Assembly (NCBI RefSeq): GCF_965219815.1
Contig: NZ_OZ244791.1
Span: forward strand, 34,007 to 98,006
Direction of reading: 5' to 3'
Source: Candidatus Poriferisocius sp.
Lineage (GTDB): Bacteria > Actinomycetota > Acidimicrobiia > Acidimicrobiales > Bin134
Length of the DNA stretch: 64,000 nucleotides
How positions within the stretch are numbered: the first letter of the stretch is position 1; every line of letters starts with the position of its first letter. The translations under genes and the position numbers were made by a program. Below, one piece after another: positions 1-64,000 of the stretch. The notes below the pieces were generated by a model that saw only the letters and a list, made by a program, of their open reading frames with translations, had not been told where the DNA came from and ran no database searches.

Positions 1-1
1 C

Positions 2-208
2 CCCGAAGCCTTCGAGGCGGCCATCCCCCACTGGCAGCGCCAAGGATTCCGCACCGGAATCATGAATGCCCACGAGGTGGCCAACGGCCTGGTTGCCTGC
101 ATGGATGCGCTGTTCGCCGCCCCCACCTTCGGGATCGAGTCGCTCCTGCTGCGGTCCCCCGAGCCCGAGGTGGCCAACGAATTCTCCTCCGACGTCGGCC
201 AGGAGTGA
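2..208 (+). CDS. 3' fragment of an unidentified CDS that begins upstream of the window
   Basis: Frame is open from the window edge to TGA at 206-208 (...PEPEVANEFSSDVGQE*). Third codon positions are GC-rich like neighbouring genes. No diagnostic motif. Confidence 0.4.
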   Translation, partial: PEAFEAAIPHWQRQGFRTGIMNAHEVANGLVACMDALFAAPTFGIESLLLRSPEPEVANEFSSDVGQE

Positions 209-221
209 GTAAGGCGAAGTT

Positions 222-1655
222 GTGGTAACCAAGCCAAGCGCCCTCGGCATCAAGGAACTCGCTGGCACCCCACCGGAGCTGATTCCCCGGAGTTACGACC
301 TCGAAGGCCTCGGCTACGTCGAGGCCGAATTCGAGGCTAGGGGCGAAGCGCATTCCTACAGGGCGGTTGGCGAATGGCGCCAGGACGGACGTGGAGAAGC
401 TGAGCCTGATGGATCAGCCCCCTTCACCACGAGATTGCTGGTGCGGCGCCCAGCCGAGTCCGCCAACTTCAGCGGCACGGTGGTGGTGGAGTGGCTGAAC
501 GTCTCCGGCGGTATCGACGCCTCCCCCGATTGGGACTATCTGCACCGTCATCTCATCCGGCGCGGCGATGCTTGGGTGGGGGTTTCAGCCCAAAAGGCCG
601 GCATCGACGGCGGCGGGCTCGCGTCTGGCATCCACCTCAAGCTGTTCAACGAAGAGCGGTACGGCCATCTGTCCCACCCGGGGGACGCCTTCTCCTTCGA
701 CATGTTCTCCCAGGTCGGCCAAGCCCTTGGGCTCGACGGGTCGCTCCTGTTGGGCGGCCTCGACGCCAACCGGGTGCTGGCGGTGGGGGAGTCGCAGTCG
801 GCTTCGTTCTTGGCCACCTACGTCAACATGGTGGATCCCTTAGTCCAGGTCTTCGACGGCTTCTTCCTCCACGGTCGGGCCGGAGTGCGGGTGGGGCTAG
901 ACGGCACCTTCAGGTCCCGCCGGCTCGACGACCAACCCGACCCGGCACGCGATCGGCCTGAGCAGGTCCGATCCGATGCCCGGGTGCCGGTGCTCCTGTT
1001 GAGCGCGGAGACCGATGTCACCGTGCTGGGCAACGGGGAGATCGAACAGCCCGACGGCGACCAAGTGCGGGTGTGGGAGCTTGCCGGGGCGGCTCACGCC
1101 GACACCTATCTGCTGGTGGCGTCACGCGCCGACGGAGGCCAGCTCGATCCCGAGGAATTCGCCCGAATGCTCGAACCGATCACCGAACTGGTGATCATGA
1201 CCGTGGAGCAGCCGATCAACTCCGCACCTCATCAGCACTACGTGGCCCAAGCCGCTCTGGAGCGCCTCGATCAATGGGTGGGCCAGGGCACCCCGCCACC
1301 CCATGCTGCCCGGCTCGACCTAGCCGAAGATGGCCGCGACTTCCGGCGGGACGAACTGGGCATTGCCCAGGGTGGCATCCGCAACCCCTGGGTCGACGCT
1401 CCCATCCGAGTGCTGTCCGGGCTCGGACAGCGGGGCGAGGGGTTCGCTCCCCTATTCGGAACCACCGCTGCTCTCGATCCGGACGCCGTGGCCCGGCTCT
1501 ACCCCGGAGGCCGCGGCAACTACCTCGCGGCGTTCACCCAGTCTCTCGACCAGACCATCACCAATGCCTTCATCCTGGAAGCTGACCGGGACGAGATTCT
1601 GGCCGTCGCGGCGGCAACTTACGAATTGGCCTTTCTAGACCCGGCGACCAGCTAG
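222..1655 (+). CDS. alpha/beta-hydrolase-fold protein, substrate unknown
   Basis: 477-aa ORF with GTG start. Nucleophile-elbow-like VGESQSA. Family assignment is from memory only. Confidence 0.6.
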   Translation: MVTKPSALGIKELAGTPPELIPRSYDLEGLGYVEAEFEARGEAHSYRAVGEWRQDGRGEAEPDGSAPFTTRLLVRRPAESANFSGTVVVEWLNVSGGIDASPDWDYLHRHLIRRGDAWVGVSAQKAGIDGGGLASGIHLKLFNEERYGHLSHPGDAFSFDMFSQVGQALGLDGSLLLGGLDANRVLAVGESQSASFLATYVNMVDPLVQVFDGFFLHGRAGVRVGLDGTFRSRRLDDQPDPARDRPEQVRSDARVPVLLLSAETDVTVLGNGEIEQPDGDQVRVWELAGAAHADTYLLVASRADGGQLDPEEFARMLEPITELVIMTVEQPINSAPHQHYVAQAALERLDQWVGQGTPPPHAARLDLAEDGRDFRRDELGIAQGGIRNPWVDAPIRVLSGLGQRGEGFAPLFGTTAALDPDAVARLYPGGRGNYLAAFTQSLDQTITNAFILEADRDEILAVAAATYELAFLDPATS

Positions 1656-1929
1656 CCCGATTGGGAGTGCCCTGACCACGATTCAACTCAGCACTCGCTG
1701 CATCATGCGGGCGAGCCGCGACTTTCTCTGGGTGATCATCCAGGGTTTTCTGGGTCTCGACTACGTCAGATGCGACACCTCAACTTGGTTGCTAGTGACT
1801 TCGACGCCCGCGAGGACGGTGTCATCGCTAGCGACGGTCATGGACTAGCTATTGACAAGGGGAATCAGTTGTAAGGCACTCGCGCGTGCTGGCACGAGCA
1901 CCCGCTTTTCGCAAACAGTTGATGGCTTG

Positions 1930-3462
1930 TTACTCCGGCGCGCCCTGTCTCATCCATTCCGACACATCCACGCCGACTCGCGACGCTGTCGAAGCGAAGC
2001 CGTGGACCGCATGAGATGCCACTTCGGCTCTCAGCCGCGTGATCGCCCGGTAGCTGACCTTGGTGCTCTCAAACCGCCAGTTCGGTGCTTCCCCTCCCGC
2101 CACCACCGACCCTTCCCCGTTTGGCTCGAACTCCGGCATGGCCAGTTTGTGCGGCTGCTGTTCGAACTTGACGGCCACAAACTGGCCATCTTCGTCCTGA
2201 AACATGGCGTCGGGTGTCTCATTCTCCGCGCTCTTGCGGAGCAGCATCATGGGGAAGGCCCTTTTTTCTTGGATGCGCACGCTGTCGCAAAGGGGTTGAA
2301 TGCAAAGCCAGTAGTTATCAGACGGGTCTTTGACCACCACTCCGAGTTCAAGTCTGGGGGGTTCAGAGCCAAACCCAGTCGAACACATGAGTGACGCGAG
2401 GGCATTGTCAGATTGTCGGTCATCGCCGAACGCTCCAACCAGGGTCTTCATATTTTTGGCACTGAGTTTGAGTGTCCCAACCTTCAACAGACCTGAAGCC
2501 ACTGCCTCTTGGGCAATCGCTGTGTCCTCTCCATTCTTGAGGTCGCTGGGGCAGTCTTCGGTGCTTCTCAGCAGCTCAGCCAATGCCTCAGGCGCAGAAA
2601 TCAGCCCTGCCTCTGCCAGGAAATCCCGCACTGCTTGGCCATCCCACTCTTCGTCTATTCGGTTGGCCATGAGCGTCTGCTTGAACTCGCTCGCCAGCAG
2701 CTCGAGGAACTGGGTGCCTGCGTCATCGGGCTCGGGCAGCAGGGCCCGGTGGACAAGCGCTCCTGCGTCCAATGTCGAATCGAAGGTCGCGAGCACCCGC
2801 GGAGCCGACTCGCGCAGCACGTTGATTCCTCGGAACGCGAATCTCGGCATCAGGCCCTTGAACACGAGTTCAAGGTCATCACGGACCATCTGCGGAAGGT
2901 CGGAATACCTTCTGGCGGTTCGACTGTCCTCCCCGCCAGTGAGCGGTATGCCCGGTTTCCCGAAGACCAGCACAATCGCATCATCTCGCCTCAGCACGAA
3001 ATCATGGATTTCTTCGAAGTCCGCATCATCCTTGAGGCGCGTGGCGACGTCCGTCAGGCTATGGGCGCCGGTGAATATGGCAACAACTACAAGACGGCCC
3101 TTGTTTTCCTCAGCGATGGCCTTGATCGCATTGACAGTTGCCGAGTGATCGCCGAACAACAGCCAGTCAAGTATCAGGAGATCGGCGATTTGAGCGCCGC
3201 GAAGCGCCAGGTTGACGAAATCAACGTGTTCTTCCAGTTCAAACACGCTGCAAACGATGTTCTCAGCAAGAAAGGCGCTTACCAAGCTCGATGGACGTAC
3301 AGGTGTTTCGTCCTCATCTGGCGGAGGGGTGAGCTCCGAATCTGGCTCACTGGGCAAGTCCTGCGCAATGTTGGAATCAAGAGCTTCGAGCTCCCTGAAA
3401 TCAGACTCAACACGATCGTCGATCACCAGGGCTGTTCGAAAGTAGTCGCTGATGGCAGTCAT
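1930..3462 (-). CDS. receiver (REC)-domain protein with a ~330-aa C-terminal domain of unknown function; third gene of the dcm operon
   Basis: 510 aa. D15-D16, D99 (LILDW), T131 (IFTG) and K169-P170 (FGKPG) reproduce the CheY-type receiver signature. An acidic/Pro-rich insert follows strand 1. Its ATG overlaps the upstream stop (ATGA, 3459-3462). Confidence 0.75.
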   Translation of the reverse strand: MTAISDYFRTALVIDDRVESDFRELEALDSNIAQDLPSEPDSELTPPPDEDETPVRPSSLVSAFLAENIVCSVFELEEHVDFVNLALRGAQIADLLILDWLLFGDHSATVNAIKAIAEENKGRLVVVAIFTGAHSLTDVATRLKDDADFEEIHDFVLRRDDAIVLVFGKPGIPLTGGEDSRTARRYSDLPQMVRDDLELVFKGLMPRFAFRGINVLRESAPRVLATFDSTLDAGALVHRALLPEPDDAGTQFLELLASEFKQTLMANRIDEEWDGQAVRDFLAEAGLISAPEALAELLRSTEDCPSDLKNGEDTAIAQEAVASGLLKVGTLKLSAKNMKTLVGAFGDDRQSDNALASLMCSTGFGSEPPRLELGVVVKDPSDNYWLCIQPLCDSVRIQEKRAFPMMLLRKSAENETPDAMFQDEDGQFVAVKFEQQPHKLAMPEFEPNGEGSVVAGGEAPNWRFESTKVSYRAITRLRAEVASHAVHGFASTASRVGVDVSEWMRQGAPE

Positions 3463-6347
3463 GGCTTCTTCCGCTGTGGGCGGATAATGAACTCAGCTCC
3501 ATCAGAACACCGTCCCAGGCTTATGTTCCATCCCGCCCGTTCGAGAACCTGGCTGGCGATGGCAAGGCCCAGACCACTGCCGCCCGGCTTGGTGGTGAAG
3601 CCGAAATCAAATACGCGTTCAGCGATATCATCGGCGATTCCCGGGCCACTGTCCTTGTAGACAAGCGCGTCTCCCTTTGTGCTTAATTCGATGCTGCGCG
3701 ATGGGCGTGGCTCGCTCTGCTCTATCCAATACAGGCTGTTGTCGACGAGATTGATGAACACGGGATAGAAGGTCGAGGTGTAGCCCTCGAGGGCGAATGC
3801 TTGGAATTCCCGGCTCGGGCGGATCTCGACTCCGACATGACGCAGGCGCTCGTAGAACAGCTCACCGAGAAACCGCGAGATGTCACTTCCCTTTATGGCG
3901 GTCTTCTTGCGCCTCAGCCGCCGCTGCATGGGAGTCAGCATTGAAAGGTAGCTGTCGAGGTGGTCGAAGTCCCGTCTCAGGTCTTCGTAGAGGCCGACGA
4001 GCTGGGGATTCTTCTTGGCCCACGTTCCCACCCTTCTCACATCGCTTCGAATGCTGTTCACGGTGGCGCGGAATTCGTGGTCAACCACGGCCAGCGCCAT
4101 TCCCAATTGGACGAGTTCTAGTTGCGCGTCGGCCTGGGCGCGGAGCTCGACGATCTCGGCGTCGGCTGCGGCCGCGAAATCGTCGGGAGTCGGCGCTTCA
4201 GCGGTGAACACAAGCCCGTTCGCCTGCACGAGATTGGAGACTCGGGCCAGCTTTCGGACTGTGTTCGCTGCCAGCGATTCCAGCGCTTGCTCGAAGTCAG
4301 CCTGTTCTTGGATCCATCCGCTGCTTTCCGACGTGTTCGGTGCCGCGAAGGCCGCCATCTCGGTGTCGAATTCCTGGCGAAGCCCGGTGAGCGTGTTCTG
4401 CACGGCCTCGCTCAAGCCAGTCAGGGCGAGGCTAGCCTCGTCATAGGCACCGGCAAACTCTTCCCGGGCCGCTGCGATTCGCTCCTCGACAAACGCCCGC
4501 CGCTCCTTTTCGTCTGCCTCCTGCGCAGCCAGCCGGGCCTCGACCGCAGCAGCCAGTGAGTCAACGGCGTCGAGTGCCGGTCGAACGTAGGAACTCTCCA
4601 CATCGGATAGGCCTCGTTCTACGTGACGCATGTCCTGGCGCATTGGGCCGGTTGGCGCGAAGCCTTCGGGCTCGTCGAACTCCAACGGCTCAAGGAGCTC
4701 ACGCAGGTCTCGCCTGGCCTCTGCAACGCTGATCGCCGCCGGCTGGAGGCGGTCAATGTCATCAAGGCGCTCGCTGAGATCCTGCACTATCTCCGACGCC
4801 TGTTCCTGAAAGTCCGTCTCATCGAGGAACTGAACTGCGGTCGAGAGCTGGGCTTGCAGGTGCTTTCGTCCCGCCGCGGCCTGTTTGTCACGCTGTTTGC
4901 GGAGGCTGTCCTCTCGCCTCAGCCGCTCTCGGCCCTTCTCATAGGCCTGATTCTGTGGAGCGTCGCCGCGAAAGAACCTGGCGGCCAACTCCACGAACAG
5001 GTTTACCAATAGCCGCTGGAAGTCGGTGTAGGCCCGGCCTCGGGTAAAGCCCTCTCGTCCTGCTTTTTCCTGCAAATCGGGGTTCTGGTCGCTGGAAAGG
5101 CGAACGGCGCCGAACATGCGCCGATAGGAGAAGTAGTAGTAGCTCGCTCCAAGGGTGCGGCGCTCTTCTATTGCCAGGTAGTCAAAGTCGGGGCGCCCAT
5201 AGGGCTGCACTCGGATTCCGTCCATGTACACGTACAGGCCCCCGAGCTTTCGAAGCTTCCGGCTCATCTCTGCGTACTCTTCGGGGTCGAGCCGGGACTC
5301 GCTCGCCAGTCCCTGCACGTAGCCCAGCTCAAATGAGAACGGCCCGCACCGCGGCTGCATTGAGTCAGGGCACTTGATCACGAAGTCTTCAAGGGTCTCG
5401 TCGTAGATCCGTATCGACCCGGTGAAATCCCCGTTGTCGTCGAACTGGCCGGCTATCTCGTGATCCGCATGGTTGAAGTCCGCGGCATCGAAGAAGTCTT
5501 CAGACTCGAGCAGATTCTGGTCGTCGCCTCCGCCGCGATGATCCACAAAACTGATGGAGAAGTCGGGCTTCGCCGATTTTGGGAGCCAGGCATCGGTGAA
5601 TCCGTGCAGTGTGTGGTCGAGCAGCGGGGCTTCCTTGGGGTTGGGGTTCTCAATCTCCGCGGGAAGGACGTCGGAAACCGGCGCGATGATGAACTGTGTG
5701 CCCGACCCGTCGATCGGCACGAGGTCGGGGATGTCTTCGAACGGGTCGGACGGCATGGCGTCCAAGTCGGCGAGAATCTGATCCAGCCGGGACGACCACT
5801 GCGGCGTGCTGTCCAATGCGCGAAAGCCGGCCACCGCCTCCTCCAGCGGCGCCTTCAAACGGGCGATGTCTTCACCGGTGAGCTCATCGGAGTCGAGCTC
5901 GGACAATCCCACGGGAACATCGTCCAAGTCGATTCGCGGGAGCTCGAACATCTTCCAGCTCACCAGCGCGGCAATCGCTGGGTGTCCCTTGCGCTTGGAT
6001 ACCACCAGCACCTGGCTGCCAAGAGCGCCGATGGCGAACCGGCCGATGCCCTTCTCGCCGAGTTGCACCCGCTCGCGCATCCCCTTTGGTTTGGGTACGG
6101 GGGTTCGGTCCAACTTCGACTCGGTTGCGATGGTCAGCCAAGCCTGCTCAAAGGTCTCGCGGTCCATCCCCACACCGTCATCGCTCACAACCAGCAGGTT
6201 GAGTGGGCGGAAGAAATCCGCGCGGGCTTTCGTGGCGTATGCGTCGTGGGAGTTCTTGAACAGCTCGCTCAGCGCGGTGGGAAGGTTTGCGATCTGCTGC
6301 CTTCCGAGCATGTCTACGGCCCGAGCCCTCGCCCGGAAACCGGTCAC
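3459..6347 (-). CDS. 962-aa protein: N-terminal MORC/HSP90-type GHKL ATPase module, central coiled-coil region, C-terminal histidine-kinase core
   Basis: N-terminal motifs: E28-x3-N32-x2-D35-A (SELFKNSHDA), DDGVGM 56-61, GEKGIG 97-102. C-terminal motifs: H-box VVDH757EFR (codon 4077-4079), N-box NLVDN870S, G1 DSGPG 899-903, F-box FDFGF, G2 GGSGLGLA 922-929. GTG start overlaps the dcm stop (GTGA, 6344-6347). Confidence 0.8.
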   Translation of the reverse strand: MTGFRARARAVDMLGRQQIANLPTALSELFKNSHDAYATKARADFFRPLNLLVVSDDGVGMDRETFEQAWLTIATESKLDRTPVPKPKGMRERVQLGEKGIGRFAIGALGSQVLVVSKRKGHPAIAALVSWKMFELPRIDLDDVPVGLSELDSDELTGEDIARLKAPLEEAVAGFRALDSTPQWSSRLDQILADLDAMPSDPFEDIPDLVPIDGSGTQFIIAPVSDVLPAEIENPNPKEAPLLDHTLHGFTDAWLPKSAKPDFSISFVDHRGGGDDQNLLESEDFFDAADFNHADHEIAGQFDDNGDFTGSIRIYDETLEDFVIKCPDSMQPRCGPFSFELGYVQGLASESRLDPEEYAEMSRKLRKLGGLYVYMDGIRVQPYGRPDFDYLAIEERRTLGASYYYFSYRRMFGAVRLSSDQNPDLQEKAGREGFTRGRAYTDFQRLLVNLFVELAARFFRGDAPQNQAYEKGRERLRREDSLRKQRDKQAAAGRKHLQAQLSTAVQFLDETDFQEQASEIVQDLSERLDDIDRLQPAAISVAEARRDLRELLEPLEFDEPEGFAPTGPMRQDMRHVERGLSDVESSYVRPALDAVDSLAAAVEARLAAQEADEKERRAFVEERIAAAREEFAGAYDEASLALTGLSEAVQNTLTGLRQEFDTEMAAFAAPNTSESSGWIQEQADFEQALESLAANTVRKLARVSNLVQANGLVFTAEAPTPDDFAAAADAEIVELRAQADAQLELVQLGMALAVVDHEFRATVNSIRSDVRRVGTWAKKNPQLVGLYEDLRRDFDHLDSYLSMLTPMQRRLRRKKTAIKGSDISRFLGELFYERLRHVGVEIRPSREFQAFALEGYTSTFYPVFINLVDNSLYWIEQSEPRPSRSIELSTKGDALVYKDSGPGIADDIAERVFDFGFTTKPGGSGLGLAIASQVLERAGWNISLGRCSDGAEFIIRPQRKKP

Positions 6348-7477
6348 GCCGCCGACCTCGCTGCCTGCTCGATATCAGCGGCGACCTTCCCGCTCTGATC
6401 TTGGATGCTCATGCTGCCAATTCGGCGCATCTCACCCACATGGTCCATGAGGTGGCGTCCGAAGTGCTCGGCCAGAAGAACCGGGACGGCGTTGCCGATC
6501 TGCTTGCCCTGGGAGGTGAGGCTGCCGGTGAACCGAAAGGAGTTCGGAAAGGTCTGGAGTCGGGCCGCTTCTCGCGCGCTGAGAGCCCGATCCTAGCTGG
6601 GGTGGCCGAAGCGCCCGTTGCTGTAGCTGAGGCACTTGGTGGTCAGTGTTGGCGCCGGACTGTCCCACCTCAACCTGCCGTACACGTCGGTGTGACCGTC
6701 AAAGCCTCCCTGGTGGCAGTCGGGCCAAAGACGGCGCGGCCAATCCCGGCGATCACCGCCCTCCGGCGTTGCCCGAATCCGCTTCAAGTTCAAGTCCGAG
6801 AGCATCATGGCCCTGTGGTTGCTGATGTCGGAATCCTCCTGCCCGGCTTCGATCGGGGGAAGAGAGCCGATCCAGTCTCGAATCGTCGAATGCGGCTCGC
6901 CGGCTTCGAGGCCATGGGTCGGAAGCGGCAGCTTGATGGGCCCGAGCCGGCTTGCCACCAGCACGAGACGGCGCCGCGTCTGCGGGATCCCGTAGTCGGC
7001 ACTCGAGATGATGTCGACGGACACGTCGTGTGTTTTGGACACCTCGTCCACGAACTCGGCCAAGGGGCCCCGCGAGGTGGACAGACGCTGCATCCCTGGG
7101 ACGTTCTCCACAAAGATCAGCTCTGGATTTGAGGCCTTCACGAACCGGAGAAACTCAAGCAGTAGGAACGACCGTTTGTCCAAGGCAGTCGGCCCGTGCC
7201 GGTGGCCTGAGAAAGGCTGACAAGGAGCGCACCCGGCAAAGAGCCTGATCGCCTCGCCGCGGGGCGGCAGCACCTCTTCCACCTCGTCAACCGAGAGGCT
7301 GAGGATGTCGCGCTCCAAAAACGTTGTCTCCGGGAAATTCAGCCGATATGTCGCCGCCGCATCCGAATCCCAATCGATGGCAAGCACAGGTTCGATGCCA
7401 GCATCGGCAAACCCCCGAGTCGAACCGCCGCATCCCGAGAAGAAGTCCGCCAGCACCACTCCTGCACTCATGTTCAT
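6344..7477 (-). pseudogene. DNA (cytosine-5)-methyltransferase interrupted by a single in-frame TAG (codon 295, nt 6593-6595)
   Basis: Upstream part carries motif I FFSGCGG, IV GCAPCQPFS, VI ENVPGM and VIII QTRRRLVLVA. The same frame after the TAG reads DRALSAREAARLQTFPNSFRF...QIGNAVPVLLAE (motifs IX and X) and runs to TGA at 6344-6346. Confidence 0.85.
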
Positions 7478-7825
7478 GGCTTTGCCCTCAGCGCGCTCAG
7501 CATGGGGAGTCCCCTTTCCTCACAACAGAAAGCAACTCGCTGGTTGGGCCTAAGCACCACCAGAAAGGCGACCGACCTAATGCGCACACCTGAACTCCAT
7601 TCTGACCAGCCAGCGCATGGTTCAAACACCGCTACAACAACATCGACAGTAAACCAGAGACCCATGACAAATTCCCATACTGGACCCCACTCGACCATCG
7701 CCACCAGCCGCTGTCGGTATCGGCAGCCGCCCGCAACCGGGCTTGGACCGGTCGGCATTGCGAGCAGTCCGCACGCACGCCAGCCGTAAACGCGCAACCC
7801 ATGATCGACCGAGTAGTTGTAGTGA

Positions 7826-7835
7826 GTCAGCTGAC
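7826..7835. promoter_or_regulatory. 10-bp perfect palindrome GTCAGCTGAC in the dcm / XRE-ImmA divergent intergenic region
   Basis: Read directly. Preceded by TGA, giving TGAGTCAGCTGAC, which is related to the palindrome at 7908-7921. Confidence 0.35.
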
Positions 7836-7907
7836 ATGGCAAATCACCTGTTATGCCTCTCAGCTTCTTGCCCATGTCGGCGCAACAAATCAGGTAAAGT
7901 TACGCGT

Positions 7908-7921
7908 TGAGTCATGACTCA
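7908..7921. promoter_or_regulatory. 14-bp perfect palindrome TGAGTCATGACTCA, candidate HTH operator
   Basis: Read directly. Lies 45 bp upstream of the XRE-ImmA start at 7966. Confidence 0.4.
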
Positions 7922-7965
7922 TCAGAATTCGTAACAAATCTGTCGTAGAGGGATCGGGGACTGCA

Positions 7966-9171
7966 GTGAGCCAGTTGGGAAAGGCGCTGGCGCGTGCTCG
8001 CACGAGCGCTCGCTACTCACAAGATGATGTGGGTGCCGCCCTAGGCATCAACCGGGCAATGGTGTCGTACTGGGAAGCCGGCACCCGAACTCCGAATGAT
8101 CGACAGTTGGGCGCAATGGCCCGGCTCTACGGCATCGAGCTGATCGATCTCGTCGAAGGCCGCGACGTCGACTCCGACGCCGACGACTTGGCGAGCATGC
8201 TTTTGCGTGCCAATGACGGCGTCGACCCTGGAGCCACTCCAGGCATCCGCGAGTTCGTCCAGTTCCTTGACCGCTACGCCGAGCTAGCTCGAATCGTGGA
8301 CGAACCCATCCGGGGCCTCTCCCAAAGCCCGTTCGTATTCCGGCAGAGGTTCTCTCAGAAGGACGACATTCGCCGCAAGGCAGAAGAGGTGCGCGATTAC
8401 CTCCGTCTCGGCTCGGCCCCGATTTCCGACCTAGACCCGGTTTGCGAGGCACTCGGTATCACCATCTACCGGGCGCGTCTCGGACCGGACCTGCGAACCT
8501 CTCCGTCAGGGGCGTTTCTCAAGCACCCTGAGGTGGGATTCTCGATCTTGGTCAATCTCGACATGACGCCGGGCCGGCGCCGGTTCACCGCCGCTCACGA
8601 ACTGGCGCATGCCCTGTTCCACAGTGACGAGACCAACCAGGTGCTCTCGCACGGCCGGGGTCCGCGCGAGATTTTCGCCGACGCGTTCGCTGGTGAGTTC
8701 CTCATGCCGAGTGAGGGTGTTCGACGCTTCGCCGAGGAGGTCGGTCTGCCACCTCGCATCAAGGACCCGGTCGACATCGTCCACATACAGAGGTACTTCA
8801 AGGTGTCGTGGCCCACGGCGCTCGTCCGGTTGCGCCAGATGAACGCCATTACACAAGTCACCTATACCGACCTCAGGGCCTCGGTTCGTCCGGTGTCGCT
8901 GGCTCGAGCCCTTGGATATGCCATCCATCCCGAAGAAGACATCCAGGATCCGGAGCTTTGGCGGATACGACGGTTCCCCCGGTCGTTTCTGCGGATGCTG
9001 CGTCACGCGGTAGTAACGGAGGTCATGTCGCCCCCCAGCGCCGCCGCCTTCGCCGGATTGGCCCTGCCTGACATTGTGCAGGTCCTCGGCAGTCCCCTCG
9101 GCGACGCTGAGCAAGAGTCACCGCATCTAGAGACTGAGTTCAATGAGTTCGAGGTCACGGGAGTTGTCTGA
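7966..9171 (+). CDS. XRE-family helix-turn-helix domain fused to an ImmA/IrrE-type zinc metallopeptidase domain
   Basis: N-terminus SQDDVGAALGINRAMVSYWEAGTRTPN is a typical HTH_XRE. HEXXH motif HELAHALFH with downstream FAGEFLMP is typical of COG2856/ImmA. Confidence 0.8.
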   Translation: MSQLGKALARARTSARYSQDDVGAALGINRAMVSYWEAGTRTPNDRQLGAMARLYGIELIDLVEGRDVDSDADDLASMLLRANDGVDPGATPGIREFVQFLDRYAELARIVDEPIRGLSQSPFVFRQRFSQKDDIRRKAEEVRDYLRLGSAPISDLDPVCEALGITIYRARLGPDLRTSPSGAFLKHPEVGFSILVNLDMTPGRRRFTAAHELAHALFHSDETNQVLSHGRGPREIFADAFAGEFLMPSEGVRRFAEEVGLPPRIKDPVDIVHIQRYFKVSWPTALVRLRQMNAITQVTYTDLRASVRPVSLARALGYAIHPEEDIQDPELWRIRRFPRSFLRMLRHAVVTEVMSPPSAAAFAGLALPDIVQVLGSPLGDAEQESPHLETEFNEFEVTGVV

Positions 9172-9269
9172 GGGTTCTCACGTCATCGACACCGTGGTAA
9201 TTGGGACTCCGGCCAGCCGTTCACCTGAGTCCCGCGCGACTGGAGCTGAATTGCTCAGGTTGATCCCGA

Positions 9270-10190
9270 CTATTGGGTATTCGCCAGGGGGGCGGTGAAG
9301 GTGGTGGTCTCGGTGCCGTTGACGAACACCGTGTAGGTCTGGCCGGGGGTGAGGGCGTCGCCGAAGCGGATTGCCTCTTCAACCACGACTCTTTCTGCGT
9401 CGCAGTCGATGGCCCATGGGGTGGGCGGCGGGACGGTGAGGGTGATGGTGGCGTAGATGTCTGAGCCGATGATCTCGAACGACTGGCTGCCCCGGCGAAC
9501 GCAGTTCTCGACGGTGGACTGGTAGTGGTCCACCAGAATGATGACCTCGGGGTGATACTCCACTACTTCGGCCCCGATCACCTCGACCTCTTCTTCGACC
9601 CACTGGTGGGAGTTCTCCTCGTTCCACTCGCCGGTGGGGTCGGGCGGAGGCTGAACGATCACCAGCACCATGTCGACTCGGGTGGGGTTGCCCCGGGTGA
9701 TCACGTCGTAGGCGGTGTCGTTGATGAAGGCCAGGCGGCCGTCGGACTCGGTTATCCGGGCTTGGATGGAATAGGTGTTGCGAGGATTGATGTCGTCCTC
9801 GTTGTAGTGCACTTCGAACTCGATGGGAACTTGGCCCGGATTGGTGATGACCTGCTCGGCAATCAGCTCGGAGGCCACATCCATGAGAGACGTGTCTCGA
9901 AGCTGCACGGTGACAACCGCACCGGGAGATAGCGCAATCCGCTCTCGGTAGGTGACCGTGCCCATGACCGAGGCATTGGCATCGGGGTCAACGGTGGACG
10001 TTGCTACCGCGGTCGCTGATGTCGTCGTTTCGGGAGACGGTGGGGTGGTGCTAGTGGCCGTTGCATCCGGTTCAGCCCCCACCACGGCGATTTGCTCCTC
10101 ATCTGCGCCGTCACCGCAGCCGGCGGCAATCAGAAGAGCGAGTGCCAGACCGATGGTGGCGATCAATTGGGTCGTGCGCTTGGCCTTCAT
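9270..10190 (-). CDS. YbaY-like lipoprotein with extra C-terminal domain
   Basis: Signal peptide plus lipobox LLIAAGCG. The segment GTVTYRERIALSPGAVVTVQLRDTSLMDVAS...RLAFINDTAYDV aligns by eye with E. coli YbaY. Confidence 0.65.
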   Translation of the reverse strand: MKAKRTTQLIATIGLALALLIAAGCGDGADEEQIAVVGAEPDATATSTTPPSPETTTSATAVATSTVDPDANASVMGTVTYRERIALSPGAVVTVQLRDTSLMDVASELIAEQVITNPGQVPIEFEVHYNEDDINPRNTYSIQARITESDGRLAFINDTAYDVITRGNPTRVDMVLVIVQPPPDPTGEWNEENSHQWVEEEVEVIGAEVVEYHPEVIILVDHYQSTVENCVRRGSQSFEIIGSDIYATITLTVPPPTPWAIDCDAERVVVEEAIRFGDALTPGQTYTVFVNGTETTTFTAPLANTQ

Positions 10191-10314
10191 CGGCGAACCT
10201 CGCTCATGGAGAAGTCTACGGCTGGGTCGACGCCTCTTGGTTCGACCTCAATAGATGAGACGAGGCAGCCGCCTGCTCAGGTTCCCGCCTTAGCGCGACT
10301 GGGGGTGGAGACGA

Positions 10315-10734
10315 TCATGTTGTGGCCAATTGGACACGGCCGGTCTGTTGCGCCCACGCCCGGAGCTTTGCGTCCTTGGTAAGGAGTTCGTGCTGGTGGA
10401 GGATTGCTGTGGCGACAATGAGCTGGTCGGCGGGGTCTTGGTGGAATCCCTCGTCCACCAGGCTGGTGGCGTCCACCCAGAGTGATCCGGTGACGGGTAT
10501 CTCGCTCAGGCCCTGCCTCAGGACACCGGCACGCAATTCCTTGATGCCTGGGAGGGGTGGCAGATTTCCTCGTGGCTTTCTGCGCTTGACCTCCAGTTCC
10601 CAGAAAGTGGCGGCGGAGACGGCTGCCTCACCTCGGCTGATGGCTCGATCAATGCCATCAAGGATGGTCTGAGGCAGCTTGGCGGTGTCGCCGGTCACGG
10701 CCCACACCAAGACATGAGTGTCCAGCAAGATCAT
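10315..10734 (-). CDS. vapC: PIN-domain toxin (VapC family)
   Basis: MILLDTHVLVW start and the acidic residues typical of PIN. Sits downstream of a small antitoxin gene. Confidence 0.8.
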   Translation of the reverse strand: MILLDTHVLVWAVTGDTAKLPQTILDGIDRAISRGEAAVSAATFWELEVKRRKPRGNLPPLPGIKELRAGVLRQGLSEIPVTGSLWVDATSLVDEGFHQDPADQLIVATAILHQHELLTKDAKLRAWAQQTGRVQLATT

Positions 10735-10761
10735 GCAGTTCCTTCGGTGCAGGTGGGGGCG

Positions 10762-11028
10762 TCAGCCCCAGTCGTCGGCCATGCCGGTCACTGCCTCCGG
10801 GTCTATGACCGTTTCGCTAGGGTCGTCCCAGAAACCGGCGAACTCCGGAAAAAAGCCGCAAATGCCCGTGCCTTCGCCATGTGCCGGAACAAGACGGGAC
10901 ACTGGTGTGCCTCGTTTGGTGATGACAATCGGAATGCCGGTTTCGTTGACCTCATCCATGAGCTTCAGGCACTTGGCCTTGAACTCTCCGGCGGAAATAG
11001 TTCTTGGCTGCTGAGTCTCTATTGCCAC
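10762..11028 (-). CDS. Phd/YefM-family antitoxin
   Basis: 88 aa. ISAGEFKAKCLKLMDEVNETGIPIVITKRGTPVSRLVP is the classic Phd/YefM N-terminal fold signature. Confidence 0.8.
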   Translation of the reverse strand: MAIETQQPRTISAGEFKAKCLKLMDEVNETGIPIVITKRGTPVSRLVPAHGEGTGICGFFPEFAGFWDDPSETVIDPEAVTGMADDWG

Positions 11029-11079
11029 GAACAGACCCTATCACCAGATGACCATGTTTGTGACCATGAATCTGTGGCC

Positions 11080-11850
11080 TTATCCGGTTTCAGGGCGGCG
11101 GGGGAGGAAGGCGCTGGTTCGCTGGATGTACTCGTCGTAGCCGGGGCGCTTTCGCTTCATGCGGTGCTCCACCATGGGCACGCCGGACACTTTGACCAGA
11201 ATCCAGGTGATGAGCGCCGGGGCGATCAGTCCCACGATTCCGATTGGTGTGGAGGCGGCTACCAAACCGATGCCCCACCAGGCGGTGGCGTCGCCGAAGT
11301 AGTTGGGATGACGGCTATAGCGCCACAGACCACGATCCATCAGCTTCCCCGCGTTGGCCGGATCTGCCTTGAACCGGGCGAGCTGCCAGTCGCCTGTGGC
11401 CTCGAAGCCGAAGCCGACCAGGAACACCACCGCGCCGATCACCCACAGTGCACTCCATCCCCGGTCGGCGTCGCTGATGCCGATCATGAGGGGAAGCGAC
11501 ATCACCCACATAGCCGCGGCTTGCAACCCGAACACCCGCACCAGGCTGGTGAGCCAGAAGCGATCTCCGGCTCTTCGGCGCATCGACTGGTAGCGGAAGT
11601 CCTCTTCTGCCCCGATGTTGCGAAACGCCAAATGGATGGCCAATCGCAATCCCCATGTGGTGGCCATGGCCACCAACAGGGCAGCCCGCACGCCGTGTCC
11701 GTCGGTGACCAGCAGGCTCACCCAGGCCGCCACCACAAAGCCGAAGCCCCACAAGATGTCGACGATGCCAGCGTCTCGAATCGCCACGCTGATGGCCCAC
11801 ACCGCCAGCATCATCCCGGCGATCACCGCCGCTACCACCCATAAGACCAT
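11080..11850 (-). CDS. DUF1295 / steroid-5-alpha-reductase-like polytopic membrane protein
   Basis: Multiple hydrophobic helices. WRYSRHPNYFGD motif is characteristic of the family. Confidence 0.7.
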   Translation of the reverse strand: MVLWVVAAVIAGMMLAVWAISVAIRDAGIVDILWGFGFVVAAWVSLLVTDGHGVRAALLVAMATTWGLRLAIHLAFRNIGAEEDFRYQSMRRRAGDRFWLTSLVRVFGLQAAAMWVMSLPLMIGISDADRGWSALWVIGAVVFLVGFGFEATGDWQLARFKADPANAGKLMDRGLWRYSRHPNYFGDATAWWGIGLVAASTPIGIVGLIAPALITWILVKVSGVPMVEHRMKRKRPGYDEYIQRTSAFLPRRPETG

Positions 11851-11952
11851 CTGCGATCAGCGTAGCGAGCGGTTGGCAGTGCTGGTATTTGGCCGATCAG
11901 CAAACACAGACAGGGTGATTGGAAGTTCGCCCGCCGCGTGTTCCTCGGCAGC

Positions 11953-13242
11953 TCAGCTCAGGAGCTCGATGCAGTGTTGGGCTCGGGTGGCGACTAGATC
12001 AACGAGGCGTCTGGGGAGGTCGGTGGGAAGTACTTGGATGGTGTTGTCGTGGGCAGCTTGGTCGAAGGCGGCGGGGAGGTTGCGGGCGAGATTGAGGATG
12101 CGGGTGATGGCCTCATTTCGATCCAACCCCAATTCATCGGCGGTTTTGTCCCACGCGCCGGGGCGATCGGTCCGTCGCAGCCGGTAGTCGCCCCCAATCT
12201 TCATGGCGAGGCTGATCTTGTGCCCCTTGCTCTTGTCGTAGGGCAGAAATGAGGCCACATCGTAGAGGGGCGCCAGGCGGGCCTGGGTGCCGGCGAGCAA
12301 CAGGCTGTAGTTCTTGGCGTGGGCATCGCTACCAGCGATCAGCCAGTTGAAGGCCAGCGCATCGAAGAACCCCCACAGATCGTTGGCTGCTCCACCTCCC
12401 GTCACCGCTGATCGCAGCAATGCGGCTACCTGTCCAGGTGAGGGACCACCGTCGGCCTGGTACTTCCGGGTGGGATGCAGCGACAGGGCTTGGCACAGGT
12501 CCTCGTGGTGAACACGGGTCAGGGTGCCCTGGCGTGAAACCCGGTCGAAGCGCTCCACAATGATGGCCGTCTGATCTTCAAACACGCCCATCTGCGGGCG
12601 GGCGGCACGCAGACCAGAGTTGGCCGCGGCCACCAGGCAGAGGTGCTCGTTGACGTCCAACCAGTCAAAGTCGGGAACGGTGGGCTTGAGGATATGCGTG
12701 GTCGGCACGTTGCCAGAGGGCTCACCCCACCCTTGTGCCGAGAAATGCAAAGCGGTCTTGGCCTGGGCGCCACCGAGGCTGAATTGACCGGTCCTTGCCG
12801 GCCCCAGCCAGGCGGTCGCATCGGCCTTCAGCGCTCGCAGACGAGCTGCGATATCTGCCTCGCTCATCTCGGATACATCGCCGCCTCGTCCTAGGAGATC
12901 GTCCACCGCCTCCGCTGGGCAGAACTGAACCGCGCCCGGACAGTCATATCCAACCTTGGTTCCCAACAGCGGAAACGGGTTGGCGATGGATACGCCGAAA
13001 TCGCGGCCCCAGCGGGCAAGCACATCGGCATTGTCGGGGAGCAGGCCCCAAAGCCATGGACTAACCCGGTGATCACTGTGCTCTTCGAGTTCTACGGGCA
13101 TTGACACCGACAATGGAGTCGCTGTCGGATTTGTGCGGTAGTCCTTGTGGTAGCGCAGACGCAGGCGGTTGTCGGTGAGGCGGCGAAGCTCACCCGCCAA
13201 TCGCCCGTTGATGATGACGGCGAGCATCGTCAATCGGCCCAA
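11953..13242 (-). CDS. hipA: HipA-family serine/threonine kinase toxin
   Basis: N-terminal HipA coupling region (GRLAGELRR...). Catalytic-loop-like GSDAHAKNYSLLL. Overlaps the upstream hipB-like gene. Confidence 0.85.
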   Translation of the reverse strand: MGRLTMLAVIINGRLAGELRRLTDNRLRLRYHKDYRTNPTATPLSVSMPVELEEHSDHRVSPWLWGLLPDNADVLARWGRDFGVSIANPFPLLGTKVGYDCPGAVQFCPAEAVDDLLGRGGDVSEMSEADIAARLRALKADATAWLGPARTGQFSLGGAQAKTALHFSAQGWGEPSGNVPTTHILKPTVPDFDWLDVNEHLCLVAAANSGLRAARPQMGVFEDQTAIIVERFDRVSRQGTLTRVHHEDLCQALSLHPTRKYQADGGPSPGQVAALLRSAVTGGGAANDLWGFFDALAFNWLIAGSDAHAKNYSLLLAGTQARLAPLYDVASFLPYDKSKGHKISLAMKIGGDYRLRRTDRPGAWDKTADELGLDRNEAITRILNLARNLPAAFDQAAHDNTIQVLPTDLPRRLVDLVATRAQHCIELLS

Positions 13243-13532
13243 GTGTCGATGTAGGCGTTTAGATCAAAGTTGTCCGGGTCGGAATCGACGGCTGCTCTCA
13301 GCGTGATGTTCAAATCCAGGGCGTCGAGAATCCACAGCACCCGCCCGACCTCGGCGGTTTGCTTACCGGTTTCCAGTTCGGAAAGCCACTGGCGCCCCAC
13401 TCGCGCCTTGGCGGCCAGTGCGGCCTGGGTTAGCCCTTGGTCCTTGCGGGATTGGCGAATAGCAGCACCGAGTTCCCGACAAGTTCGGATGGATCGCACC
13501 GGAAGCCTCCTTGGCCTAGCTTCTGTCGCCAT
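13230..13532 (-). CDS. hipB: HipB-like XRE HTH antitoxin
   Basis: 100 aa. LGAAIRQSRKDQGLTQAALAAKARVGRQWLSELETGK is an XRE HTH. Sits immediately upstream of hipA. Confidence 0.8.
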   Translation of the reverse strand: MATEARPRRLPVRSIRTCRELGAAIRQSRKDQGLTQAALAAKARVGRQWLSELETGKQTAEVGRVLWILDALDLNITLRAAVDSDPDNFDLNAYIDTWAD

Positions 13533-13533
13533 A

Positions 13534-13597
13534 CGACGACACTGCCAACATGTCGTTGTTCGACGACAATATCATGATGTCGTCGTTCGCAGACAAT
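13534..13597. promoter_or_regulatory. repeat/dyad cluster, candidate HipB operator in a divergent promoter region
   Basis: Imperfect 22-nt direct repeat: CATGTCGTTGTTCGACGACAAT at 13549-13570 and GATGTCGTCGTTCGCAGACAAT at 13576-13597. Each contains a TGTCGTYG..CRNNGACA dyad. CGACGACA at 13534-13541 is the inverted partner. Confidence 0.45.
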
Positions 13598-13650
13598 CTC
13601 TTTCCCGGGGTGCCGCTGTAGGGCTAGCAGCGACGCAGAACAGCGTACCG

Positions 13651-14409
13651 TTGTGGGTTGTGGGCTCCACCGACCACCATGTGCTGTTGACTTTCACCAA
13701 CCCGGTGATCGGTCAGGAGGCCCGGTATCACCAGTGGCACGACGTTCATCTCCGCGAGGTGGTGTCATGCGATGGGGTGGTCAGCGGGCAGCGCTACCGG
13801 ATGAGCCCCGACGCCGACACGCTGACACCCGGGTGGATGCGCACCCACGCCGACCGCAGCGATCTGCCGATGCCATTCGAGTTCTTGGCCGTGTATGAGA
13901 TTGAGGGCGACCTGGCCGCGGCCATCGAGGCGATTTCCACCAAAGACGACTATTCCATTCGGCCCGGTGACAGCCTCGACCACGACACGGTGGCCAGTTG
14001 GGCATTCACCCAGGCCGGAGCCCAGATCGGATCGGCCAGCCCCAGTGAGGTTGACCATCTCGGGATATCGCTGGCCAATCCCACCAAGGGCAACCTCGAG
14101 TGGTTTGAGCACTGGTACACCATCCACTACCGGGAAGTAATGGCGACCCCTGGCTTCCTCACCGGGCGGCGCTACTGGGCCGCCTCCAACACCCTCACCC
14201 CCCAATGGGCCATCGACCACGGTGAGACCGGAACCAACGGGATGCCGTTTCAGCACCTCGTTGTGTACGAAGTGGGCACACCGTACGCCGAGGCAAAACC
14301 AGCGCTAGAGGAGCAGCGGAAGAGCTTCACCGTCTTCCCCGACGGCGCCATGGACTACAACGAGATCATCGCCTGGCGTTACACCCCGTTCGGCGATCGA
14401 GCCGAGTGA
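13651..14409 (+). CDS. hypothetical protein made of two homologous ~120-aa halves
   Basis: TTG 13651 or GTG 13660 start within the long ORF. HVLLTFTNPVIGQEARYHQWHDVHLREVV...GQRYRMS is repeated as HLGISLANPTKGNLEWFEHWYTIHYREVM...GRRYWAA. Confidence 0.6.
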   Translation: MWVVGSTDHHVLLTFTNPVIGQEARYHQWHDVHLREVVSCDGVVSGQRYRMSPDADTLTPGWMRTHADRSDLPMPFEFLAVYEIEGDLAAAIEAISTKDDYSIRPGDSLDHDTVASWAFTQAGAQIGSASPSEVDHLGISLANPTKGNLEWFEHWYTIHYREVMATPGFLTGRRYWAASNTLTPQWAIDHGETGTNGMPFQHLVVYEVGTPYAEAKPALEEQRKSFTVFPDGAMDYNEIIAWRYTPFGDRAE

Positions 14410-14439
14410 CCTAGGACACCGATCTAACCTAAGAGCGCC

Positions 14440-14865
14440 ATGTCAGAAGAGATCAGAACCCTGTTGGCCCGCTATTCCGATGCAGTGTGCCGTTTCGACG
14501 CCGATCAGTGGGCGGCCACCTGGGCCACCGACGCAGTTTGGGAGATGGGCCCGATGACCAAGAGCGGTCGGGATGAGATCGCAACTTCTTGGAAGGGGAT
14601 GCTGGCTCGCCTTGACGGGGTGATCCACGCCTATCTCAACGGCTGGGTCGATCTGGATGAGGAGGCCGGCACCGGCACGGGGCGCTGGTACGTGATCGAG
14701 CACTTCAAGCGCCTCGGCGAAGGCCCCATGACCATGTACGGCTACTACGACGACGAATACTGCCAGGAAGAAGGCGAGTGGAAGTTCGCCCGCCGCGCCC
14801 TCCACCGCATCTACTACGGCCCGCCCGACATGTCCGGCGACTTCACGGGCTTCGGTCTCCAATAG
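14440..14865 (+). CDS. NTF2/SnoaL-like fold protein
   Basis: 141 aa. YSDAVCRFDADQWAATWATDAVWE and a C-terminal GEWKFARR pattern are typical of SnoaL-like/NTF2 proteins. Confidence 0.6.
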   Translation: MSEEIRTLLARYSDAVCRFDADQWAATWATDAVWEMGPMTKSGRDEIATSWKGMLARLDGVIHAYLNGWVDLDEEAGTGTGRWYVIEHFKRLGEGPMTMYGYYDDEYCQEEGEWKFARRALHRIYYGPPDMSGDFTGFGLQ

Positions 14866-14898
14866 TAAGAGTGTCGCAACCAATCTTGAAGGGGCTCA

Positions 14899-15924
14899 AT
14901 GTCTGACAAGCTCGCCAACATCTTGAAGAAGTCAGGAAGCACGGAAGCCGTCGACCCGACTATTCGCGAATACGAGCGCCGATTCAGGCAACTCAAGAAC
15001 AGCGATTCAGGCAGCGGGGAAGACGACCACGAAGAGTTCAACAATCTCTATTACGACGTGGCCACGGACTTCTACGAGTACGGATGGGGCAGGTCTTTTC
15101 ACTTTGCCCCCCGTGTCGCCGGGGAGAGCTTGGAGGCTTCCATCAAACGCCACGAGCACTTCTTGGCCCACAAGCTCGAGTTGCGACCTGGGATGGTTGT
15201 GGCCGACCTCGGTTGCGGCATCGGCGGCCCGCTATTGGAGATTGCCCGCTTTTCCGGGGCCAAGGTCGTCGGCGTGAACAGCAACGCCTACCAATTGGAA
15301 CGCGCCCGGAAGCTGGCGGAAGAGGCGAAGCTCACCCATCTGGCCGATTTCCTGCACTGCGACTTCTTGAACGTAGATGCCCCTGACGAGTCGTTCGACG
15401 CGGTGTACGGCATTGAGGCCACCTGCTGTGCCCCCGACAAAGAGAGCATCTATGGCGAGGCCTTCCGCTTGCTGAAGCCCGGCCAGTGCTTCGCCGCTCA
15501 CGAATGGTGTCTCACTGATCGCTTCGACGCTGAGAATCCCCTTCACCTCAAGATCAAGAACAACCTCCTGTTGGGAACCGGGCTGACTGACCTCGATGAC
15601 CAGCCAACCGTTGACCATGCGCTCAAGTCGGTGGGTTTCGAGATACTGGAAACAAGGGACCTCGCGATTCCAACCGGCCCGTCAATCCCCTGGTATCAAC
15701 CCCTGGTAAGCCCGGGATTCTCTCTGACGGGAATGCGGGCGTCGGCCATAGGACGCTGGATGACCACCCAGTCGCTACGGGTGCTCGAAGCGCTTCGCGT
15801 CGTGCCGCAAGGAGCAGTTCGCGTGTCGGAAACCCTGAACATCGGCGCGGAGGGCCTGGCCGAAGCAGGCAAGCTCGGCATCTTCACCCCGGCGTATTTC
15901 TTCCTCGCCCGCAAGCCGGATTAG
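14899..15924 (+). CDS. sterol C-24 methyltransferase (Erg6/SMT)-like SAM-dependent methyltransferase
   Basis: Collinear with yeast Erg6 by eye. Matches include YYDVATDFYEYGWGRSFHFA (SMT region I), ADLGCGIGGP (SAM motif I), YGIEATCCAP, and C-terminal LGIFTPAYFFLARKP (Erg6 LFTPMMLFVARKP). Confidence 0.8.
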   Translation: MSDKLANILKKSGSTEAVDPTIREYERRFRQLKNSDSGSGEDDHEEFNNLYYDVATDFYEYGWGRSFHFAPRVAGESLEASIKRHEHFLAHKLELRPGMVVADLGCGIGGPLLEIARFSGAKVVGVNSNAYQLERARKLAEEAKLTHLADFLHCDFLNVDAPDESFDAVYGIEATCCAPDKESIYGEAFRLLKPGQCFAAHEWCLTDRFDAENPLHLKIKNNLLLGTGLTDLDDQPTVDHALKSVGFEILETRDLAIPTGPSIPWYQPLVSPGFSLTGMRASAIGRWMTTQSLRVLEALRVVPQGAVRVSETLNIGAEGLAEAGKLGIFTPAYFFLARKPD

Positions 15925-15944
15925 CTCGATCAAGGAGGGTTTCA

Positions 15945-16970
15945 ATGTCTGTCAAGCTCACCAACGTCCTGAAGGACCAGGAAGCGTCCGCTGGCGTCGA
16001 TCCGGCCATCCGCGACTACGAGGACTTGTTCAATACGGCCAAGCAAAACGGATCGGAAGTCAGACAGCAGGGCTACGAGGAGTTCAACAACCTCTACTAC
16101 GACCTCGTGACCGACTTTTACGAGTACGGCTGGGGCACTTCCTTTCACTTCGCCCCTGGAGTTCCCGGCGAGAGAATGGAGACGTCGCAGCAACGCCACC
16201 AGCACCTCCTCGCGCACAGGATCGGCCTCGGACCCGGGATGACCGTCGCCGACCTCGGCTGCGGCATTGCCGGACCGCTGTTGGAGATCGCCCGCTTCTC
16301 TGGCGCCAAGATCGTCGGCGTCAACAGCAACTAATACCAGCTCAAGAAAGCTCGAAGGCGAACGGAGGAAGCGGGACTATCAGGCCAGGTGGAGTTCCTC
16401 CACTGCGACTTTTTGAACGTCGACGCTCCCGACGGGTCATTCGACGCCGTCTACGCCATTGAGGCCACCTGCTGTGCGCCGGACAAAGTCAGCGTTTACG
16501 GCGAGGCCTTTCGTCTACTGAAGCCCGGCGGGCACTTCGGTGCCTACGAATTCTGTCTGACTGACCGGTTCAACTCCCAAGATCCCCACCACCTCAAGCT
16601 CAAGACCGACATCGAACTGGGTGGCGGTTTGCTCGACATCGACTTCAAGCCAACCGTGGACAAAGCGCTGCAAACGGTGGGGTTCGAAATCGTGGAGACC
16701 CGGGACCTAGCGATTCAAACCCGCCCGTCGATTTCGTGGTATCAGCCCTTGGTGAGTCCGGGTCTGTCCCTGGCCGCTCTTCGCAAGGCAAGAGTCGGAC
16801 GCTGGATGACCCATCACCTGTTGAGAGCACTTGAAGCGCTTCGCTTGGCGCCACAAGGATCGGTTCGGGTCCACACGACCCTAAACCTCTGCGCAGATGC
16901 CATGGCCGAGGCGGGCCAGCTCGGCATCTTCACCCCCATGTACTTCATTCACGGCCGAAAGCCCGACTAG
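15945..16970 (+). pseudogene. second, tandem SMT-like methyltransferase with an in-frame TAA at codon 130 (16332-16334)
   Basis: 341 codons, collinear without indels with the upstream copy. GVNSN-TAA-YQLKKARR aligns with GVNSNAYQLERARK. All SMT motifs are present on both sides of the stop. Confidence 0.8.
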
Positions 16971-17692
16971 CGAGACGCTCGTTCAACCAGCCAGCCGAAG
17001 ATGGGGTCGGTGGGGCGGGTGGGCATCATCTCGGGGTGCCATTGGACGGCGACCACGTGATCTCCCATCTCCACGCCCTCGATGGTGCCGTCTTCGGCCT
17101 GGGCGGTGATGGTGAGGTCCCGGCCTAGATCGGCCACCGTTTGGTGGTGGAGGCTGTTCACCTGGGCTGAGGGGCCGTACAGCTCATGCAAGGTGGAGCC
17201 CTCGGCGAAGCTCACCTGGTGGATGGTGGAATCTATGGGCAAGTCGAAGCGGCCGTGTTCGGGCACGTGCTGGTGCAGCGTGCCGCCTTGGTGGACGTTG
17301 AGCACTTGGATGCCCCGGCAGATGCCCAGCACCGGGATTTCAGCTCTGAGGGCGGCAGAGAGCAACGCGAGCTCTAGATCGTCGCGCTCGGGCTCGAGGG
17401 GCAGTAGCTCGGGATCGGGATCGGCCCCATAGAGGATCGGATCGATGTCGGTTCCCCCGGGCAGGACGATCCCATCAAGCCGCTCCCCCACCGCGGCGGG
17501 GTCGACATCGATGGGGATGTGAACCGGGATGCCGCCGGCTTCGATGACACCGCGGGCGTAATCGGCCATGTACAGATCGACATCGCGCTGGGCCATCATC
17601 TCGGGAAAGCCGCTGATCTCCGATGCCTGCTTGCGCCGGCCCGGCAGTCCAATCAATGGGAGTTTTGTGGTCACCGAATTGTTCGCTTCCAA
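16967..17692 (-). CDS. gamma-glutamyl-amide hydrolase (PuuD-like, peptidase C26 class I amidotransferase)
   Basis: GICRGIQVLNV nucleophile-Cys motif. Downstream HHQ and VQWHPE motifs. Confidence 0.75.
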   Translation of the reverse strand: MEANNSVTTKLPLIGLPGRRKQASEISGFPEMMAQRDVDLYMADYARGVIEAGGIPVHIPIDVDPAAVGERLDGIVLPGGTDIDPILYGADPDPELLPLEPERDDLELALLSAALRAEIPVLGICRGIQVLNVHQGGTLHQHVPEHGRFDLPIDSTIHQVSFAEGSTLHELYGPSAQVNSLHHQTVADLGRDLTITAQAEDGTIEGVEMGDHVVAVQWHPEMMPTRPTDPIFGWLVERASR

Positions 17693-17725
17693 ACGCTCTC
17701 ACTGTGAACGTTAGTTTGGTTTGCG

Positions 17726-18529
17726 GTGGCTGCTCCGGTTCGAGACGTGGACGGCGCAATCGCCTGGCGAGAGGCCGGCGAAGGCGATGTGGTGCTGTTT
17801 CTCCACGGCCTAGGGGGCTCGCGGATGGCGTGGGAGCCCCAGATCGAGGCGCTCTCCCACGGGTGGCGCTGTGTGGCCTGGGACATGCCCGGTTACGGCG
17901 CGTCGGCGCCGATCAGCCCGCTTGCGTTCGAGGCCATTGCCGACGCAATAGCCGAGCTGCTCGACATTCTGGATGTGGAATCGGCACACCTGTGCGGTTT
18001 GTCGTTCGGCGGGCACCATGCGCTGCACACCGCCCTGCGCCATCCCAACCGGGTCAAGTCGCTGGTGCTGGCTGACACCAGCGCAGCGTTCGGGGGCGAC
18101 GGGACCGACCCCGACGAATGGCGCCGTCTACGCACCGCGCCGCTGGACGCTGGGCTCGAGTTGGCCGACATCGCCGACGAGGTGATCGCTTCCATCGCCG
18201 CCCCCGGTTTCCGCGGACTCGAACGCGACCGCACGGCCTCGGCCATGGCCCGCATCCCCGCGGCGGGATTCCAGGCCGCGTGCGGGCTGATCACTACTCA
18301 CGACTTGCGCCACCGACTCGACGAGATCACCGCACCCACGCTGGTAGTGGTCGGCGAGCTCGACGAGGAGACCCCGCCCGCCTATGCGGCTGAGATCGCG
18401 GAGGGCATCGCCGGCAGCCGGCTGGAGGTGATCCTTGGGGCCGGCCACCTCAGCCCGACAGAGGCCCCCGACGTTTTCAATCAGCTTGTCGGCGAGTTCT
18501 TGGGTTCGCTCCCGGCCGCTCAGCCATGA
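17726..18529 (+). CDS. alpha/beta hydrolase (enol-lactonase-like)
   Basis: GTG start. LFLHGLGGS oxyanion region. GLSFGG nucleophile elbow. Confidence 0.7.
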   Translation: MAAPVRDVDGAIAWREAGEGDVVLFLHGLGGSRMAWEPQIEALSHGWRCVAWDMPGYGASAPISPLAFEAIADAIAELLDILDVESAHLCGLSFGGHHALHTALRHPNRVKSLVLADTSAAFGGDGTDPDEWRRLRTAPLDAGLELADIADEVIASIAAPGFRGLERDRTASAMARIPAAGFQAACGLITTHDLRHRLDEITAPTLVVVGELDEETPPAYAAEIAEGIAGSRLEVILGAGHLSPTEAPDVFNQLVGEFLGSLPAAQP

Positions 18530-18569
18530 TGGGCTTTGGCTGCATCTTCGTCATGAGAGGAAGCCCACC

Positions 18570-19883
18570 ATGAGCGACTACGACCGGATTCGCGTGCTGT
18601 GGCCCGACCACCTCGGCCTGGCTCGGGGCAAGTACCTGCCCGTCCATCTGGCCGAGCAGGGCACTGGGCACTGCATCACCACGTTCGCCCTCGGCTATGA
18701 CCGCAGCCTGATCCCGGCTCCCGGCGCCTATCTGCTGGAGGGGCTCCCCGACGTGGTGGCCTCCTTCAACCCCGATGAGGTCCGCCCCAGCTGGGAAGAC
18801 GATGCCACCGGCGTGGTGGTCGGCCATCTGGACTTCCGGGGAAAGCCCTACACCGTCTCGGCCCGCCATGCCCTTCAGCAGGCCATCGCGGCGTGGGGCG
18901 AGCTGGGCTACTCGCCCAAGGTGGGCATCGAGTTCGAGGCCTACGTGCTCCAGCCCGACGGCGAGGGCGGCTGGGAGCGCTGGGACACTCCCCGGTCGTT
19001 CGTCTACGGCACGGGCCGCTCAGCCGACCCGACCGGGCTGATAGACGACATCACCCGCACTGCCTGGCGGTGCGGGTTCCCGCTGGAGAGCATCAACGCC
19101 GAGTACGACGAGTCGCAATTCGAGCTGACCCTGGAATACGACGATGCCCTGAAAGCCGCCGACGAGGCGTTCTTGTTTCGGGTACTGGCCCGGGAAGTGG
19201 CCCTGAGTCACGGGCTGGATCTCACCTTCCTGGGCAAGCCATTCGTGGGGGTGGCCGGCAGCGGGGTACACGTGAACTTCTCACTGGTCGACGCCGACGG
19301 CCAGAACGCCTTCAACGACACCACAGCCGATGACGGCCTGTCGGCCCTGGCCAAGGGGTGCCTGGCCGGGCTGGTGGCCCACCACCAGGGACTCGTCGCG
19401 CTATGCGCCCCCACGGTGAACGCCTACCGGCGGCTCCAGCCCGCAGAGCTCAACGGCTACTGGGCCAACTGGGGCCACGACCACCGCTGTGCGGCCAACC
19501 GGATGCCCGAGGCTCGGGGGGCGGCCACCCGGATCGAGAACCGGGTGGGCGACGGCGCGGTCAACATCCACCTCGGGGTGGCCACCATCCTCCAAGCCGC
19601 CCGACTCGGCGTGGTCAATGAGCTGGAGTGCCCCGATCCGCTCACCGCAGACGGCTTCGAAGAGGTCAACACCGATGTGGGCGCGGCACCCAGCCTGGCC
19701 GCCGCCCTCGTACACCTCATGGCCGATCCTCTGCTGATGGCCGCGGTGGGCGACGAGCTGTGCCAGAACTTCATCGCCAACAAACAGGCCGAGTGGGAGC
19801 GCTACATCGCCGCGGTGGGCGAGGACGTGCCCGGCGGCGAGGTAACCCAGTGGGAGCTCGACGAGTACCTCATGTACCACTGA
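18570..19883 (+). CDS. glutamine-synthetase-family gamma-glutamyl ligase (PuuA/GlnA3-like)
   Basis: ATG at 18570 with GAGAGGAAG upstream. GS-like blocks: GIEFEAYV, GSGVHVNFS, NAYRRL, ENRVGD. Confidence 0.8.
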   Translation: MSDYDRIRVLWPDHLGLARGKYLPVHLAEQGTGHCITTFALGYDRSLIPAPGAYLLEGLPDVVASFNPDEVRPSWEDDATGVVVGHLDFRGKPYTVSARHALQQAIAAWGELGYSPKVGIEFEAYVLQPDGEGGWERWDTPRSFVYGTGRSADPTGLIDDITRTAWRCGFPLESINAEYDESQFELTLEYDDALKAADEAFLFRVLAREVALSHGLDLTFLGKPFVGVAGSGVHVNFSLVDADGQNAFNDTTADDGLSALAKGCLAGLVAHHQGLVALCAPTVNAYRRLQPAELNGYWANWGHDHRCAANRMPEARGAATRIENRVGDGAVNIHLGVATILQAARLGVVNELECPDPLTADGFEEVNTDVGAAPSLAAALVHLMADPLLMAAVGDELCQNFIANKQAEWERYIAAVGEDVPGGEVTQWELDEYLMYH

Positions 19884-19892
19884 GCGAGTGGT

Positions 19893-20612
19893 CTAGTCCG
19901 CCAGCACCTCGTCTAAATACCAATCGACAAAGGCATGGCACTGCTTGATGTTGGCCATCTCGTGCTGGCGGGTCTCCTCCATGAGCTGGTCGAAGTCCAC
20001 CCCGCACTCGTCCAAGTAGTCCTGGGGGGCCAGGCGAAGGAACGACTCCACGTGGGCCACGTCGACCTCGGGATGGAACTGGGTTCCCACCGTGCTGCCG
20101 ATCCTGATGAGCTGCACGGAGCTGTCGTTGCGGGCCAGCACATCGGCTCCGGGGGGCGGGGTGAACCGGTCGTGGTGCCACTGCATCCACGGCCCCGGTC
20201 CGGCCGGGTTGGGGCCGTCCTCTCCGTCGGCGAGCTCGAACCAGCCAATCTCGGTCACCGGTGACACCTCGACTTCTCCGCCCAGCGCCTCAGAGATGAG
20301 CTGCCCGCCAAAGCAGATCCCCAACACGGGCTTGCCCTCCTCGTGGGCTTGTCTGATCATGTCGAGCTCTTCGTAAATCCAGGTGTCGATCTCGTCTTTG
20401 TCGGTGAGCGTGCGCACCGAGCCCATGGGCAAGAGCAGGTCGTAGTCATCCATCGACGGGAAGGGCACGGCGACGTTGGGGTAGTCGTAGTCGTGGGTCA
20501 CCACATGGATGTGGACCTCGTAGCCCCGCTGGCGCAAGCGGGTGGCTATCTGGCCGGGGAGACCGTCCAACTCGTGGGCGATGGCCAGGGCGCGCTTCAC
20601 GGGCTGAACCAT
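19893..20612 (-). CDS. class I glutamine amidotransferase-like protein
   Basis: PVLGICFGGQLI nucleophile motif and FHPE. Start is ATG 20612, or GTG 20600 (GTGA overlap with the upstream stop). Confidence 0.7.
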   Translation of the reverse strand: MVQPVKRALAIAHELDGLPGQIATRLRQRGYEVHIHVVTHDYDYPNVAVPFPSMDDYDLLLPMGSVRTLTDKDEIDTWIYEELDMIRQAHEEGKPVLGICFGGQLISEALGGEVEVSPVTEIGWFELADGEDGPNPAGPGPWMQWHHDRFTPPPGADVLARNDSSVQLIRIGSTVGTQFHPEVDVAHVESFLRLAPQDYLDECGVDFDQLMEETRQHEMANIKQCHAFVDWYLDEVLAD

Positions 20613-21457
20613 AGATGCACCTGGCCGGTTCCCGCGACCGCCTCGTATTGGCCGAATTGCTCGCCAGCGGCAGTGCAAGCCGCCCCGCCGAGGGCACCCA
20701 CCATGGTCAGGTAGTGGCCGAAGAAGCCTTCGGGGGCGTGGGTGGAGAACTCCGGCAGGTACTCAAGCACCCCGGCGTGGTCGCCCTTGGCCAGGCATCC
20801 GATCACATACTCGTCGGCGGCTCTGGCCTCGGGCGTGCGGAGATGCCGCGCTGGATCGGCCCCCTCGTGATCTCGGAACTGGCGCAGCGGCCAGAACCGG
20901 TGGCTCAGACCACCGCTGGCCAACACCACTACCCGGCGGTCCAAGTTGGCCACAGCTTGGGCCAACAGCTCGCCGAACAGCAGGAAGTCATCGGGCTCGG
21001 CGGTCTGGCAGATGCTGGCCGACACCCAGGCCTCGTCGCCCTGGAGAAACGGCAGCAGGTTGATGGTGGGATAGTGAACCGGCAGATGGGGGTCGTCGAT
21101 GGCCGTAATCCAGGTGTCGTCCCGCCCGACGGCCTGGGCGGCCCACGCCTCAGCCAGCTCCCGGTCGCCGGGCATGTCATAGGGCACCTGGCACATGCCC
21201 CGGGGCAGCTCTTCTGAGGTGAACAGTCCGCCGCGGCGGTCATGGGAGGTCACGATGTGCTCAACGGTGGTGAACCAGTGGGTGTCCACCACCACCACAG
21301 TCTCGGCGCCAACTGGGCGCAGCCGCTGGGCACCCAGATCGTGGAGTCCCTGGTAAAGCGTGGTGTCCTCGCCGTCGTTGAGATATCGGCGAATCTCCTC
21401 AGGCAGCACCAGCGTAGGAACGTGGGATATCAGGCCAGCCCCGACAATCGCGCCCAT
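20597..21457 (-). CDS. class III extradiol ring-cleavage dioxygenase (LigB family)
   Basis: MGAIVGAGLISHVP...VVVVDTHWF pattern is typical of LigB-type catalytic subunits. Confidence 0.7.
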   Translation of the reverse strand: MGAIVGAGLISHVPTLVLPEEIRRYLNDGEDTTLYQGLHDLGAQRLRPVGAETVVVVDTHWFTTVEHIVTSHDRRGGLFTSEELPRGMCQVPYDMPGDRELAEAWAAQAVGRDDTWITAIDDPHLPVHYPTINLLPFLQGDEAWVSASICQTAEPDDFLLFGELLAQAVANLDRRVVVLASGGLSHRFWPLRQFRDHEGADPARHLRTPEARAADEYVIGCLAKGDHAGVLEYLPEFSTHAPEGFFGHYLTMVGALGGAACTAAGEQFGQYEAVAGTGQVHLWFSP

Positions 21458-21509
21458 CAGTTTGCCTCCTGTGTCGAAAAGAGGTGGATGCCTGCAACTG
21501 GATGGCCCA

Positions 21510-22784
21510 TCACGCCACCTTGACCGGAAGCCGCTTGATCCCGGATATGAAGTTGGAGCGCAGCCGGTGGATCGGGCCGGCGGGCTCCAAACGGCTCACC
21601 CGCTTCATCAGCTCTTCGAACACCAGCCTCACCTCCATGCGGGCCAGCCAAGCCCCGAGGCACAGGTGCGGCCCGTTGCGGCCGAACGCCATGTGGTCGT
21701 TGTGCTCGCGACCCAAATCGAATCGGAACGGCCGCTCGAATCCCTCGGGGTCGTGATTGGCGGACACAAACCAGATCACCACCTTGTCCCCTGCCCGGAT
21801 CTGCGAGCCCCGCATCTCAACGTCGCAGGTGGCAGTGCGACGGAAGTGCATGGTGACCGATCCGCTGCGCAGAATCTCCTCCACCGCGGTGGTGGTCAGA
21901 CCGGGGTCGGACTGCCACGCCTGCCAAAGCTGGGGGTGGTTCAGCAGGGTCCACATGCCGTGGGTCATGGTGTAGCGGGTGGTGTCGTTGCCCGCGGCCA
22001 CCAGCAGGGTGAAGAAATTGTTGAACTCCAGGTCGGTGAGCGGGTCGCCGTCGATAGTGGGGGCCAGCAGCTTGGTGATGATGTCGTCTCGGGGACAGAC
22101 CCGCCGGTCGGCGGCCTGGTCTTGGGCGTACTGGAAGATCTCGATGGCCGCGGGACTGCGAAACGGGACCATCCGGAACTGCTCGGTGTCGGTGAGGTCC
22201 ACCGGAAAATCGGTGAAGTCGGGGTCGGTGTTGCCCAACAGTGCGTCGCCCCAGGCCACCAGCTTGCGGCCGTCGGTGTCGTCGGTGCCCAGCAGGCGAC
22301 CGAGCATCCTCATGGGGAGCTCCTCGGCGATGTCGTGGACGAAGTCGAACTCGTCGTTGGCCAGCGCTTTGTCGAGCACCTCCCCCACCAGCTCTCGGAT
22401 GGAGTATTCGAATGTCTCCACCGTCCGGCGGGTGAAGCCCTTGTTCACCAGGCGGCGCAGCCGGGTGTGCTCGGGGGGGTCCATCTCCATCATGGTGCGC
22501 CGGGCCTCGGTCTGCTCGGCGTCCATCTCCTCAAGGCGGATGCCCAGCGACGAGGTGAACGATTCGACGTCGCGGCTCACCGCCAGGCAGTCGTCGTAGC
22601 GCAGAATCGACCAGAACCCGGCCCCGTCGGCCTCCTCGGTCCAATGCACCGGATCTTCGGCCCGCAGCCGGGTGAACGTGGCGTGGGGGACGCCGGCCAC
22701 GTAGGTGTCGTGATCAGTGATGTCGGCGTTATCGGGGCCGAGGTCGGCCAGATAGTTGTCGGCATGGGCCGGGACGGCCATCAT
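21510..22784 (-). CDS. cytochrome P450
   Basis: Heme loop FGRNGPHLCLGAWLAR. EEILR (ExxR). AGNDTT I-helix. ATG 22784 overlaps the upstream stop (ATGA). Confidence 0.9.
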   Translation of the reverse strand: MMAVPAHADNYLADLGPDNADITDHDTYVAGVPHATFTRLRAEDPVHWTEEADGAGFWSILRYDDCLAVSRDVESFTSSLGIRLEEMDAEQTEARRTMMEMDPPEHTRLRRLVNKGFTRRTVETFEYSIRELVGEVLDKALANDEFDFVHDIAEELPMRMLGRLLGTDDTDGRKLVAWGDALLGNTDPDFTDFPVDLTDTEQFRMVPFRSPAAIEIFQYAQDQAADRRVCPRDDIITKLLAPTIDGDPLTDLEFNNFFTLLVAAGNDTTRYTMTHGMWTLLNHPQLWQAWQSDPGLTTTAVEEILRSGSVTMHFRRTATCDVEMRGSQIRAGDKVVIWFVSANHDPEGFERPFRFDLGREHNDHMAFGRNGPHLCLGAWLARMEVRLVFEELMKRVSRLEPAGPIHRLRSNFISGIKRLPVKVA

Positions 22785-23575
22785 TCGGATTCCATCGGGT
22801 TGGGGGCGGCCCACAGCGTGGTGCCCCCGGCCATGGAATTGCCCACCTGCCGGTAGTAGCCGTCGATGATCTCAAAGGGTGCTAAGCGGGCGAGCTCTTC
22901 GGTGGGGTTGTCGGGCAGCACCAGTTCGGCGTCGCCGCTGAACACGGGGCCGAGGTCGGCGTCGTAGCCCCGCATGGTGACCAGCTCATCCAGCGAGTCG
23001 CGCCCGTCCATCTCGATGGCCGGCATCTGGCGGCTGTGCAGCATGGGATGGCTGTTGACGAAACCGGGCGACTCGGCGTTGCCCCGGATGGTGAACTGAG
23101 CCTCGGCAATCCGCCGCCCCCATGTGCTGAGGGTGGCGCCGAACTGCCCCCCGGGCTCGAGCCGGGGTCCGGCCTTGCCGTAGGCCACCGGGCGGGTCAT
23201 CCAGATCTCGCTCATCTTCTTGGGGTAGCCCTGTAAGTGGCCCCGGGCCATGGCGAAGTCCTTGTCCACCCAGATGTAGGCCGCCCGGCTGAAGATCTGG
23301 CCCTGATAGGTGCAGCGAACCACTAAGAACACCTCCTTGTACTGGGCCCGGGCCGGGTCGAGGATCTCCTCGAAGGTGTCGCTGCAACTCTGCCAGTCGG
23401 CCCAGATGAGGGCCACGGCGCCGGGGTCGTCGTCGACCAGCTCCAGCGGCTCGGGGAGGAGCTCGGCCACATTGGGCGGATCGGTGCGGAACTCCACGGT
23501 GAGCATCTCTCCCGAGTAGTGCCACGGCGGACCCGGCAAGATGCTGCCAGCGCCAGTCGGCGTTCGGGGATACAT
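22781..23575 (-). CDS. acetoacetate-decarboxylase-family protein
   Basis: PGPPWHYSGEMLTVEFRTDP and overall ADC-like layout. Start chosen at ATG 23575; the ORF extends to 23743. Confidence 0.6.
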   Translation of the reverse strand: MYPRTPTGAGSILPGPPWHYSGEMLTVEFRTDPPNVAELLPEPLELVDDDPGAVALIWADWQSCSDTFEEILDPARAQYKEVFLVVRCTYQGQIFSRAAYIWVDKDFAMARGHLQGYPKKMSEIWMTRPVAYGKAGPRLEPGGQFGATLSTWGRRIAEAQFTIRGNAESPGFVNSHPMLHSRQMPAIEMDGRDSLDELVTMRGYDADLGPVFSGDAELVLPDNPTEELARLAPFEIIDGYYRQVGNSMAGGTTLWAAPNPMESE

Positions 23576-23608
23576 GAACCCTTGGAGGTCGGCCACGCCG
23601 ACAGTATA

Positions 23609-23626
23609 TTCGTTTGGTACCAAACG
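23609..23626. promoter_or_regulatory. 18-bp perfect palindrome TCGTTTGGTACCAAACGA (operator)
   Basis: Read directly. Sits in the divergent intergenic region between the ADC-P450-LigB operon and the acyl-CoA dehydrogenase gene. Confidence 0.6.
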
Positions 23627-23716
23627 ACTCAACTGGGCTAACGCAGACGAGCGCCGTGGAAATAGAGTCGAGGCTGTGGATAAGGGATTTGTGCCCATCA
23701 AGCGCCGGGAGGCGCC

Positions 23717-24928
23717 GTGATGCTCGCCGATCTTGCAGCACAAGATGGAGTGCTGACCCCCGAGCGAGCCGCCCTCGTGGAGCGGGTTCGAGCACTAGGC
23801 CCGGGACTGGCGGCACGCGCCGCCAAAAATGACCGGGACGCGGCCTTCCCCTTTGACAACTGGCACGAAATGGCTGACGCCGGATTGCTGGGCATCTGCA
23901 TTCCCGAGTCGGCGGGCGGCTTGGGCGCCGACTTCGTGGGCTATGCCCTTGCGTCCGAAGAACTCGGGCGACACTGTGCCGCCACCGCATTGACCTTCAA
24001 CATGCACGTGTGTACCACGCTGCTGGTGGGACAGATCGCCGACGATATGGATCTGGACTCCCAAGAGCAGTCCGCGCTGCACGCGCGCCGGGCCGGGCTG
24101 TGGCAGGGCATTGTCGAGCAGGGTCACATTCACAGCCAGCCCTTCTCGGAGGGAATCGCCGCCGGGGCCACCGAGGGGTATGCCACCACTGCCGTGCCGG
24201 TGGACGGCGGCTACCGGGTGAGCGGGCGGAAGATCTTCGCCTCGCTCAGCGGAGCGGCTCACATCCACAACGTCGTGTGCGTAGTGGAGGGCGACCCCCG
24301 GATCCGCCTCCTGGGCGTGGCTGCCGACTCCGAGGGCCTGCACATCGAGGGCGACTGGGATTCGCTGGGGATGCGGGCCACCGACTCCCGCAATTTGCTG
24401 CTGGAGGATGTGTTCGTGCCCGCCGAGCGCGAGTGGCTACCGCCGGGGATGTTCGACCAAGCCGCGGCCCGGTGGCCGTACTTCTTCATGACCCTGTCGT
24501 TCGCCTACATGGGCCTGATGGGGGCCATCATGGACGCCACCGCCGAGTACCTCATCGGCGACGGCGGTCCGACGGCCAAGCGCTCCCACCCCATCAAACA
24601 ACAGGGCTGGGCTGAGATGAACCTCATCTACGACCGGGCCCAGGCGCTGTGCTACCGGGTGTTGGGCGAGTCCGGAGTCGATCCCGAGCCAGCCGCGGTG
24701 CGGCGGGCGTGGAGCTCGATGGTCACCACCATGGACGGCGCTCCCCAACTGGCGTCATTGGCGCTGCGGGTGTGCGGCGGGCGAGCCCTGCTGCGGCCGT
24801 CTCGCCTGGAGCAGTTCTACCGCGATGCCCGGTGCGGCGCGGCCATGCACCCCTGGAGCATGGATGTGTGCCTCGAACGCCTCGGCCGAGCCAGCCTCTT
24901 TGACGACGCCACCGAGACTCCGGTGTGA
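23717..24928 (+). CDS. acyl-CoA dehydrogenase family protein
   Basis: 403 aa. ACAD-like N, middle and C domains (e.g. FTFNMHVC, GRKIFASL). GGGAGG RBS upstream. Confidence 0.75.
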   Translation: MMLADLAAQDGVLTPERAALVERVRALGPGLAARAAKNDRDAAFPFDNWHEMADAGLLGICIPESAGGLGADFVGYALASEELGRHCAATALTFNMHVCTTLLVGQIADDMDLDSQEQSALHARRAGLWQGIVEQGHIHSQPFSEGIAAGATEGYATTAVPVDGGYRVSGRKIFASLSGAAHIHNVVCVVEGDPRIRLLGVAADSEGLHIEGDWDSLGMRATDSRNLLLEDVFVPAEREWLPPGMFDQAAARWPYFFMTLSFAYMGLMGAIMDATAEYLIGDGGPTAKRSHPIKQQGWAEMNLIYDRAQALCYRVLGESGVDPEPAAVRRAWSSMVTTMDGAPQLASLALRVCGGRALLRPSRLEQFYRDARCGAAMHPWSMDVCLERLGRASLFDDATETPV

Positions 24929-25986
24929 TCAAGAGGCGCGTTTCTATGGTCGAAAGTGCCTGGGTGCAGCGGTACGCCGAGCAGTTCGAAGCGTGCAAGC
25001 TGGCGCCGACCGAGACCGCGGTTGTGCTGTCGGAAACCCGGAGCCGACCCGAGATCGTGCAGACCGCCCGCCTGGCCCTGTCGCAATTCGGAGTCGCCCC
25101 CGTGGATGTGGTGGTCACCACTCCGCCCAACCCCGGGCCGCTGCCGATCCGCTCCACCGGGGCGTCGGTTGCACTGGCCGCCAACCCGGCGGCACTGGGG
25201 GCGCTGTCCAATGCCGACTTCATCGTGGACTGCACGGTGGAGGGGCTGCTCCACGCTCCCGAGCTCGGCCCGATCCTGGCCAGCGGGGCCCGGGTGCTGA
25301 TGATCTCCAACGAGCATCCGGAGAACACCGAGCGGTGGCCCCACGACCCGACCCTGGCCGATCGGGTGGCAACCGGTGTGGCTCTACTGGAGCAGGCCGA
25401 GATGATGAATGTGGTCTCCAACGCAGGAACCGACCTTACCGTCGATCTCACCGGCGCAGTGCGGGCCGGGTCGCACGGCTGGTGTACCGATCCGGGGACC
25501 ATCGCCCACTGGCCCGGCGGCCTGGTGCTGGCGTTCCCCGCCGCGGGAACGGTGAACGGCGCAGTGGTGCTGGCCCCCGGCGACGTGAACCTCACCTTCA
25601 AGGAATACGTCCGGGATCCGGTGACGCTGACCGTGGTGGACGACTACATCACCGCCATCGAAGGCAGCGGGGTGGACACCGATCTGTTCCGCTCCTACTT
25701 GGCTGCCTTCGAGGAGTCCGACGCCTACGCCGTGAGCCACGTCGGCTGGGGCATGAACACCTCGGCCCGTTGGGAGGCCATGGCGCTGTGGGACAAGGCC
25801 GACCACAACGGGACCGAACTCCGGGCTTTCGCTGGCAACTTCCTGTATTCCACCGGGGCCAACGAGGTGGCCGGTCGATTTTGCCGGGGGCACTTTGACC
25901 TGCCAATGCGGGGCTGCACGGTGACCTTGGACGGCACGCCAGTGGTGGTGGCGGGCACGTTGGTAGCCGAGCTGCTTCCTGCTTGA
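24925..25986 (+). CDS. NicX-like (2,5-dihydroxypyridine 5,6-dioxygenase / M29 aminopeptidase-fold) protein
   Basis: VSHVGWGMNTSARWEAMALWD...RAFAGNFLYSTGANE...GHFDLPMRGCTV aligns by eye with the P. putida NicX C-terminal half. GTGA overlap with the ACAD stop. Confidence 0.65.
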   Translation: MIKRRVSMVESAWVQRYAEQFEACKLAPTETAVVLSETRSRPEIVQTARLALSQFGVAPVDVVVTTPPNPGPLPIRSTGASVALAANPAALGALSNADFIVDCTVEGLLHAPELGPILASGARVLMISNEHPENTERWPHDPTLADRVATGVALLEQAEMMNVVSNAGTDLTVDLTGAVRAGSHGWCTDPGTIAHWPGGLVLAFPAAGTVNGAVVLAPGDVNLTFKEYVRDPVTLTVVDDYITAIEGSGVDTDLFRSYLAAFEESDAYAVSHVGWGMNTSARWEAMALWDKADHNGTELRAFAGNFLYSTGANEVAGRFCRGHFDLPMRGCTVTLDGTPVVVAGTLVAELLPA

Positions 25987-26008
25987 CGGCATCTTCTGAT
26001 ACTGACCA

Positions 26009-26037
26009 TTGACAGTTCTGGGCAGGAAATGTATTTT
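26009..26037 (+). promoter_or_regulatory. near-consensus sigma-70-type promoter TTGACA-N17-TATTTT
   Basis: TTGACA at 26009-26014 and TATTTT at 26032-26037, in an AT-rich patch upstream of the ABC transporter operon. Confidence 0.5.
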
Positions 26038-26057
26038 GACTTTTGTATACAAAAGTC
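26038..26057. promoter_or_regulatory. 20-bp perfect palindrome GACTTTTGTATACAAAAGTC (GntR-type operator-like)
   Basis: Read directly. Abuts the predicted -10 element. The core TTGTATACAA resembles GntR/FadR-family operators. Confidence 0.55.
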
Positions 26058-26078
26058 GTTTGCTCCCAAACGACTTTT
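26051..26078 (+). terminator. 12-bp-stem hairpin AAAAGTCGTTTG-CTCC-CAAACGACTTTT (terminator/attenuator; also contains the TCGTTTG-N4-CAAACGA operator)
   Basis: Perfect inverted repeat with a 4-nt loop. The 3' arm ends in TTTT. Lies 65 nt downstream of the NicX-like gene stop and 41 nt upstream of the SBP start. Confidence 0.45.
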
Positions 26079-26118
26079 CCCGTAAGGTTCGCGCAACCTG
26101 ACCGAGGAGGGGGAGTTC

Positions 26119-27351
26119 ATGAAACTCAAGTTCAAGTTCTTGATCGCTTTGCTGGCGGTTTTTGCCCTAGTGGTGTCCGCCTGCGGCAACGACGACGATG
26201 ACGCCGCACCGGAGCCGGAACCAGAGCCGATGGCCACCAGCGTGGACATCGACGCGGTTCTGGCTGCCGACCTGAACAACTGCGCTGCCCCGCCCACCGG
26301 TGATCCCATCCGGGTGGGCATGGCCATGGACTTCAGCGACGTGGTGGGATTCGTGGACATCCCCGGCTCAAAGCTGGTGCCATTCATCGCCGAGAAAGTC
26401 AACTGCACCGGCGGCATCAACGGCTCCCCGGTAGAGGTCCGAGTGGCCGAGGTCGGCGACGACGCAGTGCTGGCCACCCAGGAACTCCTGGATTGGGGCG
26501 CACACTTTCTGATTGGTCCTCCGTTCGCCGACTTCGCCCTGCCGATTCTCCAGACCACCGAAGGCCAGGTTCCGCTGTTCGTGGCCGCCTCCACCGAGCC
26601 GACACTGGCCGACGCCTCGATCAACTCATTCCTGGTGACCTTCGACGACTACGGCATGTCGGGCGCCGCGGCCCAGTGGGCTTGGGACCAGGGCATCACC
26701 CGAGCCATCGTGTTCACCGAGGGTGCGGGCATCCCCTATACCGGGATCAATCCCGATGCCTTCATGGCCAAGTTCGAAGAACTCGGCGGGGAGATCGTAA
26801 GCGTCCAGACCTACGTATGGGCAGCCGACACCGACTTCTCCGCTCAGGTCAACGAGATCGCCGGAATTTCTCAGAACAACGAGGTTGTCTTCTCAGCCGC
26901 TCTCGGCTTCCAGGTCACCGCTTTGCGGGGCCAGCTCGAAGGCCAGGGCCTCGACGAACTGACCTACATCGGCACCGACGCGCTGGACGCCACCGGCATC
27001 CAATTCGAGGACAACAACGAGGGCATTGCCCACACCCCGCACACCAGCATTTCCTCCGGCGATCGCATCGACACGATGCTGGCCGACTTTGAGGCTGCCA
27101 AGGGTGAGGCATTGGAGAGCCGGGGATTCATGGCCCTGTACGTGGACTCCATGTTCCTGGGCATTCAGGGCATCTTGAACTGCGGCTGCACCAACCCTGC
27201 CGACATCGGCGCCGCGGTGGCCCAAATCGAGGGTTTCCAGGGCTTGACCGGCGAGATCACCTTCGCTGGTACCAACGGAATTCCGCCCAAGGCCGTCCCT
27301 ATCAATCGAATCGTCGACGGTGTGGACACCCTGGTCGCCACCATCGGCTAA
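26119..27351 (+). CDS. ABC transporter substrate-binding lipoprotein (LivJ/branched-chain amino acid or amide type)
   Basis: Signal peptide and lipobox LVVSACGN. Periplasmic-binding type I features. Strong GAGGAGGGGGAG RBS. Confidence 0.8.
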   Translation: MKLKFKFLIALLAVFALVVSACGNDDDDAAPEPEPEPMATSVDIDAVLAADLNNCAAPPTGDPIRVGMAMDFSDVVGFVDIPGSKLVPFIAEKVNCTGGINGSPVEVRVAEVGDDAVLATQELLDWGAHFLIGPPFADFALPILQTTEGQVPLFVAASTEPTLADASINSFLVTFDDYGMSGAAAQWAWDQGITRAIVFTEGAGIPYTGINPDAFMAKFEELGGEIVSVQTYVWAADTDFSAQVNEIAGISQNNEVVFSAALGFQVTALRGQLEGQGLDELTYIGTDALDATGIQFEDNNEGIAHTPHTSISSGDRIDTMLADFEAAKGEALESRGFMALYVDSMFLGIQGILNCGCTNPADIGAAVAQIEGFQGLTGEITFAGTNGIPPKAVPINRIVDGVDTLVATIG

Positions 27352-27398
27352 CCCCAGGCCCGAAAACTCAGGCCTGATGCTCACATACGATTAGCGCC

Positions 27399-28109
27399 AT
27401 GCTCGAAGTCTCGAGATTGACTACCCGGTACGGTGCGATCTCAGCGCTTCGAGATGCCGATCTGCACGTTGGGTCTGGTGAGGTGGTTGGCCTCATCGGA
27501 CCCAACGGCGCTGGCAAGACCACGCTGTTGGGATCGATAGCCGGGCTGCTCTCCCCCGCAGCCGGTACGGTCACCTTCGAGGGAGCCGAGATCACCGGCC
27601 GGTCGCCAGAAAGACTGCTGCGCCTTGGCGTGGCACTGGTTCCCGAACATCGGCGGATCTTTGGCGACCTCACCGTGGAGGAGAACCTCAAGATCGGCGG
27701 GATCACCCAGTCCCGCGACGAACGGGTCGAGTTGCTCGCAGAGATGGGCGAGCGGTTCCCGGTGTTGCGAGAGAAGCGGACGGTGGCTGCCGGCTACCTC
27801 TCGGGTGGGGAATCCCAGCAGCTGGCCATTGCCCGGGCACTGATGTCAAAGCCTCGACTACTGATGATGGACGAGCCCTCTCTTGGCTTGGCTCCCGTGC
27901 TGGTGGATGTGGTGTTCGAGTTGATCGAAACACTCCGAAGCCAAGGACGAACCCTACTGGTGGTGGAGCAGAACGCCACCCGCATGCTGGAGGTTGCCGA
28001 TCGGGCTTACGTGCTGCGATCCGGCGAGGTGGTGGCCGAGGGCACCGGAGCGGAGTTGCGGGAGCGCCCCGACCTGTTCGACACCTTCGTCGGGGGCAAC
28101 GGACAATGA
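27399..28109 (+). CDS. ABC transporter ATP-binding protein (LivF-like)
   Basis: Walker A GPNGAGKTT. Signature LSGGESQQ. Walker B LLMMDEPS. Confidence 0.9.
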   Translation: MLEVSRLTTRYGAISALRDADLHVGSGEVVGLIGPNGAGKTTLLGSIAGLLSPAAGTVTFEGAEITGRSPERLLRLGVALVPEHRRIFGDLTVEENLKIGGITQSRDERVELLAEMGERFPVLREKRTVAAGYLSGGESQQLAIARALMSKPRLLMMDEPSLGLAPVLVDVVFELIETLRSQGRTLLVVEQNATRMLEVADRAYVLRSGEVVAEGTGAELRERPDLFDTFVGGNGQ

Positions 28110-28993
28110 CCGAACTGCTCCAGAACCTCATCGACGGCCTGGGAAGAGGCAGCATTTATGCCCTGCTGGCGCTGGGCGTGGCCGTGATCTTCGGAGTTAT
28201 GCACCTTCTCAATTTCGCCCACGGCGAGTTGATCACCGTCTCGGGCTATGTGGCGTTTTGGACCATCAACGAGGGGTGGTCGTGGTTTGTGGTCACACCA
28301 GTGATCATTGGCACCGCCATTGCCACCTCGCTGGTCATCGAGAGGGTCGCGTTCAGCCGGGTTCGAGGAAGTTCCGACTTCACCCTGTTGCTGACATCAT
28401 TCGGCGTCCATTTCGTGGTGTTCGCCATCTTCCTGCTGTACGTCTCCGCGTCGGTGAAGACGTTCTCGAGGCCTGGGTGGGTCACCAACACTTACAGCGT
28501 GGGCTCATTTCACATCGAGGTATTCGACACCGTAGTGATAGGAGTGACGCTGGTAACCCTTTTGGCCACCACCTGGCTGGTGCAACGCACCATGTTCGGT
28601 CTGGCTCTACGGGCGGCGGCAGCCGACTTCGACACTGCACGGCTAATGGGTGTGCGGTCCGACTCTGTGATTCGGGGTGCGTTCGCCCTCTCTGGCCTGC
28701 TGGCCGGGATCGCCGGCGTGTTCTGGCTAATGCAACGCGGGCACACCACACCGAGTTCGGGTATAACCCCAATGCTCAAGGGGGTCTTGGCTGCATTGAT
28801 TGGCGGATTGGGAAGCTTGCGAGGAGCAGTTCTGGGTGGCTTCGTTCTGGGTCTAGCCGAGGTGTTGCTGCGCTCTCGGCTGCCTGACTCGGTAGCCAGC
28901 CTTACCGAGGGGTTTGTGTTCTTGTTGATTGCGCTCCTGTTCATCTTCCGACCCCAGGGACTTATCCGGGTTGCCCATGCGGAGAGGGTCTGA
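28106..28993 (+). CDS. ABC transporter permease (LivH-like)
   Basis: Polytopic membrane protein. LQNLIDGLGRGSIYALLALG start is typical of LivH. Overlaps the upstream stop. Confidence 0.85.
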   Translation: MTELLQNLIDGLGRGSIYALLALGVAVIFGVMHLLNFAHGELITVSGYVAFWTINEGWSWFVVTPVIIGTAIATSLVIERVAFSRVRGSSDFTLLLTSFGVHFVVFAIFLLYVSASVKTFSRPGWVTNTYSVGSFHIEVFDTVVIGVTLVTLLATTWLVQRTMFGLALRAAAADFDTARLMGVRSDSVIRGAFALSGLLAGIAGVFWLMQRGHTTPSSGITPMLKGVLAALIGGLGSLRGAVLGGFVLGLAEVLLRSRLPDSVASLTEGFVFLLIALLFIFRPQGLIRVAHAERV

Positions 28994-30921
28994 TGTCTGA
29001 ACAGAGCGGCCGCTCCGCTGCCCACCTGGGGGTGTTTCCCGACTTGCGTCGCGACGTGGCCTTCCCCGTCGTCGGAGTTGGGCTGCTTTTTGGTGCCTTC
29101 ATTGCCGTCGGGCTGCTCTACCAGAGCTTCTTCAGCGGTGCTGGGGAGCGCTTAGTCACCATCGCCATGATCGACGCCATCATCGTGCTTGGAATCCAGA
29201 TCTATGTCGGCAACACCGGGGTACTGTCGTTCGGCCACATCGGATTCGGCGCCATCGCCGGTTACACATTCGCCATCTTCGCAATCGCCCCGGCTGAGAA
29301 GGCCAAGCGCATCCCTGACGCACCCCTCGGGCTCACTGACGTCGACATGGGTTCTTGGGGAGCTGTGGGGGTTTCCATCGCCGTCACGGTGGTAGTCGCC
29401 ATCTTCGTGGGCATCGGCCTGGCCCGTTCCGGCGCTGAGTCGGGAGCGGTGGCTGCCACCGTCATCACGCTGGCCCTACTTTTTGTGACCCACGAGGTGG
29501 CTCGCAACTGGCCGGAGATGACGGGCGGTGAACGCGCTGGCCTGTCATTCCGCATCGGCGGCGCCCTTGACACCCGAGTACCGATCTACTTGGCACTGGG
29601 CGGGGCGCTGGTGCTGGCCCGCCTGTTTGCCCAGAGCCGGCGCGGCCGGCTGGCCAAGGCCGGTCGGGAAGACGACTTGGCGGCCCGAGCCATGGGGGTG
29701 AACCCCATGGTCCAGCAGATGATCGCGCTATTGATCTCGGTGGCAGTGGTATCGGTGGGGGCCAGCCTGCGGGTCTACGAAACCGGTTCCATCCTCCCCG
29801 AGAACTTCTTCTTCAACTACACGCTGCTGACGCTGGCCATGTTGATTGTGGGCGGGCGAAACAGCGTGACCGGGGCGCTATTCGGCGTGGCCGTAATGAC
29901 CGTGGGCCGGGAACTGGCCCGCCGACTGGGCCAAGACGGCTTCGAAGTGTTCGGCCTCGGCCTCGACAGCGCGCCGCTGGACTGGATCTTCCGGGAGAAC
30001 CTCCAAACCGTGTTCTTCGGCGCAGCCATGCTCGGCTTCATGATTTGGAGGCCCAAGGGCCTGCTCAGCGACTGGGAGTTCGACGAGTGGCTCCACCGCC
30101 GGTTCACCCGAGCCGAGAGCGCCCCGGCGGTACCAGAGGCCGCTATGGGCTCCGACCGTGACGCGGCCCTCGAGCCGGAGGCAGCCGCCACCAAGGAGGC
30201 CCGGCTTGAGGTCACCGACGTCAGTGTTGCCTTCGGCGGATTCCAAGCGCTCTCACAGTCGGGCTTCGAGGTGAGCAGCGGCGAAGTGGTGGGCATCATC
30301 GGCCCGAATGGCGCTGGCAAGACCACCATGCTGAACGTGATTACCGGGCTTGTTCCCGCAACCTCCGGGCGGGTCCGGCTGAACGGCACCGACCTCATCG
30401 GCACCCCGTCGCACGAGATCGCCCGGGCCGGGCTGGTCCGCACTTTCCAGAACCTGCGGCTGTTCGATTCGCTCACCGTGCGGGAGAACGTGGAGGTGAC
30501 CCGACTGGTGGCCATCGCCGAACGCGACGACCGCTCCACCCCCGAAACCGACGTGCTGGTGGCCGCCGCCGGCCTGTGGGACCACCGGGACCGACGGGCC
30601 AGCGAACTGGACTACGGCAACTCCCGCCGACTGGAGCTGGCCCGGGCCGCAGCCGCCCGGCCCCTGTTCCTGCTGCTCGACGAGCCCACCTCGGGGATGA
30701 GCGATACCGAGTCGCTGGCCATGGTCGAGCAGGTGCAGACCATGGCCGCGCTAGTGGGCGCCGGCGTGGTGGTGATCGACCACGACTTGGACTTCATCAT
30801 CGGCATCTGCGATCGCATCTACTGCCTCGACCGCGGCTCGGTCATAGCCTCCGGCACCCCCGAGGAAATCCAAGCCGACCCTGCGGTGCAAGCCGCCTAC
30901 CTCGGATCATCGGCGTCATGA
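28993..30921 (+). CDS. fused ABC permease (LivM-like) and ATP-binding (LivG-like) protein
   Basis: N-terminal ~380 aa is hydrophobic. C-terminal part has Walker A GPNGAGKTT, an ABC-signature-like region YGNSRRLELARA (no canonical LSGGQ), and Walker B LLLLDEPTSG. Confidence 0.85.
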   Translation: MSEQSGRSAAHLGVFPDLRRDVAFPVVGVGLLFGAFIAVGLLYQSFFSGAGERLVTIAMIDAIIVLGIQIYVGNTGVLSFGHIGFGAIAGYTFAIFAIAPAEKAKRIPDAPLGLTDVDMGSWGAVGVSIAVTVVVAIFVGIGLARSGAESGAVAATVITLALLFVTHEVARNWPEMTGGERAGLSFRIGGALDTRVPIYLALGGALVLARLFAQSRRGRLAKAGREDDLAARAMGVNPMVQQMIALLISVAVVSVGASLRVYETGSILPENFFFNYTLLTLAMLIVGGRNSVTGALFGVAVMTVGRELARRLGQDGFEVFGLGLDSAPLDWIFRENLQTVFFGAAMLGFMIWRPKGLLSDWEFDEWLHRRFTRAESAPAVPEAAMGSDRDAALEPEAAATKEARLEVTDVSVAFGGFQALSQSGFEVSSGEVVGIIGPNGAGKTTMLNVITGLVPATSGRVRLNGTDLIGTPSHEIARAGLVRTFQNLRLFDSLTVRENVEVTRLVAIAERDDRSTPETDVLVAAAGLWDHRDRRASELDYGNSRRLELARAAAARPLFLLLDEPTSGMSDTESLAMVEQVQTMAALVGAGVVVIDHDLDFIIGICDRIYCLDRGSVIASGTPEEIQADPAVQAAYLGSSAS

Positions 30922-31610
30922 CCGAGCTGGCCGTCTTCCCCGATCCCTACCAAGGCACCCGCCCGCCAAACCGCCGGCGAGGCGGACTGGCCGACGACGT
31001 GGTGCTGTATGTGAGGGAGCAAATCCTCACCGGTGCCCTGAAACCGGGGACCAAGATCGACCAAGAAGCTCTGGCCGCCGCGCTCGACGTCAGCCGCAGT
31101 CCGATCCGGGAGGCCCTGGTCATCCTGGGCCAAGAGGGGCTTTTGGACCTGATCCCCCGGCGCGGGGCCGTGGTGGCCGACCTGACCCCCGAGGACATCG
31201 TCGACCACTACGAGCTTTTCGGCGTGGTGGCCGGGCGGGCGGGAGCCATCGCGGCGAGCACTTTGGATGAGGATGAGATCGAGCAATTGCGGGCCATCCA
31301 CGACCGGTTCGTCGACGGGACTGACGACGACCTCTCCGCGCTCAACTGGGCCTTCCACCGCATCATCAACCGCACCGCCCCCCGCCGGACGCGCTGGCTG
31401 CTGCGGCTGCTGGAACGCTCGGTGCCAGCCGACTACTACGAGTTCACCGACGGCTGGAACGCCCAAGCCGTCGGCCACCACGCCGCCATCCTGGAAGCCA
31501 TCGTGGACCGCGACGCCGACGAGGCCCGCCGCCGCATGGAGCACCACCTCCACGAGTCGGGCGTGGCCGCGGTGGCCCATCTGGAGCGCCAGGGATTCTG
31601 GGAGGACTAG
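30918..31610 (+). CDS. GntR-family (FadR/FCD subfamily) transcriptional regulator
   Basis: ATG overlaps the transporter stop (ATGA). wHTH AAALDVSRSPIREALVILGQEGLL. A helical FCD-like C-terminal domain follows. Confidence 0.85.
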   Translation: MTELAVFPDPYQGTRPPNRRRGGLADDVVLYVREQILTGALKPGTKIDQEALAAALDVSRSPIREALVILGQEGLLDLIPRRGAVVADLTPEDIVDHYELFGVVAGRAGAIAASTLDEDEIEQLRAIHDRFVDGTDDDLSALNWAFHRIINRTAPRRTRWLLRLLERSVPADYYEFTDGWNAQAVGHHAAILEAIVDRDADEARRRMEHHLHESGVAAVAHLERQGFWED

Positions 31611-32777
31611 ATGACTGCTGGCTCCGACGATTTTGAGGTAATTCGCACTGAGGTCCGCCGACTGTGCGACAAGTTCGGCAACGAATACTGGCGCGAGCTG
31701 GAGCCCAGCGGTTACCCAGAAGAGTTCGTGGCCGAGCTGACCGCTCACGGGTGGCTCGGTGCGTTGATTCCCGAGCAATACGGCGGCGGTGGGCTGAGCT
31801 TGGCGGGGGCATCAGTGATCGTGGAGGAGATCTCGGCCAGCGGCGGCAATCCCAGCGCGTGCCACGCCCAGATGTACGTGATGGGCACGCTGCTGCGCCA
31901 TGGCACTGAGCAACAGAAGCAGCACTACCTGCCCCAGGTGGCCGATGGAAGAAAACGGTTGCAGGCATTCGGGGTCACCGAGCCCAGCGCTGGCTCCGAA
32001 ACCACCGCAATCCAGACTCGGGCGGTGCAGAACGGGGACACCTGGCGCATCAACGGCCAGAAAATCTGGACGTCGCGGGCGCTGTATTCCGACCTGATGA
32101 TCCTGCTGGCCCGCACCACCCCCGCCGATGAGGTGGACAACCGCACCGACGGCCTGTCGGTGTTTCTCATCGAGCTGCGGGGCGACGACGGCGAACTGGT
32201 GCCGGGGCTGACCATCAACCCCATCCCCACCATGATGAACCACAACACCACCGAGGTGTTCTTCGACGACGTTGTCGTGCCCTGCGACGCCCTGGTGGGC
32301 GCCGAGGGCCAGGGATTCCGCCACATCCTCGACGGCATGAACGCCGAGCGGATCCTCATCGCCGCCGAGTGCATCGGCGACGGCCGGTTCTTCCTGGAGA
32401 AGGCCAGCGAGTACGCCAAAGGGCGGGAGGTGTTCGGACGGCCCATCGGCATGAACCAAGGAGTGGCCTTCCCGCTGGCCAAGGCGTACACCAATCTCCA
32501 AGCTGCCGACCTCATGCGGTGGAAGGCGGCCAATATGTTCGATGCCGGAGAGCCGTGCGGGGCCGAGGCCAACATGGCCAAGCTGTTGGCGTCGGAGGCC
32601 TCCTGGGAGGCCGGCAATGCCGCGCTCAATACCCACGGCGGGTTTGGCTTCGCTCAGGAGTACGACATCGAGCGCAAGTTCCGAGAGACCCGGCTCTACC
32701 AAGTGGCCCCCATCAACAACAACCTGGTTCTGGCCTTTGTGGCCCAGAAGTGCCTCGGCCTGCCCAAGAGCTACTGA
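31611..32777 (+). CDS. acyl-CoA dehydrogenase
   Basis: FGVTEPSAGSE, WRINGQKIWTS and a C-terminal ARLYQVAP-type block are canonical ACAD motifs. Confidence 0.9.
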   Translation: MTAGSDDFEVIRTEVRRLCDKFGNEYWRELEPSGYPEEFVAELTAHGWLGALIPEQYGGGGLSLAGASVIVEEISASGGNPSACHAQMYVMGTLLRHGTEQQKQHYLPQVADGRKRLQAFGVTEPSAGSETTAIQTRAVQNGDTWRINGQKIWTSRALYSDLMILLARTTPADEVDNRTDGLSVFLIELRGDDGELVPGLTINPIPTMMNHNTTEVFFDDVVVPCDALVGAEGQGFRHILDGMNAERILIAAECIGDGRFFLEKASEYAKGREVFGRPIGMNQGVAFPLAKAYTNLQAADLMRWKAANMFDAGEPCGAEANMAKLLASEASWEAGNAALNTHGGFGFAQEYDIERKFRETRLYQVAPINNNLVLAFVAQKCLGLPKSY

Positions 32778-32778
32778 C

Positions 32779-33759
32779 ATGCGCGCCGTCGTACTCGAAG
32801 CCCGGAAATCACCACTGGTGGTGGTAGACGACTACCCCGAGCCCGGTGCGACCGGCGGTGAGACCATAGAGGTCATCGCCTGCGGGCTGTGCCACTCCGA
32901 CCTGCACGTGGTGGACGGCGAATTCCCCAGCCCGCTACCCATCGTGTTGGGCCACGAGGTCACCGGGTTCCATTCCGAGCTGGGGCCGGTGATGGTGTAC
33001 GCCCCCTGGGGGTGCGGGCAGTGCCGGGAGTGCGCCGACGGCAACGAGATGATCTGCGCCGATGCCACCGAGGCCGGGTTGGTGGTCGACGGGGGGTACG
33101 CCGAGCGGATGGCCATCGCCGACCGGGCGTACTTGTACCCGCTGGGCGATCTCGACCCGGTGGCCAGCGCACCGCTGGCTTGCGGGGGCCTCACCGGCTA
33201 TCGGGCGGTGCAGCAAACCCTGGAGACGCTGCGCCGTCCGGGCCGAAAGCGCCGAGTGCTGGTCATCGGCGCCGGAGGGATCGGTCAGTTCGCGCTGCGC
33301 TACCTGAAACTGCTGTCCGACGCTGAGGTGCTCGTCTTCGACCGGGCCGCCGACAAGCGAGCCACGGCGTTGGCCATGGGGGCCGACGGGGCGCTTGACG
33401 CCGACGACGAATTGCCACTCTGCGATGCGGTGATCGACTTCGTGGGCAGCGACACCACCCTGGCCACGGCGGCCGGCGCGGTGGCCAGGCAAGGCCTGGT
33501 GGTTGCTGTCGGTCTGTACGGCGGCCGCGTCCCGTTCGGCGTCGGGGCCGTCCCCCACGAGGCCCACTTCATGTCCAGCATCTGGGGCACTCGACCGCAG
33601 TTGGGCGAGCTCCTCGACCTGGCCCGCCGGGAGCCGTCCATCATCGCCCCGGTGGAGACCATGGCCTTCACCGACGCCCAACTGGCCCACGACCGTTTGC
33701 GCACCGGCGACGTCGAAGGTCGCCTGGTGCTCCTGATCAACCAAGCCCATGCCAATTAG
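32779..33759 (+). CDS. zinc-dependent alcohol dehydrogenase (MDR family)
   Basis: GLCHSDLHVVDGEFP and GHEVTG zinc-ligand motifs. GAGGIGQ Rossmann motif. Confidence 0.9.
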   Translation: MRAVVLEARKSPLVVVDDYPEPGATGGETIEVIACGLCHSDLHVVDGEFPSPLPIVLGHEVTGFHSELGPVMVYAPWGCGQCRECADGNEMICADATEAGLVVDGGYAERMAIADRAYLYPLGDLDPVASAPLACGGLTGYRAVQQTLETLRRPGRKRRVLVIGAGGIGQFALRYLKLLSDAEVLVFDRAADKRATALAMGADGALDADDELPLCDAVIDFVGSDTTLATAAGAVARQGLVVAVGLYGGRVPFGVGAVPHEAHFMSSIWGTRPQLGELLDLARREPSIIAPVETMAFTDAQLAHDRLRTGDVEGRLVLLINQAHAN

Positions 33760-33782
33760 CCCTTCAGAGAGGTATTCGAACC

Positions 33783-35132
33783 ATGGCTGAGCCCACCAGC
33801 ATCGACGACTTCCGCACTGCCTGTGAACAGGCGGAAGTCCACACTGTCGAGGTGGCGACACCCGACACCCTGGGCCACCTGCGGGGCAAGCGGGTTCCAG
33901 TGGAGCGCTATTTCCACCGGATCGCGGATCACGGCCTGCACATCGCCGACGCCATCTTCGTGTTCGACATGCAGAATGACCTGGCCGACAACCCCTACAT
34001 CAACATGGATGCCGGGTTTCTCGACTGCCATCTGGTGCCCGACCACTCCTCCGCCCGGGTTTTCAGCCACCGGCCCGGTTACGCCCTGGTGTTTGCCGAC
34101 ACCTTCGATCCCCATGACGACCCCCACCCCGTCGCCCCCCGCAATGTGCTGGCCAACCAGATCGAGCGGTGCCGCCGTGCCGGATTGGACCCGGTGGTGG
34201 CCACCGAGTTGGAGTTCTACCTGTGCAAGCCCGGCTGGGAACCGGTGCAAGACCACATTCAGTACTCCTCGCTTACCGATGCCATGGACGTCGAAGACTG
34301 CCTCCACGACATGCGAGCCGCTCTGTTGGGCGCCGGCCTCGAGGTGGAGTCGTCCAACCCTGAATACGGCCCGGGTCAGGTGGAGATCAACATCGAGTAC
34401 GCCGACGCCATGACCTGCGCCGACAACACCGTGCTGTTCAAGAGCATCGTCAAGCAGGTGGCCGTCCAGCATGGCCTGCGAGCCACCTTCATTCCCAAGC
34501 TCTGGACCGACCAGTCGGGCTCCGGCATGCACGTCCACACCAGCCTCGCTAATGCCGACGGAGGGGCAAACGCATTCGCTTCCTCCGATGGTCGCCCCAA
34601 TCAGATCATGGAGCACTGGGTGGCGGGGTTGATCGAGCACGCGCCAGCCCTCACTCTCTTGGGGGCGCCCAACGTGAACGGAGCCAAGCGCATCCGCCCG
34701 TATACGTTCGTGCCCACCCATATTCACTGGGGGCTCGACAACCGATCGGTGATGTGCCGTTGCATCTGCGAGGCCGGCTCGAGCGGTAACCGGGTGGAGT
34801 TCCGTTCGGCGGGGGCCGACGCCAATCCCCATGCGATCATCGCCGCCATCCTGGCCGCCGGGCTCGACGGCATCGAGCGCGAACTGGCCCTGCCCCCCAT
34901 GAGCGAGGGCGACATGTACGCCGACCCCGGCGATACCGAGCCCCTCCCCAGCGATCTGCCGGGGGGGATTGCCGCATTTCGAGGAAGCTCCCTCGCCGAA
35001 ATGCTGGGCGAGGAGTTCTCAACCACCTTCCTGCTGCTGGCCGAACACGAGCTGGCGCTGGCCACCGAGAACTCCCCCCACCCCGATGAGGTGAACGACT
35101 GGGAGCGGGCCCGGTACGCGGAGCACTGCTGA
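33783..35132 (+). CDS. glutamine-synthetase-family gamma-glutamyl ligase
   Basis: GS-like blocks ATELEFYL, GSGMHVHTS, EFRSAGADANPH. Second such gene in the window. Confidence 0.8.
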   Translation: MAEPTSIDDFRTACEQAEVHTVEVATPDTLGHLRGKRVPVERYFHRIADHGLHIADAIFVFDMQNDLADNPYINMDAGFLDCHLVPDHSSARVFSHRPGYALVFADTFDPHDDPHPVAPRNVLANQIERCRRAGLDPVVATELEFYLCKPGWEPVQDHIQYSSLTDAMDVEDCLHDMRAALLGAGLEVESSNPEYGPGQVEINIEYADAMTCADNTVLFKSIVKQVAVQHGLRATFIPKLWTDQSGSGMHVHTSLANADGGANAFASSDGRPNQIMEHWVAGLIEHAPALTLLGAPNVNGAKRIRPYTFVPTHIHWGLDNRSVMCRCICEAGSSGNRVEFRSAGADANPHAIIAAILAAGLDGIERELALPPMSEGDMYADPGDTEPLPSDLPGGIAAFRGSSLAEMLGEEFSTTFLLLAEHELALATENSPHPDEVNDWERARYAEHC

Positions 35133-35133
35133 C

Positions 35134-36405
35134 ATGGCTCCGGCTGCCGCGGTGGAAGCGCCGAACATCACCGAGCCCAGCCTCTATCTCGAGGGGATCC
35201 CCCACGACCGCTTCGCCCAGATCCGGGCCATTCCCGGGCTGGCCTGGCATCCCTACGAGAACGGTGGATTCTGGGCCGTGACCCGCCACGCCGAAGTGCG
35301 CTATGTGTCCCGGAACCCGGAGCTGTTCTCCTCGGCCATCGGCCACACCAACCTGTGGGACCTGGAAGCCGACGCGCTGGAGGCCCGGCGGTCGCTCATA
35401 GACACCGACGCCCCCGACCACACTCGGCTTCGGCGCTTGGTTGCCGGCGCTTTCACCCCCAAGAACATCCGCCGGTGGGAAGAAACGGTGCGGGCCATCA
35501 CCATCGAACTGCTCGACGAATTCGTCGCCCAAGGAGGAGGCGACTGGGTGGATATGGTGGCCGCACCTCTGCCTATCCAGGTGATCTTGACCATGCTGGG
35601 CGTTCCCACCGACGACGCCGACTATCTGGTAGAGCTGTCCAACTACCTGGTGGAGGGCACCGGCGACGCCCAGTCGATCCCCCCCGACGCATTCGGAAAC
35701 ACCACCGAGCTTCGCCTGCTGCCGTTCAATAGCCCGGCCAGCCACGCGCTGTTCGAGTACGGCGAGGGCATGCGACAGCAACGCCAAGGCGATCCCCAAG
35801 ACGACTTGGTCTCGCACTTGGTGCAGGCCGAATCTGATGAGGAGCGGATGTCGAGAAGCGAATACCGCAACATGTTCCACCTGCTGGTGTTCGCCGGAAA
35901 CGAGACCACCCGAACTGCCATCAGCCACGGGGGCCTGGCGCTGGCCGCCAACCCCGAGGAGTGGCAGCGGGTGCTTGACGATCCGGCACTGATCGAGTCG
36001 GCCACCGAGGAGATCCTGCGATGGGCCACTCCGGTGATGCATATGCGGCGCACAACCACCACCGACACCGAGCTGGCCGGTACCTCGATCGCCCAGGGCG
36101 ACAAGGTGGTGATGTGGTACGCCTCGGCCAACCGCGACGAGGCGGTGTTCGAGGATCCAGACAGGTTCGATGTAGGCCGCTTCGACGCAAGCCGGGCCAA
36201 CAGCGACCACTTTGCCTTCGGCGGCGGCGGTCCCCACCTGTGCCTGGGGGCCTTTCTGGCCCGGCTGGAGGTCACCGTGCTGCTGGAGGAGATGGCCAAA
36301 CGGTCGATCCGTCTGGAGCAGACCAGCGAGCCGGTGCGAGCCCGGTCCAACTTCGTCCACGGCGTGCTGTCAGTGGGCATGAGGCCAGCCGGGGGGAGCA
36401 ACTGA
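35134..36405 (+). CDS. cytochrome P450
   Basis: Heme loop FGGGGPHLCLGAFLAR. EEILRW. AGNETT. Start is 1 nt after the upstream stop. Confidence 0.9.
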   Translation: MAPAAAVEAPNITEPSLYLEGIPHDRFAQIRAIPGLAWHPYENGGFWAVTRHAEVRYVSRNPELFSSAIGHTNLWDLEADALEARRSLIDTDAPDHTRLRRLVAGAFTPKNIRRWEETVRAITIELLDEFVAQGGGDWVDMVAAPLPIQVILTMLGVPTDDADYLVELSNYLVEGTGDAQSIPPDAFGNTTELRLLPFNSPASHALFEYGEGMRQQRQGDPQDDLVSHLVQAESDEERMSRSEYRNMFHLLVFAGNETTRTAISHGGLALAANPEEWQRVLDDPALIESATEEILRWATPVMHMRRTTTTDTELAGTSIAQGDKVVMWYASANRDEAVFEDPDRFDVGRFDASRANSDHFAFGGGGPHLCLGAFLARLEVTVLLEEMAKRSIRLEQTSEPVRARSNFVHGVLSVGMRPAGGSN

Positions 36406-36620
36406 TGGCCAGCGACGACATGGTGCGGGTGGCCGTCGATCAGGAGCTCTGCATCGGCGGTGGCATCTGCGAGATGCTCGAACCCGAGGTGTTCGAACTC
36501 GACGACGACATAGTCATCTCATCGGTCATCGGCGATGGCCTGCTGCCTCGAGACCGAGCTGCCGTGGTGGTAGACCGCTGCCCCGGCCAAGCCATCTCCA
36601 TAGTGGAAGGGGAGTCTTGA
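36405..36620 (+). CDS. small ferredoxin (single-cluster, P450 redox partner type)
   Basis: 71 aa. ATG overlaps the P450 TGA. CIGGGICE cluster motif and a distal CP. Confidence 0.8.
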   Translation: MASDDMVRVAVDQELCIGGGICEMLEPEVFELDDDIVISSVIGDGLLPRDRAAVVVDRCPGQAISIVEGES

Positions 36621-38083
36621 TGGAGACCTACGACAACTGGATCGACGGGGGGTTCACTCCCCCGCCCAACGGACAGCGCATGGCCACGGCCAACCCGTTC
36701 ACCGGCGAGCCCTGGGCCGAGGTGGCTGACGACCCAGCCGCAGTGGACGACGCCGTCCGGGCGGCTCGGCGGGCGTTTACCGACGGCCCCTGGGCCACCA
36801 TGGCCGCCACCGAGCGAGCCCAGTTGATGCGCCGCCTGGGGGAGCTGCTGACCCGCGACGCCGAGCTGCTGGGTACCGTCGAGACCCGGGACAACGGCAA
36901 GATCATCCGTGAGACGTCGGCCCAGGCCAAGGGCTTGCAGGGCTACTACGAATTCTTCGCCGGAATGGCCGACAAGATCGGCGGCGAGCAGCTTCCCAGC
37001 CCCTCGCCCAACTTCTTGGTGTACACCGAGCGCGAGCCCATCGGGGTGGTGGGGGCCATCATCCCGTGGAATTCGCCATTGGCCCTACTGACCTGGAAGC
37101 TGGCCCCCCTGTTGGCCACCGGGTGTACCGCGGTTGTCAAGCCATCGGACATCACCCCGGTGACCGCGCTGATGCTGGCCGAGCGAACCGCCGAGGCCAG
37201 GTTTCCCCCCGGTGTCATCAACGTGGTGACCGGCGGGGCCGAGGTGGGAGCAGCCATCACCTCCCATCCCGATATCGACAAGATCACCTTCACCGGCGGC
37301 GGGGCCACTGCCAAGCACGTGGCCCGGGCCGCAGCCGACAACCTGACGCCCACGGTGCTGGAGTTGGGCGGCAAGTCGCCCCAGATCATCTTCGCCGACG
37401 CCGACCCCGAGGCGGTGACCAACGGGCTCTTGGCCGGGATCTTCGCCGCCAGCGGACAGACCTGCATTGCCGGGTCGAGGGCCTACATCCACCGGGACAT
37501 CGCCGATGAGGTGGTCGGACGGGTGGTGGCCCGGGCCGATGAGCTGGTGCTGGGCGATCCCGCCGATACTGCCACCGAGATGGGCCCGGCGGCATCCGAC
37601 GCCCAGCGCGACCGGATCTTGGCCATGATCGACCAGGCCCGTTCAGAGGGCGCCACCATTGCCGCGGGCGGAATGATCGACCCCGACCTCGGCGGGAGGT
37701 TCGTGCGCCCCACCGTGATCACCGGGGTGACCAACCAGTCCACCATCGTGCGCGAGGAAGTGTTCGGCCCGGTGCTAGCGGTGCTGGAATTCGAAGACGA
37801 GGACGAAGTGGTGAAGCTGGCCAACGACAGCGACTACGGCCTGGCCGCCGGCATCTGGACCAACGACATCCGCCGAGCCCACCGGGTGTCCAGAGCGCTC
37901 CGGGTAGGCACCGTGTGGATCAACACCTACCGCAACGTGAGCTACATGGCCCCCTTCGGCGGCTTCAAACAATCAGGCTACGGCCGAGACAACGGCCTGG
38001 AAGCCCTCGACGGCTTCCTCCAAACCAAAACCGTCTGGATAGAACTAACCGGCGCCACCCGCGACCCCTTCGTGATCGGTTGA
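36617..38083 (+). CDS. NAD(P)-dependent aldehyde dehydrogenase
   Basis: ELGGKSP and catalytic-Cys region GQTCIAGSR. EEVFGPV. Confidence 0.9.
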   Translation: MMETYDNWIDGGFTPPPNGQRMATANPFTGEPWAEVADDPAAVDDAVRAARRAFTDGPWATMAATERAQLMRRLGELLTRDAELLGTVETRDNGKIIRETSAQAKGLQGYYEFFAGMADKIGGEQLPSPSPNFLVYTEREPIGVVGAIIPWNSPLALLTWKLAPLLATGCTAVVKPSDITPVTALMLAERTAEARFPPGVINVVTGGAEVGAAITSHPDIDKITFTGGGATAKHVARAAADNLTPTVLELGGKSPQIIFADADPEAVTNGLLAGIFAASGQTCIAGSRAYIHRDIADEVVGRVVARADELVLGDPADTATEMGPAASDAQRDRILAMIDQARSEGATIAAGGMIDPDLGGRFVRPTVITGVTNQSTIVREEVFGPVLAVLEFEDEDEVVKLANDSDYGLAAGIWTNDIRRAHRVSRALRVGTVWINTYRNVSYMAPFGGFKQSGYGRDNGLEALDGFLQTKTVWIELTGATRDPFVIG

Positions 38084-38116
38084 CTCTACCCTCCCCACGG
38101 GGCGTACATCTTCCGC

Positions 38117-38321
38117 TCAGTCCAACACCCCGATAGCTCGAAGACGCTCACCAAGGACTTCGCCACTAAAGCGCGTTCGGTCTCTTGAGATGAAATGTAC
38201 CCCAGCCTCCGCAACCACATCTGGGGCACGTTGCGCAACAAGAACTTCAAACAAGAGCATCGTGGCCCCTGTGACGAAACGAACCGACTGGACATATCGT
38301 TCACTGCGAGCGTGGTTGGCG
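38117..38321 (-). pseudogene. 3' portion of the unknown gene split by the IS3-family element
   Basis: Joining 39558 to 38321 keeps the frame open (..YVGTLD|HANHARSERYVQSV...RAIGVLD*) down to TGA at 38117-38119. Confidence 0.55.
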
Positions 38322-38359
38322 TGACCCCCTGAGTTTGGTCCACCTGTTGTGAGAGTTCG

Positions 38360-38674
38360 TTGTCCAGTGTTGCTGGATGGAGGAGGATCACGACTATGGC
38401 GAGGCGAAGGCACACGCCCGAGCAGATTGTGCGCAAGCTGCGGGAGGCCGATCGGCTTTTGGGCGAGGGGGCGGAGATCGCGGATGTGGCGCGGCGTTTG
38501 GAGGTGTCGGAGGCGACGTTTCATCGGTGGCGCAATCAGTACGGGGGCCTCAAGGCCGACGACGTGAAGCGTCTCAAGGAGCTGGAGGCCGAGAACGCGC
38601 GGCTGAAGCGGATCGTGGCCGACAAGGAGCTGGAGATCGACGCTTTGCGGGAGATCAGCCGGGCAAAATGGTGA
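38360..38674 (+). CDS. IS3-family transposase OrfA (HTH + leucine zipper)
   Basis: RRRHTPEQIVRKLREAD...EATFHRWRNQYGGLKADDVKRLKELEAENARLKRIVADKELE is the canonical IS3/IS407-type OrfA. Confidence 0.9.
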   Translation: MSSVAGWRRITTMARRRHTPEQIVRKLREADRLLGEGAEIADVARRLEVSEATFHRWRNQYGGLKADDVKRLKELEAENARLKRIVADKELEIDALREISRAKW

Positions 38675-39528
38675 GCCCGCCGCAGCGGCGCAGAGCCGTC
38701 CGGCTGCTCTGCGAGCGGCTGGGGGTGTCGCAGCGGCGGGCGTGTGAGATCGTCGGGCAGCACCGCTCCACCCAGCGCTACGAGCCGGCCGAGCAGGACC
38801 CCGACCGGGACCTGCGGGCCGAGCTGCGCGACTTCGCCGAGAACCGCCCCCGGTGGGGGTATCGGCGGGCCCATGCGGTGCTGGTGCGCGACGGCTGGGC
38901 GGTGAACCGCAAGAAAGTCCAGCGCCTGTGGCGCGAGGAGGGCCTTCGGGTGCCGCCGAAGCGGCGCAAGCGACAGCGCACAGGAGACTCCGACGCCGAC
39001 GCCGGACTGCTCAAAGCCGAGCACCCCGACCACGTGTGGGCGCTGGACTACCAGTTCGACGCGACCGCGGCGGGCCGCAGGATCAAGATACTGCACGTTC
39101 TCGACGAGTTCACCCGAGAGTCGCTCGCCGACCTCGTGGACCACAGCATCGACGCGGACGCGACGGTGGCGTGCTTGGACAAGATCGCCTCGGCCAGGGG
39201 CCGGCACCCCGAGTTCATCCGGTGCGACAACGGCCCCGAGCTCACCGCCGCGGCCCTGCGCGATTGGTGCGAGTTCACCAGCACCAAGACCAGCTACATC
39301 GACCCCGGGTCTCCCTGGCAGAACCCCTGGGTCGAGTCATACGGCGCCAGAATGCGAGACGAACTCCTCGCCATCGAGCAGTTCGACAGCCTCCTCGAGG
39401 CCCAAGTACTTGTCGCCGACTGGCAAACCGACTACAACACCTACCGCCCCCACTCCGCGCTCGGCATGCTCACCCCAGCCGAATACGCAGACCAATGGGC
39501 AAAAAACAACCCGAAAAAACTCTCATAA
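38670..39528 (+). CDS. IS3-family transposase OrfB (integrase-core DDE domain)
   Basis: -1 frame relative to orfA. WALDYQFD...ILHVLDEFTRE...RCDNGPELT...PWQNPWVESYGARMRDELL...YNTYRPHSALG (D, D, E region). ATG 38670 overlaps the orfA stop (ATGGTGA). Confidence 0.85.
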
Positions 39529-39557
39529 CACCTGGACCAAAAAACGGGGTCCGGTCA

Positions 39558-40339
39558 TGGTCAAGGGTACCGACGTAGAACATTGACGGGTCGCCATAAT
39601 TGGACCTTGTCCTTGATCTCCACAAGAAGTCAAAGACTGTCGTAGGTTCACAGCTCTTATCGATTCGAACCCCCTCGCCTTTCGGAAGTTGCGACCTACC
39701 TAGATTCTGCCTCCGCTCTCTCTTAAGGTCCTCCAGCCTCCTACCTCTCGTTGTCTTCAAACACTTCGCAAGCAGGTCATATGGGTTGGGACTAGCAGCA
39801 AGGTTGCTCACCTCTTGCGGGGGCTGGTCGAATCCCTTGAAGCTCAGCGCCCCATGTCGTGTGCAAGTAAGCGACCAAGGCTGCGGAAAGATAGGAGAAC
39901 CCTTGACTGAAGCAGCAAGAGCCTTGAGTGTCTTGCGGTGACTCGTCGGAACTGCGTTATTTCTGACGAGTAGGAAACCTGCAGCAGCACGTGATGTCGC
40001 ATAGTACGCGTATACGTTGTTCCAAAGGTTCTGCAGCATCAGCCGAGGGTCGTCATCGTCCACGGCGTACAGGCCTAGCTCTTGAGTCCATGCACCGAGC
40101 AGGAGTTCCCTCAAGCCTTGTTCATCACCTTTGAATGGCTGTCCGGTTAGCTTCTTGACCGGCCGACGGGCCTTGAGGTCGTTGACTAGTGGCTGGTGGA
40201 AATCGATTCCGTATCGATCCTCAATCACTCCAGCGATGGCCCCCCAGTAGCCCATGTAGGTCGTGAAGGCCCTAGCCTCGGCCGTGTCAGCGTCTATGAG
40301 GCCATAGACGTCCAGAGTGTTGAAATCGACTGGGGACAT
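39558..40339 (-). pseudogene. 5' portion (about 260 codons) of an unknown gene split by the IS
   Basis: ORF 39470-40339 runs into the IS right end at 39557. Its last ~29 codons are IS-derived. GGAGAG RBS upstream of ATG 40339. Confidence 0.65.
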
Positions 40340-40621
40340 TCGAAAGCTCTCCGCCTGGTGATGCTCGTCTTGTCAGGCCAGAGTTCTTGGGAAGTGTGAA
40401 CTCCCCTTGGCCTCTTGGCATATGTGTGCAATACCCAAGCGGGCTGCAGGAGCCCTGCCCTGCTCCCACCGCAACCATATCCCCATCGTGTGACAATCGA
40501 AATCAATTTACCGTTACAACCTTCGGCGTACGCTCAAAGACCGGACCTCCTGGCTGTCGTACCCAGTTGGAGTAGGAGAAACGTCTGAGTCGCCCAGCTA
40601 GATCTGCCCAGACTCGACCTC

Positions 40622-43594
40622 TCAACCCGCCGCTTGCGTCACTAGGTCGTCAGGGCTGTTTGCCACCTTGTAGTCAACCCCAATTGCTTTGAAGTGCTTT
40701 TCCGCGCAGTCGATCTTGATGTTCTCCACTTCTCGGCGTTCGACAGCGTCGAGGCTGCCTTTTGTCTCGCGCACGAGGTAGAGCTTGGCCTCGGACTCAA
40801 GCATGATCGCCCAGTCAGGGTTGTAGGGGCCGACTGGTGTGTCGACCGTGAACCACGAGGGGAGCTTGATGTAGAAGCGGACATCCCTGTTGTCGTCTAG
40901 CGCTTTGGCGAAATGGTGCTCGACCTCGGAATCGAACTCGACGTGGTCGTACGGGGTCTTGTCCTCGTTCTGCACTTTGTAGAGGTTGCTGGCGTACCGC
41001 TCGATCGCCTCTTCGGCCTCGGGCTCAAGGCGGCGCATCTCCCACATCGAGCCGGCGACCTCCTCGTACTCGATCCCGCTGAGCACCTGCGACCGGAGCA
41101 CCATGGTGATGGTTCTCGAAGCAAGCTGGAGGAACGCTTGAGGGTTGACGAGGAAGTCGTCCAGGCGTCCTGATTCGGTGAGAATCCTCACGATGGTCTT
41201 GCGGGTCAGGTCGGTCTCGTTCTGGAGGTCGGCGAGGATGTCCGGCAGGAAGGTCGGCCTTTCGGTGTCGAGTGCCTGTTTCGTCTGCACTTCTGTTGCC
41301 TGCAAACCCGAGAGCTTGTGCTTGATGTCGGCAACCCGGATCGTGATCTTCGGCACCTCGACCGCCGGGGCTTCCCGAAGGGTGACCACGGTGTCGGCCA
41401 CCAGTGCATCGGTGTCGAGCGCGACCCGGTACCGGGTGCGGACGCTGATCCGATTCCAGAGTTCTTGGAACTCGGGATCCAGTGTGACTTGCTTCCGGTA
41501 GCGGACCGTCTGGCGCTTCCGCGCATCGCGAATCTGGATCAGCTCAACGCGCTTCGAGATCACCCTGGTGATGTCCTCCCTTGAACCCTCATAACCTTCA
41601 GGAACCGGGAGAACAAACGACTCGTCAAGCGGGTTGAACGAAGGGAGTACCTGGCCTTCGCTCCCGATGATGCCCTCCGCTTCGAGGTGGTCCCACACGA
41701 TGCTTGATCCGTCGGCACCGAACTTCTCGCCCGGATTCACCGGATGGCCTGCGGGCCGGAGCAGACGGGTGAAAGCTGTTCGCTCGACGACGCCGAACTT
41801 CCGCCCGGTGTCCTCCTCGTATTCGGTCTGGAGGGCCCGGGCGAAGTCTTCGTAGGCTTCGTTCGCGATCACCGTCAGCCGGTTGACATTGCGGTCTCGC
41901 ACCCGCTCCCCGTCGTGGTTGACAGGCAGGCGAAGGCCGCGACCGATCTCTTGCCGCTTGCGGTCGGCCGATCTGGACTCGTTGAGTGTGCAGATCTGGA
42001 ACACGTTGGGGTTGTCCCAACCTTCCCGGAGGGCCGAGTGGCTGAAGATGAACCGAAGCGGCTCGTCGGGGCTGAGAAGTCGCTCCTTGTCCCGCATGAT
42101 CAGCTCGTAGGTGTCTTCGTCGGCCTTGGTCCTGCCGCTCGTATCCTTCAGCTTCTCGGGCTTGTTCCGGGTGGCCTTGTCCTTGCTGAAGTAGCCGCCA
42201 TGGACCTCGGTCGCTGCTGAGAGCTTGAGAGCGGCATACTTTGGCTTGGCGGCGAGTTCGGCGTAGACCTCCTCGAACCACTCAGCAAACTGGCCGGGCC
42301 GGGGCCCGTCGTCGGTGTACTGGCGGTAGTTGGCCACTTTGTCCAAAAAGATGAGCGACAGCACCTTGATGCGCTTGCCTTGCCGATGCAGGGAGAGCTC
42401 CCGATCGAGATGCTGTCTGACGGTCTCCCAGATTTGGGCCCGGCGGACTTCGTCGCCGAATCCTCCTTGTGGCTCGCCTTCGTAGACGATCTGGCCAGAG
42501 TTGAACTCAACATTCTCGTCGCCCGCACGAAAGGAGATGTTGGCGACAATGAATCCATTGGCGTATTCCTGCCGCTCATCAGACAGCGCATGGAGGTCGG
42601 CGCCCACTTTGACCCAGACCGATTTCTGCCCACCAGCCGAACCGGTGCCTACGTTGATCTGCACCTGAGCCCGCATCCTCTTCTGATCGGTCCTCACCAC
42701 CTTGACAAAGGCGGCGTTGAGGTTCTCCTCACCGACGACGCTGGCCACCTCGATGCTCTTCACCAGGCGCATCTCGTGGGCTTCGACCGGCCCGAGCCGG
42801 TAGATCGGGTTGTAGTCCTTCTTATGGGTTGCGGAGTACCGCAAGGTACACATCGGGTTGAGCCGCTCGATGGCCGCAGCCGCCTTTTCCGATTCCATGT
42901 TCTGCGGCTCATCGACCACCACGACCGGACGACAAGATTGGATGAACTCGATCGGGCGCCGCCCCGACATGGCATCGCTGGCCCGGTTGATCACGTTGGC
43001 GTTGCGGGAACCCTCCTCGCCATCTGCTGACACGTCCTTGCGGAAGGCATCGATGTTGAGGATGAGGATCTGCATGGTGTTGGAGGTGGCGAACTGCCGT
43101 ACCCGGCCGAGATTCTTCGAGTCGTAGACCTGCGCGTCGAACGGAATCGAATACAGAGACTGAAAGTGGTCTCGCATGAGTTTGATGCTGGCCAACACGC
43201 CCTCTCGGACAGCAACGGATGGGACAGCAATCACGAACTTGGTGAACCCGTAGTGCTTGTGCAGCTCAAACATGGTTCGCAAGTAGACATACGTCTTGCC
43301 GGTCCCCGTCTCCATCTCAATCGTGAAGTGCGGCCCTCCAAGCTCCGCGCTGACCGGAAGCTCGTTCTCCTCCTGGACCTGCTGGAGGTTAGAGAGCAGA
43401 TCGGACTCTAGGGAGTCGCCCGGGTCGGGGTTCCCGACTCCCAACTCGGTCAACGCGAGCTGGGCGCCCGTGGCGGTGGCAACGCTGAACTCACCGCTGA
43501 CCAACGGCATCCCGGAGAACAGGTCGACCGCAGCCTGCACCGCGTCGTGCTGGTACGCGAGATCGGGCTCGAACTTCAGCCTGACCGAGGACAA
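40622..43594 (-). CDS. res: Type III restriction endonuclease subunit (Res; SF2 helicase + C-terminal PD-(D/E)xK nuclease)
   Basis: Walker A ETGTGKTY. Motif II VVVDEPQNM. C-terminal PDWAIML...LYLVRETKGS nuclease motif. Starts 2 nt after mod. Confidence 0.9.
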   Translation of the reverse strand: MSSVRLKFEPDLAYQHDAVQAAVDLFSGMPLVSGEFSVATATGAQLALTELGVGNPDPGDSLESDLLSNLQQVQEENELPVSAELGGPHFTIEMETGTGKTYVYLRTMFELHKHYGFTKFVIAVPSVAVREGVLASIKLMRDHFQSLYSIPFDAQVYDSKNLGRVRQFATSNTMQILILNIDAFRKDVSADGEEGSRNANVINRASDAMSGRRPIEFIQSCRPVVVVDEPQNMESEKAAAAIERLNPMCTLRYSATHKKDYNPIYRLGPVEAHEMRLVKSIEVASVVGEENLNAAFVKVVRTDQKRMRAQVQINVGTGSAGGQKSVWVKVGADLHALSDERQEYANGFIVANISFRAGDENVEFNSGQIVYEGEPQGGFGDEVRRAQIWETVRQHLDRELSLHRQGKRIKVLSLIFLDKVANYRQYTDDGPRPGQFAEWFEEVYAELAAKPKYAALKLSAATEVHGGYFSKDKATRNKPEKLKDTSGRTKADEDTYELIMRDKERLLSPDEPLRFIFSHSALREGWDNPNVFQICTLNESRSADRKRQEIGRGLRLPVNHDGERVRDRNVNRLTVIANEAYEDFARALQTEYEEDTGRKFGVVERTAFTRLLRPAGHPVNPGEKFGADGSSIVWDHLEAEGIIGSEGQVLPSFNPLDESFVLPVPEGYEGSREDITRVISKRVELIQIRDARKRQTVRYRKQVTLDPEFQELWNRISVRTRYRVALDTDALVADTVVTLREAPAVEVPKITIRVADIKHKLSGLQATEVQTKQALDTERPTFLPDILADLQNETDLTRKTIVRILTESGRLDDFLVNPQAFLQLASRTITMVLRSQVLSGIEYEEVAGSMWEMRRLEPEAEEAIERYASNLYKVQNEDKTPYDHVEFDSEVEHHFAKALDDNRDVRFYIKLPSWFTVDTPVGPYNPDWAIMLESEAKLYLVRETKGSLDAVERREVENIKIDCAEKHFKAIGVDYKVANSPDDLVTQAAG

Positions 43595-43596
43595 GG

Positions 43597-45504
43597 TCAG
43601 ACAACCTTGAGGGTGATGTCGGCACCGCCGCTCTGGTTGGCCGATCGGATCGTTTGCATGGCGTTGACCTTCATCTCGTCGTCATCACCGAAGCACCGAT
43701 CCAAGACGAGGATGAGCGGCGGCCGTCTCGCGACAATCTCCTCAACGGCTTCGAGAGTGAGCTTCCCGTCTACGACGATGACGAGCTGGCCGTCAGCCAC
43801 GGAATGCAGCACCACGCCAGCGGCTTCGACCACATCGACCTGCTCGGTGAGCTCATACCCGGCCTTGAGCAACAGTTCGGCCACGATTTCTTCAGCCGTT
43901 GACGACTGGCTCACCCCGTCAGCGAACAGCGACAGCCTTGCTTCCAGTGCCTCACCGCCGTCAGCCTCGCCATCCCAAACGCGGAAGTTGGACTCAGCCA
44001 GCGCGAAGCTGCGGAAGCCCATTGGCCCTGGTGGTTCAAGTGTCCCATTGCCATCAGCAGTCAGCGCGGTTGCCGCACCCTTGAGCCGAGCACGCGTGAT
44101 GCCAGCGACGGTCTCGTAGTCGTCGTATCCCGTCGGCTCGGGAAGCTGCACCAGCACAAATCGCCGGTTGCCGCCGTCCTCGGCATTGAGCTTCCACACT
44201 GCCTCACCAGTGGCCCCTGACCCCGCGAAGAAGTCCAATACGATGTCTCCTGTCGCCGGGGTTGTTGCGAGTCGGAGCATTCGCTCAATCAGCCGCGTCG
44301 GCTTCGGCGTGTTGAAGACGGATTCCGAGGAAGCAAATTCGACTCGTTCGAGAAGTTCCTTCTTGGCCTCATCAGTGTGGCCAACTTCCTCATACTTCCA
44401 GAGCGTCTGCGGGACCCTCCCCTCTCGCACCTCACTGAGGAAGCGCTTGACCGCCGGTGTTCCCGAACCGTCAGCCCCGAACCAGATGCGGTTGTCCTCA
44501 ACCATCTCCTTGAACTTCTCCTCCGAGTAGCGCCAATAGGTGCCCGGAGGCGGACCAGGGATTGGACGGCCTGACGGCGTCTCGATCGGGTAGGTGCCCT
44601 TGCTGTAGTAATTGCGGGCAGATAGGTCACCGCTTTTCCACGGGCCGCGTGGATCATCGTCCGGATTCTGGTAGCGGGCCTCCATTTTTTCCGTTCTCGG
44701 CAACGGATTCGGTTCCCACTCCGCCGCGTTCCTCGCGTAGACGAGGACGTAGTCGTGATCCTCGCTGAAATGCCGTGCCGAGTTCTTGGGACCGTACACC
44801 TTCTGCCAGATGCAGCTGGCGACGAAGTTCTCAGGACCGAAGATCTCGTCCATCAGCAGGCGCAGGTTGTGTACCTCGTGGTCGTCGATGGTCATGAAGA
44901 TCGCACCATCCGGCCGCAGCAGGTTCCGCGCCAGCGCCAAGCGGGGAAACATCATCGAGAGCCAGTTCGAGTGGTAGCGCCCACTCGTCTCGGCATTGGC
45001 CGACAACCTCTTCCCCGACTCATCACTCTGACCGGTAAAGCGCAGATAGGTGGCAAGCCCCTCGCGGAAATTGTCCGGGTAGATGAACTCCTTGCCCGTG
45101 TTGTACGGCGGATCGATGTAGATCATCTTGACCTTGCCGTAATAGGCCCGCTGGAGCAGCTTGAGCACCTCCAGGCTGTCGCCCTCGACTACCACATCAC
45201 GGGCGACATCGGCGCGCAGCGACCGGTCGGCATCCGGACGGAGACTCCCGACCGAGGGCTCCTGCATCGCAGCCGCCGCAGCCGCCTTCCCCGGCCAAGA
45301 CAGCCCATACCGCTCCTGCTGAGGATCAACCGCCCTCTGCCCCATCGCCACCGCCAGGTCCTCAGGCACCAACTCCATCTCAGAGAACGCCTCAGGAACA
45401 AGATCCCGAAGAACTGCATACCGATCGTCCTTCGGAACCAAGCTCGTCAGATCGAACCTCTCAATCGCCCCGCCAGCAGCGTCCGCTGTCATCCCAACCC
45501 CCAT
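43597..45504 (-). CDS. mod: Type III R-M DNA methyltransferase subunit (Mod; beta-class N6-adenine/N4-cytosine MTase)
   Basis: Motif IV IYIDPPYNTG precedes motif I DFFAGSGATGEAV (beta-class order). Immediately upstream of res. Confidence 0.9.
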   Translation of the reverse strand: MGVGMTADAAGGAIERFDLTSLVPKDDRYAVLRDLVPEAFSEMELVPEDLAVAMGQRAVDPQQERYGLSWPGKAAAAAAMQEPSVGSLRPDADRSLRADVARDVVVEGDSLEVLKLLQRAYYGKVKMIYIDPPYNTGKEFIYPDNFREGLATYLRFTGQSDESGKRLSANAETSGRYHSNWLSMMFPRLALARNLLRPDGAIFMTIDDHEVHNLRLLMDEIFGPENFVASCIWQKVYGPKNSARHFSEDHDYVLVYARNAAEWEPNPLPRTEKMEARYQNPDDDPRGPWKSGDLSARNYYSKGTYPIETPSGRPIPGPPPGTYWRYSEEKFKEMVEDNRIWFGADGSGTPAVKRFLSEVREGRVPQTLWKYEEVGHTDEAKKELLERVEFASSESVFNTPKPTRLIERMLRLATTPATGDIVLDFFAGSGATGEAVWKLNAEDGGNRRFVLVQLPEPTGYDDYETVAGITRARLKGAATALTADGNGTLEPPGPMGFRSFALAESNFRVWDGEADGGEALEARLSLFADGVSQSSTAEEIVAELLLKAGYELTEQVDVVEAAGVVLHSVADGQLVIVVDGKLTLEAVEEIVARRPPLILVLDRCFGDDDEMKVNAMQTIRSANQSGGADITLKVV

Positions 45505-45783
45505 CGCACCATGAAGCAGTCCCCGGATTCCATCTGTCCCGCTAGTCGATCCCCAACATGGTCTATCAGTTCATCCCCCCAAGGCACCGCACCTCGTCTG
45601 GTCAAGTCTTGCTGAGATCCTTAGGCGATACACCAAACGGCCAGCAGACTACGTAGCGCAGCCGCTACGGAGAATGGTTCATGGGACAAAGTAGCAGGTC
45701 AGAGGCGCAATTTCGTGTCTAAGGGACCAAACTGTCACAACTGCCATCTACCATTGGGCGCCAATCCAAGAAACGAGGAAGAC

Positions 45784-46431
45784 ATGGCAGATGAGAAACT
45801 CCCGTACGTAACTAGCACTGGGTCGCTGACCAAGGCCCTTACGAAGATCCAATCCGCGGCAACTCCAGATAGGTTCACACAGGATTTTCTAGCGACGAAG
45901 TTAGGACTATCTGGTGGGGGCGCTAAACCAGTAATTCCCTTCTTGAAGCGCACCGGATTTCTTGCCTCCGATGGAACTCCGACCGAGACCTACAAACACT
46001 TCAGAAATCAGAAACAGCGAGGGGCAGCAGCAGCTGCAGCCCTCCGAACAGGCTACGCACCCCTATTTGAAGCGAATGAGTACGCCTACGAGCTCAACGA
46101 CGACGACCTCCGAGGGCTGATTGTGCAAATCACAGGAGCCGAAGAGGGCTCTCGAATGCTGACAGCGATTGTCGGCTCCTTCAAGGCCCTGCTCGAACTC
46201 GCTCAATTCGACGAGTCGGACGATCACGAGGCCGATGGTCCTGGCTCGGCGACCAGCGGAGACGACGGCGACGACCCCACATCCTTGCCGGACCAAGGTC
46301 AAGACGGGAAGGAGTCCTTGCTCGGAGACCTGAGCATCGGGTACACGATCAATCTCCACCTACCTGCCACCTCTGACATTGCTGTATTCAATGCCATCTT
46401 CAAGAGCCTCCGAGAGAACCTCCTTCGATAG
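45784..46431 (+). CDS. DUF5343-like protein (family recalled from memory)
   Basis: ATG 45784 with a GAGGAAG RBS; the ORF extends to GTG 45715. KLPYVTSTGSLTKALTKIQSAATPDRFTQDFLATKLG. Acidic low-complexity linker. Coupled to the next gene (2-nt gap). Confidence 0.6.
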   Translation: MADEKLPYVTSTGSLTKALTKIQSAATPDRFTQDFLATKLGLSGGGAKPVIPFLKRTGFLASDGTPTETYKHFRNQKQRGAAAAAALRTGYAPLFEANEYAYELNDDDLRGLIVQITGAEEGSRMLTAIVGSFKALLELAQFDESDDHEADGPGSATSGDDGDDPTSLPDQGQDGKESLLGDLSIGYTINLHLPATSDIAVFNAIFKSLRENLLR

Positions 46432-46433
46432 TC

Positions 46434-47021
46434 ATGGCAGCAGCTGAAGACAGACTGAAGCTATTTTCCCTCTCAAATCAGCTCGTCGAGCACGAACTCG
46501 ATCGGGTAGAGCGAGAGTTCGCTATCGATCTGCGGAGACAGCACAAGCAAGTGCTTGACTCTGACGAGGACTATTACCCACAGATCGAGCAGGAGTACCG
46601 CTCAGAGGCCGCGGCAATGGCACCCCGTTACGAAGTCTTCTACTCACTCGAGAAATCCATCCGGCGGCTAATTTCTGACCCGCTCGAAGCTGAAGAAGGC
46701 CCCAACTGGTGGACCAGCGGTCGCATTCCCTCCACATTGCAGCAAGAGGTCGCAGACAGACAGCAACGGGAAATGGACAGCGGCACGACGCCCCGGTCGT
46801 CCGACCCCATCGACTTCACAACCTTCGGTGAGCTTGGTGAGATAATCAAGAAGAACTGGGATGTCTTCGACTCCCTGTTCACGAGCGTGAGGGCAGTTGA
46901 GAAGGTCATGAGCAGTCTCAACACGCTCCGAGGCCCGATCGCTCACTGCTCCCTGCTAGCTGAAGACGAGGTGCTCCGGCTCCGCTTGGCGGTTCGTGAT
47001 TGGTTCCGTCTGATGGAGTAG
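46434..47021 (+). CDS. Swt1-like HEPN-domain protein (predicted RNase)
   Basis: C-terminal R-x4-H motif LNTLRGPIAHCS. Upstream DFTTFGELGEIIKKNWDVF block is typical of Swt1-type HEPN. Confidence 0.65.
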   Translation: MAAAEDRLKLFSLSNQLVEHELDRVEREFAIDLRRQHKQVLDSDEDYYPQIEQEYRSEAAAMAPRYEVFYSLEKSIRRLISDPLEAEEGPNWWTSGRIPSTLQQEVADRQQREMDSGTTPRSSDPIDFTTFGELGEIIKKNWDVFDSLFTSVRAVEKVMSSLNTLRGPIAHCSLLAEDEVLRLRLAVRDWFRLME

Positions 47022-47229
47022 CCGGCACGAGCTGCAAATCGTGGAGCGGCCACACGCCACCGATTACCAGCGACAATAGGGCCCGACCAATGGAAACGCA
47101 GCCAGGCACCCATCGGTCAAGTCAGCGGATAGTCGATTCTCGCCGATCAACCCTCACACTCAGTTAGGGCGAGCATCAGCTTGGGGGACCAGCACGAAGG
47201 CCAGTGCCCTGCATTCACAGCCATTTCGA

Positions 47230-47424
47230 CTAGCGCTTCTTGCGCTTGGCTCTCTCCTGGCTTTCTTTCACGTACTCGTCGAAGAGCTCTGCTGCAACAC
47301 GGCGACCAAAGGCCTTGGGGTCCACAGGCTGGGGATCCCAAGGCTGGGGAAACGGCAGGCGTGCCCTTTCGGAGCTACCCTCCGAGAGTTTCTGACGCAG
47401 TGCGTCCTCAGCGCTTCTCGTCAT
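47230..47424 (-). CDS. 64-aa protein with basic C-terminus (ERAKRKKR), unknown function
   Basis: ATG overlaps the stop of the upstream 438-aa gene (ATGA, 47421-47424). No recognisable motif. Confidence 0.5.
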   Translation of the reverse strand: MTRSAEDALRQKLSEGSSERARLPFPQPWDPQPVDPKAFGRRVAAELFDEYVKESQERAKRKKR

Positions 47425-48737
47425 GGCCTCACCCCCATTATGCCAGCGTTTCGGAGCCCTTGGTCGCGACCAAAGTAGCGCGGGTTGAGCTCGGGCGCGA
47501 AGTAGTGCTTTCGCCTAATCCACACTAGCCCGTCTCCCTTCGAGATCACGGCCACATCGACCGGGCCCCCAACCGTCTCAGCTTCCGGTGTAACCCGTCG
47601 CTTGAAGGAGGTGAGGTTTACTAGAGCCTCTGCCATCTCCGCGATTTCCTCCTTCGGGAGCAGCTCCACGATCGACATGATCGGGGCAGAGTTGTTTGCC
47701 TTCAGCAGCTCACGAAAGTGATCCTGGAAGCGATCGGCGATCACCGCTTTGGCCGCAGCCATCTCATTGAGTAGCTGGGAATGCGCAGCCGGAGAAAGAG
47801 CGCCTTTCACCCGTCCACTGAAGTGGTCGATCAACAGGCCAATCGTCTGGTCGACCAATTCGCTGAGTGCCAGTCGATAGTCAGGGTGAATGCCCTCCAT
47901 GAAGGTGGCCACCATGTCCTCCTGCGCGAAGGGGTAGATGCCGGCGGACTGGTCCTTTCCAATGCAGACGCCGCCGACCCTCCACGCTCGAACACGGCCA
48001 GCGACAATGCCGTCGACGAAGTACTGAGACATCGCAGGAAAGAGTTGGTCAGTACCAAACCCCGTTACTACGACTCCGCTACCCCAAGGCGACTGCTGGG
48101 CCGCCCTCAATGAGGCTCGGGCCATGACCCGAGCTCGTCGCTTGATCACCGAGTTCGTAGGTAACCCGTTGAGATATTCGTCTACAAACGCCGGCCAGTC
48201 TTTGATTGCAGCGCTTATCTCTCGTCCGACAATTGCCGTGCTGATGCCATCGATGAAGCCAATCTGCTGCAAATGGCTGATCCGAGCATTGACCCTGCTG
48301 AGAATCTCGCTCCTGATCTGAGCATTAGTGAGCGGAGTACCTGCTGATGCAGCAGCCAATGCAGTGCTCTCTACCGAAGTTCGCACCATGTCCAGCTCCC
48401 ACCACGCGGTCATAACCACACGCTCCCGTTGCTCTTGTCTGGACACATGTCGAACCAAGGAAGGCAAGTAGGCAACTAGCGCTTCTGCATATTCCTCAAC
48501 TGAGCCGTAGGAGGTTGAGGCAAGGTCACGGCGGTGCTCCTTTATGACGGTTTCCCAAGGGATCGACGCAAACGAACCCCCTCCATAAACCATTACTGCA
48601 ACCGGCTCAACGGTTGAGAGGGGAAATAGCTTGTTCGCGGTGTTGTAGATCTTGCGACCTGGCGCACCAACAGTGGCGGCGCTGTCGGCAGCGATAGCAA
48701 CGGCACCACGATTGAGGATCACCACTTCCGCTGTCAT
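47421..48737 (-). CDS. divergent proteasome-beta/HslV-like Ntn hydrolase with a large helical insertion
   Basis: M-T1AEVVILNRGAVAIAAD17SAAT...NK35LFPL...PVAVMVYGGGSF mirrors the proteasome beta T1/D17/K33-LF layout. C-terminal GGPVDVAVISKGDGLVWI resembles the terminal beta strands. Strong AGGAGGTGA RBS. Confidence 0.65.
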   Translation of the reverse strand: MTAEVVILNRGAVAIAADSAATVGAPGRKIYNTANKLFPLSTVEPVAVMVYGGGSFASIPWETVIKEHRRDLASTSYGSVEEYAEALVAYLPSLVRHVSRQEQRERVVMTAWWELDMVRTSVESTALAAASAGTPLTNAQIRSEILSRVNARISHLQQIGFIDGISTAIVGREISAAIKDWPAFVDEYLNGLPTNSVIKRRARVMARASLRAAQQSPWGSGVVVTGFGTDQLFPAMSQYFVDGIVAGRVRAWRVGGVCIGKDQSAGIYPFAQEDMVATFMEGIHPDYRLALSELVDQTIGLLIDHFSGRVKGALSPAAHSQLLNEMAAAKAVIADRFQDHFRELLKANNSAPIMSIVELLPKEEIAEMAEALVNLTSFKRRVTPEAETVGGPVDVAVISKGDGLVWIRRKHYFAPELNPRYFGRDQGLRNAGIMGVRP

Positions 48738-48844
48738 CTATCCTTCACCTCCTGAGCGATAGATATTTACACGGCGCAGTGACAACTTCGCGGACCTGGC
48801 TCAGCGTCATGTGCGGCAGGCTCAGCTGGCGTGATGCCGATGGC

Positions 48845-49396
48845 CTACTCAGAGGCGTTGGTGGTGACTGCTCGCAAGAGGCGAGCCAAGTCGTGCTTCT
48901 CCGCGACGCTGAGTCCTCCGCTCATTTTGCCTTCGAACTCGTTGAACTGGGGGAAGAGTTGCTCGATGGTCCTGAGCCCGGAGGAGGTGAGGGCCACTGT
49001 GACTCGGCGGCGGTCCGACTGCATGCGGGTGCGCTCCACCCGGCCTTGCTTCTCCAGAGTGGTCACCATTCCGGTCAGCGTGCCCTTGGCCAAGTCGCAT
49101 TCGGAGGCCAGTTGAGCGGCTTCCATCTCTCCCCACACCCACAGCACCCACAAAATGGTGAAGCCGCCCCACGACAAACCGGCCTCAGCCAGCACCTCTC
49201 GCTCCGCCCGGCGCCGAACCGCCGCCGCAGCCCGATAGATGTTGGAGATGGCCTGCATCGAGTCGAAGTCGAGAGGCCGATCGCCCAACCGAGCCTGGAT
49301 GTCTACCTCGGCATCGAGGAGGCGTTCGGTGGGAGTGGAGTCGGCTGGCATGGGTTCTCTAGGTAGATTGCCAGACATGCCCGAATACCGCCGCAT
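48845..49396 (-). CDS. MarR-family transcriptional regulator
   Basis: wHTH LASECDLAKGTLTGMVTTLEKQGRVERTRMQSDRRRVTV. Alternative start at ATG 49351. Confidence 0.85.
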   Translation of the reverse strand: MRRYSGMSGNLPREPMPADSTPTERLLDAEVDIQARLGDRPLDFDSMQAISNIYRAAAAVRRRAEREVLAEAGLSWGGFTILWVLWVWGEMEAAQLASECDLAKGTLTGMVTTLEKQGRVERTRMQSDRRRVTVALTSSGLRTIEQLFPQFNEFEGKMSGGLSVAEKHDLARLLRAVTTNASE

Positions 49397-50261
49397 CCTC
49401 CTCGACGGCTATCCCTGTGATGTTGAACGCGTTGGCGATCAGCTGGTTTCCGGCGATGGCCGATCGGTGGCCATCGACGAAGCCGTCCATCTGGCGCCGG
49501 TGACGCCCACCAAGATCATCTGCATCCATCTGAACTACCGCAGCCGGGTTGAGGAGTTCATGACCAAGCTGCCCCCGGCGCCCACCTACTTTCACAAGCC
49601 CATCACCGCGCTTACCGGGCACAAGAGCGACGTGGTGCGCCCCGAGGGGTGCCAGTGGCTGAACTACGAGGGCGAGATTGCCATTGTGATCGGAAAGACC
49701 TGCCGAAACGTGTCCCCTGCTGAGGCGGGGGACTACATCGCCGGTTACAGCGTGGCCAACGACTACGGCCTCCACGACTTCAGGGACACCGACGCGGGGT
49801 CGATGCTGCGAGTGAAGGGCAGCGACACCCTTTGTCCCGTGGGCCCTGGTCTGATCACCGGCTGGGACTTTCGGGGCAAGCGCATCCAGACCATCGTGAA
49901 CGGCGAAGTGAAGCAGGACGCCACTACCGACGAGATGGAATGGGACATGCACTACATCGTGGCCGACATCGCCCGCACCATCACGCTGGTGCCCGGCGAC
50001 ATCCTCTTGTCGGGAACGCCGGCCTACTCCCGCCCGGTGGTGCCCGGCGACGTGGTCACCGTGGAGGTCGAGGGCTTGGGGGCGCTGACCAACACCATCG
50101 TGTCCGGCCCGACTCCCATCCGAGACGATGTGGGTGCGCAGCCGTCCGACTCCGAGGAAGTGCAGTCCACTGCCAAGGGCGGGGATTGGGAGTTCCGAGG
50201 CATCCGCGCCCCCCGAGGTCCCGGTGCCCAGCGCTACGAGTCCACCGTCGAGGAGGAATGA
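49377..50261 (+). CDS. fumarylacetoacetate hydrolase (FAH)-family isomerase/decarboxylase (HpaG-like)
   Basis: KIICIHLNYRSR, YEGEIAIVIGK and GTPAYS are typical FAH-family blocks. Start chosen at ATG 49377. Confidence 0.8.
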   Translation: MPEYRRILLDGYPCDVERVGDQLVSGDGRSVAIDEAVHLAPVTPTKIICIHLNYRSRVEEFMTKLPPAPTYFHKPITALTGHKSDVVRPEGCQWLNYEGEIAIVIGKTCRNVSPAEAGDYIAGYSVANDYGLHDFRDTDAGSMLRVKGSDTLCPVGPGLITGWDFRGKRIQTIVNGEVKQDATTDEMEWDMHYIVADIARTITLVPGDILLSGTPAYSRPVVPGDVVTVEVEGLGALTNTIVSGPTPIRDDVGAQPSDSEEVQSTAKGGDWEFRGIRAPRGPGAQRYESTVEEE

Positions 50262-50265
50262 CTCC

Positions 50266-51717
50266 GTGACCCGCCAGGATGTCGGCGGCGTCTCGGTACC
50301 GACCGATCACCTGATCGGGGGGTCGTGGGTCCCCTCACCTCAGCGGTTCGAGACTCGGTCGCCGATGGGCTGGGAGCACCTGGCCGACATCGCCCGCGGC
50401 GATGAAGCCACGGCGGAGTCCGCGTTAGCCGCTGCCGTGGATGGATTCGAGGCCTGGAGCGCCTTCAGCGTCAAAGAACGAGCCGACGTGCTGCATCGTC
50501 TGGCCGACCTGATTGAGGCCAACAACGATGACATTGCCCTGGTGGAGACCCTGGACATGGGCTTTCTCTATGAGTCGATGAAGCAGCGGCTGGTGGCCCG
50601 GGGGGCGCTCAACTTCCGCACCTACGCCGACCTGATCACCGAGCACGAGAACCGCACCTGGGATGCCAAGAGCATGCGGAACCAAGTGCAGCGCATGCCC
50701 GCCGGTCCGGCGGTGGTCATCACCCCCTGGAATGCGCCGTTCATGCTCAGCACCTGGAAGCTAGCCCCCGCGTTGGCCGCGGGAAACAGCGTCATCCACA
50801 AGCCAGCCGAGTGGTCGCCGCTGTCGGCCGCGCTGCTGGCCGAGCTCACCCTGAAAGCCGGTTTCCCGCCTGGCGCCTACAACCTGGTACAGGGCATCGG
50901 CGAGGAGGTAGGCGCAGCGCTGGTGGCCGACCCCCGAGTGCGGCGCATCACGTTCACCGGATCACCGGAGACCGCCCGGCAGATCGGACGGGCCGCCGCG
51001 GCCAACATCGTCCCGTTCACCGCGGAACTGGGCGGCAAGGGCCCGTTCCTGGTGTTCGCCGACGCCGACCTCGACGCCGCCGCCCACAGGGCTGCCTGGC
51101 AATTCGATGATTCGGGGCAGGTGTGCCTGGCTGGCACCCGGCTGCTGGTCGCGGCCGAAATCCGAGACGAGTTCCTCAAGCGATTCCATCACCACGCAGA
51201 TGCGCTGGTGCTGGGGGATCCCCGTGATCCCACCACCGACATCGCCCCGCTGGCCCACCCCGATCACCGCGACCGGGTCCACGGATTCGTGGAGCGGGCC
51301 CGAGCCGCGGGCGACGTCATCGTGCGGGGCGGCCAACCGATGGAAGGCAGCCTCCACTACGAGCCGACGCTCATCGAACCGGCATCCAACCAGAGCGAGG
51401 TGGTGCAGCAGGAGATCTTCGGCCCGGTGCTCACCCTCCAGACCTTCGCCGACGAGGATGAGGCCATCGCCCTGGCCAACAGCACCGACTATGGCCTCTC
51501 CGCTCAGATCTGGACATCGTCACAGGCCCGGGCCGAGCGGGTGGGCGCAGCCGTGCGGGCTGGCTTGGTGTGGGTCAACACCTTCTTGGTGCGCGACCTC
51601 ACCGCCCCGTTCGGCGGCTGCGGGATCTCCGGCATCGGCCGAGAAGGAGGCGACTACGCCCTCGACTTCCACAGCGATCTCAAGACCCTGATGATCCTGG
51701 ACGACTCGACTGAGTGA
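50266..51717 (+). CDS. aldehyde dehydrogenase (HpaE-like semialdehyde dehydrogenase)
   Basis: GTG 50266 with AGGAGGA upstream. ELGGKGP. Catalytic GQVCLAGTR. EIFGPV. Confidence 0.85.
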   Translation: MTRQDVGGVSVPTDHLIGGSWVPSPQRFETRSPMGWEHLADIARGDEATAESALAAAVDGFEAWSAFSVKERADVLHRLADLIEANNDDIALVETLDMGFLYESMKQRLVARGALNFRTYADLITEHENRTWDAKSMRNQVQRMPAGPAVVITPWNAPFMLSTWKLAPALAAGNSVIHKPAEWSPLSAALLAELTLKAGFPPGAYNLVQGIGEEVGAALVADPRVRRITFTGSPETARQIGRAAAANIVPFTAELGGKGPFLVFADADLDAAAHRAAWQFDDSGQVCLAGTRLLVAAEIRDEFLKRFHHHADALVLGDPRDPTTDIAPLAHPDHRDRVHGFVERARAAGDVIVRGGQPMEGSLHYEPTLIEPASNQSEVVQQEIFGPVLTLQTFADEDEAIALANSTDYGLSAQIWTSSQARAERVGAAVRAGLVWVNTFLVRDLTAPFGGCGISGIGREGGDYALDFHSDLKTLMILDDSTE

Positions 51718-51765
51718 CCGCGCTTGGTGATTGCATTATGACAGCAATGCGGCCATAATGCTGTC

Positions 51766-52002
51766 ATGACTGTGCAGATCACGATTCGAGGGGTACCTGA
51801 GGAAGTCCGCGATGAACTTTCAGCTCGGGCTGCGCTCAACCGGCAATCCATGCAGGAGTACTTGCGCGGCGAACTTGAGCGCATTGCGTCCCGGCCAACG
51901 CTGCGTTCTTGGCTTGACGAAGTCCAGCGCCGCAAGGCCGCAGCGGGAACCGGCGTCCCGACTTCGATGATCCTCGAAGACCGAGACGCCGATCGGAGGT
52001 GA
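51766..52002 (+). CDS. vapB: RHH/FitA-like antitoxin (VapB)
   Basis: MTVQITIRGVPEEVRDELSARAALNRQSMQEYLR. 4-nt overlap with the PIN gene. Confidence 0.8.
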   Translation: MTVQITIRGVPEEVRDELSARAALNRQSMQEYLRGELERIASRPTLRSWLDEVQRRKAAAGTGVPTSMILEDRDADRR

Positions 52003-52397
52003 GTGCCGTCGTCGACGCCTCCGTGCTGGTGGCCGTGCTCGTCGACTCTGAGCATGACGGCCCATGGGCAGAAGAGGCGATCTCAACCGGCCCTCTGGCC
52101 GCACCAGAACAGGCTCTGGTCGAAGCCACCAACACCCTTCGTCGACAGGAGCTAAGGGGCGTCCTCACACGACTGGAAGCGACAGCCGCCCACCGAGACC
52201 TGCTCCGCCTTGATATTGACCTCTACCCGTTTACGCCTTTCGCTGACCGCGTATGGGAACTCAGGGCCAACCTCACCAGCTACGACGCCTGGTACGTGGC
52301 GTTGGCCGAAGCGCTCGATTGGCCGCTGTTGACCCTCGACCGCCGGATCAGCCGAGCAACCGGACCCTTGTGCCAAGTGGTGACTCCCCAACCCTAA
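51999..52397 (+). CDS. vapC: PIN-domain toxin (VapC)
   Basis: SAVVDASVLVAVL start with conserved Asp. C-terminal LTLDRR pattern. Confidence 0.8.
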   Translation: MSAVVDASVLVAVLVDSEHDGPWAEEAISTGPLAAPEQALVEATNTLRRQELRGVLTRLEATAAHRDLLRLDIDLYPFTPFADRVWELRANLTSYDAWYVALAEALDWPLLTLDRRISRATGPLCQVVTPQP

Positions 52398-52405
52398 GCG
52401 GGACG

Positions 52406-53245
52406 CTACATCGAGCGGGAGGGGTCCATGGGGGCGGGGGCGGCTTTGGCCATGGAGTCTTGCTGGAAGGTGGCCACTAACTGGCCTTCGGCGGTGAACA
52501 CTTCGCCTTGGCCGTAGACCCGGCCGTTGGCCGCCTTGGTGGCCGACATCTGGATGAGCAGCCACTGGGATGCGTCCAGGCGATCCAGGAAGTGGAGGGT
52601 GTGGGCGATCACCCCGGTGGACAGGGTGCGGTGGGCGTCCTCGATTCGGATGGTTTCTCGATGGGGGCGCATGGCCAACCCGATGATGTTGCCGCAGGTG
52701 GCCCATCCGGCGATGCCCTGGTTGGCCGCCTGCGACTCCACCCCCGCCTCGTAGCGGTGCCAGGCCCGCTCAACCGGCACTCCGTCGATCTCCGGTTCGC
52801 CGGGCACCGGCCGCCACTCGGCGCCGGGGAAGATGAAGGCGAAGCCGGGATCCAAGCCATCGGGACCGGGCACATCGGGCATGGCCGGCTCGTGACGCAT
52901 CAGGTCGTCGTCCACTGTGCTCATCAAGATCAGCGCCCGGCTGAGCAGCTTGCCCCCCTGGGTGGCGGTGACCGCATCGCTGGCCCAGGTGCGCCCGGCC
53001 TGCATGGAATCGACGTCCACCTCTATGGGCAGGGTGTAGGTGCCGGCCCGGGCGAAGATGGCGTGCACGGAGCGGATGTCCTTGGCGCTGCCCGCTTCCC
53101 TATCCGACGCCATCATCATCTGGGCCATGAGCTGGCCACTGAACACCACATCGCGCCCCTCAGCCGACTCCGCCGGCTGGAATACGTGATAGCGATGCTC
53201 CCCGACTTCGGTGAGCTCCAAGATGTCAGGCAATTGGCCGCTCAT
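52406..53245 (-). CDS. acyl-CoA thioesterase II (TesB-like double hot-dog)
   Basis: 279 aa. GGQLMAQ-type region (FSGQLMAQMM) and a C-terminal GQGEVFTAEGQLVATFQQD block. Confidence 0.75.
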   Translation of the reverse strand: MSGQLPDILELTEVGEHRYHVFQPAESAEGRDVVFSGQLMAQMMMASDREAGSAKDIRSVHAIFARAGTYTLPIEVDVDSMQAGRTWASDAVTATQGGKLLSRALILMSTVDDDLMRHEPAMPDVPGPDGLDPGFAFIFPGAEWRPVPGEPEIDGVPVERAWHRYEAGVESQAANQGIAGWATCGNIIGLAMRPHRETIRIEDAHRTLSTGVIAHTLHFLDRLDASQWLLIQMSATKAANGRVYGQGEVFTAEGQLVATFQQDSMAKAAPAPMDPSRSM

Positions 53246-53258
53246 TAGAAGAGCGGGC

Positions 53259-54110
53259 TCATTCGTCCATCCCGAACATGGCCGGGTCGAAGTCCATCAT
53301 GCCGGCCATGACCTTCACGAAGGGGTCGTCCCAGGCGTCCACCAGAGAGGCGTTGGTGTGGCCCTGGTCCACCAGCAGGTTGATCCCGTTGATGCCGCTG
53401 GCGGCGTCGCTGCTCAAGAACAGCAGAGTGTCGCCCATCTGCTCGGGAACCAAGGTGGGCACATCGGCGGCCTCCCGATAGCTGGCCCCAAATCCGAGCC
53501 ATAGGTCGGCGTTGGCCCGGGCCAAGGGGGTGTCGGTGGGCCCGGGCATGATGGAGTTGATGCGGATGCCCCTTTGCAGGAAGGGGAACGCCTGGGCGGC
53601 CACATACCCGTTGATGGCCTGCTTGGAGAACATGTAGCTGTCGGTGCCCTCGTTCTCGTCGATCCACGCCGCGGCGGTGTCCCAGTCGGGGGTGGCCAGA
53701 AAGTCCTGCACCTGCTCCAGTTTGCTCATCCATCCCAGCCCGGCCGCCGAGGAGATGAAGCTCACCGAGCCGCCCCGGCCCAGCTTGCCGCCCTTGATCA
53801 GCGCTTCGATGAGATGGCGCTGCGATGTGAAGTTGATCAGCATGAGATTGCCGGTGCCGTCGGCCACCCCCGCGCAGGCCAACACGGTATGCACTGGGCC
53901 TTCGATGGCCTCGATGGCCGCGTCCACGCTGGCCTGGTCGCCCAGGTTGACGTTGATGTACTGCCCGCACTCGTAGGTCATGTCGGCGATGTCCAACACA
54001 ATGGTATGTCCACCCAGCGCGGCTGCCTTCTGAGCCGCGGCCGCTCCCATCCCGGTGGCGCCCCCCACCACCAGCACCCGCTTGCCCTCGTAGTTGACCA
54101 GATCAGCCAT
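53259..54110 (-). CDS. short-chain dehydrogenase/reductase (SDR)
   Basis: VVGGATGMGAAAA cofactor motif. YMFSK (YxxxK). Start chosen at ATG 54110. Confidence 0.8.
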   Translation of the reverse strand: MADLVNYEGKRVLVVGGATGMGAAAAQKAAALGGHTIVLDIADMTYECGQYINVNLGDQASVDAAIEAIEGPVHTVLACAGVADGTGNLMLINFTSQRHLIEALIKGGKLGRGGSVSFISSAAGLGWMSKLEQVQDFLATPDWDTAAAWIDENEGTDSYMFSKQAINGYVAAQAFPFLQRGIRINSIMPGPTDTPLARANADLWLGFGASYREAADVPTLVPEQMGDTLLFLSSDAASGINGINLLVDQGHTNASLVDAWDDPFVKVMAGMMDFDPAMFGMDE

Positions 54111-54172
54111 TTCCGTTCCCCTTCTTGTCCTTGCTTGTGAATGGTCTAGCCGATATTGGGAGACTTCTGGCA

Positions 54173-55171
54173 ATGAGCAGAGGGCAACCCAACATCGCTA
54201 TTGCCCACTGGCCGGGCATGGGGCTGTTCGGCGAGGCCGACCACGACCGGCTGCGGGCGCTGGGGCGGCTGTTGAACACCGAGCCCATCGGGGCGTGGGA
54301 CGACGAGGCCAACGCCGTGCTGGCCGAGGCCGAGGTGATCGTCGGCCACTGGGGGTGCCCGCCGCTAGACGCCGCCATGCTCGATCGGGCGCCCCGGCTC
54401 GGGCTGTTCGCCTACGCGGCGGGCACGGTCAAGATGACCCTGACCGATGCGGTGTGGGATCGCGGCATCCGCGTGACCAGCGGGGCCAACGCCAACGCCG
54501 AGCCGGTGGCCGAGTTCACCCTGGCCGCCATCCTGTTCGCCAACAAGGGGGTGCTGTGGCGCCGGGGCCGGGCTGACTTCTCAGCCATGTCGGCCATGGG
54601 CGACCGCCAGTGGGGCAACTACGGCCGCACCATCGGCATCATTGGGGCATCGCTGATCGGCCGCCGGGTGATCGAGCTGCTGCGCCCCTTTCCCCACTTG
54701 ACGGTGACGCTCTCCGACCCCTACGTGACCCCAGAAGAAGCCGCCTCGCTAGGGGTGGACAAACTGGAGTTGGATGAACTGTGCGCCGGGGCCGATGTGC
54801 TGTCTATCCATGCGCCAGCCCTGCCCGAGACGATGCACTTGATCGGCGCCAACCAGTTGGCCGCATTGCCCGACGGCGCCACGGTGATCAACACCGCCCG
54901 CGGGCCGCTGATCGACCATGAGGCGCTGACGCCTCACCTGGCCTCGGGGCGGCTGTATGCCATCTTGGATGTGACTGATCCTGAGCCGCTGCCCGAAGAC
55001 AGCCCGCTGCTGGAGATGGCCAACGTGTGGATCAGCCCCCACTTGGCCGGCAGCCAGGGCACCGAACTGGCCCGCATGACCGACTACGTGATCGATGAGA
55101 TCCGGCGGTGGTCGGCCGGAGAGTACGCCCTCAACGAAGTGACCAAAGAGCGATTGGCCACCATGGCATGA
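54173..55171 (+). CDS. D-isomer-specific 2-hydroxyacid dehydrogenase family protein
   Basis: GIIGASLIGRRV NAD motif. NTARGPLID. DVTDPEPLP. Confidence 0.8.
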   Translation: MSRGQPNIAIAHWPGMGLFGEADHDRLRALGRLLNTEPIGAWDDEANAVLAEAEVIVGHWGCPPLDAAMLDRAPRLGLFAYAAGTVKMTLTDAVWDRGIRVTSGANANAEPVAEFTLAAILFANKGVLWRRGRADFSAMSAMGDRQWGNYGRTIGIIGASLIGRRVIELLRPFPHLTVTLSDPYVTPEEAASLGVDKLELDELCAGADVLSIHAPALPETMHLIGANQLAALPDGATVINTARGPLIDHEALTPHLASGRLYAILDVTDPEPLPEDSPLLEMANVWISPHLAGSQGTELARMTDYVIDEIRRWSAGEYALNEVTKERLATMA

Positions 55172-57825
55172 GCATGGACTTTCGATTTCCCGAACACCCC
55201 TTGGCTGGCACCACCACCTCTGGCGCCCTAGCCGACCGGCTGATTGCGGCGACCGCGGACAAGATGGCGGAGTTCGAGCAGTCTGCCGCTCCCGGACTGG
55301 AGCTGCCCCGGCTCTATGCCGGCCATGCGGTTCTGGACGACGCCACCGCCGACCTGTTGTACGTTCTGGGGCTGCTCATCGAGTGCGGAGTCGAAGAGGT
55401 GGGCGGGTGCGAACTGCGAGCCCGGATCCCACCGCTGATCGCTTCGCTTGATCCCGCCACGGTGGAGGCGTTCGCCAGCTACCGGGTGGGAGAAACGGTG
55501 CTGCGCATCGGGGGTCTCGATTCCCTACCCTCCGAGCTCCACCAGACCGTGCTCGACGCGGTGCACTCTCCGGGCATCGTCGACCGGCTGGCCGACACTG
55601 ACGCCATCCCGCCCAACTTCGCGGTGGTGGCCTCCCGATGCCTGCGAGCCCTGGCCGAGCTTCGGGGCGGCGAGGCGCCTGCTGAGCTTCCCGATCTACT
55701 CGACCGGGTGCGCTCGATGTTCTCCAGCCCCACGGGCTGGCTGAACGACGGCATGGGCAACTGGGTCCATTACGACATCTACACCCCGGATATGTACCTG
55801 TTTGCCGAGCCGCTGGCCGATCAGCTCGGTCCGGGGTGGGCCAGCGGGCTTTCAAAGGTGCTTACCGACCTCGACGAGGTGGCTCAGCCCGGAGGAGCCA
55901 TCGTGTGGGGTAGGTCTATCGGTGCGCTGGGCATGGCCATCACCATCGAGCTGGCCGCTATTGCCGCGGGGCGCGACCTCGACGTACCCCAAGACCGCTG
56001 GCTGGCCCGAGCCGATGCGACTCTTGACGATCTTGTGGAGTGGTTCCCCAACGGGGTCATCGCCGCTCACCAAAACCGGGCCGCCATGTTCTACCGCGGC
56101 CCGGCCCGACGGCTTCAGATGACCCTGGACATCTACGGCAAGCTGCTGCTCTCCGCCCTCGAACTGCGCCAGAGGCCTGACGTGGTCGGCGCTGCTTCCA
56201 CCGACGCCTATCTCCCTGCGGAACGCTTCATCTCATTCGACGATTCCCAGCGGGCCACGGTGTGGTCGTACCGGGCCAAGCCGCTGTCGTTCGCCCTGCC
56301 CACGGTGTTCGGATTCTCAGCCGACTACGCCGCCTCTCCGCGGAGCCCGGGCCTATTTGAGCAGCCCACCTCCGGCCATCCGGTGATGCTGCCGGTGATC
56401 ACCCCACTGGGGCGAGACGACCGCACCGGCACCAGCAATGCTCCCCTGGTCCCGGCGGGCTTGCCCACCTCGGTGGAGCACAACCCGGGCTCGGTCACCA
56501 TCGTCCACGACGGGTGGGCGCCAGCGGGCAGCGACGAGCCGACGGTGGCGGGCCGTCGTACTGCCACCTACCGGGTGGAGGGGCGCTCGCTGGTTGTTGC
56601 TGAGCACCTCCAATTCGACGACCCTGACCTTCCCGGCCCGCTGACCCTCACGGTGGCCGAGCCTGCCGGACGACCGCTGGACGTGGAGTTCGACGCCGGT
56701 CGGGTGCAGGCCATCGACACCTCGGGGATCGCGGAGTGGCGCAGCTTCTGGGGTGAGCTGCCCCGGGTGTACCAGGCTGAACTCGAACCCGCTGCCATGG
56801 TGAACTTCACCTGGAAGGTCACCCCCCGGCTGCGGGTGGCCAGCACCATTCACGGGCACCCCTACGACCGCTCGCTGTACGACCCGCTGGCCGACCGGGT
56901 GGTGGCACTCGGCGCAGGCATCCCCGACGACAAGCTGGTGCAGAGGCTCCACGAAATCGACGTGCTGCACATGGCCTGGCCGGAATGGTGGAGCGGTGTC
57001 GACCCTCAACGCACCGCCGAGGTGCTGGCGCAGGTGAAGGCCACCGGAACCGCCATCGTGTGGACCCAGCACAACCTGCTACCCCACTTCTTCAAGACCG
57101 ACGAGGCCGCAGCCAGCTACCAGCTATGGGCCGAAGCGGCCGACGCGGTCATCCACCACAGCCAGGCCGGCTACGACGTGGCATTGGCCACCTACCAATA
57201 CGGTCCCAACACCGAGCACCACGTCATCCCCCACGGCCATTGGGGGCGCGAGTACGAGGCGGTGGCCCACACCACCCGCGAAGATGTCGAGTTGGCCGAG
57301 GGCTGGGCACCATGCAGGCTGCGGGTGGCGGTTATCGGGACCCCTCGGGTGGAAAAGAACCTCCAGCTGGTGGTCGACGCGGTGCATGCATGCGCCCGGG
57401 ACGACATCCAGCTGGTGATCCGTGTGGACCTGTCGGTGGCCGTTCCCGACGATCCCCGGATCATCGCCGAGTTCGGCCATCTCGATTTCAACCAGTACCT
57501 GCGGCGCGTGAAGGCCTTCGACGCGGTGATCCTCCCGTTCGCCCCCTCCGGGATGCTCACCACCGGCACCGCGTTCGACTGCATCGGAGCAGGCGTGCCC
57601 GCCATCACCAGCAACTGGGACTTCTTCGACGAGACCTTCGCCGGCGCCGACATCCGCTACGGAGAAACCGTCGAAGACCTCACCCGGTGCCTCGACAATC
57701 TCACCCCGGAAGACTTGGACCGCTCCCGCCAAACCCTGATCGACCTACGCCCCGCCTTCGACTGGGAACCGATTGCCGACCAAACCTTGGCCGTGCTTGA
57801 AGCGGCCGCCCTCAGCAAGGCTTGA
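55168..57825 (+). CDS. 885-aa hypothetical protein, possibly with a C-terminal glycosyltransferase-like domain
   Basis: ATG overlaps the upstream stop (ATGA). Long ORF with coding-type composition. The C-terminal third has a GT-B-like alternating pattern, which is a weak call. Confidence 0.5.
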   Translation: MSMDFRFPEHPLAGTTTSGALADRLIAATADKMAEFEQSAAPGLELPRLYAGHAVLDDATADLLYVLGLLIECGVEEVGGCELRARIPPLIASLDPATVEAFASYRVGETVLRIGGLDSLPSELHQTVLDAVHSPGIVDRLADTDAIPPNFAVVASRCLRALAELRGGEAPAELPDLLDRVRSMFSSPTGWLNDGMGNWVHYDIYTPDMYLFAEPLADQLGPGWASGLSKVLTDLDEVAQPGGAIVWGRSIGALGMAITIELAAIAAGRDLDVPQDRWLARADATLDDLVEWFPNGVIAAHQNRAAMFYRGPARRLQMTLDIYGKLLLSALELRQRPDVVGAASTDAYLPAERFISFDDSQRATVWSYRAKPLSFALPTVFGFSADYAASPRSPGLFEQPTSGHPVMLPVITPLGRDDRTGTSNAPLVPAGLPTSVEHNPGSVTIVHDGWAPAGSDEPTVAGRRTATYRVEGRSLVVAEHLQFDDPDLPGPLTLTVAEPAGRPLDVEFDAGRVQAIDTSGIAEWRSFWGELPRVYQAELEPAAMVNFTWKVTPRLRVASTIHGHPYDRSLYDPLADRVVALGAGIPDDKLVQRLHEIDVLHMAWPEWWSGVDPQRTAEVLAQVKATGTAIVWTQHNLLPHFFKTDEAAASYQLWAEAADAVIHHSQAGYDVALATYQYGPNTEHHVIPHGHWGREYEAVAHTTREDVELAEGWAPCRLRVAVIGTPRVEKNLQLVVDAVHACARDDIQLVIRVDLSVAVPDDPRIIAEFGHLDFNQYLRRVKAFDAVILPFAPSGMLTTGTAFDCIGAGVPAITSNWDFFDETFAGADIRYGETVEDLTRCLDNLTPEDLDRSRQTLIDLRPAFDWEPIADQTLAVLEAAALSKA

Positions 57826-57837
57826 GGGCTTCAACCG

Positions 57838-58104
57838 TCAAACGATGGCAGGCACCAGCAGCGTGATCCAGATGGTGAGCATGAACCCCACCATGGTGGT
57901 CATGATGAGGCGAGTGTGCTTGGAGATTGCGGAGTCAACATACGACCGCATTTCAGCGCTCAGAACTCTCAGGTCGTCTTTGGTGGCCAGTTGGTCTCGC
58001 CCTTCGGGGATGATGCAGTTCATGAGCGTCTCGGTGGCCTCCTTGCCGATGGCCAATACCAGCCGGTTGGCCAACTCCGTGCGCTCGATTTCGGTTACTG
58101 CCAT
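57838..58104 (-). CDS. small C-terminally membrane-anchored coiled-coil protein (DUF1640-like)
   Basis: ATG 58104 preceded by GGAGGG. C-terminal hydrophobic helix MTTMVGFMLTIWITLLVPAIV. Confidence 0.5.
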   Translation of the reverse strand: MAVTEIERTELANRLVLAIGKEATETLMNCIIPEGRDQLATKDDLRVLSAEMRSYVDSAISKHTRLIMTTMVGFMLTIWITLLVPAIV

Positions 58105-58243
58105 GGGTTCCCTCCATCGTCTCTTGGATTCTGAGGGGAACCCTTTATGCTCAGGGGCGGTGCCGGTTCCGACTGCTTTCGTCAGGGTACAGAAGGCAAC
58201 CGGCTGAAGCAACCACCTATAAGCCCCTGATAGAGGACACCCC

Positions 58244-59071
58244 ATGAGCGAGTACAGATACGTCGATTACGAGACCGCAGACGCGGTGGCCACCATCACA
58301 CTGGCCCGACCGGAAAAGGCCAACGCCCAGAACGAGCGGATGCTCGATGAGTTGCACCACCACTTCTTGGCTGCGGAGTACGACGACGACGTGAAGGTGA
58401 TCGTGCTGCGGGGCGAGGGCAGGCACTTCTCGGCCGGCCACGATCTTGGCGGGGGCGACCCCGACCCCGACGCCGTGTCGCTGGCCGAGGCCGACGGCAG
58501 CTGGCAGCTGAACAAGATCTACCGCTGGGAGGCCCGCAAGTACCTGGGCTACTCGTGGCACTGGCGCAACATCCCCAAGCCCACCATCGGGGCCATCCAG
58601 GGCAAGGCCATCGCCGGGGCACTCAACCTGATCTGGCCGCTGGATCTGCTGGTGGTGGCCGACGACGTGGAGTTCTCCGACCCGGTGGTGCTGATGGCCA
58701 TCGGCGGGGTGGAGTACCACGGCCACACCTGGGAGTTGGGCGCCCGCCGGGCCAAAGACCTGCTGTTCACCCAGCGCACGCTGGGGGCCGAAGAAGCCGT
58801 CCAGATCGGGGTTGCCCGGGAGGTTGTTCCCCGCGACCAACTCTGGGAGCGCACTCATGAACTGGCCGCGCAAATCGCCCAGAACAACGCCTTCGGTTTG
58901 GCCCAGGCCAAGCGGGCGGTGAACCAGACTCTCGATGTGCAGGGCTACTACACCGCCCTTCAATCGGTGTTCGACGTGCACCACACCGGCCACGGCAACG
59001 CCATCAGCGTCAGCGGCTATCCCATCTTGATGCAGCTCGACGAGATGAAGCAGAACCTGAAGAAGCAGTAG
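58244..59071 (+). CDS. enoyl-CoA hydratase/isomerase (crotonase) family protein
   Basis: ATITLARPEKANAQN, FSAGHDL and GAIQGKAIAGAL are crotonase-fold blocks. Confidence 0.85.
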   Translation: MSEYRYVDYETADAVATITLARPEKANAQNERMLDELHHHFLAAEYDDDVKVIVLRGEGRHFSAGHDLGGGDPDPDAVSLAEADGSWQLNKIYRWEARKYLGYSWHWRNIPKPTIGAIQGKAIAGALNLIWPLDLLVVADDVEFSDPVVLMAIGGVEYHGHTWELGARRAKDLLFTQRTLGAEEAVQIGVAREVVPRDQLWERTHELAAQIAQNNAFGLAQAKRAVNQTLDVQGYYTALQSVFDVHHTGHGNAISVSGYPILMQLDEMKQNLKKQ

Positions 59072-59115
59072 CCGCCTGATGCCGCAGAATCGCCCCGACC
59101 GCTAGCCGGCCCGGA

Positions 59116-60459
59116 ATGGCTACCGACTACGACGCCATCTTCAAGGCCTACGACGTTCGGGGCACCGTGGGCGATCAAATAGACGCCGATGGGGCTCGGG
59201 CCATCGGAGGCGCCTTCGCCCGGTTCGTGGCCTCATCGGGGGCTGCCGCGGTGCTGGTCGGGCGGGACATGCGCCCCGAGGGCGAAGAATTCTCTGCCGC
59301 GTTCGGCGAAGGCGCGATGGACCACGGCATCGACGTGGTGGACATGGGACTGTGCGCCACCGACATGCTCTATTACGCCTCGGGCTACCTTGATCTGCCC
59401 GGAGCGGTGTTCACCGCCTCCCACAATCCCGCGGGCTACAACGGTATCAAGATGTGCGGCGCGGGTGCCGCGCCCATCGGCGCCGACACCGGGTTGGAGA
59501 ACATCAAGGCCATGGCCATCGCCGGCCCCGATCCGTCAGCTGCCAAGGGCAACCGCACAAGCCGCGAATTGCTGAGCGACTACGTCGCCCATGTCCGCTC
59601 GTTCGTAAACGTGGACGCGCTGGCCCCCCTGCTGGTGGTGGCCGACACCGCCAACGGCATGGGCGGCCTGGTAGTGCCCGCGGTGTTCGAGGGTCTGCCT
59701 CTCGTGCTTGACCACCTGTATCCCGAGTTGGACGGCACCTTCCCCAACCACCCGGCCGATCCTCTACAGCCGAAGAACCTACGAGACCTCCAAAGCCGGG
59801 TGCTGGAAGTGGACGCCGATGTGGGGATGGCCTTCGACGGCGATGCCGACCGCATGTTCTTGGTGGACGAAAACGCCCGACCGGTGTCGGGGTCGTCGAC
59901 CACCGCCATCATCGCCCGCACGGTCTTGGAGCGGGAACCCGGCGCCAGCATCATCCACAACCTGATCTGCTCTCGGACCGTTCCCGAAGCGATCGCCGAG
60001 GCGGGTGGCACCGCGGTGCGAACCAAAGTAGGCCACTCCATCATCAAGCAGGCCATGGCCGACACCGGTGCCATATTCGGAGGGGAGCACTCGGGCCACT
60101 ACTACTTCCGGGATAACTATCGGGCCGACAGCGGCCTGATCGCCGCCCTGATGGTGCTGGAAGCCCTCAGCAGCCACCCAGCGGGCCTGTCCGATCTCGT
60201 GTCGGACTTCGACCGCTATGCCTCATCGGGAGAGCTCAACACCACGGTGGACGACGCGGCAGTGGTGATCGAGCGGGTGGCGGCCGCCTACCCGAATGCC
60301 CGCCAAGACCGCCTCGACGGGCTCACCGTGGACCTGGGCGACTGGTGGTTCAATCTGCGCCCCTCCAATACCGAACCCCTGCTTCGGCTCAATCTCGAGG
60401 CCCCCACCTGCGACGAAGTGCAGCAGAGGGTGGCCGAAATCCAGGCCCTTATCGCTTGA
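59116..60459 (+). CDS. phosphomannomutase/phosphoglucomutase
   Basis: Active-site loop TASHNPAGYNGIK. Metal loop FDGDADR. GEHSGHY sugar-binding loop. Confidence 0.9.
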   Translation: MATDYDAIFKAYDVRGTVGDQIDADGARAIGGAFARFVASSGAAAVLVGRDMRPEGEEFSAAFGEGAMDHGIDVVDMGLCATDMLYYASGYLDLPGAVFTASHNPAGYNGIKMCGAGAAPIGADTGLENIKAMAIAGPDPSAAKGNRTSRELLSDYVAHVRSFVNVDALAPLLVVADTANGMGGLVVPAVFEGLPLVLDHLYPELDGTFPNHPADPLQPKNLRDLQSRVLEVDADVGMAFDGDADRMFLVDENARPVSGSSTTAIIARTVLEREPGASIIHNLICSRTVPEAIAEAGGTAVRTKVGHSIIKQAMADTGAIFGGEHSGHYYFRDNYRADSGLIAALMVLEALSSHPAGLSDLVSDFDRYASSGELNTTVDDAAVVIERVAAAYPNARQDRLDGLTVDLGDWWFNLRPSNTEPLLRLNLEAPTCDEVQQRVAEIQALIA

Positions 60460-60504
60460 ATTACGCGCCGTTTCAAGCCCACATCCCGGTTTAATGAATG
60501 ACAC

Positions 60505-60549
60505 AGCCGGGGAGAGGAATGCCCCCCTCCCATCCTCCTCTCCCCGGCT
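60505..60549. terminator. 14-bp-stem hairpin between convergent genes (possible bidirectional terminator)
   Basis: AGCCGGGGAGAGGA (60505-60518) and TCCTCTCCCCGGCT (60536-60549) are perfect complements with a 17-nt loop. No clear U-tract. Confidence 0.35.
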
Positions 60550-60623
60550 GCGCCGTAATTTAGTGGTTTCGTTCCAACCTCGCACGACGGGTCGCGGGGG
60601 AGGGTCTTCGATCAGGGCAAGCG

Positions 60624-61319
60624 CTAGGAAACGGGGGTCAGCTCCAGAGTGGCCAACAGGGCCTGGACACGGCCCCTGATGTCGTCCCGAATGGGACGCA
60701 CTGCCTCGATGGGTTGCCCGGAGGGGTCGTCCAACTCCCAGTCTTCGTAGCGCTTGCCGGGATAGATGGGGCAGGCATCACCGCAACCCATGCTCACGAT
60801 CACATCGGCGGCTCGGGCGATCTCGTCGGTCCATGGCTTGGGGTACTCCTGGGAGACGTCGATGCCATCCTCGGCCATGGCCGCCACCACCACCTTGTTG
60901 GTGTCAAAACCGGGGTCGGAGCCGCCGGTGAACACGTCCACCCGGTCGCCAGCCAAATGACGCAGGTAGCCGGCGGCCATTTGGGAGCGCCCCGCGTTGT
61001 GGACGCACAGGAACAGCACGCCGGGCCGGTCCAAGGTGCCCACCTCCAAGCGGGCCAAAGCAACCAGCCGGTCGTGGGTGAATCGCTCGATCAGCACCGG
61101 CAACCAGGTGGCGAATTTGGCCCGGCTCTCCAGCCGGGTCTGCGAGTCGGTGATGTACCGCTCGATGGTCTCGGCGTTGAAGGTGCCCTCAAACTTGGTC
61201 TTCAGCCGTTGGGCAGCCTGCTTGATCAACAAGATCTGCTCAGTGGTCAGCTTGACCTGCGGCTCCAACGAAGACTGCTCATCCATCCAGGCATTCTCGC
61301 CTGCCCAATTGGAGGCCAC
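60624..61319 (-). CDS. arsC: LMW-PTP-type arsenate reductase with an N-terminal helical extension
   Basis: CX5R P-loop LFLCVHNAGRSQMA. Distal GCGDACP Cys pair. Confidence 0.8.
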   Translation of the reverse strand: MASNWAGENAWMDEQSSLEPQVKLTTEQILLIKQAAQRLKTKFEGTFNAETIERYITDSQTRLESRAKFATWLPVLIERFTHDRLVALARLEVGTLDRPGVLFLCVHNAGRSQMAAGYLRHLAGDRVDVFTGGSDPGFDTNKVVVAAMAEDGIDVSQEYPKPWTDEIARAADVIVSMGCGDACPIYPGKRYEDWELDDPSGQPIEAVRPIRDDIRGRVQALLATLELTPVS

Positions 61320-61364
61320 TTGGAAACCAAGTGAACACTCCCTAGACCGAAGGTGAATTGTGGC

Positions 61365-62192
61365 CTAGCCGATGGTGATCAGGGTGGTGCCGGCCAGCAC
61401 GGCGGCGATGCCCATGGCCTGCCACCAGCGCAGGGTGTCGTCGTCGAAGATTACGGCCATAGCGATGGTGACCACCGGGTAGAGCGAGCCAGCCACTGAC
61501 ACCTCCCCCACTGGGCCGCGCTGCACCCCCGCGATGAAAGACGCCATGCCCAAGCCGCCGGCGATGCCTCCGGCCAGGCCGGCCAGCCGCAGGAAGCGGG
61601 GCAGGATCTGGGGGATGCGCCTAGCCCGGGTGACCATCAGCATGAACACCAGGGCGGCGGCCCTCTGGGTGGCGGCGGGCCACATGCCGCTGTCCACGCT
61701 GGTTCGATCCAGTAACACGATGGCCGCGGTGAAGGCGAGACCGCCGAGGATGGCGTAGGCGATGCCTGTGCCGACGTTTGTCACGGTCTGGGGCACGATC
61801 ACGGCCAAAAGCAACCCGGCCACGGCCACCGCGATGCCGATGTTGGCCGCCAGAGTGGGGCGTTCGCCGGTGGCCAGCCCATAGATCAGCGGCCCCAACG
61901 ATGTGAACGCGGCCACGATCGGCGAGGCGATGGCCGACGAGGATACGGCCAAGCTGTGCCACATAGCCGAGAGGGCGATGGCGATGAGTGCCCCCGAGGC
62001 CGCCCCCAGCAGCAAGTCGGCCGCGGTGATGGCACTGGGCACAATCACTAGCAGCACCATCGTGATGCCCAGCCCGCCCACGAACGCGGTGCCCACCGTG
62101 GTCATGGCCTGGGCGCGCCGACTGCAATATCGCCCGAAGTAATCGGAAACGCCGATCAGCCCCGACGCCAAAGCCCCCAGCAACACCGGCAT
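61365..62192 (-). CDS. EamA/DMT-superfamily membrane transporter
   Basis: 275 aa, about 10 hydrophobic helices, duplicated-halves organisation. Confidence 0.65.
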   Translation of the reverse strand: MPVLLGALASGLIGVSDYFGRYCSRRAQAMTTVGTAFVGGLGITMVLLVIVPSAITAADLLLGAASGALIAIALSAMWHSLAVSSSAIASPIVAAFTSLGPLIYGLATGERPTLAANIGIAVAVAGLLLAVIVPQTVTNVGTGIAYAILGGLAFTAAIVLLDRTSVDSGMWPAATQRAAALVFMLMVTRARRIPQILPRFLRLAGLAGGIAGGLGMASFIAGVQRGPVGEVSVAGSLYPVVTIAMAVIFDDDTLRWWQAMGIAAVLAGTTLITIG

Positions 62193-62252
62193 GCCCCCCG
62201 CACGCTAGTGGCCGGAATGCGAAGATGACGCGCCGGGACCGGGTCTGGATGA

Positions 62253-63539
62253 CTACGCGGCGGGGTTGACGAGGCGGCCTACGAACAAGAGTGCGCCGGT
62301 TTCTTGGTGGGTTATGGCCCAGAGGAAGGGGCGATCAGCGACGACGGTGAGATCGGGCTCGGGAGGCGCAGACTCGACGAAGGCCGCAGCAGTAGCGGCG
62401 GCGGCTTCGGTGCCCTTCTCGTCCACAATCACCTTGGCACCGTGAAGGGCGGCGGTGATGAAGATACCGGGGGCAATGCCGTCGAAACCTGCGCCAGCGC
62501 AGAATCCGAGCGGACAGAGCCATTCGAACAGATCAGTGGGCGGAAGGGTCTGCTCCCATTTGGGCATGGTGACATGGACCAATCCCTCTTGCGCCATATC
62601 GGCCAGCCCCGTTAGGGCTTCGGCGTTGAGGGAATCCTCGACAGCGGCGAGTCCGACGAGTTCGTGGGGGACGATAAGCCACATGGCCAATTCACCCCCC
62701 TGATAGGGGAGTTCCACCGCATCGGCGTGGATAAATCGGACAAAACGACGTTCAATGGGGTCGTAGTCGCGCATGAACGGCGCCGCCACTTGCTGGCCGT
62801 CGGCGGTGGTGAACTCGTCAACCCGGGTGAAGTCGGCCAAGAAGGGCACCAGCCAGTCGGCCTTCAGATAAACGGTGTTCACCAAGATCAGCTTCTGGTT
62901 CCTGACCGAGTTCTCATTGACGATGGTGGGAACAAGCCCGCGGGTGCGTTCCGACACCCAGCCGTTGATGGCACTTGCTGCATTACCGGCATCAGCAGTG
63001 TCGACTGGTTGGATGGCCGCTCCATAATGGGCTGAGGCGATGTCAATGAAGGCCGACAGTGGCAGGAACTCGTCATCAGGAAAGAGCCGATTGGCCACTT
63101 CCAAAGTGATGGGATCGGCCGATGCCTCCGCCAATCGGAGAGAGACGGCGTTGGCGGCACTGTGGATGCCCATCTCCGGAAACCCAAAGATTCTGTCAAG
63201 TGTTTCCCCGGAATCAGCCGATGCTCCGGCCCGGCTGAGGCTGAATGCGATGCCAATGCTCATCGGGCTGGATACGGCGTTTCCCTCTAGATGTCGGTGG
63301 AAGTCCCATCCGGCGGCGTTGAGTCCGGCTACCCACTCGCTTGCGGGGGCTCCCGGATCAACGGGCAGACGAGCAACGGTCGGCGGCAACGCGGTCGATA
63401 CCGCGGGCTCAGGGGCGATGGTTGCGGTGGCAGAAACTTCAGGGGTCGCGGTTGGAGGTGATGCTCTCGTCGTGTCTGTTGAACCGCAGGCCAGCGCGAT
63501 AGAGCCGAGCACGACAATCAAACCGATCAGCTTCGCCAT
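62253..63539 (-). CDS. serpin-family protease inhibitor, predicted lipoprotein
   Basis: Start chosen at ATG 63539 (MAKLIGLIVVLGSIALACGS lipobox). Hinge GTEAAAATA. C-terminal signature DRPFLWAITHQETGALLFVGRLVNP. Confidence 0.85.
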   Translation of the reverse strand: MAKLIGLIVVLGSIALACGSTDTTRASPPTATPEVSATATIAPEPAVSTALPPTVARLPVDPGAPASEWVAGLNAAGWDFHRHLEGNAVSSPMSIGIAFSLSRAGASADSGETLDRIFGFPEMGIHSAANAVSLRLAEASADPITLEVANRLFPDDEFLPLSAFIDIASAHYGAAIQPVDTADAGNAASAINGWVSERTRGLVPTIVNENSVRNQKLILVNTVYLKADWLVPFLADFTRVDEFTTADGQQVAAPFMRDYDPIERRFVRFIHADAVELPYQGGELAMWLIVPHELVGLAAVEDSLNAEALTGLADMAQEGLVHVTMPKWEQTLPPTDLFEWLCPLGFCAGAGFDGIAPGIFITAALHGAKVIVDEKGTEAAAATAAAFVESAPPEPDLTVVADRPFLWAITHQETGALLFVGRLVNPAA

Positions 63540-63586
63540 GCTTGTTTGACGCCCCAGACCCATCACTGGTTCCCTGGGGTTGGGAA

Positions 63587-64000
63587 TTAGAGCGCTGCTC
63601 GCAGGGCCACAAGGTCGCGTTGGGCGGACTGAAGGATGTAAGCCGGATTGTCGAATTCGGCGTCGTCGCGGCCGAAGCCCCACATGCCGTGGGAGAACTC
63701 GATGGTCCAGGTGGCTTCAGGGGAGGCGGTGCTTATGGCTTCGGCGGCTGGCCGGAGCACTTCGCTCAATTCGGCGGCGCTGGTGGATTGAGGAACCTCC
63801 GCCACCTGAACGTGAACGTGGCGTACCCGATCTCCGAGCACACCTAACGGCTCCGACCACTCGTCTCGGGCCATGGGGTGAACGTGGACAATGGCCCCCA
63901 AACGGTCGGCGTCGGCAACGGAGTCGAACATGTCGCGGGCCACTTTGGGATCTTCAGCCACCGTTCCAAAGTGGCATTCACACAGCAGCCGGGCGCTCTC
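63587..64000 (-). CDS. 3' part of a CDS continuing beyond the window (possibly a TIM-barrel sugar-phosphate isomerase/epimerase-like protein)
   Basis: Frame is open to the window edge (ESARLLCECHFGTVAEDPKV...). Function is a weak guess. Confidence 0.4.
   Translation of the reverse strand, partial: ESARLLCECHFGTVAEDPKVARDMFDSVADADRLGAIVHVHPMARDEWSEPLGVLGDRVRHVHVQVAEVPQSTSAAELSEVLRPAAEAISTASPEATWTIEFSHGMWGFGRDDAEFDNPAYILQSAQRDLVALRAAL

Follow-up and report, generated by a model that had tools for sequence, protein, structure and literature searches.

A divergent receiver protein with an uncharacterised C-terminal domain as candidate effector of a C5 methylase-linked kinase cassette

Which protein carries the output of a gene cassette that places two-component signalling beside a cytosine methylase? 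We addressed this question for a response-regulator-like (RR-like) protein encoded in a 64,000-nucleotide stretch of Candidatus Poriferisocius sp. DNA, referred to below as the window. The cassette runs from a C5 methylase through a paraMORC-type ATPase/histidine kinase fusion of 962 aa to the RR-like protein. Pfam assigns PF00145 to the methylase, PF13589, PF19191 and PF02518 to the kinase, and PF19192 to the RR-like protein. The three genes are joined by 4-base overlaps; the methylase stop codon overlaps the GTG start of the kinase gene, and the kinase stop codon overlaps the ATG start of the RR-like open reading frame. The cassette is translationally coupled, with the RR-like gene last (Table 1). 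In this genome it is surrounded by toxin-antitoxin genes.

Table 1. Positions of the cassette genes and of the parts of the RR-like protein in the window.
Feature	Residues	Position	Strand	Description or basis
RR-like gene	510 aa	1930..3462	-	Response_reg_2 receiver and uncharacterised C-terminal domain
Receiver domain	~7-170	2953..3444	-	PF19192, CheY alignment, conservation, weak receiver-fold matches
Insertion 1	35-59	3286..3360	-	acidic, proline-rich; between strand 1 and helix 1
Insertion 2	~141-160	2983..3042	-	end of helix 4, then an additional beta hairpin; ahead of strand 5 and K169
C-terminal domain, helical subdomain	186-360	2383..2907	-	AF2 model and conservation
C-terminal domain, beta-rich subdomain and long helix	361-496	1975..2382	-	AF2 model and conservation
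Signature motif	W385-L-C387-I-Q389-P-L-C392-D393-S-V-R396	2275..2310	-	conservation
Conserved C-terminal tail	R495, G497, S501, E502, W503, R505	1948..1980	-	conservation
Partner kinase	962 aa	3459..6347	-	HATPase_c_3, HEF_HK and HATPase_c
C5 DNA methylase gene	377 codons in relatives	6344..7477	-	PF00145

The N-terminal part of the RR-like protein matches PF19192 (Response_reg_2) over residues 7-161, with E = 3.6e-18 and 66.8 bits against a cut-off of 27, and a Pfam scan found the same family in all 80 diverse relatives. Direct translation gives D15, D16, D99, T131, K169 and P170, which confirms the positions that a prior sequence-only reading had assigned to the acid pocket, the acceptor, the threonine and the KP pair; the receiver domain also contains W100. 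In a profile-to-CheY alignment, D99 falls on D57 of CheY and T131 on T87. That reading had named loss of these residues in homologues as a reason to doubt a receiver. Instead, 89-100% retention was found among 134 family members with pairwise identities below 60%: D15 in 99%, D16 in 96%, D99 in 100%, T131 in 89% and K169 in 100%. P170 is conserved within the close clade and stays below 80% across the wider family in the same sample.

The CheY spacing is broken twice, again as had been claimed. D15 and D99 lie 84 residues apart, compared with 44 for D13 and D57 in CheY, and T131 and K169 lie 38 apart, compared with 22 for T87 and K109. As both spacings exceed those of CheY, both insertions are real. 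Insertion 1 reads DLPSEPDSELTPPPDEDETPVRPSS in direct translation, and in the AF2 model it is a low-confidence loop, with pLDDT below 50 at residues 22-29, 35-41 and 46-48. Its acidic and proline-rich make-up, which the sequence-only reading had singled out, holds for the close clade, where P40, L44, P47 and P54 are invariant. It does not hold for the wider family, in which the insertion varies in length and sequence and shows 56% gaps (n = 134). The region of insertion 2 is modelled as a helix (136-147), an extra beta hairpin (150-159) and then a strand (162-168).

In the AF2 receiver model as a whole, strands alternate with helices and D99 follows the strand at 95-98. Foldseek returned weak receiver matches for this model, among them the RssB N-terminal domain (probability 0.96, TM 0.56, E = 0.06). 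PF00072 gave no match to the RR-like protein even at E ≤ 10, and among the 80 relatives it gave three, all weak (E ≥ 0.011). Together, the data support a receiver-type domain with conserved putative phospho-acceptor chemistry. The receiver itself is not new, as Pfam already lists the family and a paper of 2021 reported it; the consulted sections of that paper describe PF19192 together with its partner kinase domain HEF_HK, PF19191 (PMC8011034).

The C-terminal domain is modelled by AF2 as a helical bundle and a beta-rich subdomain, with a pLDDT of 88.3. It is conserved across bacteria and archaea, and a profile search with it retrieved 1,459 cluster representatives (clusters at 50% identity). 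Among the 150 matches listed, nearly all are 500-600 aa long, and the C-terminal domain match starts at about residue 200. The receiver-plus-C-terminal-domain architecture is fixed. The helical subdomain contains the invariant residues G203, R217, D232, H238, R239 and P245, with a variable stretch at 271-345, while the beta-rich subdomain contains L371, G374, F403, F445, F464 and R495. The signature motif has the family consensus [YF][WLF][LVI]C[IVL]QPxCD. Conservation across homologues also brought out a set of invariant polar residues, R217, D232, H238, R239, C387, Q389, C392, D393, R396 and E502, which look like a putative functional site. The C-terminal tail is conserved but poorly packed, being modelled at low confidence in the AF2 monomer; this suggests docking, and the tail may be a candidate docking motif.

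For residues ~176-510, no relative was found in Pfam, NCBIfam, PADLOC, PHROGs or PDB sequences, in agreement with the earlier description of an unrecognisable output domain. Scans of the full protein, of the C-terminal domain alone and of 25-80 diverse relatives against Pfam, NCBIfam, PADLOC and PHROGs returned PF19192 only. Narrow and broad profiles of the C-terminal domain found nothing meaningful in a PDB sequence search, and Foldseek, run with the predicted model against the PDB and viral models, gave no match at E ≤ 0.001. A well-known DNA-binding output, which would have made this an ordinary regulator, was not found either: no helix-turn-helix (HTH) or winged-helix Pfam family appeared in 80 members even at E ≤ 10, none was matched by the protein in NCBIfam, and no DNA-binding fold in the PDB matched the C-terminal model in Foldseek. 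We could assign neither a catalytic motif nor a known effector fold to it. Inspection by eye for PD-(D/E)xK, HNH, HEPN (Rx4-6H) and ADP-ribosyltransferase (R-S-ExE) motifs led us to reject each, as the candidate residues are not conserved in the wide alignment. With a pI of 4.8 in this protein and a median of 5.3 in the family, the C-terminal domain is acidic, the beta subdomain being near neutral in the family. Such an acidic pI is unusual for a nucleic-acid enzyme.

The partner kinase begins with a MORC-type GHKL ATPase (HATPase_c_3), followed by a conserved second module up to residue 460. Its ATPase head matches PF13589 and, over residues 10-129, NF050001, of the BbrUII/HgiDII restriction-enzyme type. 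Residues 200-460 contain many invariant polar residues (e.g., D295-H296, D303, E394 and E427-K428), and residues 460-740 are poorly conserved, with one weak coiled-coil match. No nuclease family was matched in the middle region, and about 600 residues of the kinase carry no characterised domain. The C-terminal part combines the HEF_HK H-box, H757-E-F, which is invariant, with a HATPase_c catalytic domain, and this kinase core is similar to ThkA and ZraS. Evolutionary distances of the kinase and the receiver protein correlate with r = 0.91 (0.76 among distant pairs), while methylase distances correlate with those of the kinase and the receiver protein with r of only 0.16 and 0.10. The kinase and the receiver protein co-evolve tightly. 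On its domain content, the RR-like protein is the predicted response-regulator-like partner in the HEF_HK/Response_reg_2 pair.

The methylase is a pseudogene in this genome, with an in-frame TAG at 6593-6595, just ahead of motifs IX and X; this copy of the cassette may therefore have lost its activity. The kinase and receiver genes beside it are intact. A specificity subunit in the kinase or the receiver protein was rejected, since no region co-varies with the methylase target-recognition region; the partial correlations for every region of both proteins are negative or zero. Dcm-type (CCWGG) specificity was considered from site depletion and also rejected, as CCWGG is not depleted (O/E 0.95).

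The distribution of the cassette was analyzed by tblastn in 84 loci spanning Acidimicrobiia, Chloroflexota, Acidobacteriota, Bacteroidota, Proteobacteria, Methanosarcinales, Halobacteriota and an Asgard archaeon. All three proteins are present in most of these loci, nearly always in the order methylase, kinase, receiver, and the kinase adjoins the receiver gene in 83 of the 84. The cassette is mobile, with a sporadic, horizontally transferred distribution; the insertion contexts of loci L001 and L004 are unrelated. It is rare on viral contigs (two loci) and plasmids (one hit). The sole recurrent neighbour in the 84 loci is Vsr, which occurs in about 50 of them within flanks of up to 8 kb, mostly just downstream of the receiver gene. 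There is no Vsr in the window, most of the closest relatives lack it too, and so do about 40% of cassettes. Vsr goes with C5 methylases generally. The 84 loci showed neither another conserved candidate effector gene in the cassette or its neighbours nor a recurrent stand-alone receiver among the neighbours.

We infer that the RR-like protein is the likely effector of the operon. This role is consistent with the anatomy, since the cassette has no other conserved gene that is a candidate for an effector. Our leading interpretation is that it acts as an effector, gated by phosphorylation, in a restriction or abortive-infection module that depends on the methylase, to which we give a little less than an even chance. 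Every step of the mechanism we infer is conditional. The 962-aa partner would monitor DNA through its N-terminal MORC-type ATPase module, probably assisted by the methylase, which would provide sequence recognition like the Mod subunit of Type III restriction systems. A 'non-self' or unmethylated signal would cause the kinase core to autophosphorylate H757, and the phosphoryl group would pass to D99 of the RR-like protein. The phosphorylated, divergent receiver would then release or activate the 330-residue C-terminal domain. As the cassette's output, this domain would be an enzyme or toxin from a family not described before, and would act on nucleic acid or another essential target so that the invader or the infected cell is stopped. 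The intact kinase and receiver genes beside a broken methylase, together with the lack of co-variation, fit a Type III-like arrangement in which loss of the methylase removes targeting. In a more far-reaching form, which we regard as possible but doubtful, the C-terminal domain would be an undescribed effector fold with a two-lobed site (R217, D232 and H238 with C387, Q389, C392 and D393) switched by Asp phosphorylation. The cassette would then be a new restriction/abortive-infection class, in which the C5 methylase recognises, the MORC-type ATPase reads DNA and a His-Asp phosphorelay, instead of direct subunit contact, licenses killing.

Several observations weigh against an effector role: the domain is acidic and shows neither an assignable catalytic motif nor an effector fold already known, PF00072 does not detect the divergent receiver, whose model matches receivers weakly, the methylase is broken here, and the uncharacterised kinase residues could hold the real effector. 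In a rather unlikely alternative, a C-terminal domain without catalytic function would serve as adaptor or regulator. Its phosphorylated form would dock on the methylase or the paraMORC-kinase and turn on an activity elsewhere, which could be a nuclease hidden in residues 200-460 or 460-740 of the kinase, or the neighbouring Vsr. The conserved, poorly packed tail, the acidic character of the domain and the invariant polar residues in kinase 200-460 speak for this reading, and other paraMORC families have C-terminal nuclease domains of their own (PMC2292703). However, the kinase middle region matches no nuclease family, Vsr occurs neither in the window nor in most of the closest relatives, and the invariant Cys, His, Asp and Arg residues, which lie in both subdomains, resemble a site rather than an interface. 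If the beta-rich subdomain were a diverged MazF/PemK-type endoribonuclease, the protein would be a phosphorylation-controlled mRNA interferase; this is a special case of the effector reading, and we consider it to have only a slight chance. Like MazF, PemK and Kid, the subdomain may form a small beta-barrel with a helix on its C-terminal side, and these proteins were the sole recurrent structural matches (PDB, probability 0.6-0.87 with TM 0.5-0.59 normalised to the target, and E 0.13-1.6 with TM to target 0.36-0.59; viral models, probability 0.44-0.72). Yet every Foldseek E-value exceeds 0.04, the short local similarities involve strands that are not equivalent, alignment places no counterpart of the catalytic Arg/Thr of MazF, and the subdomain is embedded in a larger two-lobed domain. 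PF02452 is absent from 80 members at E ≤ 10, and hhalign against a PemK/MazF alignment gave a probability of 0.1-0.4%, no better than control regions. At the sequence level, three profile comparisons, one of them with a PemK alignment from a dedicated homologue search, rejected the relationship.

Two further alternatives place the cassette outside defence or its last gene outside effector function. The cassette could be a housekeeping methylase accessory in which a MutL-like ATPase and a phosphorelay sense 5-methylcytosine damage (T:G mismatches) or methylation state, and direct very-short-patch repair or tune methylation. The recurrence in the flanks of Vsr, which in E. coli is stimulated by MutL, agrees with this, as does the pair's constant association with C5 methylases of many lineages without target-recognition co-variation; the GHKL/MutL relationship is established (PMC2292703). 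The survival of intact kinase and receiver genes beside a broken methylase also agrees, and it means that the pair is not lethal without methylation. We nevertheless consider this improbable: Vsr accompanies C5 methylases in general and is missing from many cassettes, the distribution is sporadic and horizontal with toxin-antitoxin genes around this copy, the ATPase head is like those of true restriction enzymes, and ~1,470 residues of signalling machinery are much for such a role. Most response regulators are transcription factors, and controller proteins are frequent in restriction-modification systems, both of which speak for an ordinary transcriptional response regulator whose novel DNA-binding output controls the methylase or other genes. 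The absence of HTH or winged-helix families and of a matching DNA-binding fold, the acidic C-terminal domain and the invariant Cys, His and Asp residues argue against it, and it has, in our estimate, the slightest chance of all, marginally below that of the MazF-type nuclease.

If the effector interpretation is true, thousands of bacterial and archaeal genomes hold a methylase-linked immune module in which two-component signalling gates an effector. Solving the C-terminal domain would give a widespread orphan domain its function and would show how MORC-type ATPases, which are also active in eukaryotic epigenetic silencing, relay what they sense on DNA. The locus itself is of modest value, as one further family member with a broken methylase.

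With respect to known systems, the closest description is that of Bellieny-Rabelo, Pretorius and Moleleki (2021), a purely computational study whose consulted sections report the PF19192/PF19191 two-component-like pair beside C5 methylases, with enlarged loops in the receiver domain and linkage to the kinase and C5 methylase (PMC8011034). The RR-like protein shares with that family the Pfam match, the DD/D/T/K residues and the enlarged receiver loops, as well as an adjoining soluble kinase of HATPase_c_3, HEF_HK and HATPase_c with a C5 methylase upstream. The present copy differs in its Acidimicrobiia lineage, the lack of Vsr nearby and its broken methylase; the same sections define the receiver part only and do not mention the ~330-residue C-terminal domain. 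Compared with CheY-like receivers (PF00072), the order of acid pocket, acceptor Asp, Thr and Lys is the same and the AF2 model is putatively of the flavodoxin-like (beta-alpha) type with weak receiver matches, whereas insertions of ~40 and ~16 residues set the RR-like protein apart.

The paraMORC/MORC GHKL ATPases of restriction-modification operons were described by Iyer, Abhiman and Aravind (2008), with the ATPase paired with helicases or fused to C-terminal nucleases (PMC2292703). The cassette resembles these and the BbrUII/HgiDII enzymes in the MORC-type head of its kinase, the cytosine methylase beside it and, often, Vsr. It differs in that its ATPase and a histidine-kinase core form one protein, which has a receiver protein as partner and lacks a recognisable nuclease domain; this last feature also distinguishes the cassette from classical Type II restriction-modification, with which it shares a methylase.

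Among defensive two-component systems, the literature we found offers experimental proof for Detocs only (DtcA/DtcB/DtcC; Rousset et al., bioRxiv 10.1101/2023.01.24.525353), a system without a methylase. There both the His and the Asp are essential, the effector by itself is toxic, and the phosphorelay gates the effector in phage defence. No PADLOC model matches the receiver protein, and the cassette has no DtcB-type buffer receiver, comprising one receiver protein, a methylase and a kinase. Its sensor is a MORC-type ATPase instead of TPR repeats, its receiver and H-box belong to other Pfam families, a methylase is part of the cassette, and the C-terminal domain shows no PNP, REase, TOPRIM or transmembrane effector family in Pfam. 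Judged by these domains, the cassette is not a Detocs member, yet it resembles Detocs in logic: a soluble sensor kinase and a receiver fused to a putative non-DNA-binding effector, carried on a mobile defence-type operon.

The receiver protein matches Response_reg_2 (PF19192) at residues 7-161 in Pfam (E = 3.6e-18, 66.8 bits against a cut-off of 27), and apart from PF19192 no Pfam match was found anywhere along its length. D15, D16, D99, T131, K169, and P170 are all present in the translation, and an alignment of CheY with a profile of 80 relatives places CheY D57 opposite D99 and CheY T87 opposite T131. Between the acid pair and the acceptor aspartate lie ~40 more residues than in CheY, and between the threonine and the lysine ~16 more; residues 35-59 read DLPSEPDSELTPPPDEDETPVRPSS. 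The full-length AlphaFold2 model (pLDDT 73) shows a receiver-type alternation of strands and helices, with the first insertion modeled as a loop of low confidence and the second as a helix (136-147) plus an additional hairpin ahead of strand 5. A receiver with CheY-type residues and two insertions, as proposed in the sequence-only reading, is borne out by the translation, Pfam, and the CheY alignment, and is not a product of chance.

Bellieny-Rabelo et al. (Genome Biol Evol 2021, PMC8011034) defined PF19192, together with its partner PF19191 (HEF_HK), in a study by computation alone. For this family they report conservation of the residues DD, D, T, and K, loops enlarged between the alpha1/beta1 and alpha5/beta5 elements of the receiver domain, linkage of a soluble GHKL kinase to the receiver gene in 91.6%, and a neighborhood enriched in C5 methylases, Vsr, and further restriction-modification genes. 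The receiver family and its genomic context are already known. The 330 residues past the receiver are not discussed in the paper's sections on domain architecture and restriction-modification association, its discussion, or its keyword passages, and we found no later literature characterizing the family.

This C-terminal domain (CTD) is a widespread orphan domain. When 1.84 billion cluster representatives were scored with a profile built on residues 176-510, 1,459 relatives were recovered at E ≤ 0.001, 518 of them at E ≤ 1e-30. Among the 150 matches listed, almost all are 500-600 residues long and start to match near residue 200. Because this architecture is nearly uniform and PF19192 is also present in 80/80 diverse CTD-bearing members tested, the CTD is a fixed component of the family and not a clade-specific addition. 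In an alignment of 134 members with mutual identity below 60%, the near-invariant positions are G203, R217, D232, H238, R239, P245, L371, G374, C387, Q389, C392, D393, R396, F403, F445, F464, R495, G497, E502, and R505; residues 271-345 vary. The CTD model, built from a 25-sequence alignment, is confident (pLDDT 88.3, pTM 0.80). Residues 186-360 form a helical bundle in it, a beta-rich subdomain occupies ~375-477, and there is also a long helix; the conserved tail is defined less well than the remainder.

The three minus-strand cassette genes are linked through 4-base start/stop overlaps, and we regard the family assignment and the cassette as close to certain. Residues 1-460 of the kinase make up a strongly conserved ATPase module of MORC type, whose head is also similar to the BbrUII/HgiDII restriction enzymes. 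Residues 460-740 show low conservation and a single weak coiled-coil match, and residues 742-955 resemble true histidine kinases such as ThkA and ZraS, with H757-E-F invariant. After the GHKL head, residues 200-460 constitute a second very conserved module (invariant D295-H296, D303, K364, R379-Q-P-Y-G, and E427-K-A-G-R-E-G-F), with no family assigned to it and probably an S5-like transducer.

Features of the cassette and its surroundings
Feature	Position	Strand	Details
Receiver protein ORF	1930-3462	-	510 residues
Kinase	3459-6347	-	962 aa; HATPase_c_3, HEF_HK, HATPase_c
C5 methylase	6344-7477	-	cassette gene
Mosaic segment	~1862-2680		receiver-protein codons ~260-510 plus 68 bases past the stop
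HTH + peptidase M78 protein	7966-9171		RmrA/ImmA-like
PIN toxin	10315-10734
Phd antitoxin	10762-11028
HipA-like kinase	11953-13242

The closest homologues (up to 90% identity) come from Acidimicrobiia metagenome-assembled genomes. A one-genome-per-species scan gave 162 loci, of which 80 were kept and joined to 4 further loci. By tblastn, most of these 84 hold all three cassette proteins, nearly always in the order methylase, kinase, receiver protein. The loci spread over many bacterial phyla and over archaea (Methanosarcinales, Halobacteriota, and an Asgard genome among them), and the three genes travel as one unit among unrelated contexts. Complete archaeal cassettes (L022, L025, L026, L029, L030, L039), in Halobacteriota, Methanosarcina, Methanoperedens, and one Asgard (Promethearchaeum) bin, indicate inter-domain transfer. 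Viral contigs (2 loci) and plasmids (1 match) hardly ever carry the cassette. One Acidimicrobiia metagenome-assembled genome holds two complete cassettes on separate contigs (L007, JAJEJB010000025; L008, JAJEJB010000007), each ~57% identical to the window protein.

In this copy, the methylase carries an in-frame TAG at codon 295 (6593-6595, minus strand), just ahead of motifs IX and X, where CAG (Gln), within CCAGG, stands in 5/5 relatives checked. The change, CCAGG to CTAGG, is the one expected from deamination of an inner 5-methylcytosine, yet CCWGG sites occur in the window at close to the expected frequency (O/E 0.95). Both the kinase gene and the receiver gene remain intact, with dN/dS of 0.08-0.24 against relatives; either the methylase mutation is recent or the kinase-receiver pair does no harm when the methylase is missing.

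The kinase and the first half of the receiver gene are 98-100% identical in nucleotides to the closest related locus (L001), and identity falls abruptly to 78-83% in the 3' half of the receiver gene, with dS rising from 0.008 to 0.3-0.5. Homology stops at 1862, beyond which lie an alpha/beta hydrolase in the window and an arginase in L001. The drop and the end of homology point to recombination within the CTD, at the island edge. A run of toxin-antitoxin or defense-type genes around the cassette (7966-13242) is common to both loci. G+C at 2001-4000, covering the receiver gene and the kinase end, is 0.578 against 0.62-0.68 across most of the window, as would suit DNA gained by horizontal transfer. 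The PstI site CTGCAG is much rarer than expected over the 64 kb (5 per strand against ~23, O/E 0.22), which may reflect another restriction system in the same genome.

We propose that the receiver protein would be the phosphorylation-gated output of a methylase-dependent defense cassette. The MORC-type head of the kinase would sense the state of DNA, H757 would be autophosphorylated, the phosphate would move to D99, and the CTD would then be activated. The putative phosphorelay is likely; the putative effector role of the CTD is tentative, a little short of an even chance. In agreement with the sequence-only reading, which had recognized no output motif, the CTD has no match in Pfam, NCBIfam, PADLOC, PHROGs, or PDB sequences, and its model has no significant Foldseek match among PDB or viral models. 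The sole recurrent fold hint, a non-significant resemblance of the beta subdomain to MazF/PemK toxins (TM up to 0.59, normalized to the target), would suit a MazF-like RNase, and profile comparison lends it no support (probability 0.4%). The CTD could also be a novel transcription factor; with its acidic composition (pI 4.8, against a family median of 5.3) and no HTH found on searching, it does not look like the ordinary DNA-binding output that the sequence-only reading had allowed for.

Alternatively, the CTD might be an adaptor, with the nuclease sited elsewhere; the 200-460 module of the kinase may have a catalytic role. In the 68 cassettes compared (loci L004-L084), distances of the kinase correlate with those of the receiver protein at r = 0.91 (0.76 in distant pairs), while methylase distances in distant pairs are nearly uncoupled from both (0.16 and 0.10), implying repeated exchange of the methylase partner. 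With the methylase core controlled for, no kinase or receiver-protein region co-varies with the methylase target-recognition region. The kinase-receiver pair thus co-evolves as a unit and serves C5 methylases of many lineages, which argues against a classical restriction enzyme needing its own methylase-matched specificity; we infer that the pattern would fit a design like that of Type III systems, with recognition provided by the methylase. A role in 5-methylcytosine repair or epigenetic signaling, tied to Vsr, might be suggested by Vsr being the only recurrent neighbor (inside the fetched flanks in ~50/84 loci); Vsr is rare in the closest clade, and the 64-kb window contains none.

Among proven systems, the one nearest in logic to a phosphorylation-gated output is Detocs, a defensive two-component system in which the His, the Asp, and the toxic effector are all required (bioRxiv 10.1101/2023.01.24.525353). 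Since the cassette lacks the buffer receiver and known effectors of Detocs and adds a methylase, it is not a member of that system.

Follow-up and report, generated by a model that had tools for sequence, protein, structure and literature searches.

The window, that is, the whole 64-kb stretch of DNA analysed, derives from a sponge-associated member of the Acidimicrobiia closely related to Candidatus Poriferisocius and probably carries an intact bacterial sterol C-24 methyltransferase (SMT1) followed by a recently inactivated second copy (SMT2), both belonging to a horizontally spread clade and accompanied by lineage-specific neighbours (Table 1). Within positions 13651–16970, four plus-strand genes were confirmed with intergenic gaps of 30, 33 and 20 nt, in agreement with the original prediction (gaps of 20–33 nt). 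Its gene layout, family assignments, DUF1295 neighbour, missing cyclase and Erg6/SMT identity all held, whereas the open frame of the second paralogue, the operon, the hint at a ketosteroid isomerase and the rarity of bacterial SMTs did not. No Rfam families were found in the window, and scans of it for promoters and terminators stayed at background level.

Table 1. Features at and near the SMT locus, in window coordinates.
Feature	Position	Strand	Evidence or remark
PIN / Phd-YefM toxin-antitoxin module	10315..11028	-	PF01850, PF02604
DUF1295 membrane protein, steroid-reductase-like clan	11080..11850	-	PF06966 E 2.9e-72
HipA/HipB-type toxin-antitoxin module	11953..13532	-	HipA_C, Couple_hipA; HTH_31
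252-aa double-barrel protein	13651..14409	+	no match in Pfam and NCBIfam profile searches
SnoaL_4 (NTF2-like) protein, 141 aa	14440..14865	+	PF13577 E 2.9e-21
Two tandem units, each RBS region plus coding sequence	14883..16974	+	1046-nt register
SMT1, intact 341-aa sterol C-24 methyltransferase homologue	14899..15924	+	Sterol_MT_C E 3.5e-22
SMT2, SMT1 paralogue with in-frame stop	15945..16970	+	Sterol_MT_C E 3.6e-23
TAA nonsense codon in SMT2	16332..16334	+	codon 130

Judged by their sequences, SMT1 and SMT2 are true Erg6/SMT-family proteins. In the profile search both copies contain class I methyltransferase domains besides the Sterol_MT_C domain (PF08498), which scored 78.7 and 81.9 bits (cut-off 21.7) and covered profile positions 2–65 of 66; NCBIfam is without an SMT model, and all matches to it fell far below their cut-offs. 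Each paralogue aligns with yeast Erg6 from end to end at about 42% identity, as had been predicted by eye (for SMT1, 42% over 349 aligned columns, E 1e-92), and the two are 66% identical to each other in a gap-free alignment. Regions I–IV are present in both. The sterol-binding signature of Region I reads YEYGWGRSFHF in SMT1 and YEYGWGTSFHF in SMT2, and both copies share the motifs Y(G/A)IEATCCAP and FTP(A/M)YF...RKP. The SAM motif of Region II (DxGxGxxGP) appears as DLGCGIGGP in SMT1 and DLGCGIAGP in SMT2; the LGCGIGGP originally quoted for both is thus found only in the first copy, whereas the other quoted motifs (YEYGWG-SFHF, YxIEATCxAP and FTPxxFxxxRKP) occur in both.

Residues are numbered on what we take to be the sequence of yeast Erg6; it agreed at all 27 residues that the preprint supplying our set of key residues gives either for yeast or as conserved. 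This set comprises the 25 residues that SMTs with experimentally demonstrated function have in common (Brown and Welander 2025, 10.64898/2025.12.19.695621), and all 25 are kept in SMT1 as well as in SMT2. Positions 81, 83 and 249 are Tyr, Tyr and Thr in SMT1 and Tyr, Tyr and Gly in SMT2. The combination typical of bacterial SMTs that propylate and so form 24-isopropyl sterols, Gly249 with Phe at 81 and/or 83, is absent from both; Gly249 combined with Phe81 or Phe83 occurs in 28 of 90 clade members. Against its relatives, SMT1 shows dN/dS of 0.08–0.11.

Outside their own clade, the named top representatives of 50% clusters are eukaryotic and bacterial SMTs that match over the whole length at 40–49% identity. 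They include a rice cycloartenol C-24-methyltransferase 1-like protein (49%), a chytrid SMT (45%), Cladosporium Erg6 and SMT homologues from Polyangiaceae and Dadabacteria; the latter two and unnamed metagenomic clusters show identity similar to that of the eukaryotic SMTs. The best solved non-sterol methyltransferases in PDB align only with the methyltransferase core (residues ~50–200, E ~1e-20), and no non-sterol methyltransferase was comparably close to either copy in the cluster-representative and PDB comparisons. In a distance-based tree without outgroup, both proteins group with SMTs and not with other methyltransferases. Neither a non-sterol placement nor a missing Sterol_MT_C domain was found, and the Erg6/SMT claim stands.

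Of the two 341-codon paralogues originally described, SMT1 is open over its 341 aa, whereas the TAA codon breaks the frame of SMT2 into two ORFs (129 and 193 aa). The local codons are AAC TAA TAC in SMT2 of this genome, AAC GCA TAC in SMT2 of the sister genomes L001 and L002, where GCA encodes Ala, and AAC GCC TAC in SMT1 here. SMT2 is therefore either a pseudogene in this genome or affected by a base-call error. Apart from this codon the gene is undamaged: it is free of frameshifts, retains its full set of key residues, shows dN/dS of 0.06–0.24 against intact orthologues and is preceded by a strong AAGGAGG ribosome-binding site. Together with the intact pairs in L001, L009, L010 and L011, these features speak for a reading in which both copies are functional, the TAA is a sequencing or assembly error, and the Thr249 and Gly249 enzymes divide first and later methylations in the manner of plant SMT1 and SMT2. 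We regard this as rather unlikely. TAA and GCA differ at two adjacent bases, which is atypical of a single-base error and disfavours an assembly artefact, and SMT2 is demonstrably dispensable, being entirely missing from most sister genomes, so that its decay in one strain is to be expected. An exact 21-nt search of the JGI metagenomes for the TAA allele gave one match, on an unrelated AT-rich contig without similarity to the window, and searches for sequences identical to SMT1, to the 129-aa fragment of SMT2 or to the SnoaL_4 protein found none.

The arrangement of the pair bears on its origin. All four direct-repeat families (D1–D4) are spaced at 1046 nt with 73–80% identity. The register takes in 16 nt upstream of the ATG, which agrees with the original suggestion that the ribosome-binding region was duplicated together with the gene, but this is not diagnostic, since SMT orthologues in other phyla have similar upstream sequence. 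A recent in-situ tandem duplication is unsupported: SMT2 was sister to the SMT1 clade in only 12 of 60 bootstraps, and it grouped with another Acidimicrobiia gene (L018) in 38 of 60. SMT2 is present in some strains and missing from others, and in single-copy genomes the sequence found downstream of the SMT2 stop in the window directly adjoins the stop codon of SMT1. SMT2 probably represents an old paralogue recently inactivated in this strain by the TAA codon, with the tandem second copy gained or lost as a 1046-nt unit.

The genes next to the SMTs were originally interpreted as parts of a sterol-modifying operon. The 252-aa protein is, as predicted, an internal tandem repeat (halves 30% identical, E 3e-22), and its AlphaFold model (pLDDT 87, pTM 0.88) has two ferredoxin-like domains, so that on the predicted fold it is a fusion of two dimeric alpha+beta barrel (ABM-type) domains; Foldseek matched this model to the anthrone-oxidase-like 5f9p, PenE and sulfur oxygenase reductase (E ~1e-8). 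The predicted NTF2/SnoaL-like protein proved to be a SnoaL_4 member. Its best PDB matches by sequence are the scytalone-dehydratase-like 3ef8 (E 1.5e-3) and Rv3472 (E 5.6e-3), and neither the PDB search nor Pfam, where SnoaL_4 was best, revealed specific similarity to ketosteroid isomerase, contrary to the link first suggested. The DUF1295 protein, correctly foreseen as steroid-5-alpha-reductase-like, matches PF06966 over its full length (243 bits, profile positions 1–235 of 235) and Steroid_dh above cut-off (28.6 versus 22.6 bits), with a weak match to SRD5A structures (E 0.008). In sister genomes its gene is directly divergent from the 252-aa gene (adjacent in L001 and L002). The HipBA module lies between them in this genome only, being absent from that position in L001–L017, and the PIN / Phd-YefM module is inserted between a YscW-like gene and DUF1295, a position where L001 and L002 lack it.

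Could all these genes form one co-functional operon for sterol or triterpenoid tailoring, in which, for example, DUF1295 would carry out delta-24(28) reduction after methylation and the small barrel proteins would isomerise or oxygenate the product? The short gaps among the four genes, the order DUF1295 / 252-aa / SnoaL_4 / SMT, which is kept in Acidimicrobiales loci down to 75% SMT identity, and the place of DUF1295 in the Pfam clan of sterol reductases are consistent with this. However, the three partners accompany SMT only in the Poriferisocius-like (Acidimicrobiales) lineage, to which SnoaL_4–SMT synteny is likewise confined, and are neighbours in none of ~60 loci from other phyla. In several genomes of the lineage, hydantoinase, sugar ABC-transporter or P450 genes lie between SnoaL_4 and SMT, with 3–8 kb of unrelated genes in L003, L008, L012 and L054. 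The 252-aa protein is itself lineage-restricted, with only 19 clusters in a database of 5.8 billion proteins; its sole distant homologue with informative context stands beside a glyoxalase gene and two SnoaL_4 genes with no SMT, and the same trio recurs in L087, which points to a module of its own. Moreover, DUF1295 is a broad family, and HipBA separates it from the other genes in the window. The operon interpretation is therefore weak and unlikely to be correct, and we regard the double-barrel protein, SnoaL_4 and DUF1295 as lineage-specific neighbours, not demonstrated pathway partners.

Among the ~50 ORFs scanned in the window there is no squalene epoxidase or oxidosqualene cyclase, as first noted, and no CYP51, C-14 reductase or SdmAB; no gene for sterol synthesis or uptake was found in the window at all. 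A crude motif scan of the 10 kb around each of the 80 best SMT loci likewise detected no cyclase signature. In six Dehalococcoidia loci the 10-kb surroundings of the orthologue contain at least one gene for a Rieske/KshA_C oxygenase, an MMPL/sterol-sensing transporter or a GPP34-P450 fusion, and three of the six have a second SMT. The sterol would come either from de novo synthesis encoded elsewhere in the genome or from the host. A more specific and distinctly improbable scenario is that cyclase-less Poriferisocius-like symbionts re-tailor host delta-24 sterols into 24-alkyl sterols by a solitary SMT, possibly with DUF1295 and the two small barrel proteins, and that the Thr249/Gly249 pair and its frequent loss tune the number of carbons added. 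If so, bacteria unable to make sterols would be the source of some of the 24-alkyl sterols of "sponge" origin and of some of their fossil record.

Both P450s of the window are CYP124/CYP125-like, and steroid side-chain degradation was considered for this reason. This context was rejected: the protein taken for a heteromeric acyl-CoA dehydrogenase partner proved to be a NicX-like dioxygenase, KshA, KstD and Hsa genes are missing from the window, and a glutamine-synthetase-like gene near each P450 fits amine catabolism better.

Sponge tissue is rich in delta-24 sterols. This general knowledge, the sterol-type neighbours in the six Dehalococcoidia loci and the fully kept Region I and functional residues count against the view that the SMT-like proteins act on a non-sterol lipid (isoprenoid or olefinic, bacterial or sponge) in an organism that makes or modifies no sterols. 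Most tested bacterial homologues were active on sterols (PMC10070321), while some with the complete conserved set failed to act on either of the two sterols assayed (10.64898/2025.12.19.695621), which, like the lack of sterol genes in the window and beside most of the 80 orthologous loci, agrees with a non-sterol role. We consider such a role very unlikely.

The symbiont SMTs of 341 aa form a monophyletic clade, apart from all eukaryotic sequences, in 60 of 60 bootstraps of the neighbour-joining tree, and its Chloroflexota and Latescibacterota MAG members share 61–70% identity with the window SMTs. Among species-representative genomes we found 537 SMT loci, the closest at 95–98% identity; the best 80 include 20 from Acidimicrobiia, 53 from Chloroflexota, two from Latescibacterota and one from Caldilineaceae. 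The statement that bacterial SMTs are rare thus fails for sponge symbionts, in which their enrichment has been published (PMC9531527). Horizontal transfer between sponge symbionts from several phyla probably accounts for the spread of the clade. That the SMT genes instead stem from the sponge or from algae and were misassembled into a bacterial contig, as the eukaryotic SMTs listed first among the named relatives outside the clade might hint (the bacterial homologues being similar in identity), is effectively refuted by the same bacterial synteny in many independent assemblies, including complete chromosomes of 3.4–4.1 Mb, by intron-free genes with bacterial ribosome-binding sites, by G+C and codon bias that match the flanks, and by the separation from eukaryotic sequences in the tree.

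For the preferred reading of an intact SMT1 beside a decayed SMT2, the family provides the likely chemistry: Erg6 and plant SMTs carry out SAM-dependent methylation of the delta-24 sterol side chain. SMT1 would bind SAM via its DxGxGxxGP motif, hold the sterol side chain by the aromatic Region I (YEYGWGxSFHF) and move the methyl group onto the delta-24 double bond, and the resulting carbocation would be resolved to a 24-methyl or 24-methylene sterol. The residue at position 249 has been published as controlling the number of alkylations. By this rule, SMT1, with Thr249, Tyr81 and Tyr83, is predicted to attach one carbon, or perhaps two, to a presumed sterol substrate, and SMT2, with Gly249, would have been the copy capable of further alkylation.

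Steranes with alkylated side chains serve as fossil evidence of early eukaryotes and sponges, a reading that each confirmed bacterial source weakens. The present locus is a further, well-anchored example, contributed by an abundant lineage of sponge symbionts, and belongs to an SMT clade that is common to several symbiont phyla, usually lies apart from sterol-synthesis genes and varies in copy number among strains. Bacterial SMTs in sponge symbionts (Acidimicrobiia included), their in vitro activity and their horizontal transfer are already published, so the locus extends the existing picture without changing it.

The closest known systems are the bacterial SMTs of Brown, Olagunju, Giner and Welander (2023, PMC10070321) and of the 2025 preprint (10.64898/2025.12.19.695621). 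In the former, in vitro methylation of desmosterol was seen for eight of 10 SMTs from sponge symbionts and for 12 of 14 from environmental bacteria; in the latter, only four of 10 further homologues were active, and four with conserved residues were inactive. These proteins share with the window SMTs the family and domain pair, the demosponge microbiome habitat, the conserved residue set with the informative position 249 and the occurrence of contigs that carry multiple SMTs (marked "1 of 2"). In contrast, their clusters often include a cyclase or sdmAB, whereas the window locus has no sterol-synthesis neighbour and one inactivated copy. Among Ircinia symbiont MAGs, Acidimicrobiia included, SMT1/ERG6, LSS, CYP51 and ERG24 are enriched, and clusters of cyclase, CYP51 and ERG24, for which horizontal transfer is indicated, occur in Acidimicrobiia, Dehalococcoidia and further classes (Kelly et al. 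2022, PMC9531527). Judging from their isolate labels (jk18..., p16...), the loci closest to the window SMTs (95–98%) may belong to this set of MAGs. The SMT enrichment matches the carriage of SMT in the lineage of the window, but that work is at the level of KEGG annotation, its trees are of cyclase, CYP51 and ERG24 rather than SMT, and the tandem pair, its presence/absence polymorphism and the local synteny are undescribed there. The plant SMT1/SMT2 pair likewise consists of two diverged paralogues, as does the window pair, which is 66% identical with Thr versus Gly at position 249. The plant division of labour is an analogy only, as the lineage can do without the second copy, which is disrupted here, and single bacterial SMTs are able to perform all alkylation steps (Brown et al.). 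Finally, yeast Erg6 and the rice plant SMT1 are colinear with the window SMTs from end to end, at 42% and 49% identity, and have Regions I–IV and Sterol_MT_C in common with them; compared with Erg6, the window SMTs are shorter by ~25 N-terminal and 14 C-terminal residues and a 7-residue loop, and, unlike both eukaryotic enzymes, they stand in a bacterial gene context and form their own clade.

The four plus-strand genes of the original prediction were recovered by ORF finding with the bounds that it gave and with spacers of 30, 33 and 20 nt. The 141-aa product belongs to the Pfam family SnoaL_4 (E 2.9e-21), and the last two units, the sterol C-24 methyltransferase (Erg6/SMT) homologues SMT1 and SMT2, encode class I methyltransferase domains followed by Sterol_MT_C (Pfam; E 3.5e-22 and 3.6e-23, respectively). 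The two proteins align without gaps at 66% identity, and the DNA register between the units is constant at 1046 nt, beginning 16 nt 5' of the ATG. The four-gene observation is real save for one overlooked stop: both 341-codon paralogues are present as units, but the frame of SMT2 is broken at codon 130 by an in-frame TAA, so that the ORF finder yields pieces of 129 and 193 aa.

Features of the window and their coordinates
Feature	Position	Strand	Remark
Four-gene stretch	13651-16970	+	252-aa protein, 141-aa protein, two 341-codon units; ORF finding
252-aa gene	13651-14409	+	
SnoaL_4 gene	14440-14865	+	141 aa
SMT1	14899-15924	+	341 aa
SMT2	15945-16970	+	paralogue of SMT1
TAA, SMT2 codon 130	16332-16334	+	in frame
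PIN/Phd-YefM module	10315-11028		inserted at one side of DUF1295
DUF1295 gene	11080-11850	-	
SnoaL_4-like relic	11911-11953		between DUF1295 and hipA
HipA/HipB module	11953-13532		inserted at other side of DUF1295
P450	21510-22814	-	CYP124/CYP125 group
P450	35134-36405	+	CYP124/CYP125 group
NicX-like gene	24925-25986	+	2,5-dihydroxypyridine dioxygenase-like
Grouped with NicX-like gene	20597-21457	-	
Grouped with NicX-like gene	22781-23743	-	
Grouped with NicX-like gene	23717-24928	+	
tRNA-Ala(GGC) call	26206-26302	-	97 nt, ARAGORN
905-aa ORF	55108-57825	+	
438-aa ORF	47421-48737	-	
Defence/mobile elements	1930-9171		
Defence/mobile elements	38377-47021		
Defence/mobile elements	62253-63683		

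The codon matching the TAA is GCA (Ala) in the nearest SMT2-carrying genomes and GCC in SMT1 of the window. Since SMT2 of the window shows dN/dS of 0.06-0.24 against intact orthologues, the stop is either recent or an error. The latter, that the TAA is no true stop, we consider rather unlikely; the simpler reading is that SMT2 is dispensable and has begun to decay in a single strain.

Both units were aligned with a sequence that we take to be that of yeast Erg6, in which all yeast and conserved residue identities stated in a recent preprint matched at the given positions. This reference was accepted only after that check (Brown and Welander 2025, 10.64898/2025.12.19.695621). SMT1 aligns with Erg6 over 349 columns at 42% identity (E 1e-92), and all 25 residues that the preprint lists as conserved in functional SMTs are retained in both SMT1 and SMT2, including GWGxxFHF, DxGxGxxGP, E195 and G217. 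When 1.8 billion cluster representatives were searched exhaustively, 387 clusters scored E <= 1e-30. Outside the cluster that holds the query, the named relative ranked first is a rice cycloartenol C-24 methyltransferase 1-like protein (49%); next come a chytrid SMT, Cladosporium Erg6, and Willaertia, Polyangiaceae and Dadabacteria homologues. Non-sterol methyltransferases with solved structures match only in the methyltransferase core (E ~1e-20). With Sterol_MT_C present and SMTs as relatives, neither of the two sequence-based objections to the assignment, a non-sterol phylogeny or a missing Sterol_MT_C region, applies, and the SMT identity of both proteins is well supported at the sequence level.

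The order conserved in Acidimicrobiales is a YscW-like gene, the divergent DUF1295 gene, the 252-aa gene, SnoaL_4, SMT1, a C26 peptidase and onward. SMT2 is carried only by the window and by the Acidimicrobiales loci L001/L002/L004, L009, L010 and L011. Genomes with one copy join the SMT1 stop precisely to the sequence that lies downstream of the SMT2 stop of the window, so that one- and two-copy genomes differ by one 1046-nt unit. A young duplication is rejected: dS between SMT2 and SMT1 is ~1.2, and SMT2 joins the SMT1 clade in just 12 of 60 bootstraps. It pairs with a gene of another Acidimicrobiia bin in 38 of 60, and the sole SMT at the equivalent position of the locus L054 is SMT2-like rather than SMT1 (68% identity to SMT2).

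In Erg6 numbering, SMT1 has Tyr81/Tyr83/Thr249 and SMT2 has Tyr81/Tyr83/Gly249; position 249 corresponds to residue 227 of both proteins. According to the preprint (10.64898/2025.12.19.695621), Gly249 is necessary, not sufficient, for addition of a third carbon, G249T mutants still form C28 and C29 products, and all four propylating enzymes have Phe at 81 and/or 83. By this published rule, SMT1 is predicted to methylate once, perhaps twice, with C28 and perhaps C29 products; an intact SMT2 would yield C29 sterols but hardly any C30, given its Tyr81 and Tyr83. The full propylating signature is absent from SMT1 and SMT2 and was found in 28 of 90 clade members.

In species-representative genomes, 537 related loci were identified. 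Among the best 80, many of which lie on complete 2-5 Mb chromosomes, 53 belong to Chloroflexota/Dehalococcoidia (61-70% identity to SMT1) and 20 to Acidimicrobiia/Acidimicrobiales, several of them named Candidatus Poriferisocius (mostly 75-98%, five at 65-70%); the remainder are from Latescibacterota (two, 63-64%), Caldilineaceae (one, 66%) and unclassified 'bacterium' entries (four, 64-85%). Relatives with complete sequences include OZ242355.1, NZ_OZ241977.1, NZ_OZ241965.1 and OZ220703.1. Candidatus Poriferisocius, a genus within Acidimicrobiales, is placed by NCBI in the family Candidatus Hopanoidivoransaceae. The 341-aa SMT clade is monophyletic with respect to all other SMTs in 60 of 60 neighbour-joining bootstraps, and its cross-phylum identity of ~65% points to horizontal spread inside sponge microbiomes. 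In Ircinia symbiont MAGs, SMT1/ERG6, lanosterol synthase, CYP51 and ERG24 are enriched, and cyclase-CYP51-ERG24 clusters with signs of horizontal transfer occur in Acidimicrobiia and Dehalococcoidia (Kelly et al. 2022, PMC9531527). Desmosterol was methylated in vitro by eight of ten sponge-symbiont and 12 of 14 environmental bacterial SMTs, three of the bacterial enzymes making 24-isopropyl side chains (Brown et al. 2023, PMC10070321). Given these loci and the published enrichment, the view that bacterial SMTs are rare fails for sponge symbionts.

The proposed sterol-modifying operon is not supported. Among the best 80 loci, those of other phyla have no 252-aa, SnoaL_4 or DUF1295 neighbour with the SMT, and within the Acidimicrobiales lineage, at L003, L008, L012 and L054, SnoaL_4 and the SMT are separated by 3-8 kb of unrelated genes, among them those for hydantoinase A/B, for a P450 and for a sugar ABC transporter and a GntR regulator. 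No specific resemblance to ketosteroid isomerases is seen in the SnoaL_4 protein. DUF1295 is indeed a member of the steroid-reductase clan and could conceivably act as a delta-24(28) reductase, but the comparison of loci lends this no support. No family assignment was found for the 252-aa protein, whose relatives form only 19 clusters among 5.8 billion proteins, nearly all of the same lineage. Its model (pLDDT 87) consists of two fused ferredoxin-like alpha+beta barrel domains, 30% identical to each other, and has structural similarity to anthrone-oxidase-like proteins, PenE (a monooxygenase) and sulfur oxygenase reductase. The one informative distant homologue adjoins a glyoxalase gene and a pair of SnoaL_4 genes and has no SMT beside it, and this trio recurs on a sponge metagenome contig from the Poriferisocius-like lineage; the barrel protein and SnoaL_4 may thus constitute their own small module.

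Toxin-antitoxin insertions flank DUF1295 on both sides in otherwise conserved synteny. The same junctions hold other insertions in sister genomes (restriction and HEPN genes, hydantoinase, transporters), which makes the locus an insertion hot spot. A small remnant similar to the SnoaL_4 3' end (GDWKFARRVF versus GEWKFARRAL; 80% over 40 nt) may have been left by the rearrangement that introduced the toxin-antitoxin module.

As predicted, ORF scans found no squalene epoxidase or oxidosqualene cyclase in the window; CYP51 and sterol transporters are likewise absent from these 64 kb, and a crude motif scan detected no cyclase within 10 kb at any of the best 80 loci. The bacterium may either synthesise its sterols or alter those of its host. 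At six Dehalococcoidia loci, one or more of the following lie less than 10 kb from the orthologue: a Rieske/KshA_C oxygenase, an MMPL transporter carrying a sterol-sensing domain, and a GPP34-P450 fusion. Three of the six also have a second, divergent SMT. This context supports a putative sterol role for the clade. The GPP34-cytochrome P450 fusion clusters with the Rieske/KshA_C oxygenase in Dehalococcoidia sponge symbionts at L083 (=L062; 6407-14465), L025, L041, L077 and L082, most of which add the MMPL/sterol-sensing-domain transporter and divergent SMT; the best solved relatives of its P450 part are CYP51 entries, weakly matched (E 2e-19). This fusion was described as exclusive to sponge symbionts, with a proposed role in phagocytosis evasion and sterols unmentioned (2025, PMC11706023); its sterol-gene context suggests a different role.

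Elsewhere in the window, both of its P450s belong to the CYP124/CYP125 group (sterol/branched-lipid terminal hydroxylases); their E values are 5e-121 and 4e-107 against a reconstructed CYP125 ancestor and ~1e-70 against M. tuberculosis CYP124/CYP125. Each has a glutamine-synthetase-like gene nearby, an arrangement as compatible with gamma-glutamyl amine catabolism as with sterol oxidation. The NicX-like gene (PDB 7cn3, E 1.5e-53; no Pfam match) adjoins a LigB-type dioxygenase, an MppR/acetoacetate-decarboxylase-like protein and a type-2 acyl-CoA-dehydrogenase-like flavoprotein, and the group resembles a pathway for opening the ring of an aromatic or N-heterocyclic compound. Abundant defence and mobile elements include HEF_HK/Response_reg_2 proteins, a C5 DNA methylase, an M78/HTH regulator, an IS integrase, a type III restriction-modification pair, and DUF5343 with a Swt1-like HEPN protein. 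A 476-aa serpin, of the eukaryote-like kind that sponge symbionts typically carry, is also encoded. The 905-aa and 438-aa ORFs have coding-like GC3 and no Pfam match. The tRNA-Ala(GGC) call, lying inside a periplasmic binding protein CDS and with none in Rfam at the gathering threshold, is probably a false positive.

Bacterial SMTs in sponge symbionts, Acidimicrobiia included, are already published. The present locus opens no new question and adds details relevant to sterol-biomarker specialists, namely the Thr249/Gly249 pair, a copy number that varies between strains, a clade that spans several phyla and an SMT that mostly stands alone.

Follow-up and report, generated by a model that had tools for sequence, protein, structure and literature searches.

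A putative mosaic anti-phage defence island at an aldehyde dehydrogenase/MarR chromosomal hotspot of Candidatus Poriferisocius

What is the DNA that separates the convergent genes for an aldehyde dehydrogenase (ALDH) and a MarR-family regulator in Candidatus Poriferisocius sp., and by what route was it acquired? In the window, the whole 64,000-nucleotide stretch of DNA that was analysed, positions 38084-48844 form a 10.8-kb low-G+C insertion between these two genes, which a sequence-only reading had described as a defence island of several systems. We conclude that this segment is very probably a mosaic anti-phage defence island located at an ALDH/MarR chromosomal hotspot, and a history and mode of action are proposed for it below. 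All of the genes previously listed are present, with coordinates that are exact or within a few bases, and the strand pattern is also as described, every island gene being on the minus strand except for orfA and orfB of an IS element and the HEPN pair (Table 1).

Table 1. Features of the island and its flanking genes, in window coordinates
Feature	Position	Strand	Remarks
Aldehyde dehydrogenase, conserved left flank of the hotspot	36617..38083	+	Stop TGA 38081-38083
Left junction, CTCTAC	38084..38089		Similar to spacer and MarR stop where the site is empty (CC-CTA-C)
U325 3′ fragment	38117..38316	-	Collinear with intact L001:9340-10317
IS3-family element, 1241 bp	38317..39557	+	TG...CA ends, imperfect terminal inverted repeats
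U325 5′ fragment	39558..40339	-	Part of the IS-split 325-aa gene
Type III res	40622..43594	-	PADLOC REase_III E 4.3e-289, full length; Pfam ResIII, RE_endonuc; NCBIfam PRK15483
Type III mod	43597..45504	-	PADLOC MTase_III E 1.1e-176; Pfam N6_N4_Mtase E 5.6e-37
DUF5343 protein, PDC-M34A	45715..46431	+	Pfam DUF5343 E 2e-44; PADLOC PDC-M34A E 1.3e-48
Swt1-like HEPN protein, PDC-M34B	46434..47021	+	Pfam HEPN_Swt1 E 2.5e-10; PADLOC PDC-M34B E 2.2e-36
64-aa partner ORF	47230..47424	-	Start overlaps the stop of the 438-aa gene by 4 nt
438-aa proteasome-beta-like N-terminal-threonine hydrolase	47421..48737	-	Fold and profile matches; phrog_5990 E 9e-103
Right junction, CCTAC	48844..48848		Overlaps the MarR stop (CTA 48845-48847)
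MarR-family regulator, conserved right flank	48845..49396	-	Followed by FAA hydrolase and a second ALDH

The site and its occupants in related genomes

Without the IS element the island has a G+C content of 59.0%, compared with 65.9% for each 10-kb flank, and it is the lowest-G+C 10.7-kb stretch in the window; its 1-kb bins differ strongly from the 17-64 kb background (Mann-Whitney p = 9e-6). GC3 values of 0.59-0.81 for the island genes and 0.82-0.88 for flanking genes show the same departure, and the lower G+C noted earlier is thus borne out by both measures. We note that values near 60% are also seen at 2-17 kb and 26-29 kb of the window, and low G+C alone is therefore not unique to the island block. 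These other stretches are what would favour regarding the region as ordinary core genome, with a base composition set by local gene content rather than horizontal acquisition, but the probability of this is negligible and the reading is refuted by four sister species in which the site is empty.

In these species (L012, L013, L027 and L039) the ALDH and MarR stop codons are separated by 1-2 nt, as TGA-CC-CTA in L012, L027 and L039 and TGA-C-CTA in L013. Both flanking genes are well conserved, with ALDH orthologues of 89-96% identity in 13 related genomes (in L001 and L006 this gene carries Pfam Aldedh) and MarR orthologues that are 88-97% identical (Pfam MarR on the same gene in L001, L006 and L092). 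Other relatives carry inserts of 135 bp (L009), 1.4 kb (L014) and 4.6 kb (L025) at the site, and the cargo may be quite different, consisting of an E2-CBASS, a Patatin, an AAA_21/RloB pair and GmrSD in L006, and of NYN, an SMC-like ATPase and GmrSD in L092; L010 has a related Type III restriction-modification (R-M) system (81-82% nucleotide identity) with different neighbours. Across the approximately 17 genomes or contigs compared, some sister species thus have nothing at the site and others have defence cargo of differing kinds, from which it follows that the site is a defence hotspot and that the island genes are accessory rather than core; the earlier description of an insertion, as opposed to conserved core, agrees with this.

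Chromosomal defence hotspots bracketed by core genes have been mapped in the E. coli pan-genome (PMC10121019). The ALDH/MarR site resembles these in that two core genes flank a position that is either empty or filled with varied combinations of defence genes, with no dedicated integrase or tRNA, although the host here is an uncultivated sponge-symbiont actinobacterium (Acidimicrobiia, Ca. Poriferisocius) and the site itself is a 1-2-nt gap separating two convergent stop codons. P. aeruginosa provides a further comparison for core-flanked defence hotspots, and the island as such is an ordinary kind of thing.

No integrase is encoded in the island, no tRNA lies near it (the sole tRNA in the window is a tRNA-Ala at 26206) and no long terminal repeats were found at its ends. 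Integrase, tRNA and direct repeats had all been reported as lacking, and only for the repeats does this require amendment, since a very short pair, CTCTAC/CCTAC, flanks the island. The window shares its right copy with L006, L092 and the empty sites; conservation does not extend to the left copy in L006 or L092. The pair is a possible target duplication, albeit a weak one that is too short to be convincing, and with only 4-6 bp it indicates no mechanism. Such a CTAC-containing repeat at both ends would nevertheless suit a self-mobile element (a transposon, a degraded ICE or prophage, or an integrative island) that has since lost its own recombinase, as would the IS3 element inside the block and the carriage of homologues of one of its genes, U325, by AICE-like, conjugative and serine-recombinase elements elsewhere. 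We regard this as highly unlikely, given the missing integrase, tRNA, long repeats and left repeat copies, and an IS3 element that has its own target-site duplication (TSD) and is absent from L001. Furthermore, the cargo varies module by module among genomes while the genes at the ends persist, a pattern expected of a hotspot whose contents turn over piece by piece more than of an element moving as a unit.

Restriction and HEPN genes, the IS3 element and the orphan gene U325

The expectation that the island holds several systems is supported by a PADLOC search, which matches models for a Type III R-M system and for the candidate system PDC-M34. The mod and res genes are separated by 2 nt on one strand and the system is, as judged by gene content, predicted to be intact. 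Res contains an SF2 helicase (ETGTGKT, DEPQ) and a C-terminal PD-(D/E)xK endonuclease, and the Mod translation has DPPY before FxGxG, the order of the beta class; position 45378 is a possible alternative start for mod, and the gene call in L001 is 593 aa. The organization is that of EcoP15I and EcoP1I, with the same adjacent mod-res genes, beta-class N6-adenine methyltransferase layout and SF2 plus C-terminal PD-(D/E)xK arrangement, and both subunits match the PADLOC Type III models over their full length. In Type III systems Mod methylates one strand of a short asymmetric site and Res cuts unmethylated incoming DNA. From this family knowledge, the SF2 translocase/PD-(D/E)xK Res of the island would cleave incoming DNA that lacks Mod methylation.

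The DUF5343 gene, whose likely start is the ATG at 45784, and the HEPN gene correspond to the PADLOC PDC-M34 A and B models, both of which match, in adjacent genes on one strand with a 2-nt gap; PDC-M34 is a computational candidate only, and no mention of PDC-M34 or DUF5343 was found in the literature. The translated HEPN_Swt1 protein retains an intact Rx4H motif (LRGPIAH). The two genes probably work as a pair in toxin-antitoxin fashion or in abortive infection, with the HEPN RNase as the presumed effector.

The IS3 element has an orfA at 38360-38674 (HTH_Tnp_1) and an orfB in an overlapping frame that ends at 39528, with Pfam matches to HTH_Tnp_1, HTH_21, rve and rve_3 and a detected inverted repeat, I1. 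There is nothing unusual about it for the IS3 family, the orfA HTH, orfB DDE rve domain, TG...CA ends and short TSD all being as expected. Contig L001, which derives from another sample, contains the same island at 99.97% identity but without the IS, and reads uninterrupted across the target as GAGCG-TGGT-CAAGGG; comparison with this allele defines the TSD as the 4-bp TGGT at 38313-38316 and 39558-39561. The insertion into the 325-aa gene is thus very recent. The 3′ fragment of this gene had been placed at 38117-38321, and the IS boundary and TSD correct its end to 38316.

The interrupted gene, U325, belongs to an orphan family whose members are all-alpha, about 320 aa long and weakly HEPN-like. 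Three libraries give weak HEPN matches to one and the same region (Pfam PF05168, E 2.7e-4, below the cut-off; PADLOC HEPN_IX, E 5.6e-4; PDB HEPN chains, E ~0.1), and a Foldseek search of the PDB returned nothing. The HEPN Rx4-6H motif is absent; the conserved motif is R241-x-R243-S-N-Y248, and the conserved arginine closest to H134, itself conserved, is well upstream of it. Apart from the weak HEPN_IX match, PADLOC, Pfam and NCBIfam have no model for U325, nor any for the 438-aa protein described below. Its dS of ~1.0 is similar to that of MarR (0.76), and a dN/dS of 0.13 indicates purifying selection.

The earlier proposal that U325 is a defence candidate by association is partly borne out, the gene recurring near R-M and GmrSD genes as well as on conjugative and integrative elements. 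It adjoins ALDH in the window, L006 and L092, and in the latter two it also has GmrSD as a neighbour. It comes directly downstream of the Type III res here and of a Type I hsdR in L093, and in L007 a Type ISP system is close by. Its carriage by mobile elements, its lack of a PADLOC model other than HEPN_IX and the tolerance of its disruption by the IS could also be expected of an anti-defence gene or some other mobile-element fitness factor, with its ALDH-side position marking the oldest part of the insertion. This seems to us rather unlikely in view of the defence neighbours, the purifying selection and the HEPN signals in three libraries. U325 is best seen as a one-gene accessory both of mobile elements and of defence islands, and it is inactivated in the present genome.

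The proteasome-like enzyme and its small partner

The 438-aa protein is predicted to have the alpha-beta-beta-alpha sandwich fold of proteasome beta subunits, interrupted by two large helical insertions (AF2 pLDDT 84). A Foldseek search with this model finds 20S beta subunits and Anbu with a probability of ~1.0, and the top BFVD match is a phage 'proteasome beta' (TMt 0.66). The core profile matches only the T. acidophilum beta subunit, and the alignment pairs T2 with Thr1, D18 with Glu17, K36 with Lys33 and GGPIDVAVISKGDG with GGMIDVAVITRKDG. T2, D18 and K36 (catalytic Thr1, Asp/Glu17 and Lys33) are invariant. In the sequence alignment A1, G52, a candidate for the Gly47 oxyanion-hole position, is not invariant. 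All 84 of the homologues (80 metagenomic and 4 phage) start with Met, Val or Leu followed by Thr.

Fuchs, Alva & Lupas (2021) described PMI-4, a 'proteasome homolog with multiple insertions' (reference HDY66466.1), as a large family found in Proteobacteria, Firmicutes, Actinobacteria, Bacteroidetes and phages (PMC8665760). The 438-aa protein is probably a member of this family, with which it is compared here by description: insertion positions (after H1/H2 and between H3/H4) and taxonomic spread agree, and it shares the beta-like core, Thr1/Asp17/Lys33 and the lack of a propeptide. The same Ntn fold and catalytic triad are found in HslV, Anbu and BPH; a propeptide is absent in Anbu and BPH and present in most HslV (PMC8665760), and the 438-aa protein, which starts Met-Thr, is like the former and unlike the latter. 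It differs from HslV and Anbu in having neither an AAA+ partner such as HslU nor an Anbu-type operon, its partner being the ~60-aa ORF, and from all three in having about 250 additional helical-insertion residues, which may preclude ring stacking.

Both the conserved small ORF and the setting of mobile elements and defence islands are departures from the published account of PMI-4, in which the genomic context of homologues was uninformative (PMC8665760). The small protein has a conserved motif, DPxxFGRRxAxELFDEY, homologues are present in L002-L005, and an ORF of 35-80 aa occupies the same position in 74 of 76 metagenomic loci of the proteasome-like gene. In L006 and L092 the enzyme has been lost and its gene is reduced to 24-50 nt from the 3′ end. 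The small gene is kept there, and these orphan copies have a dN/dS of ~0.2; such retention in two relatives fits an antitoxin-like role.

Association with defence, previously suggested for this family too, holds in part. It is favoured by accessory positions in prophages and satellites, namely between the Q antiterminator and holin genes of a Providencia phage, adjoining the lysis genes of Stenotrophomonas phages and at the ends of Streptococcus phage satellites. Against it, many copies stand alone among housekeeping genes, and at 23 metagenomic loci the neighbours of the pair are housekeeping genes mixed with a few defence genes, a mixture that does not establish a statistical enrichment. Such solitary copies could mean that the pair serves simply as a toxin-antitoxin or addiction module, or that mobile elements use it as a regulatory protease, and that it hitch-hikes here with no direct anti-phage role; the survival of the small gene after the enzyme in L006 and L092 is the order of loss for toxin and antitoxin, the L002 pair lies in a toxin-antitoxin-rich region, and the uninformative context reported for PMI-4 points the same way. 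We nevertheless consider this somewhat unlikely, as toxin-antitoxin modules overlap heavily with abortive-infection defence, the ends of satellites and the accessory positions of temperate phages are places typical of anti-phage cargo, and the hotspot is otherwise filled with R-M, CBASS and GmrSD. The pair is a credible, putative new defence or toxin-antitoxin candidate.

Proposed history and mode of action

By a parsimony argument from three occupied genomes, the oldest residents of the island would be the proteasome-like gene and its small partner beside MarR, and U325 beside ALDH. The Type III R-M and DUF5343/HEPN genes would have arrived later, between the two, and the IS3 insertion that split U325 came last. 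We suggest that the core genes on either side may recombine homologously and so swap the cargo, with no site-specific recombinase involved, as indicated by one Logan contig, L001, a possibly chimeric assembly, whose ALDH gene differs from that of the window at 75 clustered mismatches.

The architecture and catalytic residues of the 438-aa protein are those expected of an active Thr1 peptidase that would need no propeptide, and the co-translated ~60-aa partner most likely restrains the enzyme or serves as its substrate. Infection is proposed to free this peptidase activity, through which the pair may contribute to defence.

An accessory island between the ALDH and MarR genes

The sequence-only reading had listed the genes of a block of lower G+C lying between an ALDH gene on the left and MarR, followed by FAH and ALDH2, on the right, and every one of them was found in the island (window positions 38084-48844; see the Table). 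Both proteins of the DUF5343/HEPN pair match components of the PADLOC candidate system PDC-M34; literature searches for DUF5343 and PDC-M34 returned nothing relevant, and an Rfam search of 37.5-49.5 kb found no RNA families. The compositional deviation is real: without its IS element the island is 59.0 % G+C against 65.9 % in each 10-kb flank, it is the lowest-GC stretch of 10.7 kb within the window (Mann-Whitney p = 9e-6, 1-kb bins), and the GC3 of its genes is 0.59-0.81 against 0.82-0.88 in their neighbours. The reported lack of an integrase or nearby tRNA also holds, since no integrase is present and the sole tRNA of the window is at 26206.

Table. Features of the island and of other parts of the window
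Feature	Position	Strand	Remarks
Response_reg_2 protein	1930-3462		
962-aa HATPase_c_3/HEF_HK/HATPase_c protein	3459-6347		
C5 DNA methylase	6593-7477		
XRE-HTH + Peptidase_M78 protein	7966-9171		PADLOC RmrA/CapP models matched
PIN protein	10315-10734		
HipA	11953-13242		
tRNA-Ala (GGC)	26206-26302		only tRNA of the window
IS3 element	38317-39557		orfA with HTH_Tnp_1; orfB with HTH_21, rve, rve_3
Type III res	40622-43594	-	PADLOC REase_III, E 4.3e-289
Type III mod	43597-45504	-	PADLOC MTase_III, E 1.1e-176
DUF5343 protein	45715-46431	+	PADLOC PDC-M34 component A, E 1.3e-48
Swt1-like HEPN protein	46434-47021	+	PADLOC PDC-M34 component B, E 2.2e-36
64-aa ORF	47230-47424	-	start overlaps 438-aa stop by 4 nt
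438-aa ORF	47421-48737	-	upstream of 64-aa ORF
VapBC-like pair	51766-52397		PIN toxin 51999-52397

A scan of one genome per species with the ALDH sequence as query, followed by tblastn with every protein of the island and its flanks, recovered ALDH orthologues (89-96 % identity) in 13 related genomes. The site is empty in L012, L013, L027 and L039, in which the ALDH stop (TGA) and the MarR stop (CTA) are 1-2 nt apart; it holds a 135-bp spacer in L009, a 1.4-kb insert in L014, a 4.6-kb insert in L025, and in L010 a related Type III R-M system (81-82 % at the nucleotide level) with other neighbours. Two further loci, recovered by searching with the 325-aa gene at the ALDH end of the island, carry different cargo again: E2-CBASS, a 379-aa protein, Patatin, AAA_21, RloB and GmrSD in L006, and NYN, an SMC-like ATPase and GmrSD in L092. 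The island genes are thus not a conserved core in these relatives, in agreement with the original claim of an insertion, and the empty sites and the alternative cargo show that the site is a hotspot and the block part of its accessory content. Defence islands seated at core-gene hotspots are already known, and this block is one. L008 and L018 lack even the MarR-FAH-ALDH2 cluster, which makes the variable region nested. A short repeat flanks the island, its left copy reading CTCTAC and its right copy, which overlaps the MarR stop, CCTAC, but we find this 4-6-bp repeat unconvincing as a target-site duplication and give it little weight, because the left copy is not kept in L006 or L092.

Several of these loci show further rearrangement. 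In L010 (L010:14139-20481) some 1.5 kb of high-GC3 sequence divides the Type III res gene into a 599-aa and a 362-aa ORF, and another insertion likely interrupts it. The L014 insert (L014:11481-12710) contains a 116/138-aa ORF in two copies, starting METVTLVDLAPILG. The 118-aa ORF that separates them is similar to the C-terminal portion of ALDH, a sign of local duplication. In L039, about 7 kb of lower-GC3 genes lie between MarR and FAH (L039:12021-19284), in what looks like a second insertion point of the same neighbourhood. The VapBC-like pair of the window (51766-52397) directly adjoins the island-flanking ALDH in L018, where MarR-FAH-ALDH2 is missing, an arrangement from which it follows that the catabolic cluster itself is variable.

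Elsewhere in the window there is a second lower-GC, defence-like cluster at 1930-13242, and the VapBC-like pair lies between ALDH2 and an acyl-CoA thioesterase gene. The tRNA-Ala gene borders a stretch of mildly lower GC (26-29 kb), which begins with a lipoprotein-like ORF and ABC-transporter-like ORFs.

Recent and older history of the residents

The same island, with the IS absent, is found on L001, a Logan contig that comes from a different sample. Excluding the IS, only three mismatches separate the two sequences from 37838 to 49678 (three in the 10,121 nt of island and MarR side). By comparison with L001 the IS is 1241 bp long, with TG...CA ends and a target-site duplication of TGGT, and the 325-aa gene that it splits was therefore intact until very recently. 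The stretch immediately to the left (36376-37840) differs from L001 at 75 positions, in two clustered tracts inside ALDH; this mosaic is either the expected trace of flank-mediated homologous recombination or a chimeric assembly.

In the window, L006 and L092 alike, the neighbour of ALDH is the 325-aa gene, whose dS (about 1.0) is similar to that of MarR (0.76) and whose dN/dS is 0.13. At the MarR end, the 438-aa gene, encoding a proteasome-beta-like Thr1 hydrolase, has been lost from L006 and L092 while its small partner ORF has been kept (L006:9408-9611 and L092:839-1081). In both loci the 3'-terminal 24-50 nt of the lost gene survive, and their orphan small genes have a dN/dS of about 0.2 relative to the window copy. 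On the simplest reading, the ancestral order would have been MarR, enzyme and partner, 325-aa gene and ALDH, with later cargo placed between the partner and the 325-aa gene, and with the enzyme lost at least once.

The proteasome-like hydrolase and its small partner

The 438-aa protein belongs to no family in Pfam, PADLOC or NCBIfam, is matched over its full length by phrog_5990 (E-value 9e-103), and has more than 3000 relatives, all unnamed. Its AlphaFold model (pLDDT 84) matches 20S beta subunits and Anbu with a Foldseek probability of about 1.0, and the best match in BFVD is a phage 'proteasome beta'. Full-length sequence searches against PDB sequences gave only noise, whereas a family profile of the core, with the helical insertions removed, has a single PDB-sequence match, the Thermoplasma proteasome beta subunit; the match is weak (E-value 0.13), but its segments are collinear and no other protein was matched. 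This alignment pairs T2 with Thr1, D18 with Glu17, K36 with Lys33 and GGPIDVAVISKGDG with GGMIDVAVITRKDG. Threonine directly follows the start codon in 80/80 metagenomic and 4/4 phage homologues, so that no propeptide is needed, and the protein is probably an active threonine peptidase. Longer family members, considered as fusions to extra domains, proved to be mis-called starts or read-through. The protein agrees with the description that Fuchs, Alva and Lupas (2021) gave of PMI-4, a large family that includes phage members and has insertions after H1/H2 and between H3/H4, and for which those authors found genomic context uninformative (PMC8665760).

An ORF of 35-80 aa overlaps or abuts the stop of the 438-aa-family gene in 74 of the 76 metagenomic loci with enough downstream sequence. 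Its product has the motif FFPKSF...DPxxxGxxLAxExL in many lineages and DPxEFGRRxAxxLFxxY in actinobacteria. Phage records place the gene at accessory positions. A Providencia phage has it between its Q antiterminator/Dam genes and the gene for holin, Stenotrophomonas phages have it next to the lysis genes and on the other strand, and nine Streptococcus records of prophages and satellites carry it at their ends. In a Porphyromonas prophage the gene is among accessory genes, between the portal and neck genes; we considered major capsid protein or prohead protease as its function and rejected both, as the phage has its own genes for these, annotated elsewhere. On chromosomes the surroundings vary: the pair is in a TA-rich region in L002, near large helicase and nuclease genes in L004 and among housekeeping genes in L005. 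Across 23 metagenomic loci, counted as a pool without a control set, the neighbours are a mixture of housekeeping genes and some Type IIG R-M, Hma, DRT, HEC-01 and PIN genes. We note that in L004 (2349-9716) the pair adjoins genes for a 1806-aa RNase_T/DEAD/Helicase_C protein, a UvrD-like helicase and an SNase-domain protein, which may be another defence cluster.

We suggest that the small partner either keeps the peptidase under control or is acted on by it, and that the pair may be a toxin-antitoxin-like or abortive-infection module; the loss of the enzyme where the partner is retained fits such a logic. A wider proposal, which we make tentatively and regard as somewhat doubtful, is that the Thr1 hydrolase and its partner of about 60 aa make up a widespread immune or abortive-infection system of two genes that has so far gone unrecognised, in at least four bacterial phyla. 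Its carriers would be prophages, phage satellites and defence hotspots on chromosomes; the proteasome-family protease would be the sensor or effector, and the small partner its inhibitor, substrate or trigger. Searches of the literature for proteasome or Ntn proteins together with anti-phage activity returned nothing relevant.

The 325-aa family and the wider interest of the site

The 325-aa protein matches no Pfam, PADLOC, NCBIfam or PHROG family, and its all-alpha model (pLDDT 92) has no Foldseek match in the PDB. An exhaustive profile search found 885 cluster representatives, almost all of about 320 aa, with near-invariant residues Y31, W84, Y112, Y113, H134, T196-T197-R198, R241, R243, Y248, E283 and R317. 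Distant members have weak HEPN matches to the same region in three libraries, but the Rx4-6H motif is absent and HEPN membership is therefore not established; hhalign found no relation to the island's own HEPN_Swt1. The gene directly follows Type III res in the window and Type I hsdR in L093, adjoins GmrSD in L006 and L092, and is near a Type ISP system in L007, and homologues ride on conjugative, AICE-like and serine-recombinase elements. It is an accessory gene of mobile elements and defence islands, and a pseudogene in this genome. In L177 (6103-12174) a member follows a large serine recombinase gene and precedes genes for QueC, a PfkB/nucleoside deoxyribosyltransferase-like protein and an Ogg-HhH protein, a set reminiscent of 7-deazaguanine DNA-modification loci.

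The hotspot is thus sharply defined and two orphan families gain context, the proteasome-like enzyme especially. A site so delimited, with empty states and alternative cargo, is a practical hunting ground for unknown defence genes, in a lineage of uncultivated, sponge-associated Acidimicrobiia symbionts for which little experimental work exists. The 325-aa family is a second orphan, its members accompanying restriction systems and mobile elements, and the proteasome-homologue family, for which there is no Pfam model, is now associated with an apparently obligatory small partner ORF and with mobile elements. If the proposal for the pair is true, a defence or toxin-antitoxin system based on a threonine protease would represent a new effector class.
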